Assembly: GCA_937991785.1 (NCBI GenBank)
Contig: CALKMO010000208.1
Coordinates: 1 to 45,013 of the forward strand
Direction: 5' to 3'
Length of the DNA: 45,013 nucleotides
From: an uncultured bacterium
GTDB lineage: Bacteria > Planctomycetota > SZUA-567 > H5-PLA8 > CALKMO01
Positions 1 through 45,013 of this stretch are shown here, one piece after another; the first letter of the stretch is position 1; every line of letters begins with the position of its first letter. The translations under genes were made by a program, and so were the position numbers. Under the pieces are notes generated by a model. The model saw only the letters and a list, made by a program, of their open reading frames with translations, was not told where the DNA came from and did not search any database.

Positions 1-74
1 AAAAGACCGCGGCGAAGGCGGAGAAGAAAGCGATCGCGGATGCGGCCACCGGCACGGGCGGGGCGCCGGCCGTC

Positions 75-1154
75 GTGGGACGCGCGGAATTGACATCCCG
101 CGAACGGTTCGCGCTCATGTACAAACACAAGGAGGCCGATCACGTTCCGATCATAGATTCGCCCTGGGGGCCGACGGTCGAAAGGTGGCGGCGGGAGGGG
201 CTTCCCGAAGGAGCCCCCGCAGGCGAATTTTTGGGCTTCGACCTCACTGCAGGAATCGGCGTGGATAACAGCCCCCGCTACGAGGAAAGGGTCATCGAGG
301 AGACCGAGGAATATATAATAACATTCTCCAAGTGGGGCGCCACGCTGAAAAACTGGAAGCACAAGGCCTCCGTTCCGGAGTTCATTGACTTTACGATCAA
401 GGACAGGAAATCGTGGGAAGAAGCGAAGAAGCGGATGACGCCGTCCGAAGACCGCGTCAACTGGGAACGCCTGGAGAAGAATTACAGGGGCTGGAGAGAG
501 AGGGGCGCTTGGATATCGGCCAGCGGATGGTTCGGCTACGACGTGTTTTCGAGCTGGCACGTCGGGACCGAACGGATGCTCCTGGCCATGATCGAGGATC
601 CCGAGTGGTGCATGGATATGTTCGGCACAGCCCTGGATCTCAATCTCAAGTTGCTCGACATGATCTGGGACAGGGGCTATCGGTTCGACTGCTTCCAGTT
701 CCCGGACGACCTGGGCTACCGGAAGGGGCTGCTTTTCTCGCCGGACACGTACCGCGAAGTGCTGAAGCCTTTCCACAAGAAGGCCTGCGACTGGGCCCAC
801 GCCAAGGGCGTGGTCGTCATGCTTCACTCCTGCGGGAACGTCGCGAAGCTGATACCGGATCTCATAGATGCCGGCTTCGACGGCCTGAACCCTCTGGAGG
901 TCAAGGCCGGGATGGACCTTGTGGCGATCAAGAAGGAGTACGGCGGCAAGCTGGTGCTGCAGGGCGGCATAGACGCGCGCAAGATGAAGGACGGGGCGGC
1001 CATAGAGGAGGAAATTAGGACTAAGCTGCCTGAGGCCAAGAAAGGCGGCGGTTACATTTTCCACTCCGACCATTCGTTGCCGAGCGACATAGGTCTGAAC
1101 GATATGTGCCGCGTGGTGGCGCTGGCCAAATGGTATGGGAGCTACTCGCGCTGA
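75..1154 (+). CDS. uroporphyrinogen decarboxylase (URO-D) family protein (MtaA/CmuA-like fold)
   Basis: 359-aa ORF with the overall URO-D-family layout (N-terminal 'ELTSRERFALMY..ADHVPI', later 'MLHSCGN', 'DGLNPLE', 'GGYIFHSDHS'). It starts at GTG 75, but the frame is open back to position 3, so the true start may lie upstream of the window. Confidence 0.75.
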   Translation: MGRAELTSRERFALMYKHKEADHVPIIDSPWGPTVERWRREGLPEGAPAGEFLGFDLTAGIGVDNSPRYEERVIEETEEYIITFSKWGATLKNWKHKASVPEFIDFTIKDRKSWEEAKKRMTPSEDRVNWERLEKNYRGWRERGAWISASGWFGYDVFSSWHVGTERMLLAMIEDPEWCMDMFGTALDLNLKLLDMIWDRGYRFDCFQFPDDLGYRKGLLFSPDTYREVLKPFHKKACDWAHAKGVVVMLHSCGNVAKLIPDLIDAGFDGLNPLEVKAGMDLVAIKKEYGGKLVLQGGIDARKMKDGAAIEEEIRTKLPEAKKGGGYIFHSDHSLPSDIGLNDMCRVVALAKWYGSYSR

Positions 1155-1338
1155 ACCGTTCCGTCGGGCTTCTCAAGATCGGGCCGGCAGAGGCGGCGGC
1201 CGGACGCCTCCGCCTGCTCTTAGGCCCCGCCGTTCAGCCTCTCCGCCTCCTTATCCATCCTATGCCGCCGGAGCATGTTATGGGAACGGACCGGATCCGG
1301 CCCGGACGAGCCGCGATGGTTAAAAGAGGAGGCGGAAG

Positions 1339-1851
1339 ATGCGCGACGCGAAGGCAGGATCAAGGCCGAAGGTGGAGGTGTTCACGGACGGGGGGTGCGA
1401 TCCGAATCCAGGCCCTGGCGGATGGGCCGCCATCCTGAGGTGCCGGGAGATGGACCTTCAAAAGGAGATATCGGGGGCGGAAAGGGATACGACCAACAAC
1501 CGAATGGAACTGACGGCCGTAATAGAAGCGCTGTCATCCCTAAAGGTGCCGTGCGATGTCAGGGTCGTGACGGATTCGCGCTACCTAGCCGACGCCTTCA
1601 GGGCTCGGTGGCTTGAGAAGTGGAAGCGCAACGGATGGAGGACGGCGGACAAAAAACCCGTGAAGAATCAGGATCTCTGGATGCGCCTCGATGAACTTTG
1701 CCGAAAGCATTCTGTTGTTTGGATCTGGACGGAGGGACACGCCGGCCATGCGGAGAACGAGCGATGCGACCGCATGGTCAGGAAAGCCCGCGAGAGACTG
1801 TCGGCTGGAAACTCTGGCAGCAGATGCGAAGGGGGAGACGTTCGGTCGTAG
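1339..1851 (+). CDS. rnhA: ribonuclease HI
   Basis: Shows the RNase H signature 'VEVFTDGGCDPNPGPGGWAAIL', then 'TNNRMELTAVIEAL', 'VVTDSRYL' and 'WIWTEGHAGHAENERCD'. Confidence 0.9.
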   Translation: MRDAKAGSRPKVEVFTDGGCDPNPGPGGWAAILRCREMDLQKEISGAERDTTNNRMELTAVIEALSSLKVPCDVRVVTDSRYLADAFRARWLEKWKRNGWRTADKKPVKNQDLWMRLDELCRKHSVVWIWTEGHAGHAENERCDRMVRKARERLSAGNSGSRCEGGDVRS

Positions 1852-2007
1852 TCGGCCGGGCGCCGCAGCGGATACACATCTTCCGTCCCGGCTTCTCGCC
1901 GGCGGTCACCCGGCACCCGGAACATTTATCCTCGCGCTTCTTTTTAATCTCTCTTTTCCCTGGCGCGCATCCTCTCCTCACGGCGGCGCGCCTTTCCCCA
2001 GGCTATC

Positions 2008-4287
2008 CTATTCCCTTCCCCTAGGCGTCTCTTCTGCCCCCTTGCCGCTTCCGCCTTCCTCCGTGCGGAGGGCTCCCCTCTTCGGACGCTGCGCTTCTCT
2101 CTCGAGGCGTATCTCCAATCTCTGTTCCGTAAGCAAGAGACGCATCGTCTCGAAGGCGGAGGCTGATATCATTGGGGCAAGCGGTTTGCGCGAGGGATTC
2201 GAGATATACCCTCGGATCTTTTCCAATATCATCCTGTGCGCGTAGGGATACGCTGTCTCGGGTCTATAGCCTTCGGCTTCGAATATCAGAGCGGCCGAAG
2301 CCGGGCATGAAAACTCGAATCGGCCGCGGACCGCGTCGCTCTCGCGGATCGGCTTTCCCGGCGCCACGATCAACACTCGCCCGTCGATGGGTCTGCCGTC
2401 GGCCGCGTCGGTCATCGTTCCGGAGATTGTCGTTCGCGGGGACGCTGGTTGCGGTAAGCCTGGCGCATCGAACCATATGGGGTTGGAAAGCGAAGCGCGG
2501 CGATCGAGCGGTCTTCCGCTCTTCTCAAAGGCCCTGACGACATACCAAGCATGGGACCGCTCGCGTATGGGGAAGGTCATCTCGCGGATCTCGGTCATGC
2601 CTTCGTCGGCGGTATGCGATAATACCACTTTTCCGTTCCTGATGATTTCGACTCGGTCGAGCTGCACGCCTTTTTCGGCCGAAGCGTAAGCCTCCACGGT
2701 CAGCGTGCATGCGGAACCGTCGGCGCGGGTCGAATCCCCTGGGAAAAGGCCGCGCTCCGGGATGCTTACCATTAGTGCCGGCCCGAAGGTTACGCACAAC
2801 CTGCCTCGCGCGACGGCCTCCATTGCCTTTTCCTGAGACGGCGGCCCATCCATTCGGATAAGAGCACGTATCTCAGGCGGCTCGCCCATGCCCAGGCGCG
2901 CGCCGGAGGCGGCCAAGGCCGGCACGCGATATCCCAGATCCAAGATGCGGAACCATAGCTCCTCGGCATCTTCGGACCCGTCCAGTTCGACGGCGTCGTA
3001 TGCGGGGCCGAGCACCGTTTCCAAAGGCAGGGACGAGGCGAGGCCGATCCGAAAGGTTCCGGCTCCGCCATAGAAGTCCCTTAGCGCCTGCGGCAGCATC
3101 GGCAGGACGCCCTCCGCTTCCGCCGTAGCGTCGCCGCCCAGCCTGGCTCTCACGACGAGCCCCCCGCGAACGCGGACCTCCTCGAAGATCGCTACAGGAG
3201 GGGTAAGGGACGATATCGCCGGAGGCGGCATCCCGCTCAAATCTCCGGCGCCGAACGCGAACGCCCACCCATAGACCGGGTGGCTTCCGATCGAGGGGCA
3301 CGGGATGGCGATAAAACCGTCGCTAGATAATTCGCGGCACTTGCGCCCCATCGCGGCCGGGTCTCGCGCGGCGCCCCCGCCGAAGGGCCCGGATACTCCA
3401 AGGATCTCTATGCCTTGGCCGCGCGCGATCCGGCAGAGCGCCTCCAAGTCGCAAGTTCCATCAAAAAGCCCGCTTCCGTCCGCGGCGTTGCCGAGCCCGG
3501 CCCTGAGGTCCGCGGCATACCACCGTCCCCCGTGGCGTTCGGATCGGAATCTGGGGCGGCCCACCGCGATATCGGTCCGCCGCGCCTTCCCGGCAGCGAC
3601 CTCCAGCGAAAACTCGGTCGGCATCACGAACCGGCTGGGTCGGACGGACATCCGAACCATGCCAGGTATGGCCCTGGCCTCGAACATTCCGTTCGTCCAG
3701 AAGCCGTATCCCGGCATTTCCGATCCTGCAATCCGGTCTCCCATGTCGGTAATCTTCACGTATGCGGGGACCGTTCTTCCGGAGACGGCCTCGTAAACCT
3801 TCCCCCTTATCACGGCCACGCCGCAGCTGCGCACAGCCTTAAGCACCATTTCGGCCTTCATGTCGCGCTTAGCGTCGCCCTGCTCCATTGCCGGGGCGTT
3901 GCGCCCATCATCCCCTCTTGCCAGCCGCTTTTTCTGTTCTTCGATCTGAGCGAGTATCTTCCGCATTTCTTCGTCCGGGTCGAGCCGTGCCTCCGACCTC
4001 CATGATACGGCAGTCCCTCCGCTTCCTCCCGGGAACGGTCCCGGCGCCGCATCGTTGCGGCGCCGCGCTTCGGCGTCGGGGGCGTCAAGGCATCCGCACG
4101 CGAGCGCCAGCAACGCGGCGGCGAATGCGGCGAGAGGCGTCGCTGTAGCGGCGGCACGCCGCGGAAGGTTCAGCGAGTCGCATGGGAATACGGCCATTTC
4201 CGCCCGGACCGCCCGAGCGCTCGACATATCCATGCCGGGTTTGCGCTCCCCGGCCTGGCCGCCGCTCCGGATATCGGGGGAAGGCAT
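2008..4287 (-). CDS. secreted/lipoprotein PHP-domain (CehA/McbA-like) protein with carboxypeptidase-regulatory-like beta-sandwich domains; metal site apparently degenerate
   Basis: 759-aa ORF. It has a hydrophobic leader ending 'LLALACGC'. 'IRGKVYEAVSGRTVPAYVKI' and 'ISGTMTDAADGRPIDGRVLIV' resemble CarboxypepD_reg repeats. 'AWYVVRAFEKSG...LSNPIWFD' resembles the C-terminal end of CehA/McbA PHP hydrolases. The exact start is uncertain (several in-frame Met). Confidence 0.5.
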   Translation of the reverse strand: MPSPDIRSGGQAGERKPGMDMSSARAVRAEMAVFPCDSLNLPRRAAATATPLAAFAAALLALACGCLDAPDAEARRRNDAAPGPFPGGSGGTAVSWRSEARLDPDEEMRKILAQIEEQKKRLARGDDGRNAPAMEQGDAKRDMKAEMVLKAVRSCGVAVIRGKVYEAVSGRTVPAYVKITDMGDRIAGSEMPGYGFWTNGMFEARAIPGMVRMSVRPSRFVMPTEFSLEVAAGKARRTDIAVGRPRFRSERHGGRWYAADLRAGLGNAADGSGLFDGTCDLEALCRIARGQGIEILGVSGPFGGGAARDPAAMGRKCRELSSDGFIAIPCPSIGSHPVYGWAFAFGAGDLSGMPPPAISSLTPPVAIFEEVRVRGGLVVRARLGGDATAEAEGVLPMLPQALRDFYGGAGTFRIGLASSLPLETVLGPAYDAVELDGSEDAEELWFRILDLGYRVPALAASGARLGMGEPPEIRALIRMDGPPSQEKAMEAVARGRLCVTFGPALMVSIPERGLFPGDSTRADGSACTLTVEAYASAEKGVQLDRVEIIRNGKVVLSHTADEGMTEIREMTFPIRERSHAWYVVRAFEKSGRPLDRRASLSNPIWFDAPGLPQPASPRTTISGTMTDAADGRPIDGRVLIVAPGKPIRESDAVRGRFEFSCPASAALIFEAEGYRPETAYPYAHRMILEKIRGYISNPSRKPLAPMISASAFETMRLLLTEQRLEIRLEREAQRPKRGALRTEEGGSGKGAEETPRGRE

Positions 4288-4290
4288 CCC

Positions 4291-5496
4291 TTATACGAGC
4301 TCCGAAAGGATGGAGTTGGACACGCAGAATCCGTGCCGCGTGAGCGAGAGCCGCGAACCTTCCATGCGAGCCAGCCCCATTCCGATCCAGGTTCTTATCG
4401 CGTCTCCTTGGACTTCGGCCAGATCCAGGCCCGTCCTGCGCCTTAGGTCGTCCAAGTCCAGCCCTTCGCGCGTGCGGAGCCGCAGGATGACTTCTTCCCT
4501 GGCAGCCCGTTCGCCCTCCAGACGTTCGCGTTCGACGATCGGAAGCTTGCCGGCTGCCAGAGCGCGGCGGTATTTCCCCAGGTCGGCCGCATTTCTGTAC
4601 CTTTCGCCTCCGACGAAGGAAGCCGCCGAAGGGCCGACGCCTAGATAGGGCGCCCTGCGCCAGTAAGCCAAGTTGTGCCTGCATTCGCATCCGGGCCTTG
4701 CGAAGTTCGATATCTCGTACTGCAGCAGCCCGGCGCTTTCCAGCATATCGCAGGCATCTAGGTACATCGCGCGCATATGCTCATCGGGTGCCGGCGATAC
4801 CTTGCCGGCAGCGACGGCCTCGGCCAGCGGCGTGCCGTCCTCGACCGTAAGGGCGTAGACGGAAACATGGGCCGGATCCAGCGAGAGGGCAGCCTCGATG
4901 TCCCGGCGGAACCCGGCCGGAGTCTGCCCCGGCGCTCCGTACATCAGGTCCAGCCCCACGTTGCGGAATCCGGCCGTCCGCGCCGCATCGAAAGCCCGGC
5001 GTATTTCATCAGGACCGTGCCGCCTCCCCAGCGCGCACAGCGTACCAGGATCGAACGATTGCGCCCCGATGCTCAACCGCGTCGCACCCGACGAGGCCAA
5101 CATTCGCAATTTGCCGGCGTCGAGCGATTCGGGGTTCGCTTCGAACGTCATCTCTTCGACGCCACCAAGGTTCACGGCGCGTCCAATAATCCGTAATAGC
5201 GCCTCTATCTCGCCCGGCAGCAGCACGCTCGGCGTACCGCCGCCGAAGTATACCGTCGCCGGCCGCAGCACGACCGGACAGACAAGCGCCAGCTCTCGTT
5301 CCAAAGCGCATAGGTAGGCGGCGACCGCATCGGGGGTCCTTATTTCCGAATAGAAGTCGCAGTAGCGGCAGAAGGAAGAACAGAAGCAGACGTGTACGTA
5401 TAGCCCCCTAGGCAATACGGATCCTGCCGCCCGGTACACTTCGAGCCTTCGCGCCCCGTTCTCAGCCATCCGGTCCAGCGCCTTTCCTCCCCTCAA
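4291..5496 (-). CDS. hemW: radical SAM heme chaperone HemW / oxygen-independent coproporphyrinogen-III oxidase-like
   Basis: Contains the CxxxCxxC radical-SAM motif 'CSSFCRYCDFYS', then 'YFGGGTPS' and a HemN_C-like tail. Confidence 0.85.
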   Translation of the reverse strand: MRGGKALDRMAENGARRLEVYRAAGSVLPRGLYVHVCFCSSFCRYCDFYSEIRTPDAVAAYLCALERELALVCPVVLRPATVYFGGGTPSVLLPGEIEALLRIIGRAVNLGGVEEMTFEANPESLDAGKLRMLASSGATRLSIGAQSFDPGTLCALGRRHGPDEIRRAFDAARTAGFRNVGLDLMYGAPGQTPAGFRRDIEAALSLDPAHVSVYALTVEDGTPLAEAVAAGKVSPAPDEHMRAMYLDACDMLESAGLLQYEISNFARPGCECRHNLAYWRRAPYLGVGPSAASFVGGERYRNAADLGKYRRALAAGKLPIVERERLEGERAAREEVILRLRTREGLDLDDLRRRTGLDLAEVQGDAIRTWIGMGLARMEGSRLSLTRHGFCVSNSILSELV

Positions 5497-5535
5497 TGCC
5501 TGCCGGAAGCGCCCAGCAAGCGGGCGGCCCGTCCG

Positions 5536-7851
5536 TTAAGCCCTTTGACTCGGTTCCCCCGCCCCGCGGAATGCGCGCCCGATCTCCTCCATCGCTTCCT
5601 TGAGCTTCAGCTCGTCCTCAGGGCCCGGCACGATGCCGCCGTACCTGGTCCGTTCGAATATGCGGGTGACCTCAGCGACGGGAGCGGCTATAGCGGCCGT
5701 CCGCCTGGCCACGGTGGCCGCGAATTCGGACGGCGTTTGCGAAGGCCCGCGCGCGATTCCGCGGCCGGCGAGCATCGCCAGCAATTCATTGTAGAACCGC
5801 AGGGCCGCCTTTTGTCTCGGATGCATCTTCGAAACGCTTCCGCGCCGATCCCGCCCGCGGCCCGCGAATCGGTAGGTTGCGAGCAGCAGGCAGACGGCGG
5901 CGGCAAGCGCAGCAGCGGCCGCCGGGATCCAGCGGCCTACATACGTCTCCCGTCCGCGGTCGGATCCTATGCCGAGCGCCGATCGCAGCTTCCCGGCCGC
6001 CGCCTCTATAAGCGCCGATTGCGCGGTCGCGTCGTAGCTCAGGACGAAATCCCATGAACGGTCCACCCACCCGCGGGCTACGATTGGACGCTCGCCCGGC
6101 ATCGCCGGAGGAAGATTCTCTCCGGCAAACATCCGCACCGGAGGAACAACTGGGGGCCCGATGCGCCCGATGTCCGGCGTGGGATCGAACCGCACCCACC
6201 CGGTCCCGGCCAGGAATACTTCCGCCCATGCGTGGGCGTCGCGGTTCCTGAATACGTATTCGTCGCGCGAAGCGTCGTACTCGCCCCCGGCCAAGCCCGT
6301 CGCCAGCCTAGCTGGCACGCCGAGCGCACGGCATGACAGAACAAAGGCCGACGCGAACAGCATGCAATGCCCGGAGCGGCACCTTTCGTCCGCTATGAAC
6401 GCCGACACCAAATCGCCGGCGACCGAGGATGTCCATTCGAGATCGAGCGAATAGCGCCACCGGCCCGAATCCCTGAACAGACGCAGGAGCGCCTCGGCCT
6501 TGTCCGCGTCGCTCCTCGCCCCCGAGTCCATGGCCGCCCTGGCCGCCACCGTCTGTGCGGCCGGAGTCAGCGCGGACGCTTCCAGGCAACGTTCCCGTTC
6601 GACGCCTGCGGGAGATGACAGGTCGCCCGTCGGGACAGCGTCTCCCAAGAAATTCGGGGGCAGCAGCGAACGCACCGAATAGCGTTCTCCCATGGATATC
6701 GTCCCGCCATCCCCCGTCCACAACGTGCCGTCGCGGTCGCGGAGCACAGACGGCCACCGTATCGCGACGGCCGGCGCCATGCACAGGAAGTAACCTATGC
6801 CGCCCTGCAGGAGGATCTCGATATCCTGCAGGACTGTCGAATCCTCCGACCACGCCGGAGCCGCCGCGCCGGACAAGACCGCCGTCCATCCGTCGGCCTT
6901 GCCGTCGTCGGCATCCGACACTGCCACGCGGCCCGGCGCCGGCGATTCCCACGCTCCGTTGACATAATCCGAAAAACACAGCCCGCGCAGATAAAGGTTG
7001 CGGATCGAAACCTTATCGGCGGCCTGCCCCGAGAGCTTGAGGGAGAGCGTCTTCCTCGAATCGTACTTCAGCCTGGCGATGCCCCGAAGCGGCGCTCGTT
7101 CGCCCAGACCGGTATCGAAAGCCCATCCAGGCGCCGCTCCGCTCCGCGGGCGCCTCCCTTCCGATACAGTCCGCGTCTCCACGGGCCTTAACATCTCCAC
7201 CCAAGACATGTCGCCCAGCGCCCTTGGTGCGGCCAGGAAGAATACGGCGCCGAGCAGGAGGTCGGCGAGGACGGCCGTCCCCCATAGCGGAACCCACTGG
7301 CGCGCGCATCGCCTATCCAACCTGCCTCCGCCCCCCGCCCCGGCCTTTAGCGATAGGGATATTTCGCCGGAGCGCTCCCAGGCGAGCTTCGCGGCGCTTA
7401 CCGAGGAAAGCAGCAGGAACCACGCGGCGGCGGCCGTCAACAGCACGATCCTCAGGATCAGATCCGGACCGCCGTCCATTCTGGCCGACAGCAGCAGCAG
7501 CGCCATGTTGGCCCATATCGGGACGGCGCTCCCGCGGCGGACGCCGAAGAACGAAACCGCCTGGGAAAGGCATAGTAATCCGCCGAGTTCCTCGGCAAGG
7601 GCCGCGCCGTCGCCGGCCGTCCGGGCGTGCCAGCGGTACAAGAGGATCGGCAAGGCTGCCAGGAGGATGCCTCCCTGAACGGAAGGGCGGAGCGCCCCGA
7701 TCCTACCGGCATCCACGGTGGCGGCGGCCACGCAGGCGCAGATCGCGACGAGGACGGGCCACGCCCACGATCCGCCGGCCATCGAGAAGGCCATCGCCCC
7801 CGAAAATGCCAGCAGGTAATGCGACGCCTTGAAAGTGCGATCCAGGTTCAC
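5536..7851 (-). CDS. transglutaminase-like membrane protein (TgpA-like, DUF3488/DUF4129 architecture)
   Basis: Has a multi-TM N-terminus. The transglutaminase core reads 'GHCMLFASAFVLSCRALGVPARLATG...DAHAWAEVFLAGTGWVRFDPTP' (Cys-His-Asp). A C-terminal TM segment is followed by a DUF4129-like tail. Confidence 0.85.
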   Translation of the reverse strand: MNLDRTFKASHYLLAFSGAMAFSMAGGSWAWPVLVAICACVAAATVDAGRIGALRPSVQGGILLAALPILLYRWHARTAGDGAALAEELGGLLCLSQAVSFFGVRRGSAVPIWANMALLLLSARMDGGPDLILRIVLLTAAAAWFLLLSSVSAAKLAWERSGEISLSLKAGAGGGGRLDRRCARQWVPLWGTAVLADLLLGAVFFLAAPRALGDMSWVEMLRPVETRTVSEGRRPRSGAAPGWAFDTGLGERAPLRGIARLKYDSRKTLSLKLSGQAADKVSIRNLYLRGLCFSDYVNGAWESPAPGRVAVSDADDGKADGWTAVLSGAAAPAWSEDSTVLQDIEILLQGGIGYFLCMAPAVAIRWPSVLRDRDGTLWTGDGGTISMGERYSVRSLLPPNFLGDAVPTGDLSSPAGVERERCLEASALTPAAQTVAARAAMDSGARSDADKAEALLRLFRDSGRWRYSLDLEWTSSVAGDLVSAFIADERCRSGHCMLFASAFVLSCRALGVPARLATGLAGGEYDASRDEYVFRNRDAHAWAEVFLAGTGWVRFDPTPDIGRIGPPVVPPVRMFAGENLPPAMPGERPIVARGWVDRSWDFVLSYDATAQSALIEAAAGKLRSALGIGSDRGRETYVGRWIPAAAAALAAAVCLLLATYRFAGRGRDRRGSVSKMHPRQKAALRFYNELLAMLAGRGIARGPSQTPSEFAATVARRTAAIAAPVAEVTRIFERTRYGGIVPGPEDELKLKEAMEEIGRAFRGAGEPSQRA

Positions 7852-7901
7852 TGTGCCCTTCCCGGCATCCGCCCACGAGAACGGTCAACGGCCGGCCGCC
7901 C

Positions 7902-9173
7902 TTACGGTTCCACGCCCGCCACCTCCGCGCCTTCCTCCCCGTCGGCGAAAAGATCCCTTACGGAGACATCGCTGTCCTCCCTAGATATCCTATGGAAAGT
8001 CGTCGTGAATTCCGGGGAGCCGACTTCGATGATCTTGACGCTATTGTCGGGCGTCGCGTAGCGCGAGAGGTCCAACCCCATGCGTATAGATCCCAGCCCA
8101 ACGACGACGATGTAAGCCCTGCGCAGCGCATCCAAGTCCATCGCCTCGTAAAGCCGCAATAGGTCCTTTTCCGGCGCCGGCTTCAGTTCGGCAAGGCATT
8201 CGAGCAGCACGTCCAGGTTGCGGCGTTCCATGTTGAGATCGACCTGCATAAGGTTCGGCGCGAAGGCGGCCACGTTGACTTCGCACCCCATTCTCACGCA
8301 GTCGCGCGCCAGCGTCGCTACGAACGATACCGCCTGTTCCAGCAGCGCCTCCCCTCTCTGTCCCATCCTCCGCGTGCAGGTATCCAGGCATATGGCGACT
8401 CGCCGCATCTCGGGCCTCTCGAACTCACGAACCATGGTTCTGCCCAGGCGTGCCGATGTGCGCCAATGTATCCACCGCGGATTGTCGCCGGGACGATACT
8501 CCCGTAGTCCCCGGAAATCGTCGTCCTCCCGCGAGGGCCTCGTCCTGGCCATCCTGACAAAAGCCCTCTCCATCTCCACGTATACGCTCCGTTCCACCTC
8601 CCCCAGTCGCGGGTAGACCGTCAGCCGCCCCGGCACATCCAGCCGCGCGGCCGCAGAGAAGACCCCGAAGGGGAAGGTGGTTCTGACGATGGTCTGCCGG
8701 AAGGCATGCACGCCTCTCCGCCGCAGCCGCATCTCGTACCGTACTTTCTCCGAACCGCCGGCGGGGACCCCGGCGGCGAACGCGTGGCCGCGACGCACCC
8801 CCTCGTCGGTCAATCCTTCCTCTATGCGGAGCGCCCCGGCGGGCAGGAAGGAGGAATTAGCGATCGTCAGTGTGACGGCTATGCGATCTCCTGCAAAGAC
8901 GCGATCGGGCAATGACCGGCGCAGCGAAATGCCCCTCACGCACAAGCGTCCGAACGCGGCGCCGACCAGAAGCATCGAAAAAAGGATGGTGCCCAGCAGT
9001 AAGGGAATGTTGCCGAGCCTCGCGCCGAGCGCCACGCATATCAGTGCGGCTGCGAGTAAGGCCCACCCGTTACCGGTCATGCCCCTGGCCATCGCCGCCG
9101 GCAGGGCGGCTGCCCGCAACGCCGGCGCCAAGATGTCTTTCAAAAAGGCTCTGGACGGTGCGTAAGCGGCCAT
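7902..9173 (-). CDS. DUF58 domain-containing protein
   Basis: Carries the DUF58 hallmark 'DDFRGLREYRPGDNPRWIHWRTSARLGRTMVREFE' and two N-terminal TM helices. It sits between moxR and the transglutaminase gene, as in the common operon. Confidence 0.85.
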   Translation of the reverse strand: MAAYAPSRAFLKDILAPALRAAALPAAMARGMTGNGWALLAAALICVALGARLGNIPLLLGTILFSMLLVGAAFGRLCVRGISLRRSLPDRVFAGDRIAVTLTIANSSFLPAGALRIEEGLTDEGVRRGHAFAAGVPAGGSEKVRYEMRLRRRGVHAFRQTIVRTTFPFGVFSAAARLDVPGRLTVYPRLGEVERSVYVEMERAFVRMARTRPSREDDDFRGLREYRPGDNPRWIHWRTSARLGRTMVREFERPEMRRVAICLDTCTRRMGQRGEALLEQAVSFVATLARDCVRMGCEVNVAAFAPNLMQVDLNMERRNLDVLLECLAELKPAPEKDLLRLYEAMDLDALRRAYIVVVGLGSIRMGLDLSRYATPDNSVKIIEVGSPEFTTTFHRISREDSDVSVRDLFADGEEGAEVAGVEP

Positions 9174-9219
9174 TTTTTCCGCCCGGCCCGCCGCCGCTTG
9201 GGATGGGGAATCCCCCGCG

Positions 9220-10194
9220 TCACAGCGGCACGGGAACCTCTTCCACTATCTCCTGTACTATCTTGCGAGCGTCACGCCGCCCGCCGCTCAAGGCCCCCTT
9301 CTCGACGACGCGGTGCGCCAGCACGGCCACCGCCATACGCTTTATATCGTCCGGCAGGCAGAAGTCGCGGCCTTCCGCGAAGGCCAGCGCCTGAGCGGCC
9401 CTGTAGAGCATCAGGCAGCCGCGCGGGGAGACACCAAGCGCCAGCGCCTTCGTCCCGCGGGTCTTGTTCGCAATCTCTAGGATATAGTTGGCCAGCGCTG
9501 CATCAACCTTAACGCCCCTCACAGCCTCCTGCAGGCGGAGCACCTCGCCGGCGTCCAGGACCGGATCCAGCGTCTTATCGAGAGGCACGCCGGACCTGTG
9601 CGCCTCCAGCATCCTAAGCTCGGAGTCCCTGTCGGGGTACCCTATCGAGATCTTAGCAAGGAACCTGTCGAGCTGCGCCTCTGGGAGAGGATATGTTCCG
9701 GCGTATTCTATGGGGTTTTCGGTAGCGAGCACCATGAACGGCTCGGCCAGCTTGTAGGTCCGGCCGTCCACCGACACCTGGAAATCGTTCATGGCTTCCA
9801 GTAGGGCGCTTTGCGTCCTCGGCGTGGTGCGGTTGATCTCGTCGGCGAGCACGACATTCGAGAATATCGGCCCCCTATGGAAGACGAACTCCCCGGTCCG
9901 CTGATCGTAGACGGACACGCCTATCAGGTCGGACGGCAGCAGGTCAGGCGTGAACTGTATCCTGCGGAACTCGCAGTTGATCGAAAGGGCCAGTGCGTGC
10001 GCCAGCGTGGTCTTGCCGACGCCGGGAACATCCTCTATCAGGACGTGTCCCCGAGCCAGCAGAACCGCGACGACCTGCTTGACCGCCTCATTCTTCCCCA
10101 GTATGGCGCGCTCGATATTCTCTATCAGCCGGGCGACCTTCGCGGCCGCCTCCGGCAGGATTTCCCGCGTAGCCTTAAGTCCTTCCTGCGGCAA
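9220..10194 (-). CDS. MoxR-family AAA+ ATPase
   Basis: Walker A 'EDVPGVGKTTLAHALA' and Walker B 'VVLADEINR'. I trimmed the track ORF (9220..10269) to the TTG at 10194 because a GAGGAGG Shine-Dalgarno (10201-10207) lies 6 nt upstream. This gives a typical ~324-aa MoxR. Confidence 0.85.
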   Translation of the reverse strand: MPQEGLKATREILPEAAAKVARLIENIERAILGKNEAVKQVVAVLLARGHVLIEDVPGVGKTTLAHALALSINCEFRRIQFTPDLLPSDLIGVSVYDQRTGEFVFHRGPIFSNVVLADEINRTTPRTQSALLEAMNDFQVSVDGRTYKLAEPFMVLATENPIEYAGTYPLPEAQLDRFLAKISIGYPDRDSELRMLEAHRSGVPLDKTLDPVLDAGEVLRLQEAVRGVKVDAALANYILEIANKTRGTKALALGVSPRGCLMLYRAAQALAFAEGRDFCLPDDIKRMAVAVLAHRVVEKGALSGGRRDARKIVQEIVEEVPVPL

Positions 10195-10859
10195 GACAAA
10201 CCTCCTCGCATTCGCACCAGGCGCCGCACGCCACCGAATAAATGTTAGCACGAGGCGCCGACGTGGCAAGGATGCATCCGGCAGCCCGGGAGGATTTGAA
10301 GTCCTGCTTTTTCATGTCGGTGCGCAGTATTCGTTCGCAGGCCGGAGGAGGTTCGCATTTTAGCAGAGAGGTCTTTTGCAAACCCTGAAAAATAGCAAGC
10401 CAGGGATCGAACCCGACAAGCAATTTTTCAGCGGACAGAGAATAGTTGTCTGGGCGCCAGAGATATCTCGCGGCCAAGCCCGTCCCGGCGAATATGCGCC
10501 AGCGCCCTGTAGACGGCGAAGGATGAATAGGATTAAACCCGGCGTGCCGGCGGAGGATGCGCATCCCCTAGAGGGCGCGTAACAGGCAAGGCCTTCCTTA
10601 GCCGCCGCCATCCTATATGCTTGACTATGCATCGAGGGGGCGCTAAATGGTGCGTCACGCGTCGCGCGCAGTCGACGGGATCGCTTCGAACGATGCAAGG
10701 CCGAAAGGACTTGAGCTCGAATCGGAAGAGGCCGGTGGGAGGGCTTCTGTCGAATTGCATTGCGTCCTCCTTCCCGTTCGGCCGGAGCTCGAAGATGGAG
10801 GCGGCGGTTAGTCATGGGCGATCGGCGGTGGAGAAAACAGCCTGGGAGGACATAAGAGA

Positions 10860-11735
10860 ATGAGCACGATACGACACATCAGGGTCGAGGCCGAATATCT
10901 GCCTGAGGCGTACGAAAAAGCGATACTGGCCGTGTGGGACCACGGGACGCCGATGAAGACCGAGTATGACAGGATCGGCGACCCGGAGTCGCGCGATGCG
11001 CACGTGACGGTGGCGGTAAAAAATCCCTTCGCAGTTCCCCGGTATCATCTGAACATCCCCGGAGGGCCGGCCGATCTGCAGACATACATCATGGAAGTGA
11101 TAGACGGCATACACGATCACTGGATGGATCCCGCTTCCCCGAACAAGTGGAAGTACACCTATCACGAGAGACTGTTCGCCTACCCGGTCATCGAAGCCGA
11201 CGGCCGGATGCGCAGGATCAACCAGATTGAAAGCATCTGCCGCAGGCTGGCCGAATGCCCCCACACTCGGCGGGCGCAGGCAGCCACTTGGCGGCCGGGT
11301 TACGACAACGAGATAGACGATCCGCCGTGCCTCCAGCGCATATGGTGCCGCCTGGTCCCGAAGGCGTGCGGGGACGGGCCTGGCGCGAAATCGTACGCGC
11401 TTCAGATGCATACTTGCTGGCGCAGCCGCGACCTGTACAAGGCGTGGTTTTTCAACGTCGTGGCGATGACCGAGCTCCAAGCGTACATCTCGAATCGAAT
11501 ATCGGAGCTCGGCGGCTTCGACGTTTCGGTCGGCGAATACCACGACACGGCCGACAGCCTCCACATCTACGGGTCCTACTTCGGGGAGGCGCTGCCGAGA
11601 ATAGAGAAGATGCGGGATGGGAATTGGCGCGCCCGGTCGGTCGACGGAGAGAAGATGGATATCTGGCGCGAGATAATGGCCGAGCAAAGGGCCGCGCTGC
11701 TCGCCGAAGCCGAAAAGGAAGGGCGAAAGCTCTGA
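10860..11735 (+). CDS. thymidylate synthase-fold enzyme, archaeal-type ThyA-like
   Basis: Catalytic Cys motif 'DDPPCLQRIW', phosphate-binding 'HTRRAQAATW', 'CWRSRDLYKAWFFNVVAM' (the RSxD..FN motif with Asn retained, suggesting dUMP) and 'DSLHIYG'. A GGGAGGA RBS lies upstream of the ATG. Confidence 0.75.
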   Translation: MSTIRHIRVEAEYLPEAYEKAILAVWDHGTPMKTEYDRIGDPESRDAHVTVAVKNPFAVPRYHLNIPGGPADLQTYIMEVIDGIHDHWMDPASPNKWKYTYHERLFAYPVIEADGRMRRINQIESICRRLAECPHTRRAQAATWRPGYDNEIDDPPCLQRIWCRLVPKACGDGPGAKSYALQMHTCWRSRDLYKAWFFNVVAMTELQAYISNRISELGGFDVSVGEYHDTADSLHIYGSYFGEALPRIEKMRDGNWRARSVDGEKMDIWREIMAEQRAALLAEAEKEGRKL

Positions 11736-11841
11736 CCGGCAGCGTGCGCCCGGAACCAGGAAACGGACGCGCGGCATCGGCCCGGAGGAGACGAAGGCGG
11801 GCCTAAGGACTACCGATGGAGCGGGAGACATTGAGCGACGG

Positions 11842-12666
11842 ATGCGACAAGAGGCCGACATACGACTGGTGGCCCTCGACCTTGACGGCACACTGCTGAA
11901 CGGCCGGAAGGAAATCCCGCAGGCCAATATCGAGGCGCTGAGAGAATGCGAGAGGCGCGGCATACGCATCGTGCTGGCATCCGGACGCATGACGCCCTCG
12001 ATGGAGCGCCCGGCGGATGCGCTCGGCGCCGATACGTTCCTCATAAGCTACAACGGCGCCGTGATATGCGCATCGCGGGCCGACGGACGCGGGAGGCTGG
12101 AACATAGGCCCCTTCCGGCCGAGACGGCCGCCGAACTGATACGTTTCGGCCTCGCTCGGAGATACATGTTCAACTTCTACCACGAGGACAGACTGTACGG
12201 TCCGTCCGCATCCGACCTGCGGCGCTTCGCCGATATCTACTCGTCGCGCACCGGCGCGGCCTACGAGTTTCTGGACGACTTCTCGCGGATGGACGGCATC
12301 TCCCCAAGCAAATTCCTCTACGTGACCGAGCCGGATGAAAGGGAATGTCTCGTGAAGGAGCTGCTTCCGATATACGGCGGGCGGTGCACTATTGTGCGTA
12401 CGGATCCGGAGTATCTGGAATTTCTCGGCCCCGGCGTTGACAAAGGGACCGCGCTCGCGCGCCTGCTCGGCATTCTCGGGCTGCGTAAGGAGCACGCTAT
12501 GGCCATCGGTGACGGAGACAACGACGTCCCTTTGCTTTCCGCCGCCGGGACGCCCGTGGCCATGGCCAACGCTTCGCCGCCGTGCAAGGCCGCCGCCATC
12601 TGGATCACCGGCCGCGACAACGACGAAGGCGGAGTGGCGGAAGCGCTGGAGCGCTTCTTGTTTTGA
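11842..12666 (+). CDS. Cof-type HAD-IIB family hydrolase (sugar/nucleotide phosphatase-like)
   Basis: HAD motif I 'LVALDLDGTLL', then 'LASGR' and motif IV 'AIGDGDNDVPLL'. Confidence 0.85.
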   Translation: MRQEADIRLVALDLDGTLLNGRKEIPQANIEALRECERRGIRIVLASGRMTPSMERPADALGADTFLISYNGAVICASRADGRGRLEHRPLPAETAAELIRFGLARRYMFNFYHEDRLYGPSASDLRRFADIYSSRTGAAYEFLDDFSRMDGISPSKFLYVTEPDERECLVKELLPIYGGRCTIVRTDPEYLEFLGPGVDKGTALARLLGILGLRKEHAMAIGDGDNDVPLLSAAGTPVAMANASPPCKAAAIWITGRDNDEGGVAEALERFLF

Positions 12667-13005
12667 CACGCCGGGCCGGTCGCCATATATAGTTTTGCCG
12701 ATGAGTCGTTCGACGGTCTTCTCTTGGCACCCTTAGGGGAGCCGTGGCACGGTAGGATGTTGCGGCGGGACGGGAGCCGGCGACCGCAGGCGGGCGGTCG
12801 GACCGCGGGATCGGGTCCGGTTGCGGCTACATTGGAAAAACTTGCGCGCGCATCCTGGCGCGTCCAGAGAGCCGGCGGTCGCCACCCAGTGCCCGATCGC
12901 CGCTTCGGGATATCGCGGCCGCACGGCAAGCAGCACAGGGGAGCGGCCCAAGTCTTCGAAAAGACGCGGGCGGCCGTAAGCGGGGGGGCGGGATCGCAGA
13001 CTGAT

Positions 13006-14007
13006 ATGACCAGGGACGCGGATAAAGCCTCTGCGGACGGGAAGGCCGCGGCTGCAGGGAGACTGAGAGGCGAGGCGGAAGAAGCCGCCGTGCGCGACGG
13101 CACTGCGGACGGCACTTCCCAGTGGATCGAAGCGGCTGCCCGCTACAAGGCCGTGCTGATCGGCGTGCCGGTGATCTCGGCGCTTTCAGTGGTGGCGGTA
13201 GCGCTCGGCCGAATCTACGTCGAATCCGTAGAGATGGATGCTTGGACGCGGTATGAAAAGGCTTTGAGCGTCGAGGGCGAACCGATCAAAAAGTTGGAGG
13301 CCGTGGAGAGTCTCCTGAGATCGCTGGAATCCCGCGACGTGTTCCCCTTCGCCGTCATGCACCTGGCCAGAGGCTACTACGACGAGGCAATGAAAAAGCC
13401 GCCGAACTCCCCCGAGCGCGCCGCTATGCTCGACAAAGCCCTGGCATGGTACGAGACGTTCAACAGCCGGGCCGGGAACCACGTACTGGCCCCTTTGGGT
13501 CTCGAGGGTGAGGGGCTGGTCAAAGAGGAGAAAGGCGATTTGGACGGCGCAATAGCCGTGTTGTCGAAGGCTCATGCCGCCTACGCCACGCACTGGATCG
13601 CCCCGAAACTGTTCTACGACCTCGGCAGATGCCATTACCTTCGTTACCTGGAAAAGGGCAGGCCGGAAGACATGGATGAAGCACGCCGCTGGCTGGGCAG
13701 GGCGCGCGAGTTCACCATCGAGAGGGAGATTTCGCATCCTTCATTCAGGGGAAGGAGTTTCCCGTTCTTATGGAGGCGGGACGTTGATTTCCTGATGGCC
13801 GTCATTTCGAAACCGGGCCCGGCCATACCGGACGGCAAGGCGCCTCCGGAGAGGAAAAAGGAAGGCGGCAAGCCTGATGAATCTCCCGCTCCAGCTGGCG
13901 AGGGTAAAACGCTCGGCGCAGGCGCGGATCCTTCGAAAAGCGCGGAACCAGGTGGCAAATCATCCGCCGGCCAGGACGCGGTAGGAGGATCGGGAGAAGG
14001 CAAGTAG
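13006..14007 (+). CDS. membrane-anchored TPR-like repeat protein with a Lys/Pro/Gly-rich tail
   Basis: I chose the ATG at 13006 inside track ORF 12724..14007. It has a single TM segment 'AVLIGVPVISALSVVAVALG' followed by helical repeat-like sequence ('ALAWYETF', 'GDLDGAIAVLSKA', 'YDLGRCHYLRY'). I recognise no specific family. Confidence 0.5.
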   Translation: MTRDADKASADGKAAAAGRLRGEAEEAAVRDGTADGTSQWIEAAARYKAVLIGVPVISALSVVAVALGRIYVESVEMDAWTRYEKALSVEGEPIKKLEAVESLLRSLESRDVFPFAVMHLARGYYDEAMKKPPNSPERAAMLDKALAWYETFNSRAGNHVLAPLGLEGEGLVKEEKGDLDGAIAVLSKAHAAYATHWIAPKLFYDLGRCHYLRYLEKGRPEDMDEARRWLGRAREFTIEREISHPSFRGRSFPFLWRRDVDFLMAVISKPGPAIPDGKAPPERKKEGGKPDESPAPAGEGKTLGAGADPSKSAEPGGKSSAGQDAVGGSGEGK

Positions 14008-14253
14008 GGCTTAGGCGCCGGGAGCAGGCATATGGCGCCCGTGTCCGCCGCGTGCGGGGGAAAGCGCTTGGGCGCTTGCCCCGGCTGAGTTGCCATCCGC
14101 CTTTGGCGATGGAGCCTGCCGCGAAATGGCGGAACGCCGCTAGGACGGAACGGTCGGATGGACGGGCGCACGGAAGCCATGCGGCGCTTGCCCGATTGAC
14201 TCACCGCGGCGTTTCCAGGCCGCCGGTGGCTCGCAACCTCGGTTCGGGGAAGG

Positions 14254-15363
14254 ATGAGCGAAAAGCAGGGTAAGGGCGGATCGTCTCCCGCGGAATCCTG
14301 GGCCGACCGCAGGCTGGCGGCGGTCGAGCGCATCGAGCTTGATGTTCCGGCGGAAGCCCGCGGCGAGCGCTTGGACCGACACATCGCCGGCCGCATACCC
14401 GACCTATCCAGGTCGTATGTCCAGCGGCTCATACGCAACGGCCTCGTCCTCGTTGGCGGAAGGCCGACAAAACCCGGCAGAGAACTGAAGGGCGGCGAAC
14501 GCGTCGAGGTCTCCATTCCCGACCCCGGCGAGATGTCCGCCGACCCGGAGGACATACCGCTTGAAGTCCTCCACGAAGACGACTCCATAATTGTAGTCAA
14601 CAAACCGGCGGGCATGGTCGTTCATCCGGGCCACGGACATCCGCGGGGCACGCTGGTCAATGCATTGGCGTGGCGGTGCCGCTCGCTGTCGTCCGTCGGC
14701 GGTCCGCTCCGTGCCGGGATAGTCCACCGGCTGGATCGCGACACTTCCGGCGTCATCGTCGCGGCCAAGGGCGACGATGTTCACAGGAGACTTGCCGAGC
14801 AGTTCGCCGGGCGTACTGTGCGCAAGGAATACCTTGCGATAGTCCGCGGCAAACCCAGCGCAGAAAAATTCTCGTCCGGCGCTCCGCTTGGCCGCCATCC
14901 GAAGATGCGATTGAAAATAACGGTGCGGCATGACGGAGGGCGTGAAGCCTTGACGGAATTCGAGGTTATGGCCGCGTCGCGTTCGTTCGCCCTACTGAAG
15001 GCCCTCCCTAAAACCGGAAGGACGCATCAAATACGAGTGCACCTGTCGAGGCTCGGCCTGCCTATCCTGTGCGATCCGCTGTATGGGAAGGAATCCGCTA
15101 TAACCGCATCGGAACTGCGTGGCGGGAAGCCGGTCCCAGGCGAACCGGCCGTAATCTCGCGCCACGCCCTACACGCGTTTAGGATCGAATTCGATCACCC
15201 CGTCATGGACAGCCGCGTCGCATTCTCGGCCCCGCCGCCGGCGGATTTTGAGGCCGCGGCGAGAATCGTCACCGCATCGCGAATTCCCCCCAATGGGCGG
15301 CCGGATACTGCGGACGGGGCGGCGGAGGCCTACGAAAGCCTATACGATATCCTTCGGCTATAG
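14254..15363 (+). CDS. rluD: RluA/RluD-family 23S rRNA pseudouridine synthase
   Basis: S4 domain 'RLDRHIAGRIPDLSRSYVQRLIRNGLVLVGG', catalytic 'HRLDRDTSGVIV' and 'GRTHQIRVHL'. Confidence 0.85.
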   Translation: MSEKQGKGGSSPAESWADRRLAAVERIELDVPAEARGERLDRHIAGRIPDLSRSYVQRLIRNGLVLVGGRPTKPGRELKGGERVEVSIPDPGEMSADPEDIPLEVLHEDDSIIVVNKPAGMVVHPGHGHPRGTLVNALAWRCRSLSSVGGPLRAGIVHRLDRDTSGVIVAAKGDDVHRRLAEQFAGRTVRKEYLAIVRGKPSAEKFSSGAPLGRHPKMRLKITVRHDGGREALTEFEVMAASRSFALLKALPKTGRTHQIRVHLSRLGLPILCDPLYGKESAITASELRGGKPVPGEPAVISRHALHAFRIEFDHPVMDSRVAFSAPPPADFEAAARIVTASRIPPNGRPDTADGAAEAYESLYDILRL

Positions 15364-15612
15364 CCGAATAGGAGATCGGCCGCATAATGTGCCCATGCGC
15401 TGACGGGTCGTAGCGGAATTCAGCCGCGGCGCGCATCCGCTTGTATCGGCCGTAAGGCTCGGACGCGCCGAACAGAAGCAAGGCTGCGCGAAAAGACATC
15501 AATAGGAAACGCACGACATATAAGCGCCGGCCGCAAAGGAGGACGTTCGGCTATTCCCGCGGAGCGGGCGCCAAGGAGGGCGGGAAAGGGCACTAAGGCG
15601 GGCGGGGGGGGA

Positions 15613-17229
15613 GTGGAGGAAGGCGCGATGGGATGGGATTTCCTGATAAAGGGAGGTTCGGTAGTGGATGGGACGGGGGCCCCGGCGTTTCGCGCCGACG
15701 TTGCGGTAGAAGGCGGCCGCATAACCGAGATCGCCCTGGATCTTGCCGCTTCCTACACCGGTCTTGCGTCAGGCGCGGTTGTTATCGAGGCCGACGGCCG
15801 CATCGTATGCCCCGGATTCATAGACGCCCACGCGCACGGCGAGCTGGAGCCGCTGGCCGACCCTTCCGCCGCATCAAAGGCCCTGAGCGGCGTCACCACG
15901 GAGATATGCGGCAACTGCGGCTTCTCGCCGTTCCCGATGGTCGGAGCGGCGCGCGAAGCGATGGAGCCGGCTTCGACGGAGATAGGAATAGAGCGGGACT
16001 GGACTACTGCGGCAGAATACTTCGAACGCCTTGAGAAACGCGGGGCAACTATAAACCGAGCCTTTTTGGTCGGACACGGTACGGTCAGGTCGGCCGCAGG
16101 GGCGCTCGGATCCGAACCTCCATCGCCAAGCCAATCGGCGGATATGCGCCGATTCTTGGAAGACGCGCTGGACGCCGGCTGCATCGGCATGTCCACGGGA
16201 TTGATCTATCCGCCGGGCTGCTTTTCCTCCACTGACGAGATAGTCGGACTGGCATCCATATGCGCAAGGAGGAACCGCATATACGCCAGTCACATAAGGG
16301 GCGAGGGCAACACGCTGATCGAGGCGATAGAGGAAGCTCTGGAAATCGGACGCAGGAGCGGCGCCAGGGTGCAGATATCGCACCTCAAGGCTTCCGGCAG
16401 GAACAATTGGCATAAGATCGAAAAGTTGGAAGAGGTCTTAAGCCGAGCCCGCAGGGAAGGGCTCGATTTCCACGCCGACCAGTATCCTTACACGGCTACC
16501 TGCACCGGGCTGGACGCAGTTCTGCCGAATTGGGCTTATGAGGGCGGCGTCAAGCGCGAGATGGAACGCCTCAAGGACGATTCCATGGTCCGCAGGATGG
16601 AACGGGAGATACACGAGAGGGCCGGGCGCGAGGGATACTGGCACGAGGTCATGGTCCTTTGGGCCGGAGGCGATATGCCGGAAGCGGCCGGCAGGACAGC
16701 CTCGGCCATAGCCTCCGAATGGAAGACGTCCCCTTTCGAAGCGGTCAGAAGGATACTGATAGGGACGAGATGCCGAGCCTCGGCGGTTTACTTCAGCCTC
16801 AGCGAGGAGAACGTCAGACGCATAATGAAATGGGACTTCGTGATGGTAGGCTCGGATTCGACCGCCCGCAACACGTCGGGGCCTACGGCCAAGGGAGGAC
16901 GTTGTCATCCTCGGACGTTCGGGACGTTCCCCCGCGTCCTTGGACGCTACGTGCGCGAGGAGAAGGTGCTCGGCATGGAGGAAGCCGTGCGGAAGATGAC
17001 ATCCATGGCCGCGGATGCCTTCCGCCTCGAAGGTCGCGGCAGGATAGCGCGCGGCTGCGTCGCCGACATCGTAGTATTCGATCCGGAAAAGATCGCGGAC
17101 ACGGCGACGTTCGAGTCGCCGATGCGCTTCCCGGTCGGCATAGAACACGTTCTGGTGGCAGGCCGCAGGATAGTGGCGGACGGCAGATTGACCGGCGAGA
17201 TGCCCGGCAGGATACTGAGGGCCGGCTGA
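15613..17229 (+). CDS. N-acyl-D-amino-acid deacylase (D-aminoacylase) family amidohydrolase
   Basis: 'DFLIKGGSVVDGTG...GRI', 'CPGFIDAHAHGE', 'SHIRGEG', 'QISHLK' and 'VGSDS'. ATG 15628 is an alternative start to GTG 15613. Confidence 0.8.
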   Translation: MEEGAMGWDFLIKGGSVVDGTGAPAFRADVAVEGGRITEIALDLAASYTGLASGAVVIEADGRIVCPGFIDAHAHGELEPLADPSAASKALSGVTTEICGNCGFSPFPMVGAAREAMEPASTEIGIERDWTTAAEYFERLEKRGATINRAFLVGHGTVRSAAGALGSEPPSPSQSADMRRFLEDALDAGCIGMSTGLIYPPGCFSSTDEIVGLASICARRNRIYASHIRGEGNTLIEAIEEALEIGRRSGARVQISHLKASGRNNWHKIEKLEEVLSRARREGLDFHADQYPYTATCTGLDAVLPNWAYEGGVKREMERLKDDSMVRRMEREIHERAGREGYWHEVMVLWAGGDMPEAAGRTASAIASEWKTSPFEAVRRILIGTRCRASAVYFSLSEENVRRIMKWDFVMVGSDSTARNTSGPTAKGGRCHPRTFGTFPRVLGRYVREEKVLGMEEAVRKMTSMAADAFRLEGRGRIARGCVADIVVFDPEKIADTATFESPMRFPVGIEHVLVAGRRIVADGRLTGEMPGRILRAG

Positions 17230-17359
17230 AGACGGCGGCCCGAGGGGAACCACCCGGCGCCAGCCCCATGCGTTCGCGAACCCGGCTACTTCCAATTACG
17301 GCGATATCCTCCGTGCGGATGAACGCCTATGCATTCGCGCGCGGACTCCCCCTCGCCGC

Positions 17360-19006
17360 TCACGGCCAGCGTATTCCCAGTTCCGCAATCCCGATCGCGG
17401 CCAGGTTGAAATCTCGCCGGACGCTATCTGCCTCCTCGGCGGTCCGCGTCAACACAAGCACCGCTTCCGGCGCTAAGGAAGGAAGGACGATATCGCCACG
17501 CCGACGCCACTCCTTTTCCCGCGTCCAGTCGCAGTCCGGAGGCCGGTGCTTCTGGAACAGAAACCGGCGATCTTCAGGCAAGGCGCCGAAACAGTCCTCG
17601 GGCAGATATAGGACCGGCTCGATTCCAGCGGCCTCGGCAGCTTCGCGCCGTATGCATACCGCGTAAGGCTCGAACGACCATCTGACCAAGTGCGGGCACC
17701 AGCCCGCGACCTCCGCCGCTTCCCATGGCGACAGCGCCGTCAGCGACACCGCCGCCTCGCCCCCGCGTATCAATCTGCCGGAGGCCCGTATGCGGCCTTC
17801 GGCGAGTATGCGCCTGAGCGTATCCATCCCGTTTCTCGGCCTGCCGAGCGCGGCCAGATCGCGTATGTACTCGGCCCGGCTCTGCCCAGGGAACGGTCCG
17901 CGGAAGGCGCGGGTATAGTGCGCGAGGAAATCCCATCCGCGGCGAAGCTCGCCGGGCGACGGCACCGTAGATAAAAGGCCGCTTGCAGCACTCCGCGGGC
18001 GCGGTTCCGAAGAAGAACCCGCTTCTTCCGGCGAACCGTCCTCCCAGGATTCGGATGCCGGACTTCCCAAAAGAGCCTCTCCCGGCGGCTTCATCCGGCC
18101 TGATTCCGCAGCCCCATGCGGTCTTGCGGCGTCAAATTTGGATTCGGCGGCCGCTACCGGTCCGGCGTATGTTGCCGATCCCGGCGAACCGCCGGTCCGA
18201 AGCGACCAGACTGCCGAGGCGATACGCGCGCCTCGCTTCTCTAGCGTATCCCTGACCTTTGCCGGCAGGCATCCGCAAGGCAATATTTCGACAGGCATTC
18301 CGGCGGCCAGCCGCGCCAGCGCGAGGCGTTCCATACGCCCTCCGGACCTGACGGAGACTGCGACGGCCATCGAGGCTATTCCGGCGGCCAGGGCGTCGCG
18401 CGTCGCCATCGAGACCTCCTTGGGAAGGCGCGGGCTTCCAGGAGGAAATACGGATATCCACAGAGTCTTCCCGTAGGTGTAGAGTCCGCGGTTTCTATCG
18501 TAGAACGCCGCACGCCGCGTCTCTTCCAGCATCCCAGGCACGGGCCCTTCTAGCGCGACTATCATAGCCGCGCCCGCCTCGGCCGCCCCCTGCGCCGCCG
18601 CTTCGTGCAGGTCCAGCCCCAATCCGGCTACTATGACCCGGCCGGTTTCAGACGCTCCGAACACCAGCGCCCGCGTAGCCAAAAGCCAATCCAGTCCGCC
18701 GCGCACGCCGCGCGTCCGCCGCGAATTCATAGCGAATACGGAAGGCGCTTTCAGCAAATCCAGCGGCCCTTCGCAAAAAAGCGGCAGCCCTCGAAGCCGA
18801 TCGTCGAGCGATCCCGGACCGGCGGGATATTCCGGATCTGAATGAGTAAGGAGACGGACGCCGGGAGGCAACACCGGAGCAGCCGAACTCCAGATTGGGT
18901 TCCCAAACGGCGAAACGCCGGACTTCGCTCTATCCAAAGGCGACGGAGAAGAGCCTCCAGGAGAAAGGCTCTCGAACTTGCAACCATCTCCGTCTTTCGG
19001 AGCCAT
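17360..19006 (-). CDS. divergent DprA/Smf-like (SLOG-fold) domain fused to an uncharacterised ~210-aa C-terminal domain
   Basis: N-terminal half is co-linear with the DprA Rossmann core: 'DPEYPAG', 'VFAMNSRRTRG', 'VIVAGLGLDLHEAAAQGA' (compare SGLARGIDAAAH), 'MIVALEGP' and 'ISVFPPGSPRLPKEVSMATRDALAAGIASMAVAVSVRSGG'. This is followed by a Ser/Pro/Gly/Ala-rich linker. The C-terminal domain has 'AHYTRAF', 'LRRILAEGRIRASG', 'AVSLT', 'EPYAVCIRREAAEAAGIEPVLY' and 'REKEWRRRGDIVL'. Confidence 0.6.
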   Translation of the reverse strand: MAPKDGDGCKFESLSPGGSSPSPLDRAKSGVSPFGNPIWSSAAPVLPPGVRLLTHSDPEYPAGPGSLDDRLRGLPLFCEGPLDLLKAPSVFAMNSRRTRGVRGGLDWLLATRALVFGASETGRVIVAGLGLDLHEAAAQGAAEAGAAMIVALEGPVPGMLEETRRAAFYDRNRGLYTYGKTLWISVFPPGSPRLPKEVSMATRDALAAGIASMAVAVSVRSGGRMERLALARLAAGMPVEILPCGCLPAKVRDTLEKRGARIASAVWSLRTGGSPGSATYAGPVAAAESKFDAARPHGAAESGRMKPPGEALLGSPASESWEDGSPEEAGSSSEPRPRSAASGLLSTVPSPGELRRGWDFLAHYTRAFRGPFPGQSRAEYIRDLAALGRPRNGMDTLRRILAEGRIRASGRLIRGGEAAVSLTALSPWEAAEVAGWCPHLVRWSFEPYAVCIRREAAEAAGIEPVLYLPEDCFGALPEDRRFLFQKHRPPDCDWTREKEWRRRGDIVLPSLAPEAVLVLTRTAEEADSVRRDFNLAAIGIAELGIRWP

Positions 19007-19138
19007 GGTCGTTACCCTGCAAAATACGGCTGAACCGTTCGCCCCATCATTAGACCCTGCCGTTTGGAAGGGAGCCGTTTCCAGTTCGACATCGTACGGA
19101 GCAGGCTGCGCTCCCCGCCGAATAATTTCGGCGCAGCG

Positions 19139-20170
19139 TCAATAAACGGGCGTTTCCCCGTCGTCCTCGACGATCTTGCCTCCGAACGCCCGGTATATCC
19201 ATACCGTATAGCCTATCACGAAAGGCATGCCTATGGCGGCTATGACGAGCATCGCCGTCAATGTGCCCTGCGACGAGGACGCATTGAATATCGTAAGGTC
19301 CAAGTCCGGCCTGCCTCGGGCCGGGACCAGCCTGGGAAACAGCGCTATGGCAACCGACAATACCGATCCGCAAACCGCCGCAGCCGAGCACGCGAAAGCC
19401 GCCTCCCCGCTCCGCTTGGCGTTGTACCATCCGGTCATGAACGCCGCCGCAGCCGTCAAGACGGGCAGCGCCGCCGCCGGAAGAGACGAGAAACGCGCGG
19501 CCGCAACGGCGTCAGCCCTGGCCGTCGCTATCGCCGCCGCGCCGGCCGTTACCGCCCAGGCGCTCCAGGCCGCCGACGCCCACTTCCTTGCACGCTCGGA
19601 CATTTCGCCGCCCGTCTTCATGGCCAGGAATATGGCGCCGTGCCCGGCAAAACCGAGCAATGCCAGCAGGCCGAACAGCATCGAATACGGGGTCAGCATG
19701 TCGAGCGGCGAGACCGGAATGCCTTGGTTCGCGCCGAGCGGTATGCCTTCGAGCAAAGCGCCTCCTGTAATGCCCAGGAGGAGAATTGCCATCACGCTTC
19801 CTGCGGCAAACAGAACGTCCCATGCGCGACGCCAAGACGCTGATTCGAATTTGCCGCGAAATTCGACGGCGGCGGCCCTGCATATCAAGGCCATTATCAG
19901 AGCCATCACCGGAAGGTAAATCGCTCCGAAAAGCGTCGCGTAGGCTTCGGGGAACGCGGCGAATACCGCCCCGCCTCCGCCAAGCAGCCAGACCTCGTTC
20001 CCATCCCAGTACGGACCTATCGCGCGCAGTATCGTCCGGCGGGACTTCTCATCCCGCGCGAAAAGATGCCAAAAGCCGGCGCCGAGGTCGAAACCGTCGA
20101 GCGCGGCATAGGCCGCCAGGAACAGGGCTACGATGGCGAACCATGCGGTCTGGAGCAGCGCCAGCGTCAT
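19139..20170 (-). CDS. cydB: cytochrome bd ubiquinol oxidase subunit II
   Basis: 'MTLALLQTAWFAIVALFLAAYAALDGFDLGAG' and 'GPYWDGNEVWLL'. The start ATG at 20170 overlaps the cydA stop (ATGA). The longer track ORF (to 20662) is an overlap artefact. Confidence 0.9.
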   Translation of the reverse strand: MTLALLQTAWFAIVALFLAAYAALDGFDLGAGFWHLFARDEKSRRTILRAIGPYWDGNEVWLLGGGGAVFAAFPEAYATLFGAIYLPVMALIMALICRAAAVEFRGKFESASWRRAWDVLFAAGSVMAILLLGITGGALLEGIPLGANQGIPVSPLDMLTPYSMLFGLLALLGFAGHGAIFLAMKTGGEMSERARKWASAAWSAWAVTAGAAAIATARADAVAAARFSSLPAAALPVLTAAAAFMTGWYNAKRSGEAAFACSAAAVCGSVLSVAIALFPRLVPARGRPDLDLTIFNASSSQGTLTAMLVIAAIGMPFVIGYTVWIYRAFGGKIVEDDGETPVY

Positions 20171-21591
20171 TTGCCCGCCTCCACGGAGCCTTTCGTCCCG
20201 GCTTGCGCCGTTCCTTCCGACAATGCAGGTTCGGACTCTACGCCGCCGGGCGTTCTTTTCGTCCCCGAGCCTGAAACCTCGGGCCCCTTCCTTATTATAT
20301 CTCGCAGCGCCATCAGCCAGATCGCCAGGAGGATCGCATAGACGACAGCGAACGCGATCAGCGACGCCAGCACCTGCCAGGCCGGAAGCCCGCGCGTAGC
20401 GGAATCCGAGGTGCGCAGCACCCTGTATACCGCCCAAGGTTGCCTTCCGACCTCCGCCGTGATCCACCCCAGCTCGTTGGCGACGAACGGCAACGGAATC
20501 ATGCATACCAGCAGGCGCAAATACCGCCGGCCGAGGCCGGTTTGCGGATCCATCTTCCCCTTTCTCTGCAGGAACATGCCGGCGGCGGTCGCAACGATCA
20601 GCAACGCGCCTATCGCCACCATGCCGTGGAAGGACAGGAAGGTCAGCAACACCGGCGGCCATTCCTCGCGCGGGAAGGCGTCCAGACCCTTTACCTCAGC
20701 GTCGAGATCGCCGAATGCCATCAAACTCAGGAGGCCCGGTACCCGCACGGCCGCCCTTACAGTACGCGCCTCCTCGTCGGGGATCCCGAATACCAGCGCC
20801 GGAGCACGCGGCCCGCTTTCGAAAAGCCCCTCGACCGCGGCCAGCTTTTCCGGCTGCGTATGCGCGACCTGCACCGCGTGCCAGTGCCCCGTGCCAAGCT
20901 GGGCGAGCGAAAGGACCAGCGCCGCCGCCAAAGCGAAGCGGACGGTCCGTTCCGCGAATTCCCGGTGCGTCCCCTTAAGCATGTACCAGGATCCGACGCC
21001 GAGGACGAAGAACGCGGCGGTGGCCAGCGAGGCGGCAATCGTGTGGAAGAAACGCGGAAGCATCGAGGGGTTGAACAGGACAGAAGCGAAATCGGCCATC
21101 TCCAGCCGGTTCCCGGCGCGCAAAAAGCCGGCTGGAGTCTGCATCCACGAATTGGCCGCGAGTATCCAGAAGGCCGAGATCGTGGATCCTAAAGCGACCA
21201 GGAGCGAAGCAGTCCGTATCGTCTCGCGCGAAAGTTTCCCCCAGCCGAATATCATCACTGCGAGGAAGCCGGACTCCAGGAAGAACGCGAATACGACCTC
21301 CGCAGCCAACGGCGCCCCGAAGACATCTCCGACCTTCCTGGCATACTCGGCCCAGTTGGTTCCAAACTGGAACTCCAACGGTATCCCGCTGGCCACCCCT
21401 ACGGCGAAGCTCGCCGCGAATATCCTGATCCAGAACCGCGCCGCCGACCCGTCAGCCTCGTCGCCGGTCCTCGCATAACGCCGCATCAGCAAAAATATGT
21501 ACCATGCAAGGCCGATGGTCAGGGGCGGGAATATGAAATGGAAGCCGGCGGTAAAGGCGAACTGCAGGCGAGAAAGGAAAATCGTGTCCAT
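20167..21591 (-). CDS. cydA: cytochrome bd ubiquinol oxidase subunit I
   Basis: 'LSRLQFAFTAGFHFIFPPLTIGL', 'NSWMQTPAG' and 'GWITAEVGRQPW'. Confidence 0.9.
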   Translation of the reverse strand: MDTIFLSRLQFAFTAGFHFIFPPLTIGLAWYIFLLMRRYARTGDEADGSAARFWIRIFAASFAVGVASGIPLEFQFGTNWAEYARKVGDVFGAPLAAEVVFAFFLESGFLAVMIFGWGKLSRETIRTASLLVALGSTISAFWILAANSWMQTPAGFLRAGNRLEMADFASVLFNPSMLPRFFHTIAASLATAAFFVLGVGSWYMLKGTHREFAERTVRFALAAALVLSLAQLGTGHWHAVQVAHTQPEKLAAVEGLFESGPRAPALVFGIPDEEARTVRAAVRVPGLLSLMAFGDLDAEVKGLDAFPREEWPPVLLTFLSFHGMVAIGALLIVATAAGMFLQRKGKMDPQTGLGRRYLRLLVCMIPLPFVANELGWITAEVGRQPWAVYRVLRTSDSATRGLPAWQVLASLIAFAVVYAILLAIWLMALRDIIRKGPEVSGSGTKRTPGGVESEPALSEGTAQAGTKGSVEAGK

Positions 21592-21624
21592 CAGAAACAG
21601 CTCCCCTTGCCCAAGGCTGCGGGC

Positions 21625-22125
21625 TCAGGCGTATCTTTCGGCCATAAGCTCCATGCTCAGTATGGCTATATGTTTCATCTCCTCGGCTATTATCTCGTCA
21701 ACCTTTGAGGCGCCAAGATCGGGCGGCACGAGCGGTTTGAGGCCCAGGTAGAACACGATTGAATCCTTCTCGAGGCCGATGGCCATCCTGAGTATCCGCG
21801 TCAGGCTTTCTCGGCCGGTAAGCGTGGCGGAAGGGTCTTTCTTCACATCGAACACATGCCCGCCGGCGAACGCCTGGAGATACGCCTCCGCTTCTCCCTG
21901 GGGATCGTAAACCTCGCCGCCTCCCTTCTGCTTTTCCGACAGTCCCTTCCGCATGGCGGCGAAGATCTTTTCGTGGCCTTCCTCCATCTGCGCGAGGTTC
22001 AAGAATTTATCGGCCGCCTTTTTGAACTTGGCGTTTTCAGCGGCCTTCCTGTAGAAACGCGCCCCGTTCCGCTCGATCTGTTCGGCAATCGCCAGTATTT
22101 CGTCGGCGTTGAACCGCAGGCCCAT
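21625..22125 (-). CDS. ferritin-like / rubrerythrin-family diiron domain protein
   Basis: The start at 22125 (MGLRFNADE...) is preceded by an AGGAGGAAA RBS. Two ExxH motifs are present ('MEEGHEKIF' and 'AEEMKHIAIL'). Confidence 0.7.
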   Translation of the reverse strand: MGLRFNADEILAIAEQIERNGARFYRKAAENAKFKKAADKFLNLAQMEEGHEKIFAAMRKGLSEKQKGGGEVYDPQGEAEAYLQAFAGGHVFDVKKDPSATLTGRESLTRILRMAIGLEKDSIVFYLGLKPLVPPDLGASKVDEIIAEEMKHIAILSMELMAERYA

Positions 22126-22425
22126 ATGTTTCCTCCTTTTCACGCAAATCCCGGCACAAAGCCGCGAATATGCGCGGCTTGGCGTCGCACCGTTATACCA
22201 GAGCGGCCCTACGCTACCGAACGATCCCGGGATTTCGCGCTCCCAACGGTTCCGCCTCCGGAAGATGGTACCGGCTGCAAACTCCGTCAACTCGAAATTT
22301 CGCCCGCAGCGAACCAAGCGGGGACGATGCCCCCCGCTGGGACGACGGCCGCGGACCGCATGCTGCGCCAACCCCCGAGGCGTTCAGAGCGAATTTCCGC
22401 CACTGTCCCGCCGGCTCGGCAGCCC

Positions 22426-22920
22426 CTATTTTTCTCCGCGCTTGCCGAGTTCCTTGTCGAGCATGAGCAGACCGCCCTTGGATTCGCCAAGCATTCCGAA
22501 GCGATCCACTATCTTCGCCGCGGTCGCTTCCTCCTCGACCTGCTCGTCCACGAACCACCTCAGCATGTTCGCCGCGGCGTGGTCCTTGAGTTCGGCGGCA
22601 AGGTCCGCAAGCTTGTGGATCATGGCCGTAACCTTTTTCTCGTGCTCCAACACTGCCTCGAAGACCGCCCCCGGCGACTTCCAATCGGCCGGCGGAGCAG
22701 CGATCTCTTTCAGGACTACGCGGCCGCCGCGATCCAGGACATGCTTGTAGAATCGCATCGCATGCCCGCGCTCCTCATCGGCCTGGATGCTCATCCACCT
22801 CGCCATCCCGTCGAGCGATTTCGACTCGAAGTGCGCAGCCATCGCAAGGTACAGGTAGGACGAGTACAGCTCGGCGTTTATCTGTTCGTTCAGCGCCCCT
22901 TCCATCTTCTTCGAAATCAT
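22426..22920 (-). CDS. ftnA: ferritin (non-heme iron storage)
   Basis: 'LNEQINAELYSSYLYLAMAAHF' and 'EERGHAMRFYKHV'. The ATG at 22920 has an AAAGGAGGGG RBS upstream. Confidence 0.9.
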   Translation of the reverse strand: MISKKMEGALNEQINAELYSSYLYLAMAAHFESKSLDGMARWMSIQADEERGHAMRFYKHVLDRGGRVVLKEIAAPPADWKSPGAVFEAVLEHEKKVTAMIHKLADLAAELKDHAAANMLRWFVDEQVEEEATAAKIVDRFGMLGESKGGLLMLDKELGKRGEK

Positions 22921-23174
22921 CTTGGCCCCTCCTTTCATCCCTTGGTTCGCCTCTGTTCTCCTTCGCGGTCTCCGGCGCCTCGAAATATCCGAAAAGCTTT
23001 CTCGGCCCCGGCATGGAACCAAAGGGATCCGAGAAAACCTTTCCCTCCCGGCATCATCTCCGGGTTCGGTTGCGGGCGGGAACGGATCGCTCCCGCCCTC
23101 AAGCCGCCGAAACCGCCCCTGGCATCACTGCCGCAGCGGAGCTGCACTGCCGCCGCAGCGGGCCCTCTTCTCGG

Positions 23175-23549
23175 CTACGCCTTCCATAATCCGTGAAGGT
23201 TGCAGTACTCGCGTGCAGATATCTTATCCGCCTTTACCTTGAACTCGGCCTCCGGCTTATCTCCCGGTTTCAGGAACTTCCTGTAGGCTTCCCCGTCGGC
23301 GATCGCCTGTATCCACTCGATGTAGTGCTTAGCCTCCATCGGATGCGCCACGCCGCCGACCTTCACCGCAAACCCGTCAGGCCTCTTCTCGATGACCGGA
23401 ACGTGTTTCTCCTTAGAAGCGTCTACGGTGTTCTCGACGAGCTGCTTCATCGGCTGATTGCAGCAGACCAAAGTCCCGGCCCCCTCGTGGAGGACCTCCA
23501 CGATATGCCCGCAAACCTCGCACTTGAACACGGCAAGTCTCTGCGCCAT
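23175..23549 (-). CDS. dfx: desulfoferrodoxin (2Fe superoxide reductase)
   Basis: N-terminal desulforedoxin CxxC...CC motif '[27 protein letters not shown]'. SOR centre 'KHVPVIE', '[12 protein letters not shown]' and 'EYCNLHGLW'. Confidence 0.9.
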
Positions 23550-23688
23550 TTTTCATCTCCTCCTTTCCTTGTTGCCGTTAGACCGGTTGCCCTTTCCTCG
23601 TGCGGCGACCGGGCTACAAGCAGGTCATTCCCTATAGGAAGCCGCCACCTACTACCGGCAGCCGCCCGATCCAAAAACATCTTTGACT

Positions 23689-24234
23689 TCAACGCGCGGC
23701 TTTCAGAGCCTCCCTGGCCGCCGCCAAGGCGGCTTCGTAATCGGGCTCTGACGCCGTTTCCTTCACTATCTGCGCGTGGCGTACTATCCCATCGCGGCCT
23801 ACGACGAAGACCGCCCGGGCCAGAAGCCTCAGTTCCTCGATCAGGACGCCGTAAGCCATCCCGAACTCCGCTTTCCGGTGGTCCGACAGCGCCTTGACGT
23901 TCGATGCGCCGGCTGACGCGCACCATCTCTTCTGGGCGAACGGCAGGTCCATGCTGAGCACCAGCACGGCGACATCGCTGCCGAGCTTGCCGGCCGCCTC
24001 GTTGAATTTCTTGGTCTCGATGTCGCAGACGGGGGTATCGAGCGAAGGCACCGAGGCGATGATCGCGACTTTGCCCCGAAAATCCGACAGGCGGACCGGC
24101 TTCATGTCCTCGCCCACGGCCTCGAAGTCCGGGGCTTTATCGCCGACCTTCACTTCGTTCCCCAGAAGCGCCACCGGGTTCCCTTTCAGCGTTACCAACC
24201 CGGCTCGCCTTTTTTCAGCCTCCTTTCCGATCAT
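23689..24234 (-). CDS. tpx: thiol peroxidase (atypical 2-Cys peroxiredoxin)
   Basis: 'GDKAPDFEAV', 'SVPSLDTPVCDIETKKF' and 'SMDLPFAQKRWC'. The ATG at 24234 has an AAGGAGGGG RBS. The same frame stays open upstream to 24534 (see finding). Confidence 0.8.
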   Translation of the reverse strand: MIGKEAEKRRAGLVTLKGNPVALLGNEVKVGDKAPDFEAVGEDMKPVRLSDFRGKVAIIASVPSLDTPVCDIETKKFNEAAGKLGSDVAVLVLSMDLPFAQKRWCASAGASNVKALSDHRKAEFGMAYGVLIEELRLLARAVFVVGRDGIVRHAQIVKETASEPDYEAALAAAREALKAAR

Positions 24235-24558
24235 CTGCTTCCCCTCCTTATATTCGGATTCCGGCCTTGAGACTTTTTCCGTTCCTGCAGGTGAACTCTC
24301 CCCAATGCAAGGACCGGGATACATCGGGCAGTTACATCCCGAACAGGGACAGGAGCAGCCCGAGAGATATGCCGCGAACGCCGCCGCAGTCACCCTTGGC
24401 AATCTCCGCTTCCCGGCTCCGGATCCCTCGATTTGAGGCCCCTTTCGATCAACGCATTTCGATTGCCCGGCTGTTTTCCCGGTGCCGGCTGCTTCTTTTT
24501 CTTCGATGGGAATATCTTTCGCCATTATCGCCAAATCCTTCCCGATCGAACGGCCCGC

Positions 24559-25341
24559 CTATTTTTTGTCTGTCTTAGTTATTTCCTTTCCGGCATCAGC
24601 CCAACCCTGGATGCCCTCGTGGTATTCCGTAACGTTGGTATAGCCGAAACTTCTGAGACGCTCCGCCAGCTTCGCGCTCGCCGGGCACTTCGGTCCGCTG
24701 CAGTATGTTACGACAAGCGAATCCTTTGCCGGGATCGCCTTCGCCGCATCTTCGGCCGATGCGTCGGGCGCGAGGCTCCTGGCTCCCGGTATCCGTCTGC
24801 CGTCATCCCACCTGCCGGTGCGGGCGTCCAGTATCACTATCGGTTTGCCTGAGGCTATGAGTGCCGCCAGCTCGTTCGTGTTTATGTATTTAAAACCTGT
24901 GACGGCAACACATTTCCCGCCGCCGCCCTTTCCGCACTGCCCATCATCGTTCGCGCTGCAACACGCACATTTGCATGAAGGCAGGCATTCGGGCCTTTCC
25001 TCGGCCTCGATGATCTTCCTTATTGCCGTCGCCGGATCCGCTTTCACCTTTTCGATGCAACCCTTGCAGCAGACATATATCCTGCAACAACCTGCGTCAA
25101 CGTAAAGATCCTTGTTTACGCTCTCGCCCATTATCGGGCATTTCGTTTGAGGCTTCATGTCCCTCCACTTGGCCGGATCGCACATCCCGCAGACCGCTTT
25201 ATCGTCTCCCAAGCCTCCGCATGGGGCGCAACCGTCGTTTCTATCGGAAGCGCATTCGGCGATAACAACGGCCGGTACAAGCAGAGCGGCCAGCAATCCC
25301 GATGTTAGGATCTGCCCTATATTCATCGCTACGTTCTTCAT
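24559..25341 (-). CDS. secreted Cys-rich TRASH/YHS-like domain + rhodanese domain protein
   Basis: The start at 25341 (MKNVAMNIG...) is preceded by GGGAGGTGGGAG. It has a signal-like 'LLAALLVPAVVIAEC' and a TRASH/YHS-like 'KCPIMGESVNKDLYVDAGCCRIYVCCKGCIEKVKADP'. The C-terminal rhodanese shows 'IVILDAR', 'RIPGA' and the active-site loop 'TYCSGPKCPAS'. Confidence 0.7.
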   Translation of the reverse strand: MKNVAMNIGQILTSGLLAALLVPAVVIAECASDRNDGCAPCGGLGDDKAVCGMCDPAKWRDMKPQTKCPIMGESVNKDLYVDAGCCRIYVCCKGCIEKVKADPATAIRKIIEAEERPECLPSCKCACCSANDDGQCGKGGGGKCVAVTGFKYINTNELAALIASGKPIVILDARTGRWDDGRRIPGARSLAPDASAEDAAKAIPAKDSLVVTYCSGPKCPASAKLAERLRSFGYTNVTEYHEGIQGWADAGKEITKTDKK

Positions 25342-25632
25342 CTCCCACCTCCCCCGGCGCTCCGGCGCAACCGCATATTCCGTATTGCACCGCGCCCGGT
25401 TTTCTGCGAACCGCCGCAAGCGGCGCTCTTCGCCCGAAGCCAAAATCCACACGCCTTCGAACGGCATCTCAGGATCGTACGTCGCCGACGAGGGAGGCTC
25501 CGCGAGGTACTGGATGTTTGAAGCGCAGGTTCCTTCTTTGTCCCTCGCATGTTTGCCTCCCCCGTACGGCACCTCCGCTCGCGGCAACGCCGGACTAGAG
25601 CCGGAGCAGGCCGCCGCGACGCCCGCTTACGG

Positions 25633-26205
25633 CTACCAGTTCTCGGCCAGAACCTCGAAGAACGCCTTCGGATGCGCGCACGCCGGACACTTATCGGGCG
25701 CCTCTTTGCCCTCATGGAGATATCCGCAGTTCATGCATCGCCAGACCACCGGTTTGCCTTTTTTGAATACCGTGTTCGAATTGACGTTAGCCAGCAAACC
25801 CATATACCTTTTCTCATGCTGCTTCTCGGCGACGGCTATTGCGCGGAAGACTTCGGCTATATCCTTGAATCCCTCCTCTTCCGCCGCCTTTGCGAAAGAC
25901 GGATACATCTCCGTCCACTCGTAACGCTCCCCGCCCGCCGCAGCCTTCAGATTATCGGCCGTACAACCTATCGTTCCTGCGGGGAACTTGGCCGTTATCT
26001 CTACCTCGCCACCCTTCAGGAATTGGAACAGCCGCTTGGCGTGCTCCTTTTCCTGGTCGGCCGTCTCCTCGAATATCGCGGCTATCTGCGCGAAACCCTC
26101 CTTCTTCGCCGCGCTCGCGAAGTACGTATAGCGGTTCCTCGCCTGCGATTCACCGGCGAACGCCGTCAGCAGATTCTTCTCGGTGCGCGAGCCTTTCAGT
26201 CCCAT
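25633..26205 (-). CDS. rbr: rubrerythrin
   Basis: '[19 protein letters not shown]', '[11 protein letters not shown]' and 'AEKQHEKRY'. The C-terminal rubredoxin motif is 'WRCMNCGY...KCPACAHP'. Confidence 0.9.
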
Positions 26206-26424
26206 CGTGCATCTTCCTCCTTTCCTTCGGGGGATATGGTCTATCGTCCATTAGTCCCCCCGTTCCCATTCCCTTCTCCGTCCAACGCCAGCCCCGACTT
26301 TCGTCCTTTTTTTGCTTTCCTCCCTGGGCACTCAAGATCCCGTCCCTTCGCGTCTGTCCTCCGCTCTACGTTCGCAAGCCTCGTCGGGAACCCGTACGGC
26401 CCCGCGATCAAAGAGCGGTTGCGC

Positions 26425-27801
26425 TCATGTCGGTTCCGCCTCGAATCCAGCCCTGCGCACTGCGGCGACAATCGCCGCGATTTCTATCCGCACGCCCCGA
26501 ACCCTCGCCATGCCCTTGCCGATATCCACGCCGACCGATTCGACGCCTGGACAAGCCGCCAGGGCGTTGCGGACGGACTCGGCGCAATGCCCGCAAGTCA
26601 TTCCCCATATTTTCAGCTCGATCGTTCGGGCCGCTCCGCCGCTATCCTCCGGCGAGGCGCTGGCTGCGATGGATGGCAGCATCATCGCGAGCCCGCCACC
26701 GTCTCCAACCGCTCCTCCGGCCGAAAACTTTCGCAGTATGGCGCCCGGCATCGCGGCGGCGAGCAGAATCGCAAACAGGACGGCAGCCGATACATGGTTG
26801 ACCCAAGATGGAAGGACTTCCGCCGGGCAGCAGATATCGGCGACCGCGGCGGCGCCGCCGGAAAGGATAGCGTCCATAAACGCTCCTGAAGCCAGGGCTA
26901 CGGCCGCTAGAACCGCCAGGTAGACCGCGGCGCCGCGCCTGCCGAGGAGCCTTAGCGCCGCCGAGATGGTAGCCGCGTTCGTGGCTGGCCCTGCGATAAG
27001 GAACACGAGCGCCGCGCCAGGAGAGACTCCCTTGGCCACGAGCGCCGCCGCGACGGGAATCGCGCCTGTAGCGCATACGTACATGGGGATGGCCAGCAAC
27101 ATAACCGCCAACATCCCTGCGAGCCCGCCGCCGGCGAAGGCTGCGAAAAGATTGTCGGGCACCAGCGCCGATATGACTCCAGCCGCCGCAAGCCCGACCA
27201 GGAGAGGCAGCGCCATGTCCCGGGGAATCGTAACGAAACCGTACTTTAGCGCGCGGATGAAACGGCCGCCTCCGCCTCCGGCATTAGAGGAACAACATGC
27301 GGCCGGCGTCGAACATCCCGTCCGGCCCCCAGCGCCGGCGTCCGGTTCGCCGGTTCCGATCCCGCCGTACGGCTCGCCGCTCCTACTCTTATCCGCCGCA
27401 GCTACGGCAGCCCCGCACAAAAGACCGCTTGCGAGAGCGACCAGAGGACGAACGATCGCGAAAACCGGCCCCATCATGCCGTAAGTAGCAAGTATGCTGT
27501 CGGCGCCGGTCTGAGGAGTCGAGGCGAGGAAGGCGGCTACGGCGCCCTTTCCGGCACCCTGTCTGCGCAAACCGGCCGCCACCGGGATTACGCCGCACGA
27601 ACACAGAGGCAGCGGGATGCCGAAAAGCGTCGCCTTGAGTATCGCCATCGGCCCGCGGCCGCCCAAGTGCCTGCCGACCCAAGCCGGCGGGATCAGCACA
27701 GAAAGAAGCCCGGCAGCAAAAAAGCCCAACAAAAGGTAAGGAGCCATCCGGCCCGTCATGAGCCAAGCGGACGACAATATATCCAGGAGGGTTTCGATCA
27801 T
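26425..27801 (-). CDS. DUF318/SO_0444-type metal (Cu/Zn-like) efflux permease with a C-terminal HMA metal-binding domain
   Basis: Two permease half-repeats each carry a Cys motif ('PLPLCSCGVIPVAAGL' and 'PMYVCATGAIPVAAAL'). The C-terminal HMA domain reads 'WGMTCGHCAESVRNAL'. Confidence 0.8.
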   Translation of the reverse strand: MIETLLDILSSAWLMTGRMAPYLLLGFFAAGLLSVLIPPAWVGRHLGGRGPMAILKATLFGIPLPLCSCGVIPVAAGLRRQGAGKGAVAAFLASTPQTGADSILATYGMMGPVFAIVRPLVALASGLLCGAAVAAADKSRSGEPYGGIGTGEPDAGAGGRTGCSTPAACCSSNAGGGGGRFIRALKYGFVTIPRDMALPLLVGLAAAGVISALVPDNLFAAFAGGGLAGMLAVMLLAIPMYVCATGAIPVAAALVAKGVSPGAALVFLIAGPATNAATISAALRLLGRRGAAVYLAVLAAVALASGAFMDAILSGGAAAVADICCPAEVLPSWVNHVSAAVLFAILLAAAMPGAILRKFSAGGAVGDGGGLAMMLPSIAASASPEDSGGAARTIELKIWGMTCGHCAESVRNALAACPGVESVGVDIGKGMARVRGVRIEIAAIVAAVRRAGFEAEPT

Positions 27802-28790
27802 TGCGCACCCCCAGCCGCCGCGGCATTATTATTGAAAAAACGAGCGGGGGGAGCCTGAAGCGCCGGCCCGGCGTTGGACGGTGAGGGGTCTTTCCAAAGA
27901 AGGCCGCGCCCAGACATCCCCCCCGCTCCCCGCTTGTGTAAAACCCTGGGATCTTCCCAGACCACGTCGCGACGTATCCCGATCCGCGTGAGGACGAAAT
28001 CGTAGCGCACGGGATCGTCCGGCCGAATCCTGCGGAACGCGCCGGTTATCTCGACCGCGGCCCTGCCGTCAGCGGCGGCACGCTTCGTAAGCCCAAGCTC
28101 CGCCGCGATGCGGTGCATGTGCGTATCCACCGGCACGATCAACATCTCCGGGCCGATAGACGTCCATCCGCCCGGATCCACCTCGTCCCTACGCACCATC
28201 CACCTGAAGAACAAGTTCAGCCGCTTGCATGCGCTACCCGATTCGGGCGACGGAAGCAACCCTTCGTGCCAGCGCGCTCCGTAATCCTCCAGCCGCCGGA
28301 CGAAGGCCGACGCGGCGCCCAAGATATCCGCATCGCCCGCACGAAGGCCCGCCGCCAGGAACCGCTCAAGCGATCCGTGCTTCCGCATCGCGCGCCCGGC
28401 AGCGTACAGGAGCGCCGCGATATCGTCACCGGACGTAAAGCGATGCCTTACGCCTCGCAGTACGGAGCTCAGGCGCCGCAGGCTCGCCCGCGCCGCGAAT
28501 TCCGCCGGGGCGTCCCCGAGTCTGCCGAGCACATCCGAGGCGTTCCGCAATATCTGGGCGACGCGGCCGTAGGCGAGGGAAGAGGCGATGAGCCCGACGA
28601 TCTCCCTGTCGCGCAAATCCTTATACGCGTACAGAAACTGCAGAGGATCGGGCGCGACGTACTCGCGCCGGTTGTAGCGCGCGTACAGCCCTTCCAGCGA
28701 AGCGGCCAGATCGCCATCCGCCGACCTGCGGCTTATGCCCATAGCCGCGCGCTCCTCTGCGCGTTTCCTTTCGGCCGCCATCCCAGCCAT
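27798..28790 (-). CDS. TIGR02757 (DUF2400) family protein
   Basis: 'DPLQFLYAYKDLRDREIVGLIASSLAYGRVAQIL' and 'VPVDTHMHRIA', consistent with my recollection of TIGR02757. Its TGA overlaps the permease ATG (ATGA at 27798-27801). Confidence 0.65.
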   Translation of the reverse strand: MAGMAAERKRAEERAAMGISRRSADGDLAASLEGLYARYNRREYVAPDPLQFLYAYKDLRDREIVGLIASSLAYGRVAQILRNASDVLGRLGDAPAEFAARASLRRLSSVLRGVRHRFTSGDDIAALLYAAGRAMRKHGSLERFLAAGLRAGDADILGAASAFVRRLEDYGARWHEGLLPSPESGSACKRLNLFFRWMVRRDEVDPGGWTSIGPEMLIVPVDTHMHRIAAELGLTKRAAADGRAAVEITGAFRRIRPDDPVRYDFVLTRIGIRRDVVWEDPRVLHKRGAGGMSGRGLLWKDPSPSNAGPALQAPPARFFNNNAAAAGGAQ

Positions 28791-28861
28791 CGCGCAACCC
28801 CTCTCCTCGGACTTGGATGCGCCCCCGGTTCGCGCCGGGCGACAAGTCTCCGCTTAAGCCT

Positions 28862-29299
28862 CTATTCGCCCCGCCGCGCCTTACGCCTCTTCCTCCGGCA
28901 TTTACCGCACCAGCCGTCGAACTCGATCCTGTGCCCCGCGATCCTGTATCCGCTGGCCTTCTCCGCCTCGACCGCCAACCCTTCGGGGAGCGCCAACGGA
29001 ACGTCGCTTATCCGGCCGCAGCCCAGGCATCGGACGTGGCAGTGAGGCGACACGTTGCCGTCGTAGCGGCATTCGGCACCGGCATGTTCCAGCTTCAAAG
29101 CCAGCCCTTCCTCGGACATGATCTCAAGATTCCGGTACACGGTACCGAGGCTTATCCGGGGCAGCCGCTGCCGAACCATCTCGTAAAGCTCCAGGGCGGA
29201 AGGATGGGTGTCCACGCCCATCAATTCCTCGAGGATCGCCCGCCTCTGCGCCGTCATCCGCTCGATCCCCCTCCGCCCGTCCGCTCCGCCGCTCCCCAT
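28862..29299 (-). CDS. perR: Fur-family transcriptional regulator, PerR-like
   Basis: 'AQRRAILEEL', 'HPSALELYEMV', 'ISLGTVYRNLEIM', 'HCHVRCLGCGRI' and 'CGKC'. I moved the start to ATG 29299 because an AGGAGG lies 9 nt upstream and a Fur-box occupies the first codons of the longer track ORF. Confidence 0.85.
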   Translation of the reverse strand: MGSGGADGRRGIERMTAQRRAILEELMGVDTHPSALELYEMVRQRLPRISLGTVYRNLEIMSEEGLALKLEHAGAECRYDGNVSPHCHVRCLGCGRISDVPLALPEGLAVEAEKASGYRIAGHRIEFDGWCGKCRRKRRKARRGE

Positions 29300-29315
29300 T
29301 TCCGGGAACCTCCTA

Positions 29316-29359
29316 TTAGTAACCATTATCATTACTAACATATTCCCGCCTTAGGTCAA
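29316..29359 (-). promoter_or_regulatory. putative autoregulated promoter: -35 TTGACC, with a Fur/PerR-box-like inverted repeat over the -10 region
   Basis: The minus strand reads TTGACC-N15-TTAGTAATGATAATGGTTACTAA-T-AGGAGG-N9-ATG. TTAGTAA(N9)TTACTAA is a perfect 7-bp inverted repeat (29316-29322 and 29332-29338). The core AATGATAATGGTTA matches 12/14 of the classical Fur-box segment AATGATAATCATTA. Confidence 0.55.
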
Positions 29360-29362
29360 GAG

Positions 29363-29388
29363 AAAAAATCCGCGCCCCGCGTTTTTTT
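29363..29388. terminator. weak bidirectional terminator-like element (A6-CGCG-CCC-CGCG-T7)
   Basis: The sequence is aaaaaatcCGCGcccCGCGttttttt. The stem has only 4 GC pairs but is flanked by complementary A- and T-tracts. It lies between the 846-aa gene and the perR promoter. Confidence 0.3.
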
Positions 29389-29697
29389 ACGAGCCGCCGC
29401 GTCCGCCTCTTAAATTCGGCGTGGCGTTCGGCAACCTGCGCGCAGCAAACTCGCAGCGCGAGTAGGCCCGGCCTCGGCGGAGAACTTGGCGCTTTATGGA
29501 GAACAGACCCCGCCGCGATACGTTAAGGTGCGCAGGACGAGCAGACGCTCCGCGCGGCGGCTTCGGCCGGGAAGAGCGGGCTTCCGTGCAGCGATTCCCA
29601 TCGCACCCGTTCAATCGCAGGCCTTGGCAGCATCGTTCCAGGCCGGGCGCGGCGCCGCAGACGGGAAACTTCTACGGCGCGTCCCGGCGCGCGGATC

Positions 29698-32238
29698 CTA
29701 CTTCGCCGGAGGCTTGGACTTCCACCAGGCCCACTGGAGGATGTGGCCGGCTCGAAGCGCCATCGCCGATGTTCGGCTCCAGGTGCTGTTGTCGGGCAGC
29801 CATACGGGAGGGCACTTGGATTCAGGAAAGCTCTGCGCAAACAGGTCGGCCGCCGTCGCGAGATACTCGGCGATGCCGATCCTGGCCCCCACGTAGGCAA
29901 ACAGGTCGGCCAGGAAAAGCGGGGCCTCGAAGAAACTGTCCGGGAAAGGCTTCGCGCAGCCGTCCGACAGAAGCTTGAACACCTTCTCGTCGCCGGTATG
30001 CCTGTGCAGCTCGCACAGAGAGGCTATGGCGTAACAGTAGTTCATGTCCTCCTTCTGGTAGTCCTGGCCTCGTATCTGGTCGTTCGGGTTATGCAGGTGC
30101 GGGCCGTGGACCTTCCAGATCGCGGAGATGTTGGTATTGAAAAGGTTGAGGGCATCGTCGAGCCACTTCCTGTCGGCGGTAAGATCGTACAGGGCGCACC
30201 AGGACGCCACGGCCCATGCGTTGGCCGCTACGTTTCCCTGGGGGCCTCCCCACGGCTTAGTTTTGGCGATGTGCTCCCATCCGGCCCTGAGCCCCTCGCC
30301 GTTCCGCAGGCAGCATTCCATCGCCTTCGGCTCCCCGGTAAGCATGTAGTAGAGCGCCACGCCGGCAATCCAGTTGGTCGAGACTCCCGGATACCGGTAG
30401 AGGCGATAACAATGGAAGGACGGAAAGTTATAGTCGCCGCGCTGAAGCCCGCGGGTCTCCGGTGGATCCCTGTCGGACCAGTTCTGGTCAACGTCTATGC
30501 GATGCCGCGCCATAGCCGTGCCGATCCGCAGAAAGGCCGGATCGCCGAACCTCATGGCGTTGATAAGCATTATCCACGTCCAATCGTAATGCAGGCACAC
30601 GGGGCCCCTGCCTGGGACCGGAAGGTCGCCGTAGTCCATCCAGCCGAACCAGTACGTCGAGTCAGAAACGTAACTGACTATGGATTCCGACGGCGTCTCG
30701 ACAGCCTTGGGCAACCCGCTCGGCGAAGCGGGATCGGCGGCGCTGCGGGCCATCCGGCACCAGGCCGACAGCTTGGCGTTGCAGTCCTTGTCGGCGGTTC
30801 GAACCTCCGGCGGGGCGAACAGACCCGGCGCCGCCTCCGTCGAGGCGTAATATTCCGCGGAGGCCAGCGCCGCCGCAGGGGCGGAAAGCTCCGCCCACGT
30901 CTCCTTCCCGTCCCTGCCCGAGAAATCCAGAATGAATTCGTATCCCTTGTGCACGCCCCCGGGCAGGAAGTACAAGCCGTCCTTCGGTAGATTCTGCAGC
31001 GTCCTGTCGAACAACCCGCCGCCCTTCAGGTCCGGCCTGGCCCTCGGCCACTGTCCTTCCCTCGGCCACAGCCACAGGCGAAGCGTCCCGCCGTCAAGCT
31101 CGATCGCCTTCTCATAGTTCTGCCAGAAGTCGCGAACTGCCGCCGTCAGCGTTCCGCCATCCCCCTTCAGCGCTACGACGCCCTCCGTCCGTTCGCCCCT
31201 TTTCAGCTCTTTGCCATCCGCGGATATCACGTACTCGAAGTCCTTCCATGTATAGAACGGTCCTTTCTTGTACTGAACCTTCTCCTGCCCCCTAGCCATG
31301 TGGCAGAACTGGTAAACCTTGAACGATCCCGTGCCTTCCGCTCCCTCGCATGTGGCCGCGACCTTGCCGCCGAGATCCGGCGCGAGCTCTACCGCCATGC
31401 CGTCGAACGCGAACCACTCGATGTTCGGCGATGTGCCGCCTTCGTCCTTAGCCGCGTAATAGCCCATCGCGCCGTGGTTCTCCAGCCATAGATGGATCTT
31501 CACGAACCTGCGGCCGGCGAAGGCGCTTATCCGCGCGGTATATCCCAGAAGATCTTTGTGGACGCCGGGGAATTTCCCCCTGGCGAGGACGGTGGCGCGC
31601 ATGGGTCCGGCCTGCTCCACCCTTAACTCTTCCGGAGGCCCCGCCACGGCCTCTCCGCCGTCCTCCTTCCAGAGCACCAGACCCCTGCCGGATGGGGCGA
31701 GTTTTTCTTTGCCGTCAACCTTCAGAGATGCGAAGAGCCCGGGCTTCCCGCCGCCGATCGCAAACTCCATAGGCCCGCTCGATACCTTGGCTCCGCCGGC
31801 CCCCGCGGTCTCGACCCTGACCGGCGATGGAGGCGGGGGATTGCCCCCCGAATCCGATACGACCAGTTCGGCCCTGCCGCCTGCAGGGATGTCGAGCTGC
31901 GCGTCCATCAGCGCCCAGCGCGCCGACCCGTCGTCCCAGGAGACCGTTTTTACGAACTGCGCGGGTATCGTTTTCCCGCCGAGCCTTGCGGCCAGCCTGG
32001 AGACGTCCTTCACAGCGCCCTTTGGGAACGGCACGCCCATCGTGACGACCGCGGGCGACCGCGCTACCTTCTCGGTCTCGACGACGGAGAGCCGCGTCTC
32101 GAAAGCTCCGGCTGCCGCGGAGGCCAGGAACGCCGCCGCCGCGATAATTGCAGCGACCGTCGCCGCCGATGTCGCCGGTGCTGCCGAAGCGGCTGCCGAA
32201 TCCACGGAAAATCCCTTGGACCGCAACGGGATATGCAT
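29698..32238 (-). CDS. large secreted protein, possibly a YetA/PcRGLX-like (RIFT-barrel + alpha/alpha-toroid) polysaccharide lyase/hydrolase-like enzyme
   Basis: 846-aa ORF with an Ala-rich hydrophobic leader. The N-terminal 'VVTMGVPFPKGAV...GKTIPAQFVKTVSWDDGSARWALMDAQL' resembles the N-terminal barrel of YetA-type proteins. The family assignment is from memory only. Confidence 0.45.
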   Translation of the reverse strand: MHIPLRSKGFSVDSAAASAAPATSAATVAAIIAAAAFLASAAAGAFETRLSVVETEKVARSPAVVTMGVPFPKGAVKDVSRLAARLGGKTIPAQFVKTVSWDDGSARWALMDAQLDIPAGGRAELVVSDSGGNPPPPSPVRVETAGAGGAKVSSGPMEFAIGGGKPGLFASLKVDGKEKLAPSGRGLVLWKEDGGEAVAGPPEELRVEQAGPMRATVLARGKFPGVHKDLLGYTARISAFAGRRFVKIHLWLENHGAMGYYAAKDEGGTSPNIEWFAFDGMAVELAPDLGGKVAATCEGAEGTGSFKVYQFCHMARGQEKVQYKKGPFYTWKDFEYVISADGKELKRGERTEGVVALKGDGGTLTAAVRDFWQNYEKAIELDGGTLRLWLWPREGQWPRARPDLKGGGLFDRTLQNLPKDGLYFLPGGVHKGYEFILDFSGRDGKETWAELSAPAAALASAEYYASTEAAPGLFAPPEVRTADKDCNAKLSAWCRMARSAADPASPSGLPKAVETPSESIVSYVSDSTYWFGWMDYGDLPVPGRGPVCLHYDWTWIMLINAMRFGDPAFLRIGTAMARHRIDVDQNWSDRDPPETRGLQRGDYNFPSFHCYRLYRYPGVSTNWIAGVALYYMLTGEPKAMECCLRNGEGLRAGWEHIAKTKPWGGPQGNVAANAWAVASWCALYDLTADRKWLDDALNLFNTNISAIWKVHGPHLHNPNDQIRGQDYQKEDMNYCYAIASLCELHRHTGDEKVFKLLSDGCAKPFPDSFFEAPLFLADLFAYVGARIGIAEYLATAADLFAQSFPESKCPPVWLPDNSTWSRTSAMALRAGHILQWAWWKSKPPAK

Positions 32239-32291
32239 CGAAAGTTCTCCGAATCCTGCCGCTTCCGCGGCACCCCAAACCCAGCGTCCGC

Positions 32292-35045
32292 CTATTTCTT
32301 CTTTTCTTCCGGCTTCAGGTTGGGGTTTGGGGCCTTGCCGCCGTATTTGCGCGCGACCTCAGCCGCCAGCCCGAACAGCAACTCGCTCCTCTCGCACCAG
32401 CCCGAGCTTATGTACCACGACTCGCCCTCGCCGTCCGAATGCAGGCACATGCGGATGCGCTCGTCCAGGACGGCCCGGCATCTGGCCATAAGTTCCTCGC
32501 CCAGGATATTCTTCGCCTCGTCGTCCAGCAGGGCCTTCTCGATGTATATGCGGGCTTCCACCTCCTGCAGGCTTTCCCTGAACGCCTCCGACCGGACCGT
32601 CGGCACCGCGCCCTTTTTGCCACGACCGAGTATGTATGGGATACAGAAGTTCAAATTGAGCTGGCCCCACGCGGCCTCAGGATAGCGGCCGGCCAGGCTG
32701 CCGCGGATCCGCCCGCGCTCGTCCTTCAGCACCGGCCAGAAGTCGGCGCCGATTCTGCCCAGACCGCGGGGGCCGAAGCCCTTGGAAACGAACGCGGTGT
32801 ACCCCCGCTTGGCACCCATCCACTTCTCGAGCTTGACCCTGTGCTCCACGAGCGTTGACTGAAGCTTCATCTCCCGCGGGTAGTACGACAGCCACATCGG
32901 ATTCGACCACCCGAAAGAATAGCCCTCTTTCGGGTCCATCGGCGTTACGCCTATTCCCCAAAGGGCTATGCCCATACCGATTTCGTACCCGTGCCATCGG
33001 TCGCAGTAGTAATGCGAATGGACCGCCCACTTCGCTCCGGGCACAGCGTTGGATATATCGTCCATCGCCTGCTTGGTCGGCCGCGCGTCCCCTATCAGGC
33101 CGAACAGCATGGAATTTTCAATCCCGCGCTTCTTAAGCACCTCGTGCATGCCGTCGCTCAGCTTTTTCCAGAACGCCTTGCTCTCGGGCGTCCCCCAAGC
33201 CGGCCCGACCCTCGGCGCCACCCTACCGGTCTTCGGATCCCAAAGCGTGTAGAGTATCGGTTTGTCGTACGTCCGCCCTGCCGTCCCGGCCCCGCCAGCG
33301 TGCCCCTGGCTCTCGGGCGGTTCCCAACAGTAAAGGATCACGCCGGGTACTGGCCCCAACCGCTTGATCGCCGTATCCAGATACTTCTCCACGATGGAGA
33401 AATCCGGATGCAGTTCCTCATCCTCTCCGCGCACCCACCGAACAATGGCATGCTCGTTACCGAGATGCGTCCTGCGTATGCAGGTAATGAATATCGTCTT
33501 GGTCGCCAGTTGCGAGAGCAGTGAGAACGTCCTATCCAGCAGCTTGAGGTGTTCCTCCGACCACAACGGAACCTCGTACGCCATCGCCACCGACTCGGGC
33601 GACTGGATCAGGTCCATGCACGACGTGAACTTCGATGCCGGCGGGAGCTTCCAGTCGAGTACGCGCAGCGCCAAGCCGACCGTCACCGGTTTTACGCCTT
33701 CCGCCTCCACTGCGACGGTTCCGGAATAATCGCCGGCCGCCGCGTCGGGCGGAACGGAGACCGATAGCCATACCGGCTGGAGCGATCCGCCGTGCTCTTT
33801 ATAGATAGGGACCTCCTCCGGCGAATCGTCCTCGAGAGAATCGAAGAAGCGACTCTGCCCCTGGCCGGCCACGCCATCCGGCACAGCGTAGCGTATCGTG
33901 ACGGCCGAGGCCGGGATCGTGCCGGGGCCTTTGAGTTCGGAGACGCGGATCTTCAAGCTCTTTATCGGTTTCTCGTCCCCGACGATTATCTGCCCGGCGA
34001 ATGTGCCGTTGCGCACGCCGGTTATCCGCACCGGGCTGAGCGGCGCGAAGGAATCCGGATAGTCGGGCAGGAAGACCGACTGGATTATACTCTGATTCCA
34101 CACTTTGAATCCGCGGCCCTGAAGGGCCCTGGTGTTAGGGACGACGCCCCCGCCGGACGCCAGCTTCGCCTCCAGAAGCCCGACCTTGGCCCAATGGCAA
34201 TCCTGGTGGAAATCGCCGCAGCCCTTGGGGCGGCTGGCATACACCCTGGCGAGCGTCGGGGCGCGGCAAATGGCTATCGCCAGGACATTGACACCTTTCC
34301 GGAGCTTCCCCTGGGGAAGCTTCAGGCTGTCCAGCCGTCGGACGCGCTTCTCCAGTCGGGCCTTCTCATCGTCGCTCTTCGGATAACGGAACATCGCGAA
34401 CCCTTCAGGCCCGAAGTACGCTTCCTCCGGATACGGCTCGGCCGGCGTGTAAATCCCGACCTCCTCCTTCGGCATGTACGCCCGTCCGACCTCCGAACCG
34501 TTCAGGTAGACGATAGCTCCTCCGCGGAATGCGAGCGAGAGGATCAATTCGCCGGCCTTCTCCGGATCCGGCACTTCGAACAGTCCGCGCATCAGAACGG
34601 CCTTCCAGTTCTCGTTCGTAGACCTGTCCAGGACCGGACCGCGAAGGCGCGCCCAGGCGCTGTCGTCGAAGTCAAGCTTCATCCAGTCCGCCGGCGTATC
34701 TGCCGGCAGGCGGACCGCCGGAACGTCCTCGATCTTGTATTTATCTTCCGGCAGCTGCCCCTTGCCTGAATTCTTCTGGAACCAAGCCCCCGCATCCCTG
34801 GCCAGGCGCACCGTCGCGTGACGGACTTCCCCGGACGGCAGCACCACCTCCGGCGTCTCCCATATGGTTCGAAAGCGCCAGAAGCTCTTCGTGTCGAGTA
34901 TCGTCTCGCCGCCGGACTGTCCCGCCGCCGGCTGCCATTCCTCCCCGGGCGCGCGAACCGTCGCGGCCGCTACGAACGCAGCAACAGGGAAAATCGCGCA
35001 TTTCCAGTCCAAGGCGCCATCTCCTTTTTTCCGACAGTCGAACAA
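32292..35045 (-). CDS. large secreted glycoside-hydrolase-like protein (family unresolved; possibly DUF4091/GH123-type)
   Basis: 917-aa ORF with a signal-like 'CAIFPVAAFVAAATVRAPG'. It is Trp/Tyr-rich, as carbohydrate-active enzymes typically are. Coding status is solid; the product is a guess. Confidence 0.45.
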   Translation of the reverse strand: MFDCRKKGDGALDWKCAIFPVAAFVAAATVRAPGEEWQPAAGQSGGETILDTKSFWRFRTIWETPEVVLPSGEVRHATVRLARDAGAWFQKNSGKGQLPEDKYKIEDVPAVRLPADTPADWMKLDFDDSAWARLRGPVLDRSTNENWKAVLMRGLFEVPDPEKAGELILSLAFRGGAIVYLNGSEVGRAYMPKEEVGIYTPAEPYPEEAYFGPEGFAMFRYPKSDDEKARLEKRVRRLDSLKLPQGKLRKGVNVLAIAICRAPTLARVYASRPKGCGDFHQDCHWAKVGLLEAKLASGGGVVPNTRALQGRGFKVWNQSIIQSVFLPDYPDSFAPLSPVRITGVRNGTFAGQIIVGDEKPIKSLKIRVSELKGPGTIPASAVTIRYAVPDGVAGQGQSRFFDSLEDDSPEEVPIYKEHGGSLQPVWLSVSVPPDAAAGDYSGTVAVEAEGVKPVTVGLALRVLDWKLPPASKFTSCMDLIQSPESVAMAYEVPLWSEEHLKLLDRTFSLLSQLATKTIFITCIRRTHLGNEHAIVRWVRGEDEELHPDFSIVEKYLDTAIKRLGPVPGVILYCWEPPESQGHAGGAGTAGRTYDKPILYTLWDPKTGRVAPRVGPAWGTPESKAFWKKLSDGMHEVLKKRGIENSMLFGLIGDARPTKQAMDDISNAVPGAKWAVHSHYYCDRWHGYEIGMGIALWGIGVTPMDPKEGYSFGWSNPMWLSYYPREMKLQSTLVEHRVKLEKWMGAKRGYTAFVSKGFGPRGLGRIGADFWPVLKDERGRIRGSLAGRYPEAAWGQLNLNFCIPYILGRGKKGAVPTVRSEAFRESLQEVEARIYIEKALLDDEAKNILGEELMARCRAVLDERIRMCLHSDGEGESWYISSGWCERSELLFGLAAEVARKYGGKAPNPNLKPEEKKK

Positions 35046-35232
35046 GGGATGCTTCCCCGGGCGGGCTAACCGAGCGCCATCCCGGCGATCTGCAAATTAA
35101 CCTAACATATACACCGGAACCGTTTCTCTGAACAGGCGGCTTCCCGCACCTTACCTTTTCGCGGGCCGATCGTATCCGCGCGCATGCCGCGGAATCGGCA
35201 GGGGCATGATGCCTGCGCCCACCCGGCGCCGT

Positions 35233-37347
35233 TCAACCGTCAAGCACCTCGCGCACCGCCGACGCCAGGCTGTAGGCTGAAAACGGTTTCTGTAGCAGGC
35301 GCATGCCCTTTTCTATTTGACCGTCGCGGAAGAGCACGTCTGCCGAGTACCCGGACATGTACAGCACCTTGATGCCGGGCACGATCCGCGCGATTTTTCC
35401 CATGAGTTCCCTGCCATCCATGCCGGGCATGATAATATCTGTAAGCAGAAGATGGATCTGCCCGACGTGGCCGGAGACGATCGCGAGGGCCTCTTCGGGC
35501 GACCGTGCGGCGAGCACGGCGTACCCGAGGCCGGCGAGGATGCTTTCGCCAAGCTTCAATATCGCATCCTCGTCCTCGACGAGCAGTACGGTTTCGCCGC
35601 CTCCGCGGGGAATGGGGAGAGCTTCTTCCGGACGCTTCCCATCTTCCCCGCCGCCTGCCGCCTCCCCTCTGAACCGCGGGAGATAGACCTTGACGCTCGT
35701 ACCCCTTCCCGGCTCGCTGTAAACGTTGATCGTCCCGCCGTTCTGCTTCACGACGCCGTAGACTATCGCCAACCCAAGCCCCGTTCCCTTCCCGGGCGCC
35801 TTGGTCGAGTAGAAAGGTTCGAAAAGATGCTCCATCGCCTCCTTGCTCATACCTCTGCCGTCGTCGCTTACCGAAAGGACGACGTATTCGCCCGGCGCGG
35901 CGTCCGGATGCGCAGCGCAATAGGCTTCATCCAGCGCGGCGTTCGAAGATGCCACGGCTATAGTGCCGCCGCCGGTTATCGCGTCCCTGGCGTTTATAAG
36001 AAGGTTGGCCAATATCTGATCCACGTGCGCAGGGTCTATCCTGACCTTGCCTGCTTCCGACCCCGGGGTCCAGGACAGGCGGATGTTCTCTCCGATAAGC
36101 CTTCTGAACATCCGGATCCCTTCGCCCACGGCCGCGTTCAGGTCGAGCACCCTGGGATTGGCCGGCTGTCTGCGGGCGAAAGCAAGCAGCTGGCGCGTCA
36201 GATCCGCCGAACGTTCGCAAGCCTTCAATATCTCGGCCAGCCTCGCCCGGCATGGATGGTCCTCTCTCAGCTCGGCCGCGGCCATCTCGGCGTTGCCCAT
36301 AATGATCGTCAGCATGTTGTTGAAATCGTGCGCAACCCCGCCGGCCAGCCTCCCGATCGCCTCCAGTTTGGCCGCCTGCCGCAGCCTCGCGTCCAGCTTC
36401 TCCCGCTCAGCCTCGGCCCTCTTCCGCTCGGATATATTCCGCACGATCGCCTGCAGCATCATCTCGCCGCCGATCTCGATCCGGTTCAGGCTGACCTCCG
36501 CGGGGAACGGCGTCCCGTCAAGTCTGCTGTGCTCCCATTCGAAAAACTGCGGCTGACCTTCCAGTGCCAACCGTATCTTCTCCAGAGCCTTCTCTTCCGA
36601 CGGTCGCCCGTCAGGCTGCGTAGGCGGAGAGAAGCGGTACGGGGGCGCGCCGATTATTTCTTCCCGCGAGGCTCCGAACATTTCCAGCGTCTTGGCGTTG
36701 CAGTCCACAAACCGATCCGCTTTCATCAGCATTATCGCGTCGTTGGCCGTTTCAAAAAGCAGGCGGTATTTGGCCTTGCTTTCGCCCAACGCCCGCCGGT
36801 CATGCTCCATGCGTTCGCCGGCGGCTGTCAAGAGTTGCGCGCCCGATGCAAGGGCCTTCGTGCGAGCGGAGACCTGACGCCTCAAGATGAAGCACCACAA
36901 AAGAGCGGAAATAAGCGCAGCCGCGCAGACGATGGTCCCCGCCTTCCACCAGGGCGGCCGTGCCGGCTCTCTCTCTTCGGAAGTCCATTTCTTCAGGGAC
37001 CGATGGTAGATCGAATCCGGAGCTTTCTTGATGTCGGCCAGATGCCTGTCTATGGCGGCCAGCAGATGCGCCCTGCCACGCTTCGGAGCGGCGAAAAACA
37101 GCCGCGTAGGGTATAAGATCGCAGCGGCTTCCTCGAGCCCGGCCCCGCGCGCCCGAGCCGCGCCGAAGAATCGGTTGAGCGCCGCCGCGTCGGCCTCGCC
37201 GCGCATCGCCGCATCGAGAACCGAGCGGTAATCCGGCAACACAACCAGCTTCGGCCGCTCGCCGGGGTCGAAAAACGAACCGCCGAGGACCTCTTCTTGT
37301 ATCGAACCTTCCAGGACCGCAATGCGTTTCCCGCCAAGGTCCCTCAA
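35233..37347 (-). CDS. hybrid sensor histidine kinase/response regulator (C-lobe of SBP_bac_3 sensor, TM, PAS, HisKA, HATPase_c, REC); 5' part displaced by a frameshift
   Basis: '[17 protein letters not shown]' is the second lobe of a family-3 solute-binding domain. A TM segment '[17 protein letters not shown]' and a PAS domain follow. H-box '[13 protein letters not shown]', 'GTGLGL', and REC 'LLVEDEDA...[13 protein letters not shown]'. The annotated start is a TTG at 37347. Confidence 0.85.
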
Positions 37348-37880
37348 TGTCCGAATACCGCTCCCGCGCCGCGCGTTATCTGGAACCAGCTCGAAAGGAC
37401 AGGCTCGCTACCGAAGGCGTACTTTTCTCCGCGTTCGGGCGTAAAGGCTACGTCGGGCATTATGTCTATCTCGCCGGCCGCCAGCCTGTCGAGGCATTCC
37501 TTCCACGTGCCGAAGACGTACTCCAGCTTCCATCCTTCGCGCGCGGCGATATCTTCCAGAATATCTACGAATATCCCCTCGGGCACGCCGGAATCCGAGC
37601 GGCCTATCTTCGGAGGGTTGTCGTAAACGCCCACACGAATGGCCTGGCCGGCGTCGGCGACCCGCGGGACCGGTAGGATCGCCATAAGCGTCAGATAAAC
37701 GGTACTCAAAGGGAGGATACGCCGCAGCCGCCGGGCAGCCGGTCGGACCGGGCCGAGCCGTTTCTCCGGCTCCGACACCCTCGCCGGCGAGACCGCATCG
37801 TCCGCCTTCGTCGAATGCCGCGGCCGAAAAGGTAATATGGCGATCCCCGCCGGTTCCGAATAGAAGGCACGCGCTACCAT
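37344..37880 (-). CDS. N-terminal fragment of the same sensor kinase (signal/TM + first lobe of the SBP_bac_3 domain)
   Basis: '[13 protein letters not shown]...[59 protein letters not shown]' is the first lobe of a family-3 periplasmic binding domain. It ends at a TGA overlapping the TTG of the downstream ORF in another frame. Confidence 0.7.
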
Positions 37881-37895
37881 AAGACAAGACGCTCT

Positions 37896-37940
37896 AAAAA
37901 TTGCGGGGAAAAGTCTTCAAAAATATACACTGTTCCCCGC
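37896..37940 (-). terminator. rho-independent terminator-like hairpin (minus strand)
   Basis: The minus strand reads GCGGGGAAcAGT-(14 nt)-ACTtTTCCCCGC followed by AATTTTTAG. The stem is 8 bp (37903-37910 / 37933-37940) plus 3 further bp. It lies between the islet and the kinase gene. Confidence 0.4.
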
Positions 37941-38139
37941 GCTACGCTTGCAACGATAATATCAGGCTTCCGGCGGACCGCGTCAACAGGGTAAAACCCA
38001 AGAAACCGTACGCATTCCCAGCCTTAGTTATTCTATGCTGTCGAACATAAGCCTAATTTAGCAAACCTCCGCCGGCATAAGTAGATCGGAAAGAACCAAA
38101 CCGATCCCCCGCTTTGCCCTGACTCGCCCACCCATATTA

Positions 38140-38460
38140 TTATCTCAACTTTGATTCGTTATCCACAACACAATTCGCTGGATCCTTACCTGTAAAAAAC
38201 CGCCCGTATCTTATCCGGGCACCATACCTCCCAGGATCCGCACATGTGCACGAACGATTAAGTAGACCGTCGCATGATCCATTCCGCCGTATTGTGTCAT
38301 CCTCATAAAACAATATATAGTAGTGCTTCACTTCCCAATGATTTCGGAATTCAATATTGAAAAGGATTGGGTTTTGCGTTAAAATGCAAATTAAGTTGGT
38401 TGTACTGTGCACATAGATGCAAATTCGCGGATGCAACATTATTATGCGGGTGATCTTCAA
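38140..38460 (-). CDS. hypothetical small protein (orphan; uncertain)
   Basis: 106-aa ORF in ~36-45% GC DNA with no recognisable family. Its 5' third overlaps the plus-strand promoter at 38357-38385, so the real start, if the gene exists, may be internal. Confidence 0.25.
   Translation of the reverse strand: MKITRIIMLHPRICIYVHSTTNLICILTQNPILFNIEFRNHWEVKHYYILFYEDDTIRRNGSCDGLLNRSCTCADPGRYGARIRYGRFFTGKDPANCVVDNESKLR
38357..38385 (+). promoter_or_regulatory. sigma70-like promoter TTGAAA-N17-TAAAAT
   Basis: TTGAAA at 38357-38362, a 17-nt spacer, then TAAAAT at 38380-38385. This is ~90 nt upstream of the 38477 ATG. The -35 element is embedded in the palindrome TCAATATTGA (38351-38360). Confidence 0.55.
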
Positions 38461-38476
38461 TCAAGGGGTGCGAACT

Positions 38477-38839
38477 ATGGTATATTTGAGCGGCATCGGA
38501 AATTCGCGCGATCTACTATCGGACAAGCCGGTCGAGGTCCGCACATTTTATTATGTCCTTGGCATTGAAGACGAAACCGACCTGAAGCGGTTCTGCCGCG
38601 AATATGCGAGGCGAACCATCGGAGAGTTGGATGCAGCGACGCTGAAGCACAGGGGCACGCGGCTTCTGGCGCAGGAGGAGCTTTTCGCAAAGTACGTTGA
38701 GATACGCGTCTGGCAAGGGGACGTCAAATTCCTTAGAGGTGCCGTTTCAGACTGGCAGCGATGGAACGCGCTTCCGGCGGAGATCCCGACCGATGGCCGA
38801 AGCTCCGAACTTATCGGCTGCAGCACGACAAACGGATAA
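38477..38839 (+). CDS. hypothetical protein (orphan, 120 aa)
   Basis: ATG at 38477 is preceded by AAGGGGTG 7 nt upstream, and a strong promoter lies further upstream. The amino-acid composition is balanced ('...RTFYYVLGIEDETDLKRFCREYARRTIGELD...'). I recognise no family. Confidence 0.45.
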   Translation: MVYLSGIGNSRDLLSDKPVEVRTFYYVLGIEDETDLKRFCREYARRTIGELDAATLKHRGTRLLAQEELFAKYVEIRVWQGDVKFLRGAVSDWQRWNALPAEIPTDGRSSELIGCSTTNG

Positions 38840-39178
38840 TTCGTACGATGCCACAAATCGCCTGCCGCTCCCGGCGTACCGGATTCGGAGGCCGACTTCG
38901 ATCCATCTATACTGACGCGATCCCGGTACATTATTGCACAATCGTTCTTTCATAAAGCCAGCTTACCCTTGATTGCCGAAAGGGAACGAATAATATAAAG
39001 TCAGACTTTCGAATGTACCGGCGTGCTGCGCGGGAGGGTTCGTTTTCGTTCCTGGCATCATAGTCCCAGACGCAGGCGTCCGCTGGCGGAAGGGGTCGTC
39101 GCGGCGGCGATCCGGATTAGATAGTCTTGGCGGCCGGTCGCGCGTAAAATGGGGATATTGGAGCAGGGAAGCCGGACG

Positions 39179-39928
39179 ATGCCTCTCTGCAGGCGATACG
39201 GAATAATCTCCGATATACACGCCAATTATCAGGCGCTGAAGGTTGCCTTGGAGTGCCTCCAGGCAGTCGGCGTCGAAAAGATACTATGCTTGGGCGACTT
39301 GGTAGGCTACGGGGCGGAGCCTTCCGAATGCATACAGGCCGTCAAAGAGCGAGTGGACATCGTAACCATAGCCGGCAATCATGACCGACAAGTTATAGGC
39401 GAGAAGGACCCCAGGATGCGCAAGACGGCATCCAAGGTCCTTGAATGGACCGCAGACAACATATCTCCAGCCAATGCCCGCTATCTCCGCAGTCTTCCTC
39501 AAGGCCAGACGGTGGACGATGCCTTCATAATGGTCCACGGGAGCCTCATAGAGCGGGACGCATACATACTTACGGCCGCCGAGGTGAAGAAAAATCTCGA
39601 ATGCATGCTAACCGACTTCCCCGGCATGAAGATATGCTTCTTCGGCCATACCCACGTGCCGATGTTGATCGGCACCAAGGCGATAATAACTGATCTCAGG
39701 GAAACCAAGACTTTCCAACTCGACCGCAATGAGGTATATTTGATTAACCCGGGATCCGTGGGCCAGCCTCGGGACAAGTGCCCTCTGGCTAGCTTCGGTA
39801 TGTTTGACGCCGAGCAATGGACGATGACGTTTTTCCGCAAACAGTACGATATACGGGCGGCCCAGCGGAGCATAATTGATAACGGTCTGCCGGAGAAGTT
39901 CGCCAGGAGGCTGGCCGTGGGGGTGTGA
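39179..39928 (+). CDS. metallophosphoesterase family protein (YfcE/MJ0936/ApaH-like calcineurin-fold phosphoesterase)
   Basis: All the metallophosphoesterase motifs are present: 'ISDIHAN', 'CLGDLVGYG', 'GNHD', 'MVHGS', 'FGHTH' and 'INPGSVGQPRD'. I chose ATG 39179 (GGGAAG 7 nt upstream) over ATG 39149. Confidence 0.85.
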   Translation: MPLCRRYGIISDIHANYQALKVALECLQAVGVEKILCLGDLVGYGAEPSECIQAVKERVDIVTIAGNHDRQVIGEKDPRMRKTASKVLEWTADNISPANARYLRSLPQGQTVDDAFIMVHGSLIERDAYILTAAEVKKNLECMLTDFPGMKICFFGHTHVPMLIGTKAIITDLRETKTFQLDRNEVYLINPGSVGQPRDKCPLASFGMFDAEQWTMTFFRKQYDIRAAQRSIIDNGLPEKFARRLAVGV

Positions 39929-39929
39929 G

Positions 39930-40379
39930 ATGCCCGGCTCCCGCCGCATATCCGCGGCCATTGATCGGATATCGTCCGTCGCGATGGCCGCGGCGATGGC
40001 GCTGTTCGGCGAATGGTTGCTGGTCGCGGCTTTCGCATTCGAAATCGTTCTGTCGTTCCTAGTATCTCGTGTCAAGGTCAAGCCCCCGGACGAAGGCATA
40101 TCCGGAAGCCTTGCGCGCAAGCTTCTGCGCGAGGCGTTCTACCGCCTCTGCGAGGAACGGATGCTGGGGCTCTTCCGCCTCGGCCTGATGGCGGTATCCG
40201 CCGTCCAGATAGCTTTAAACCTGGACATGATAAACGCCGAACTCCACTTGGTCCTCTGCCTCGCCATTCTGGCTTACGTGGCGGCACGTTATCTGTCGTT
40301 CGTCAGAATCAACAACCGACTCCTAGGGCGCAGGCTGCTCGAAACGCGGCACGGCTCGACCGTCCTGCCGAAGAGCTGA
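39930..40379 (+). CDS. hypothetical integral membrane protein (3-4 predicted TM helices, 149 aa)
   Basis: The ATG lies 1 nt after the phosphoesterase TGA (gtgTGAgATG), which suggests translational coupling. Hydrophobic segments are 'VAMAAAMALFGEWLLVAAFAFEIVLSFLV', 'MLGLFRLGLMAVSAVQIAL' and 'LHLVLCLAILAYVAARYL'. Confidence 0.55.
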   Translation: MPGSRRISAAIDRISSVAMAAAMALFGEWLLVAAFAFEIVLSFLVSRVKVKPPDEGISGSLARKLLREAFYRLCEERMLGLFRLGLMAVSAVQIALNLDMINAELHLVLCLAILAYVAARYLSFVRINNRLLGRRLLETRHGSTVLPKS

Positions 40380-40407
40380 TCCCACGCCGCCGAATGCTTC
40401 GTGGCGC

Positions 40408-40430
40408 CCGCAGAAGCTGCTGCGGTTATT
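40408..40430 (+). terminator. weak terminator-like hairpin after the membrane-protein gene
   Basis: CCGCAG-aagctg-CTGCGG followed by TTATT, 29 nt after the stop codon. The stem is short (6 bp) and the U-tract is poor. Confidence 0.3.
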
Positions 40431-40468
40431 CGATCCGGCCTACATTCTGCACCCAGCCTTTACTGGCG

Positions 40469-40500
40469 TTACTCGCGCAGCCATAGTCCTTACTCGCGCA
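40469..40500. repeat. direct repeat TTACTCGCGCA x2 (plus a degenerate third copy TTTACTGGCG at 40459-40468)
   Basis: Identical 11-mers lie at 40469-40479 and 40490-40500, spaced 21 bp start to start, in a non-coding stretch. Confidence 0.6.
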
Positions 40501-40744
40501 AAACTCAGAAGATGCCTTTTATGCTCACGGCTCACTACTGCCGATCCGCTCCAAAAAGAACTCGCCGCATCCCACCCCTTAAAGCCTTGTTGTCGCCTAA
40601 GTCGAATTTCTCGGCGACATAGGCAGGGCAACTCCGAAATCAGGACAAAGACGATACGGTGGTTTAAGCGAACGGAGCAGCTCTTCCGGGAAGATAGGAT
40701 GCAGGTGCAATAACTCAAGAGAAGTGGTGGAGTTTTGTTCTGAT

Positions 40745-40780
40745 TTCAATATTGACAAGTCAGGCGCCTCAATATCTATT
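40745..40780 (+). promoter_or_regulatory. putative promoter: -35 TTGACA embedded in the palindrome TCAATATTGA, with a weak -10 (TATCTA/TCTATT)
   Basis: TTGACA at 40752-40757 and TATCTA at 40773-40778 (15-nt spacer), ~45-70 nt upstream of ATG 40822. The same TTCAATATTGA(A/C)AAG string occurs at 38350-38364. Confidence 0.4.
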
Positions 40781-40821
40781 TATTAAATCGATCGAGATTA
40801 TAGGTATCTTAAGAGAGAGAT

Positions 40822-41148
40822 ATGGATGCTCATCTCTCAAAAGCGTCGGTACGCGCCAAGCACTGTCCTGAAATTTGCCGAATGGACAGAAGCGATCCGG
40901 TCAAGATATCTGAAATAGCCAAGACAACGATAGGTTCCGCGATGCTTATTGTTGCATTTCTCTTGAAACAGGCTGGTTTGTACCGTATCGGTCAAGCTGA
41001 TGTGGCAATTTATAACTCTTTGTTCTATTCAGGTGCGTTGCATATTGCGCAACAAAACCTTGGCGACTGCTATCTGAAAACGAGTCTCCGTCAAAAGTGT
41101 CATTTCTCGCGCGCCGTTGGATTTAACAGTTTCCCGTCCGGCATTTAG
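40822..41148 (+). CDS. hypothetical small membrane-associated protein (orphan, 108 aa)
   Basis: ORF in low-GC DNA with one hydrophobic segment 'TIGSAMLIVAFLL'. A purine-rich stretch lies upstream of the ATG. I recognise no family. Confidence 0.35.
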   Translation: MDAHLSKASVRAKHCPEICRMDRSDPVKISEIAKTTIGSAMLIVAFLLKQAGLYRIGQADVAIYNSLFYSGALHIAQQNLGDCYLKTSLRQKCHFSRAVGFNSFPSGI

Positions 41149-41300
41149 TCGAGCTTTAACTGACTGGGAGCATATTTCGCAGCAGGAGTTAAAAGGCGCT
41201 CCCGCCCCGGGACCCGATGCGGGTTCAGGAAGAGCGTCCGCGTGGACGCTGCGGGCCTCCGGCGGCAGAAGGGAGGCGGGGAAGAGGAGGAGGGAAGAGC

Positions 41301-42716
41301 ATGGTGAGATTTCGGGGAACAGCGATTACGATCGCGGCCTGCGCGGCATGGGCCATGGCGCTCATACCGGGCGCGCTTGAAGCGGGGGAAGGAGATGCCA
41401 AGCCTGCAACGGAAGCGAAAACGGCCGATGCGGATGTCAGGAAGGCGGTGGACGACTATCTTAAGACGAAAGGCGTCGGCGATACGAAGGATGCCGTAAC
41501 CGTCGGAACGGGGAAGATGAAGATTGGAGCCCTCCTGCAGATATGGTACAGCTACAACGAAAATGACAACAAGACCACACGCGGCCAGCCGAACGAAGGC
41601 AACGACAACGACTCGTTCCGCATCCGCAGGGCGGAGATCAAGCTGAGCGGAGAGATAACCCCGGAGGTCAAGTGGACTGTAATGATTGACCCGGCCAGGT
41701 CGCTGGCGACCACGGACACCGCGGCAAGCAGCGTAATGCAGGATGCGTACATCGAACTGGGATTCATAAAATATCACACGATCTGGATCGGCCAGGGCAA
41801 ACGGCCGATCGGCAGGGAAGGAAACTGGTCATCAGGCAGGCTGCCGCTTCCTGAACGGGCCATGCTTTCCAGGGATCCGTCGAACGGCGACACCCGCGAC
41901 CTTGGGATCAAGATCGTCGGCGAATACAAGGACACGCCGGCCGATTGGTTCACATGGCAGCTCGGCTTTTTCCAGGGCGCCGGATGGCTCGGCCAGGCCC
42001 ACCAGAACAGGCCCGACGACAACGACGACAAGGATATCTTAAGCAGGCTCGTGGTACGGCTGTTCGGGAAACAGGGCGCGCTGTTCCGAGATGGAAGGGC
42101 CGGAGATTTTGAGATCGGATTCTCCAGGCTGGACGGCAAGCAGGGCGAGCGCAGGCGCCGCGTGACAGCTACGGCAACGACATTCGGCATTTACGAGGAT
42201 ACGTGGCATTACGCAATGGGCTTCGACCTCGAATACCGATACAAGTTCAAGGAGTCCGGCGAGCTGTGGCTGGCCGGCGAATACTTCGAGTGTTCGAACC
42301 GCCCCGCGTACAATACGGCGGGACTGTCGGCCGCGACGCTCGCCTCGATAAGGTTCCAGCCGGATCAGCGCGTGAACCAGAACGGCTGGTACGCGCTGAT
42401 CGCCTACAAGCTGGGCGGCACGGGCGTCAAGGAGCTCGACAACAAGATCGAGTGGGTATACCGCTACGAGCGGTGGGATAATATCATAAGGCCCGGCCTG
42501 TTCCCCAATACCGATCTCCGCAGGGGGCACTTCGACGTCTTCAAGACGGAAGTACACACCGCGGGGATAAACTACTACATAAAGGGCCACAACGCGAAGA
42601 TACAGCTCGCGTACGACTTCGTGAACGATCCCAACGGAACGAGGAAAACGGACAGACACGGCTTCCGGGAGGCTCGAAACGACGTATGCAGGCTGAACGT
42701 TCAAATAACGTTCTGA
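41301..42716 (+). CDS. outer-membrane porin, OprO/OprP (phosphate-selective porin O/P)-like beta-barrel
   Basis: The ATG at 41301 is preceded by GGAGGAGGGAAGAG. Signal peptide 'AITIAACAAWAMALIPGALEA'. 'FRIRRAEIKLSGEITPEVKWTVMIDPA' is typical of Porin_O_P. Beta-strand periodicity is visible and the C-terminus ends '...LNVQITF' (terminal Phe). Confidence 0.7.
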   Translation: MVRFRGTAITIAACAAWAMALIPGALEAGEGDAKPATEAKTADADVRKAVDDYLKTKGVGDTKDAVTVGTGKMKIGALLQIWYSYNENDNKTTRGQPNEGNDNDSFRIRRAEIKLSGEITPEVKWTVMIDPARSLATTDTAASSVMQDAYIELGFIKYHTIWIGQGKRPIGREGNWSSGRLPLPERAMLSRDPSNGDTRDLGIKIVGEYKDTPADWFTWQLGFFQGAGWLGQAHQNRPDDNDDKDILSRLVVRLFGKQGALFRDGRAGDFEIGFSRLDGKQGERRRRVTATATTFGIYEDTWHYAMGFDLEYRYKFKESGELWLAGEYFECSNRPAYNTAGLSAATLASIRFQPDQRVNQNGWYALIAYKLGGTGVKELDNKIEWVYRYERWDNIIRPGLFPNTDLRRGHFDVFKTEVHTAGINYYIKGHNAKIQLAYDFVNDPNGTRKTDRHGFREARNDVCRLNVQITF

Positions 42717-42735
42717 ATTATTCGGCGGGCTGCCA

Positions 42736-42764
42736 GGGGGGCGGTTACGCATTGCCCGCCCCCC
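42736..42764. terminator. GC-rich hairpin between the convergent porin and hypE genes
   Basis: GGGGGGCGG (42736-42744), an 11-nt loop, then CCGCCCCCC (42756-42764). The 9-bp perfect stem lies 20 nt after the porin stop. No clear U-tract follows on either strand. Confidence 0.4.
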
Positions 42765-42855
42765 AAGACCCGTCCGGGACGTCTAAGTTTTTGATAAGCT
42801 GAAGATGGATCGGCCGCAGGGGAAGGGAGAGTCTCCTCCTCCAATCCCCACGCAG

Positions 42856-43896
42856 TCAGCATATCCTGGGCAGCTCCTCTCCCAAAGGCACGTCCAGGAT
42901 GCGCTCCCCCCCTGCGGCCGTCCTTATGATGACAGGCGCTTCCCTGCGCGTGACGGCGGTTCCTATCCTGGCCGCGTTGCGGCCCAAGGGGTGGGATCGA
43001 AGCAGCCTCAGGACATCATCGGCGGTATCCGGCGCGCAGAAAACCAGAGCCTTTCCCTCGTTTGCCGAATGGAACGGGTCCAGGCCTAGCATCTCGCAGG
43101 CCCACCTGACGGCCCGCGCCACCGGCACCGCCGATTCCTCGACCACAACCGTAACTCCGGCCGCCTCGGCCATCTCGTTGAGCGCCGCGGCCACGCCGCC
43201 GCGTGTCGGGTCGCGCATGCAGCGCACGCACAGGGCCTGGTCGCAAAGAGGGAAGAGCATCCCGTTTAGCGGCGCTACGTCGCTGGCGACGGGCGTCTCG
43301 AAGGCCAGCCCCTCCCTGACCGACAGCAGCGCCACGCCGTGGTCGCCCATCGTGCCGGTGAGGATGATCGCGTCCCCCGGCCGGATCAGGCGTGCGTCGA
43401 ACTCGACGCCGCGCGGCGCCGCTCCTATGCCTGCGGTCGAGGCGTATACGCCGTCGGCGGCACCTCGTTCGACCACCTTGAAATCTCCCGCCGCCAGCGG
43501 CACTCCGGCCTCGGAAGCCGCTGCCTTCGCCCCGTCCAACACACGCCTGAGTTCAGCCAGAGGGAATCCTTCCTCGACTATGAGCGATAGGGTCAGCGCG
43601 ACCGGCCGCGATCCGCTTACGGCAAGGTCGTTTACGGTGCCGCAAATGGCCAATCTCCCGATATCTCCGCCCGGGAAGAACGGAGGCTTGACCACGAAGG
43701 CATCCGTCGTCATAAGGATGCGGCCCTCGATGTACCCGAGCGAAGCGGCGTCGGAGAGCGGTCTGAGAGCGTCGTTGTCGAAGCGCGGCAGTATTTCGCG
43801 CTCGATGATCTCGCGCATCGCCCTGCCGCCGCCGCCGTGCGCAAGCATTACCCTTTCGCCAGCTTCCGCGTTCCCGGTCCCGCTCATTCCCATCAT
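42856..43896 (-). CDS. hypE: hydrogenase maturation protein HypE (carbamoyl dehydratase)
   Basis: 'MLAHGGGGRAM' and AIR-synthase-like domains are present. The sequence ends with the HypE-specific C-terminal 'PRIC'. Confidence 0.9.
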   Translation of the reverse strand: MMGMSGTGNAEAGERVMLAHGGGGRAMREIIEREILPRFDNDALRPLSDAASLGYIEGRILMTTDAFVVKPPFFPGGDIGRLAICGTVNDLAVSGSRPVALTLSLIVEEGFPLAELRRVLDGAKAAASEAGVPLAAGDFKVVERGAADGVYASTAGIGAAPRGVEFDARLIRPGDAIILTGTMGDHGVALLSVREGLAFETPVASDVAPLNGMLFPLCDQALCVRCMRDPTRGGVAAALNEMAEAAGVTVVVEESAVPVARAVRWACEMLGLDPFHSANEGKALVFCAPDTADDVLRLLRSHPLGRNAARIGTAVTRREAPVIIRTAAGGERILDVPLGEELPRIC

Positions 43897-43900
43897 TCCC

Positions 43901-45013
43901 TTAAGATGCGCTCCGCGCCGCGCGCCCGTAGCGGTAGTGGGCGGCGCAAGAACCTTCGCTGGAGACCATGCACGGCCCCTTCGGCCTGGCCGGATCGCAG
44001 GCTTTCCCGAACATCGGGCATTCCGGCGGCTCTATCGTGCCCTTAAGCACGTCCCCGCAGCGGCAGCCCCGCGGCGGCGGCGCCGGAACCATACCGATCC
44101 CGAATCGCCTCTCGGCGTCGAAACCGGCGAATGTGCGTCTCAACCGCAGCCCGCTCGCCGGTATGACGCCCATGCCGCGCCATGAGGCGTCCGATATCTC
44201 GAAAACCTCCTCCATCGCGCGCTTGGCCGCGGGGTTTCCGCCGGGCCGGACCACCCTGACATACTGATTCTCCACCGCGGCGCGGCCGTCGGCGATCTGT
44301 TCCAGCAGCATCGCCACGCCTTCGAGGATGTCGGATGCATCGAAGCCGGTCACGACTATCGGCACGCGATATTTCTGCGTCAAAGGCAGGTAGGCGTCCG
44401 AACCTATTACTACGCTCACGTGTCCAGGCGCGATGAACCCGTCGAGGGCCGCCCCCCCCTCTAAGACCGCGGCCATGGCCGGCGGAATCAGCTTATGGGC
44501 GGCCAAAATCGAGAAGTTCCGTACGTCCTCGTCCCTGGCCCGCAGGACGGTAGCGGCTATGGTCGGGGCGGTAGTTTCGAATCCTACCGCCAGGAAAACG
44601 ACCTGTCGCTCCGGCTCGCGGCGGGCCGTTTCGAACGCGTCGGAGCAGGAATAGACCACGCGGACATCCGCCCCGCGGGAACGCGCATCCTGAAGGCTGC
44701 CGCGCGAACCGGGAACGCGCATCATGTCGCCGAAAGTGGCGATCGTTACCGCGCGATCCGAGCCGAGCAATACGGCTGCGTCAATATACGCATCGTCCGT
44801 AACGCACACCGGGCATCCGGGACCTGATATAAGCCGCACGCGGTCGGGCAGGAACCCGCGGATCCCGTGGCGGAAGATCGCCATCGTGTGCGTGCCGCAG
44901 ACCTCCATCAGCCTGACGCGGCGATCGCCGATCCGCGAGGCGGCGCGCGCCATGCGTTCCCGCGCTTCAGTCTCGCGAGCAACCGCGCCCGCCGCGGCGC
45001 CGCGCGTCGCCTT
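43901..45013 (-). CDS. hypD: hydrogenase maturation protein HypD (5' end probably beyond the window)
   Basis: 'MEVCGTHTMAIFRHGI', 'ISGPGCPVCVT', 'GFETTAP' and a C-terminal 'CRCGDVLKG...PPECPMFG'. The frame is open to position 45013. The Met at 44953 leaves a shorter-than-usual N-terminus. Confidence 0.9.
   Translation of the reverse strand, partial: KATRGAAAGAVARETEARERMARAASRIGDRRVRLMEVCGTHTMAIFRHGIRGFLPDRVRLISGPGCPVCVTDDAYIDAAVLLGSDRAVTIATFGDMMRVPGSRGSLQDARSRGADVRVVYSCSDAFETARREPERQVVFLAVGFETTAPTIAATVLRARDEDVRNFSILAAHKLIPPAMAAVLEGGAALDGFIAPGHVSVVIGSDAYLPLTQKYRVPIVVTGFDASDILEGVAMLLEQIADGRAAVENQYVRVVRPGGNPAAKRAMEEVFEISDASWRGMGVIPASGLRLRRTFAGFDAERRFGIGMVPAPPPRGCRCGDVLKGTIEPPECPMFGKACDPARPKGPCMVSSEGSCAAHYRYGRAARSAS

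Follow-up and report, generated by a model that had tools for sequence, protein, structure and literature searches.

The stretch of DNA analysed here (the window; 45,013 nucleotides of a contig from an uncultured member of the Planctomycetota) carries on its minus strand an uninterrupted open reading frame at positions 17360..19006, which starts with ATG and specifies 548 amino acids plus the stop codon. Judging by the ORF list, the homologs and an AlphaFold2 model, it represents the complete coding sequence of a fusion protein that joins a DprA-like domain to a domain resembling ADP-ribosyltransferases (ARTs). The frame, in the same orientation as cydB, begins 132 bp downstream of that gene and closes a run of genes encoding CydA, rubrerythrin, ferritin, AhpC/redoxin and rhodanese. 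An amidohydrolase gene and cydB are its direct neighbours, and the window as a whole is housekeeping chromosome with no mobile or defence genes. A scan for promoters and terminators around the gene was uninformative. The public gene call (P0001) is shorter, with 465 amino acids and a start at TTG codon 84; this start would cut off the conserved PLFxxG segment together with two confidently modelled strands. That a gene is present here is far beyond chance, given some 2,300 relatives at the cluster level and the folding of both domains of the 548-residue protein with pLDDT values above 90 (full-length model: mean pLDDT 81, pTM 0.79). The whole protein found no match in NCBIfam.

A preliminary description of the locus had proposed a DprA-like core, a linker and a separate C-terminal domain, and this build was borne out by the ORF list, the model and the homologs. 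The two domains are framed by less ordered segments. The N-terminal leader (aa 1–48; 18863..19006, minus strand) is poorly conserved and was modelled with pLDDT values of 37–51; 94 residues precede S95 in the window protein versus a family median of 125. The linker (aa 272–345; 17972..18193, minus strand) is disordered by pLDDT and composition (74% Ser, Pro, Gly, Ala and Glu; pLDDT below 50 for aa 276–333). A linker rich in Ser, Pro, Gly and Ala had been predicted correctly, yet with about 90 residues, whereas we count 74, which is still roughly twice the family median length.

A divergent DprA domain at the N-terminus

Amino acids 49–271 (18194..18862, minus strand) form a DprA-like Rossmann (SLOG) domain, as assigned with PF02481, a family profile and Foldseek. 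By sequence, the assignment is weak: PF02481 aligns to aa 49–219 of the window protein with an E-value of 0.0028 and 17.3 bits, below the gathering threshold of 29.6 bits, and matches 14 of 32 family members at E ≤1 (best 7.2e-9). A profile built from 118 family sequences matched the DprA structures 5mll, 4ljr and 3uqz as well as ShosA (9vzo), with E-values of 2e-4 to 1.6e-3. By structure, the assignment is strong. The model, with pLDDT above 90 over aa 49–245, matched Streptococcus pneumoniae DprA (3uqz) in Foldseek at an E-value of 3.7e-9 and a probability of 1.0, followed by ShosA (8zva, 2.5e-8), 3maj, 4ljk/4ljr and 5mll. Weaker matches were obtained with LOG, the ThsA SLOG domain and MCP (Moco carrier protein; E 4.5e-4 to 1e-2), such that DprA proper is ahead of the other SLOG families by 5–7 orders of magnitude in Foldseek E-value. 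At its N-terminus the protein has a divergent DprA/SLOG domain. Co-linearity with DprA, first suggested for residues ~55–260, was upheld and spans about 200 residues including the pre-Rossmann element ‘YP...P.LF..G’.

Both ssDNA-binding motifs of DprA have counterparts in the alignment. Motif 1 is G-[STA]-R, and the exchange R52E abolishes binding (PMC3950713). Its equivalent, S95-R96 (18719..18724, minus strand), reads N-S-R and aligns with G-T-R52 of Helicobacter pylori DprA. S95 and R96 are conserved in all 118 family sequences; the leading G has become N in the window protein, with N in 94 of the 118. Motif 2, [FLY]-x-x-R-[ND] (PMC3950713), is represented by R203-D204 (18395..18400, minus strand; M-A-T-R-D), which aligns with R143-N144 of the H. 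pylori protein; R203 is present in 117 and D204 in 118 of 118 sequences. The largest share of the family has M or L at the first position, M lying outside the strict [FLY] set yet being hydrophobic. The segment ATRD, formerly taken as the loss of a DprA signature, thus fits the motif. In a similar vein, ‘GLGLDLH’ had been read as standing in place of G-A-R-GID-A-H: the sequence does differ, and most family members diverge in the G-x-x-G-I-D region, yet G130-L131-D132 still aligns with the canonical G-I-D. The domain is strongly basic, with a median pI of 9.7 across the family. At the position of the LOG-type motif PGGxGTxxE (as defined in PMC3950713), the family has R-x-G-G-N-M instead. Retention of the S-R and R-D residues of the DprA ssDNA motifs rather than this nucleotide motif argues against the nucleotide sensor that had been considered as one side of a conflict system. 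Going by the aligned residues, the N-terminal module would bind ssDNA.

The canonical winged helix that follows the Rossmann domain in DprA is absent from the window protein, as noticed earlier; the linker and the ART-like domain take the place of the winged-helix/DML1 C-terminus, and the window copy also lacks a confident SAM domain. In view of the strong divergence from PF02481, it is plausible that the fusion gene is distinct from the competence DprA, possibly a specialised paralog.

The C-terminal domain resembles ADP-ribosyltransferases

The C-terminal domain (aa 346–548; 17363..17971, minus strand) was modelled separately; the Foldseek list of the full-length protein is dominated by DprA matches. 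The separate model reached a pLDDT of 94.8. Its best match in the PDB was DarT (7omw; E 3.4e-3, probability 0.97, TM 0.43), and next came 7omx, 7omv, 7omy, DarTG, Arr and KptA/Tpt1, with pertussis S1 lower. Altogether, nine of the twelve top PDB matches belong to the ART superfamily (DarT four times, at ranks 1–4, DarTG, Arr, and KptA/Tpt1 three times), and the structural matches in a viral library include a phage RNA 2’-phosphotransferase. The order of secondary structure elements, with two helices between β1 and β2 and one between β2 and β3, fits the described DarT core. Among sequence profiles, AbiGi was the only recurrent match, in two independent HMM libraries: Pfam PF10899 in 8 of 39 relatives at E ≤10 (best 0.0074, all below the gathering threshold) and the PADLOC model PDLC02331 in 4 of 39 (best 0.0038, sub-threshold). 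The window protein’s own C-domain had no AbiGi match in Pfam. Even with a permissive cutoff of E ≤10, no C-domain among the 39 matched the Pfam DarT family (PF14487); the likeness to DarT is structural only. Searching the PDB with C-domain sequence profiles yielded only spurious weak matches (HCMV UL131A), which we rejected as chance.

Taken by its model, the C-domain looks like an ART fold of the DarT/AbiGi kind, with modest scores. This accords with the preliminary description, which had tentatively named AbiGi-like and ADP-ribosyltransferase-like folds and advised comparing an AlphaFold model by Foldseek; the comparison did return ARTs headed by DarT, at an E-value and a TM score that stay modest. 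DarT and the C-domain share a size of about 200 residues, a similar order of strands and helices, an H-x-T at β1, conserved arginines and a glutamate at β5. They differ in that the TM score is only ~0.43 at 10–13% identity, and in that the family has ExE where DarT has a single E. AbiGi, which has been classed as ART-like within the R-S-E clade (PMC12522546), shares with the C-domain a pattern of R, S-x-S(T) and ExE-type motifs.

Conservation within the family peaks in the columns HYT(R), LRRIL..G.IRAS, EPYAV...G..PVLY and E.EWR, all of which are present in the window protein; they include every C-terminal motif quoted in the preliminary description. Three sites in the C-domain are candidates for ART motifs, with equivalences that we infer from order and strand position rather than from superposition. 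Motif I would be H363-Y-T365-R366 at the end of strand β1 (17909..17920, minus strand; H363 in 118, T365 and R366 each in 117 of 118 sequences), either as the NAD-binding H-x-T, comparable to H13-I-T15 of DarT (PMC9967889), or as the R of the R-S-E clade. The candidate for motif II (S-x-S/T) is S421-L-T423 in strand β2 (17738..17746, minus strand), where position 421 is S in 94 and C in 22, and position 423 T in 102 and S in 16 of the 118 sequences; an AbiGi-related family with S-x-S/C-x-S as motif II has been reported (PMC12522546). As motif III, E497-K-E499-W-R501 (17504..17518, minus strand) would provide an ExE with the catalytic glutamate at the transition from a loop to strand β5, a strand that the AlphaFold2 model contains at 499–503. 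E497, E499 and R501 are invariant (118/118), and W500 is found in 115. Nine basic positions of the C-domain are conserved; at position 391, at least 90% of the family have H, and the window protein has R. Positions conserved to at least 90% number 31 in the C-domain versus 9 in the N-domain. From this residue pattern, the C-domain would be an active enzyme.

Family size, distribution and gene neighbourhoods

An exhaustive profile search detected the C-domain in 2,309 cluster representatives (E <1e-30 for 1,240), and nearly all relatives have the architecture of the window protein. A k-mer search with the whole protein had suggested a tiny family of six relatives, which the profile search exposed as a sensitivity artefact. 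At least 244 species carry the family, mainly Thermodesulfobacteriota and Planctomycetota, and every named entry is annotated as “hypothetical protein”. Complete genomes among the carriers include CAXXEQ010000001.1, OY762941.1, Desulfacinum hydrothermale DSM 13146 and D. infernum DSM 9756. In the literature, we found no relevant fusion of DprA with DarT, AbiGi or an ART; Burroughs et al. (2015), in their original description of the SLOG superfamily, may have mentioned the architecture earlier.

The survey of distribution and neighbourhoods that the preliminary description had proposed points to core chromosome throughout. Related loci were gathered with a 7-sequence alignment, and the conservation counts given above derive from the 118-sequence family alignment. 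Across the 82 related loci, the recurrent neighbours are comEC, a rodZ-like gene, pilD, pstSCAB, ychF, ftsZ/murBC and a kinase gene, a picture of core synteny. comEC occurs at 24 of these loci and a prepilin peptidase gene at 23. Only related lineages (Desulfomonilaceae, Syntrophaceae and allies) show the comEC/pilD linkage, which is absent at the window locus; a core gene order that has been conserved, and not function, may explain it. From these neighbourhoods, a link to DNA uptake is conceivable. An apparent tandem paralog downstream in some ORF clusters resolved into a chained-in prepilin peptidase and frameshift-split genes in long-read MAGs. At one related locus, the second gene upstream encodes a ParE toxin.

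Neither the window nor the related loci lie in defence islands or mobile elements, and a search of 2.9 million viral contigs yielded no family member. No DarG-type macrodomain gene stands beside the window gene or recurs among the 82 loci, whose neighbours were mostly clustered and in part annotated. An AbiGii partner gene was likewise lacking in the window and not recurrent among these loci. The best explanation of this distribution is that the fusion gene is chromosomal and vertically inherited in Thermodesulfobacteriota, Planctomycetota and some other phyla, and is no mobile defence cassette; the syntenic position kept across related lineages is consistent with vertical inheritance.

Discussion

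We favour a model in which the fusion protein is an ssDNA-tethered ADP-ribosyltransferase, composed of a divergent DprA module and an ART of the AbiGi/DarT branch that are connected by a flexible linker. Our confidence in this model as a whole is roughly 50%; its folds, motif conservation, distribution and neighbourhoods are observed features, and ssDNA binding, catalysis and, above all, the substrate are inferred. According to the model, the DprA module would dock the protein on ssDNA that is internalised, replicative or associated with repair, and the tethered ART would then spend NAD+ to ADP-ribosylate the docked ssDNA in the fashion of DarT. Less likely, the target might be an ssDNA-bound protein such as RecA or SSB. 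There is a thematic fit in that ssDNA is the substrate of the closest solved ART and the expected ligand of the fused module. Counting against the ART assignment are the weak Foldseek and AbiGi scores and the missing AbiGi match of the window sequence itself. The sub-threshold PF02481 score of the window protein, the N in its motif 1 and the R at position 391 also speak against the model. A DNA-modifying ART would moreover be expected to need an antidote, for example a DarG-like macrodomain, and none recurs among the clustered and partly annotated neighbours.

DarT is the ssDNA thymidine/guanosine ADP-ribosyltransferase of DarTG, a toxin–antitoxin (TA) toxin with a role in phage defence. The ssDNA context would be common to both proteins, in the fusion protein by way of the DprA module. 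Unlike DarTG, the fusion gene forms no two-gene TA locus with a macrodomain partner. A more far-reaching idea, which we consider rather improbable as it stands, is a chromosomal non-TA system of DNA ADP-ribosylation in a broad group of anaerobes, coupled to ssDNA handling and operating without a dedicated macrodomain antidote. Incoming DNA might then meet base ADP-ribosylation as a checkpoint or barrier to its recombination, or the modification might regulate how RecA is loaded.

To our knowledge, only a few enzymes carry out ADP-ribosylation of DNA (DarT1/2, the pierisin/Scabin group, and PARPs acting on DNA ends), those of bacteria have so far been viewed as toxins, and we know of no biochemistry for AbiGi-like domains. 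Here, more than 2,000 protein clusters combine the fold of an ssDNA-binding recombination mediator with an apparently active DarT/AbiGi-like ART at core chromosomal positions. If the protein acts on DNA, this would extend ADP-ribosylation of DNA, or of DNA-associated factors, to the routine DNA metabolism of bacteria or to natural transformation, and AbiGi-like domains would gain a testable substrate hypothesis. The family, for which all sources examined give only the label “hypothetical protein”, would in addition receive a name and a domain model.

The preliminary description had imagined a conflict-system protein uniting sensor and effector. Spelled out, this would be a fused TA or abortive-infection protein: the DprA module would sense phage ssDNA or serve as an antitoxin in cis, and the AbiGi-like ART would be a toxin freed on infection. 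ShosA (of ShosTA) and PsyrA (of PsyrTA) offer a precedent: each is a divergent ssDNA-binding module of DprA fold with a partner in nucleotide or ribosyl transfer, and ShosA is our second-best structural match and is also found among the sequence-profile matches. There, however, the partner is encoded by a separate gene (phosphoribosyltransferase or RecQ-like helicase), whereas the fusion protein carries its ART in cis with no partner toxin gene. AbiGi itself is a component of the lactococcal AbiG abortive-infection system, which together with DarT’s role in phage defence, the faint PADLOC matches to PsyrA and AbiGi and the ParE gene at one locus lends this idea some appeal. PADLOC, however, gave no significant match for the fusion protein (PsyrA at E 0.042 only, ShosA none). 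In contrast to the plasmid or defence-island setting of AbiGi, the family occupies housekeeping chromosome in a stable synteny over 82 loci, with no variable island, no AbiGii partner, no occurrence on the viral contigs and a retention across related lineages consistent with vertical inheritance. The conflict-system idea found no support in this context, and we regard the TA or abortive-infection protein as unlikely.

Less probable still, the protein could be these lineages’ own recombination-mediator DprA. The C-domain would then be a non-catalytic substitute for the winged-helix/DML1 domain, helping for example to bind DNA or RecA or to form oligomers. Variation among the C-terminal domains of DprA proteins has been described (PMC3950713), the fold and counterparts of both ssDNA motifs are retained, and comEC and prepilin peptidase genes adjoin at roughly one in four of the loci sampled. 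Yet it is the C-domain that is the more conserved half, its invariant residues (H, [SC]-x-[TS], ExE) are the very ones that an ART active site should have, and the N-domain, at 17 bits, has diverged from PF02481 much further than the usual DprA orthologs.

We give least credence to a nucleotide-centred SLOG–ART pair that acts without DNA, in which the SLOG domain would bind or process a small nucleotide derived from NAD+ or ADP-ribose and control the ART allosterically, or vice versa, with a protein or small molecule as target. Nucleotide binding is known for several members of the SLOG superfamily, to which DprA belongs, the structural matches include LOG, the Moco carrier protein and the ThsA SLOG domain, and ART and SLOG domains both figure in NAD+/ADP-ribose biochemistry (PMC7824862). 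But the fold is closer to DprA by the Foldseek margin given above, the LOG-type motif is missing, and the N-domain is highly basic and keeps the S-R and R-D residues of the DprA-specific ssDNA motifs.

Gene Model and Context in the Window

The fusion ORF (17360..19006, minus strand, 548 aa, ATG start) appears without interruption in the ORF list of the window. The preliminary description of a single ORF joining a DprA-like part and a C-terminal domain through a linker is confirmed. With the whole protein as query, a word-indexed search retrieved just six relatives, at 32–33% identity, all sharing the same two-module layout. In the public annotation this ORF is P0001 (465 aa), with its start at TTG codon 84 (region concerned: window 18755–19006, minus strand). 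Since two strands modelled with confidence and the P-L-F-x-x-G segment conserved in the family precede this TTG, the longer ORF is the better gene model; beginning at the ATG at 19006, or near codon 45, agrees better with the family than the P0001 start. The linker (residues 272–345) consists of 74% S/P/G/A/E, is predicted to be disordered and is about twice as long as that of a typical family member.

On the same strand, cydB lies 132 bp upstream of the fusion gene, with cydA, rubrerythrin, ferritin-like, AhpC/redoxin and rhodanese genes further upstream, while the 3’ end of the fusion gene faces a convergent amidohydrolase gene. The adjacent CydA has its nearest named relative in a Planctomycetota MAG (89% identity over a partial sequence), from which a planctomycetal source is tentatively assumed. 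Outside this locus the window is ordinary chromosome, encoding hypD/hypE, a MoxR-DUF58-transglutaminase operon, hemN, RNase H, a hybrid histidine kinase and glycoside hydrolases; no tRNA, Rfam match, transposase or recognisable defence gene was found in this remainder.

Family Size and Distribution

When a profile built from the C-terminal domain (C-domain) was used for an exhaustive HMMER search, it yielded 2,309 cluster representatives at E ≤ 1e-3, 1,240 of them below 1e-30; the majority of matches were proteins of 500–560 aa that end in this domain. Scanning a single genome for each species located the family in 244 species-level genomes, mainly of Thermodesulfobacteriota (Syntrophobacteraceae, Desulfomonilaceae, Syntrophaceae, and the cultured Desulfacinum hydrothermale and D. 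infernum), and further in Planctomycetota, Zixibacteria, Nitrospirota and some other MAG lineages. Every named entry is a ‘hypothetical protein’, and none carries a precomputed Pfam domain. A DprA-ART fusion is undescribed in the searchable literature, the founding SLOG-superfamily paper being outside its reach. The folds of the fusion are known, but their combination is a new architecture, and the family that it represents is large and unannotated. At three loci on long-read MAG contigs (L058, L069, L074) the fusion gene appears as 2–4 adjacent ORFs, most likely owing to assembly frameshift errors rather than to separate domain genes. The short ‘standalone’ versions of the C-domain found in databases come mostly from contigs below 3 kb and look like fragments.

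The DprA-like Module

The window protein matched PF02481 over aa 49–219 with E 0.0028 and 17.3 bits, under the 29.6-bit cutoff, and 14 of 32 family members matched this model as well, the best at 7e-9. A profile of 118 family sequences matched the DprA structures 5mll, 4ljr, 4ljk, 3uqz and 8zva at 2e-4 to 1.6e-3, in alignments collinear across about 200 residues, and within the same range the ‘DprA-like antitoxin ShosA’ (9vzo). At the sequence level, the DprA signal is weak in the window protein but consistent across the family. The AlphaFold2 model of the whole protein (mean pLDDT 81, both domains >90) retrieved S. pneumoniae DprA (E 3.7e-9) and ShosA (2.5e-8) by Foldseek, with further SLOG folds (Moco carrier protein, LOG, ThsA) ranking behind both at 4.5e-4 to 1e-2.

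Wang et al. described G-[STA]-R and [FLY]-x-x-R-[ND] as ssDNA-binding signatures of the DprA domain, with R52E and R143E lowering the ssDNA affinity of H. pylori DprA about 315-fold and 173-fold, respectively (PMC3950713). The first aligns with a family N-S-R motif (S95 and R96, each 118/118) and the second with [ML]-x-x-R-D (R203, 117/118; D204, 118/118), so that the ATRD segment, initially taken to replace the RNR of DprA, turned out to be conserved motif 2. The real departures from DprA are the G-to-N exchange in motif 1 and the divergent G-x-x-G-I-D region; in the latter the window copy, reading GLGLDLH, keeps G130-L131-D132. The domain is strongly basic (median family pI 9.7).

The ART-like C-Terminal Module

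No library model reached significance with the window’s own C-domain sequence. Among 39 members, the sole recurrent Pfam family was AbiGi (PF10899; 8/39, best E 0.0074), and the independent PADLOC AbiGi model was the sole recurrent named match there (4 members, best 0.0038). A recent survey places AbiGi in the R-S-E clade of ART-like families, as a relative of DUF2971 and DarT (PMC12522546). The C-domain was modelled very confidently on its own (pLDDT 94.8, pTM 0.90), and Foldseek against the PDB ranked DarT-NAD+ (7omw; E 3.4e-3, probability 0.97, TM 0.43) first, three further DarT entries second to fourth, DarTG fifth and the rifampin ADP-ribosyltransferase Arr sixth, with KptA/Tpt1 and pertussis toxin S1 below; 9 of the top 12 matches belong to the ART superfamily. 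Similar weak matches, including a phage RNA 2’-phosphotransferase, came from a viral library.

As in the published DarT core, two helices lie between β1 and β2 and one between β2 and β3 (PMC9967889). The end of β1 carries H363-[YF]-T365-R366 (H363, 118/118; T365 and R366, each 117/118), probably comparable to H13-I-T15 of DarT, where these residues hold the nicotinamide and the ribose of adenosine (PMC9967889). [SC]421-x-[TS]423 in β2 is among the most conserved columns, and E497-x-E499-W-R501 enters β5 (E497, E499 and R501, 118/118; W500, 115/118); nine basic positions of the domain are conserved as well. The most conserved family columns coincide with the places of ART catalytic motifs; the scores are individually modest, and the residue equivalences are inferred from order and strand position. 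As a fold and motif pattern, the ART assignment is well supported, and the initial guess of an AbiGi-like or ADP-ribosyltransferase-like domain was largely right. Residue 391 (window 17836–17838, minus strand), in the ‘A.HTAFDTL’ segment between β1 and β2, is Arg in the window protein and a few close relatives but His in at least 90% of the 118 members.

Genomic Neighbourhoods

ORFs were called in 82 family loci and clustered; no neighbour was common to all. About a quarter, from Desulfomonilaceae, Syntrophaceae and allied MAGs, show the fixed order comEC (divergent), RodZ-like HTH protein, small ORF, fusion gene, prepilin peptidase (A24) and pstSCAB, with comEC at 24, the RodZ-like gene at 25, the small ORF at 19 and the peptidase at 23 of the 82 loci (comEC, RodZ-like, peptidase and PstS confirmed by Pfam, remaining pst genes called from sequence). 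The competence-related neighbours are absent from the window’s own locus. In other clades the genes close by are ychF, one for a Ser/Thr kinase, or ftsZ/ftsQ/murB/murC. The small ORF (about 116 aa; 6384–6734 in locus L076 and at 18 others), which directly precedes the fusion gene in the same orientation, has no Pfam match and is absent from the window; it could encode a functional partner, e.g., a regulator or antidote.

Proposed Function

The best-supported reading is that of an ssDNA-tethered ADP-ribosyltransferase: the DprA-derived module, retaining the ssDNA-binding pocket residues, would provide the tether, and the flexible linker would connect it to the AbiGi/DarT-like ART, whose active site is apparently intact. 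As the closest solved ART is specific for ssDNA, DNA would be the most economical candidate substrate; the main alternative would be an ssDNA-bound protein, for example SSB or the known DprA partner RecA. In some lineages, linkage to comEC and the prepilin peptidase may point to internalised DNA, or simply result from inherited gene order. The defence sensor-effector initially proposed could draw on ShosA and PsyrA, whose DprA-like modules function in TA and defence pairs, and on AbiGi and DarT being conflict proteins, yet it lacks contextual support: the family neighbourhoods are core chromosome with no evident defence island, no recurrent partner such as a macrodomain or AbiGii-like protein was seen among the 82 loci, and 2.9 million viral contigs yielded no member. 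A purely non-catalytic C-domain and a nucleotide-sensing SLOG module are less likely, because the catalytic-type residues are invariant and the DprA motifs are retained, respectively. The ssDNA-tethered ART reading gives the fusion family a concrete biochemical prediction open to testing.

Other Features of the Window

Positions 38001–41000 have a lower G+C content (0.49–0.57 versus about 0.63 elsewhere), no tRNA or Rfam match and few convincing ORFs besides a metallophosphoesterase (39149–39928, plus strand). Three long ORFs of 759 aa (2008–4287, minus), 410 aa (10812–12044, minus) and 427 aa (12724–14007, plus), without Pfam match at E ≤ 1e-3, may be real or high-GC shadows. The familiar MoxR-DUF58-transglutaminase gene set stands in a row at 5536–10269 (minus), encoding an AAA_3 ATPase of MoxR type, a DUF58 protein and a transglutaminase-like/DUF4129 protein. 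An ArsP-type permease with a fused C-terminal heavy-metal-associated (HMA) domain is followed by a DUF2400 protein (26425–28790, minus). Two very large proteins (846 and 917 aa), which carry glycoside hydrolase domains of PcRGLX-like and GH123-like type, are encoded side by side at 29698–35045 (minus), next to a PAS hybrid histidine kinase (35233–37347).
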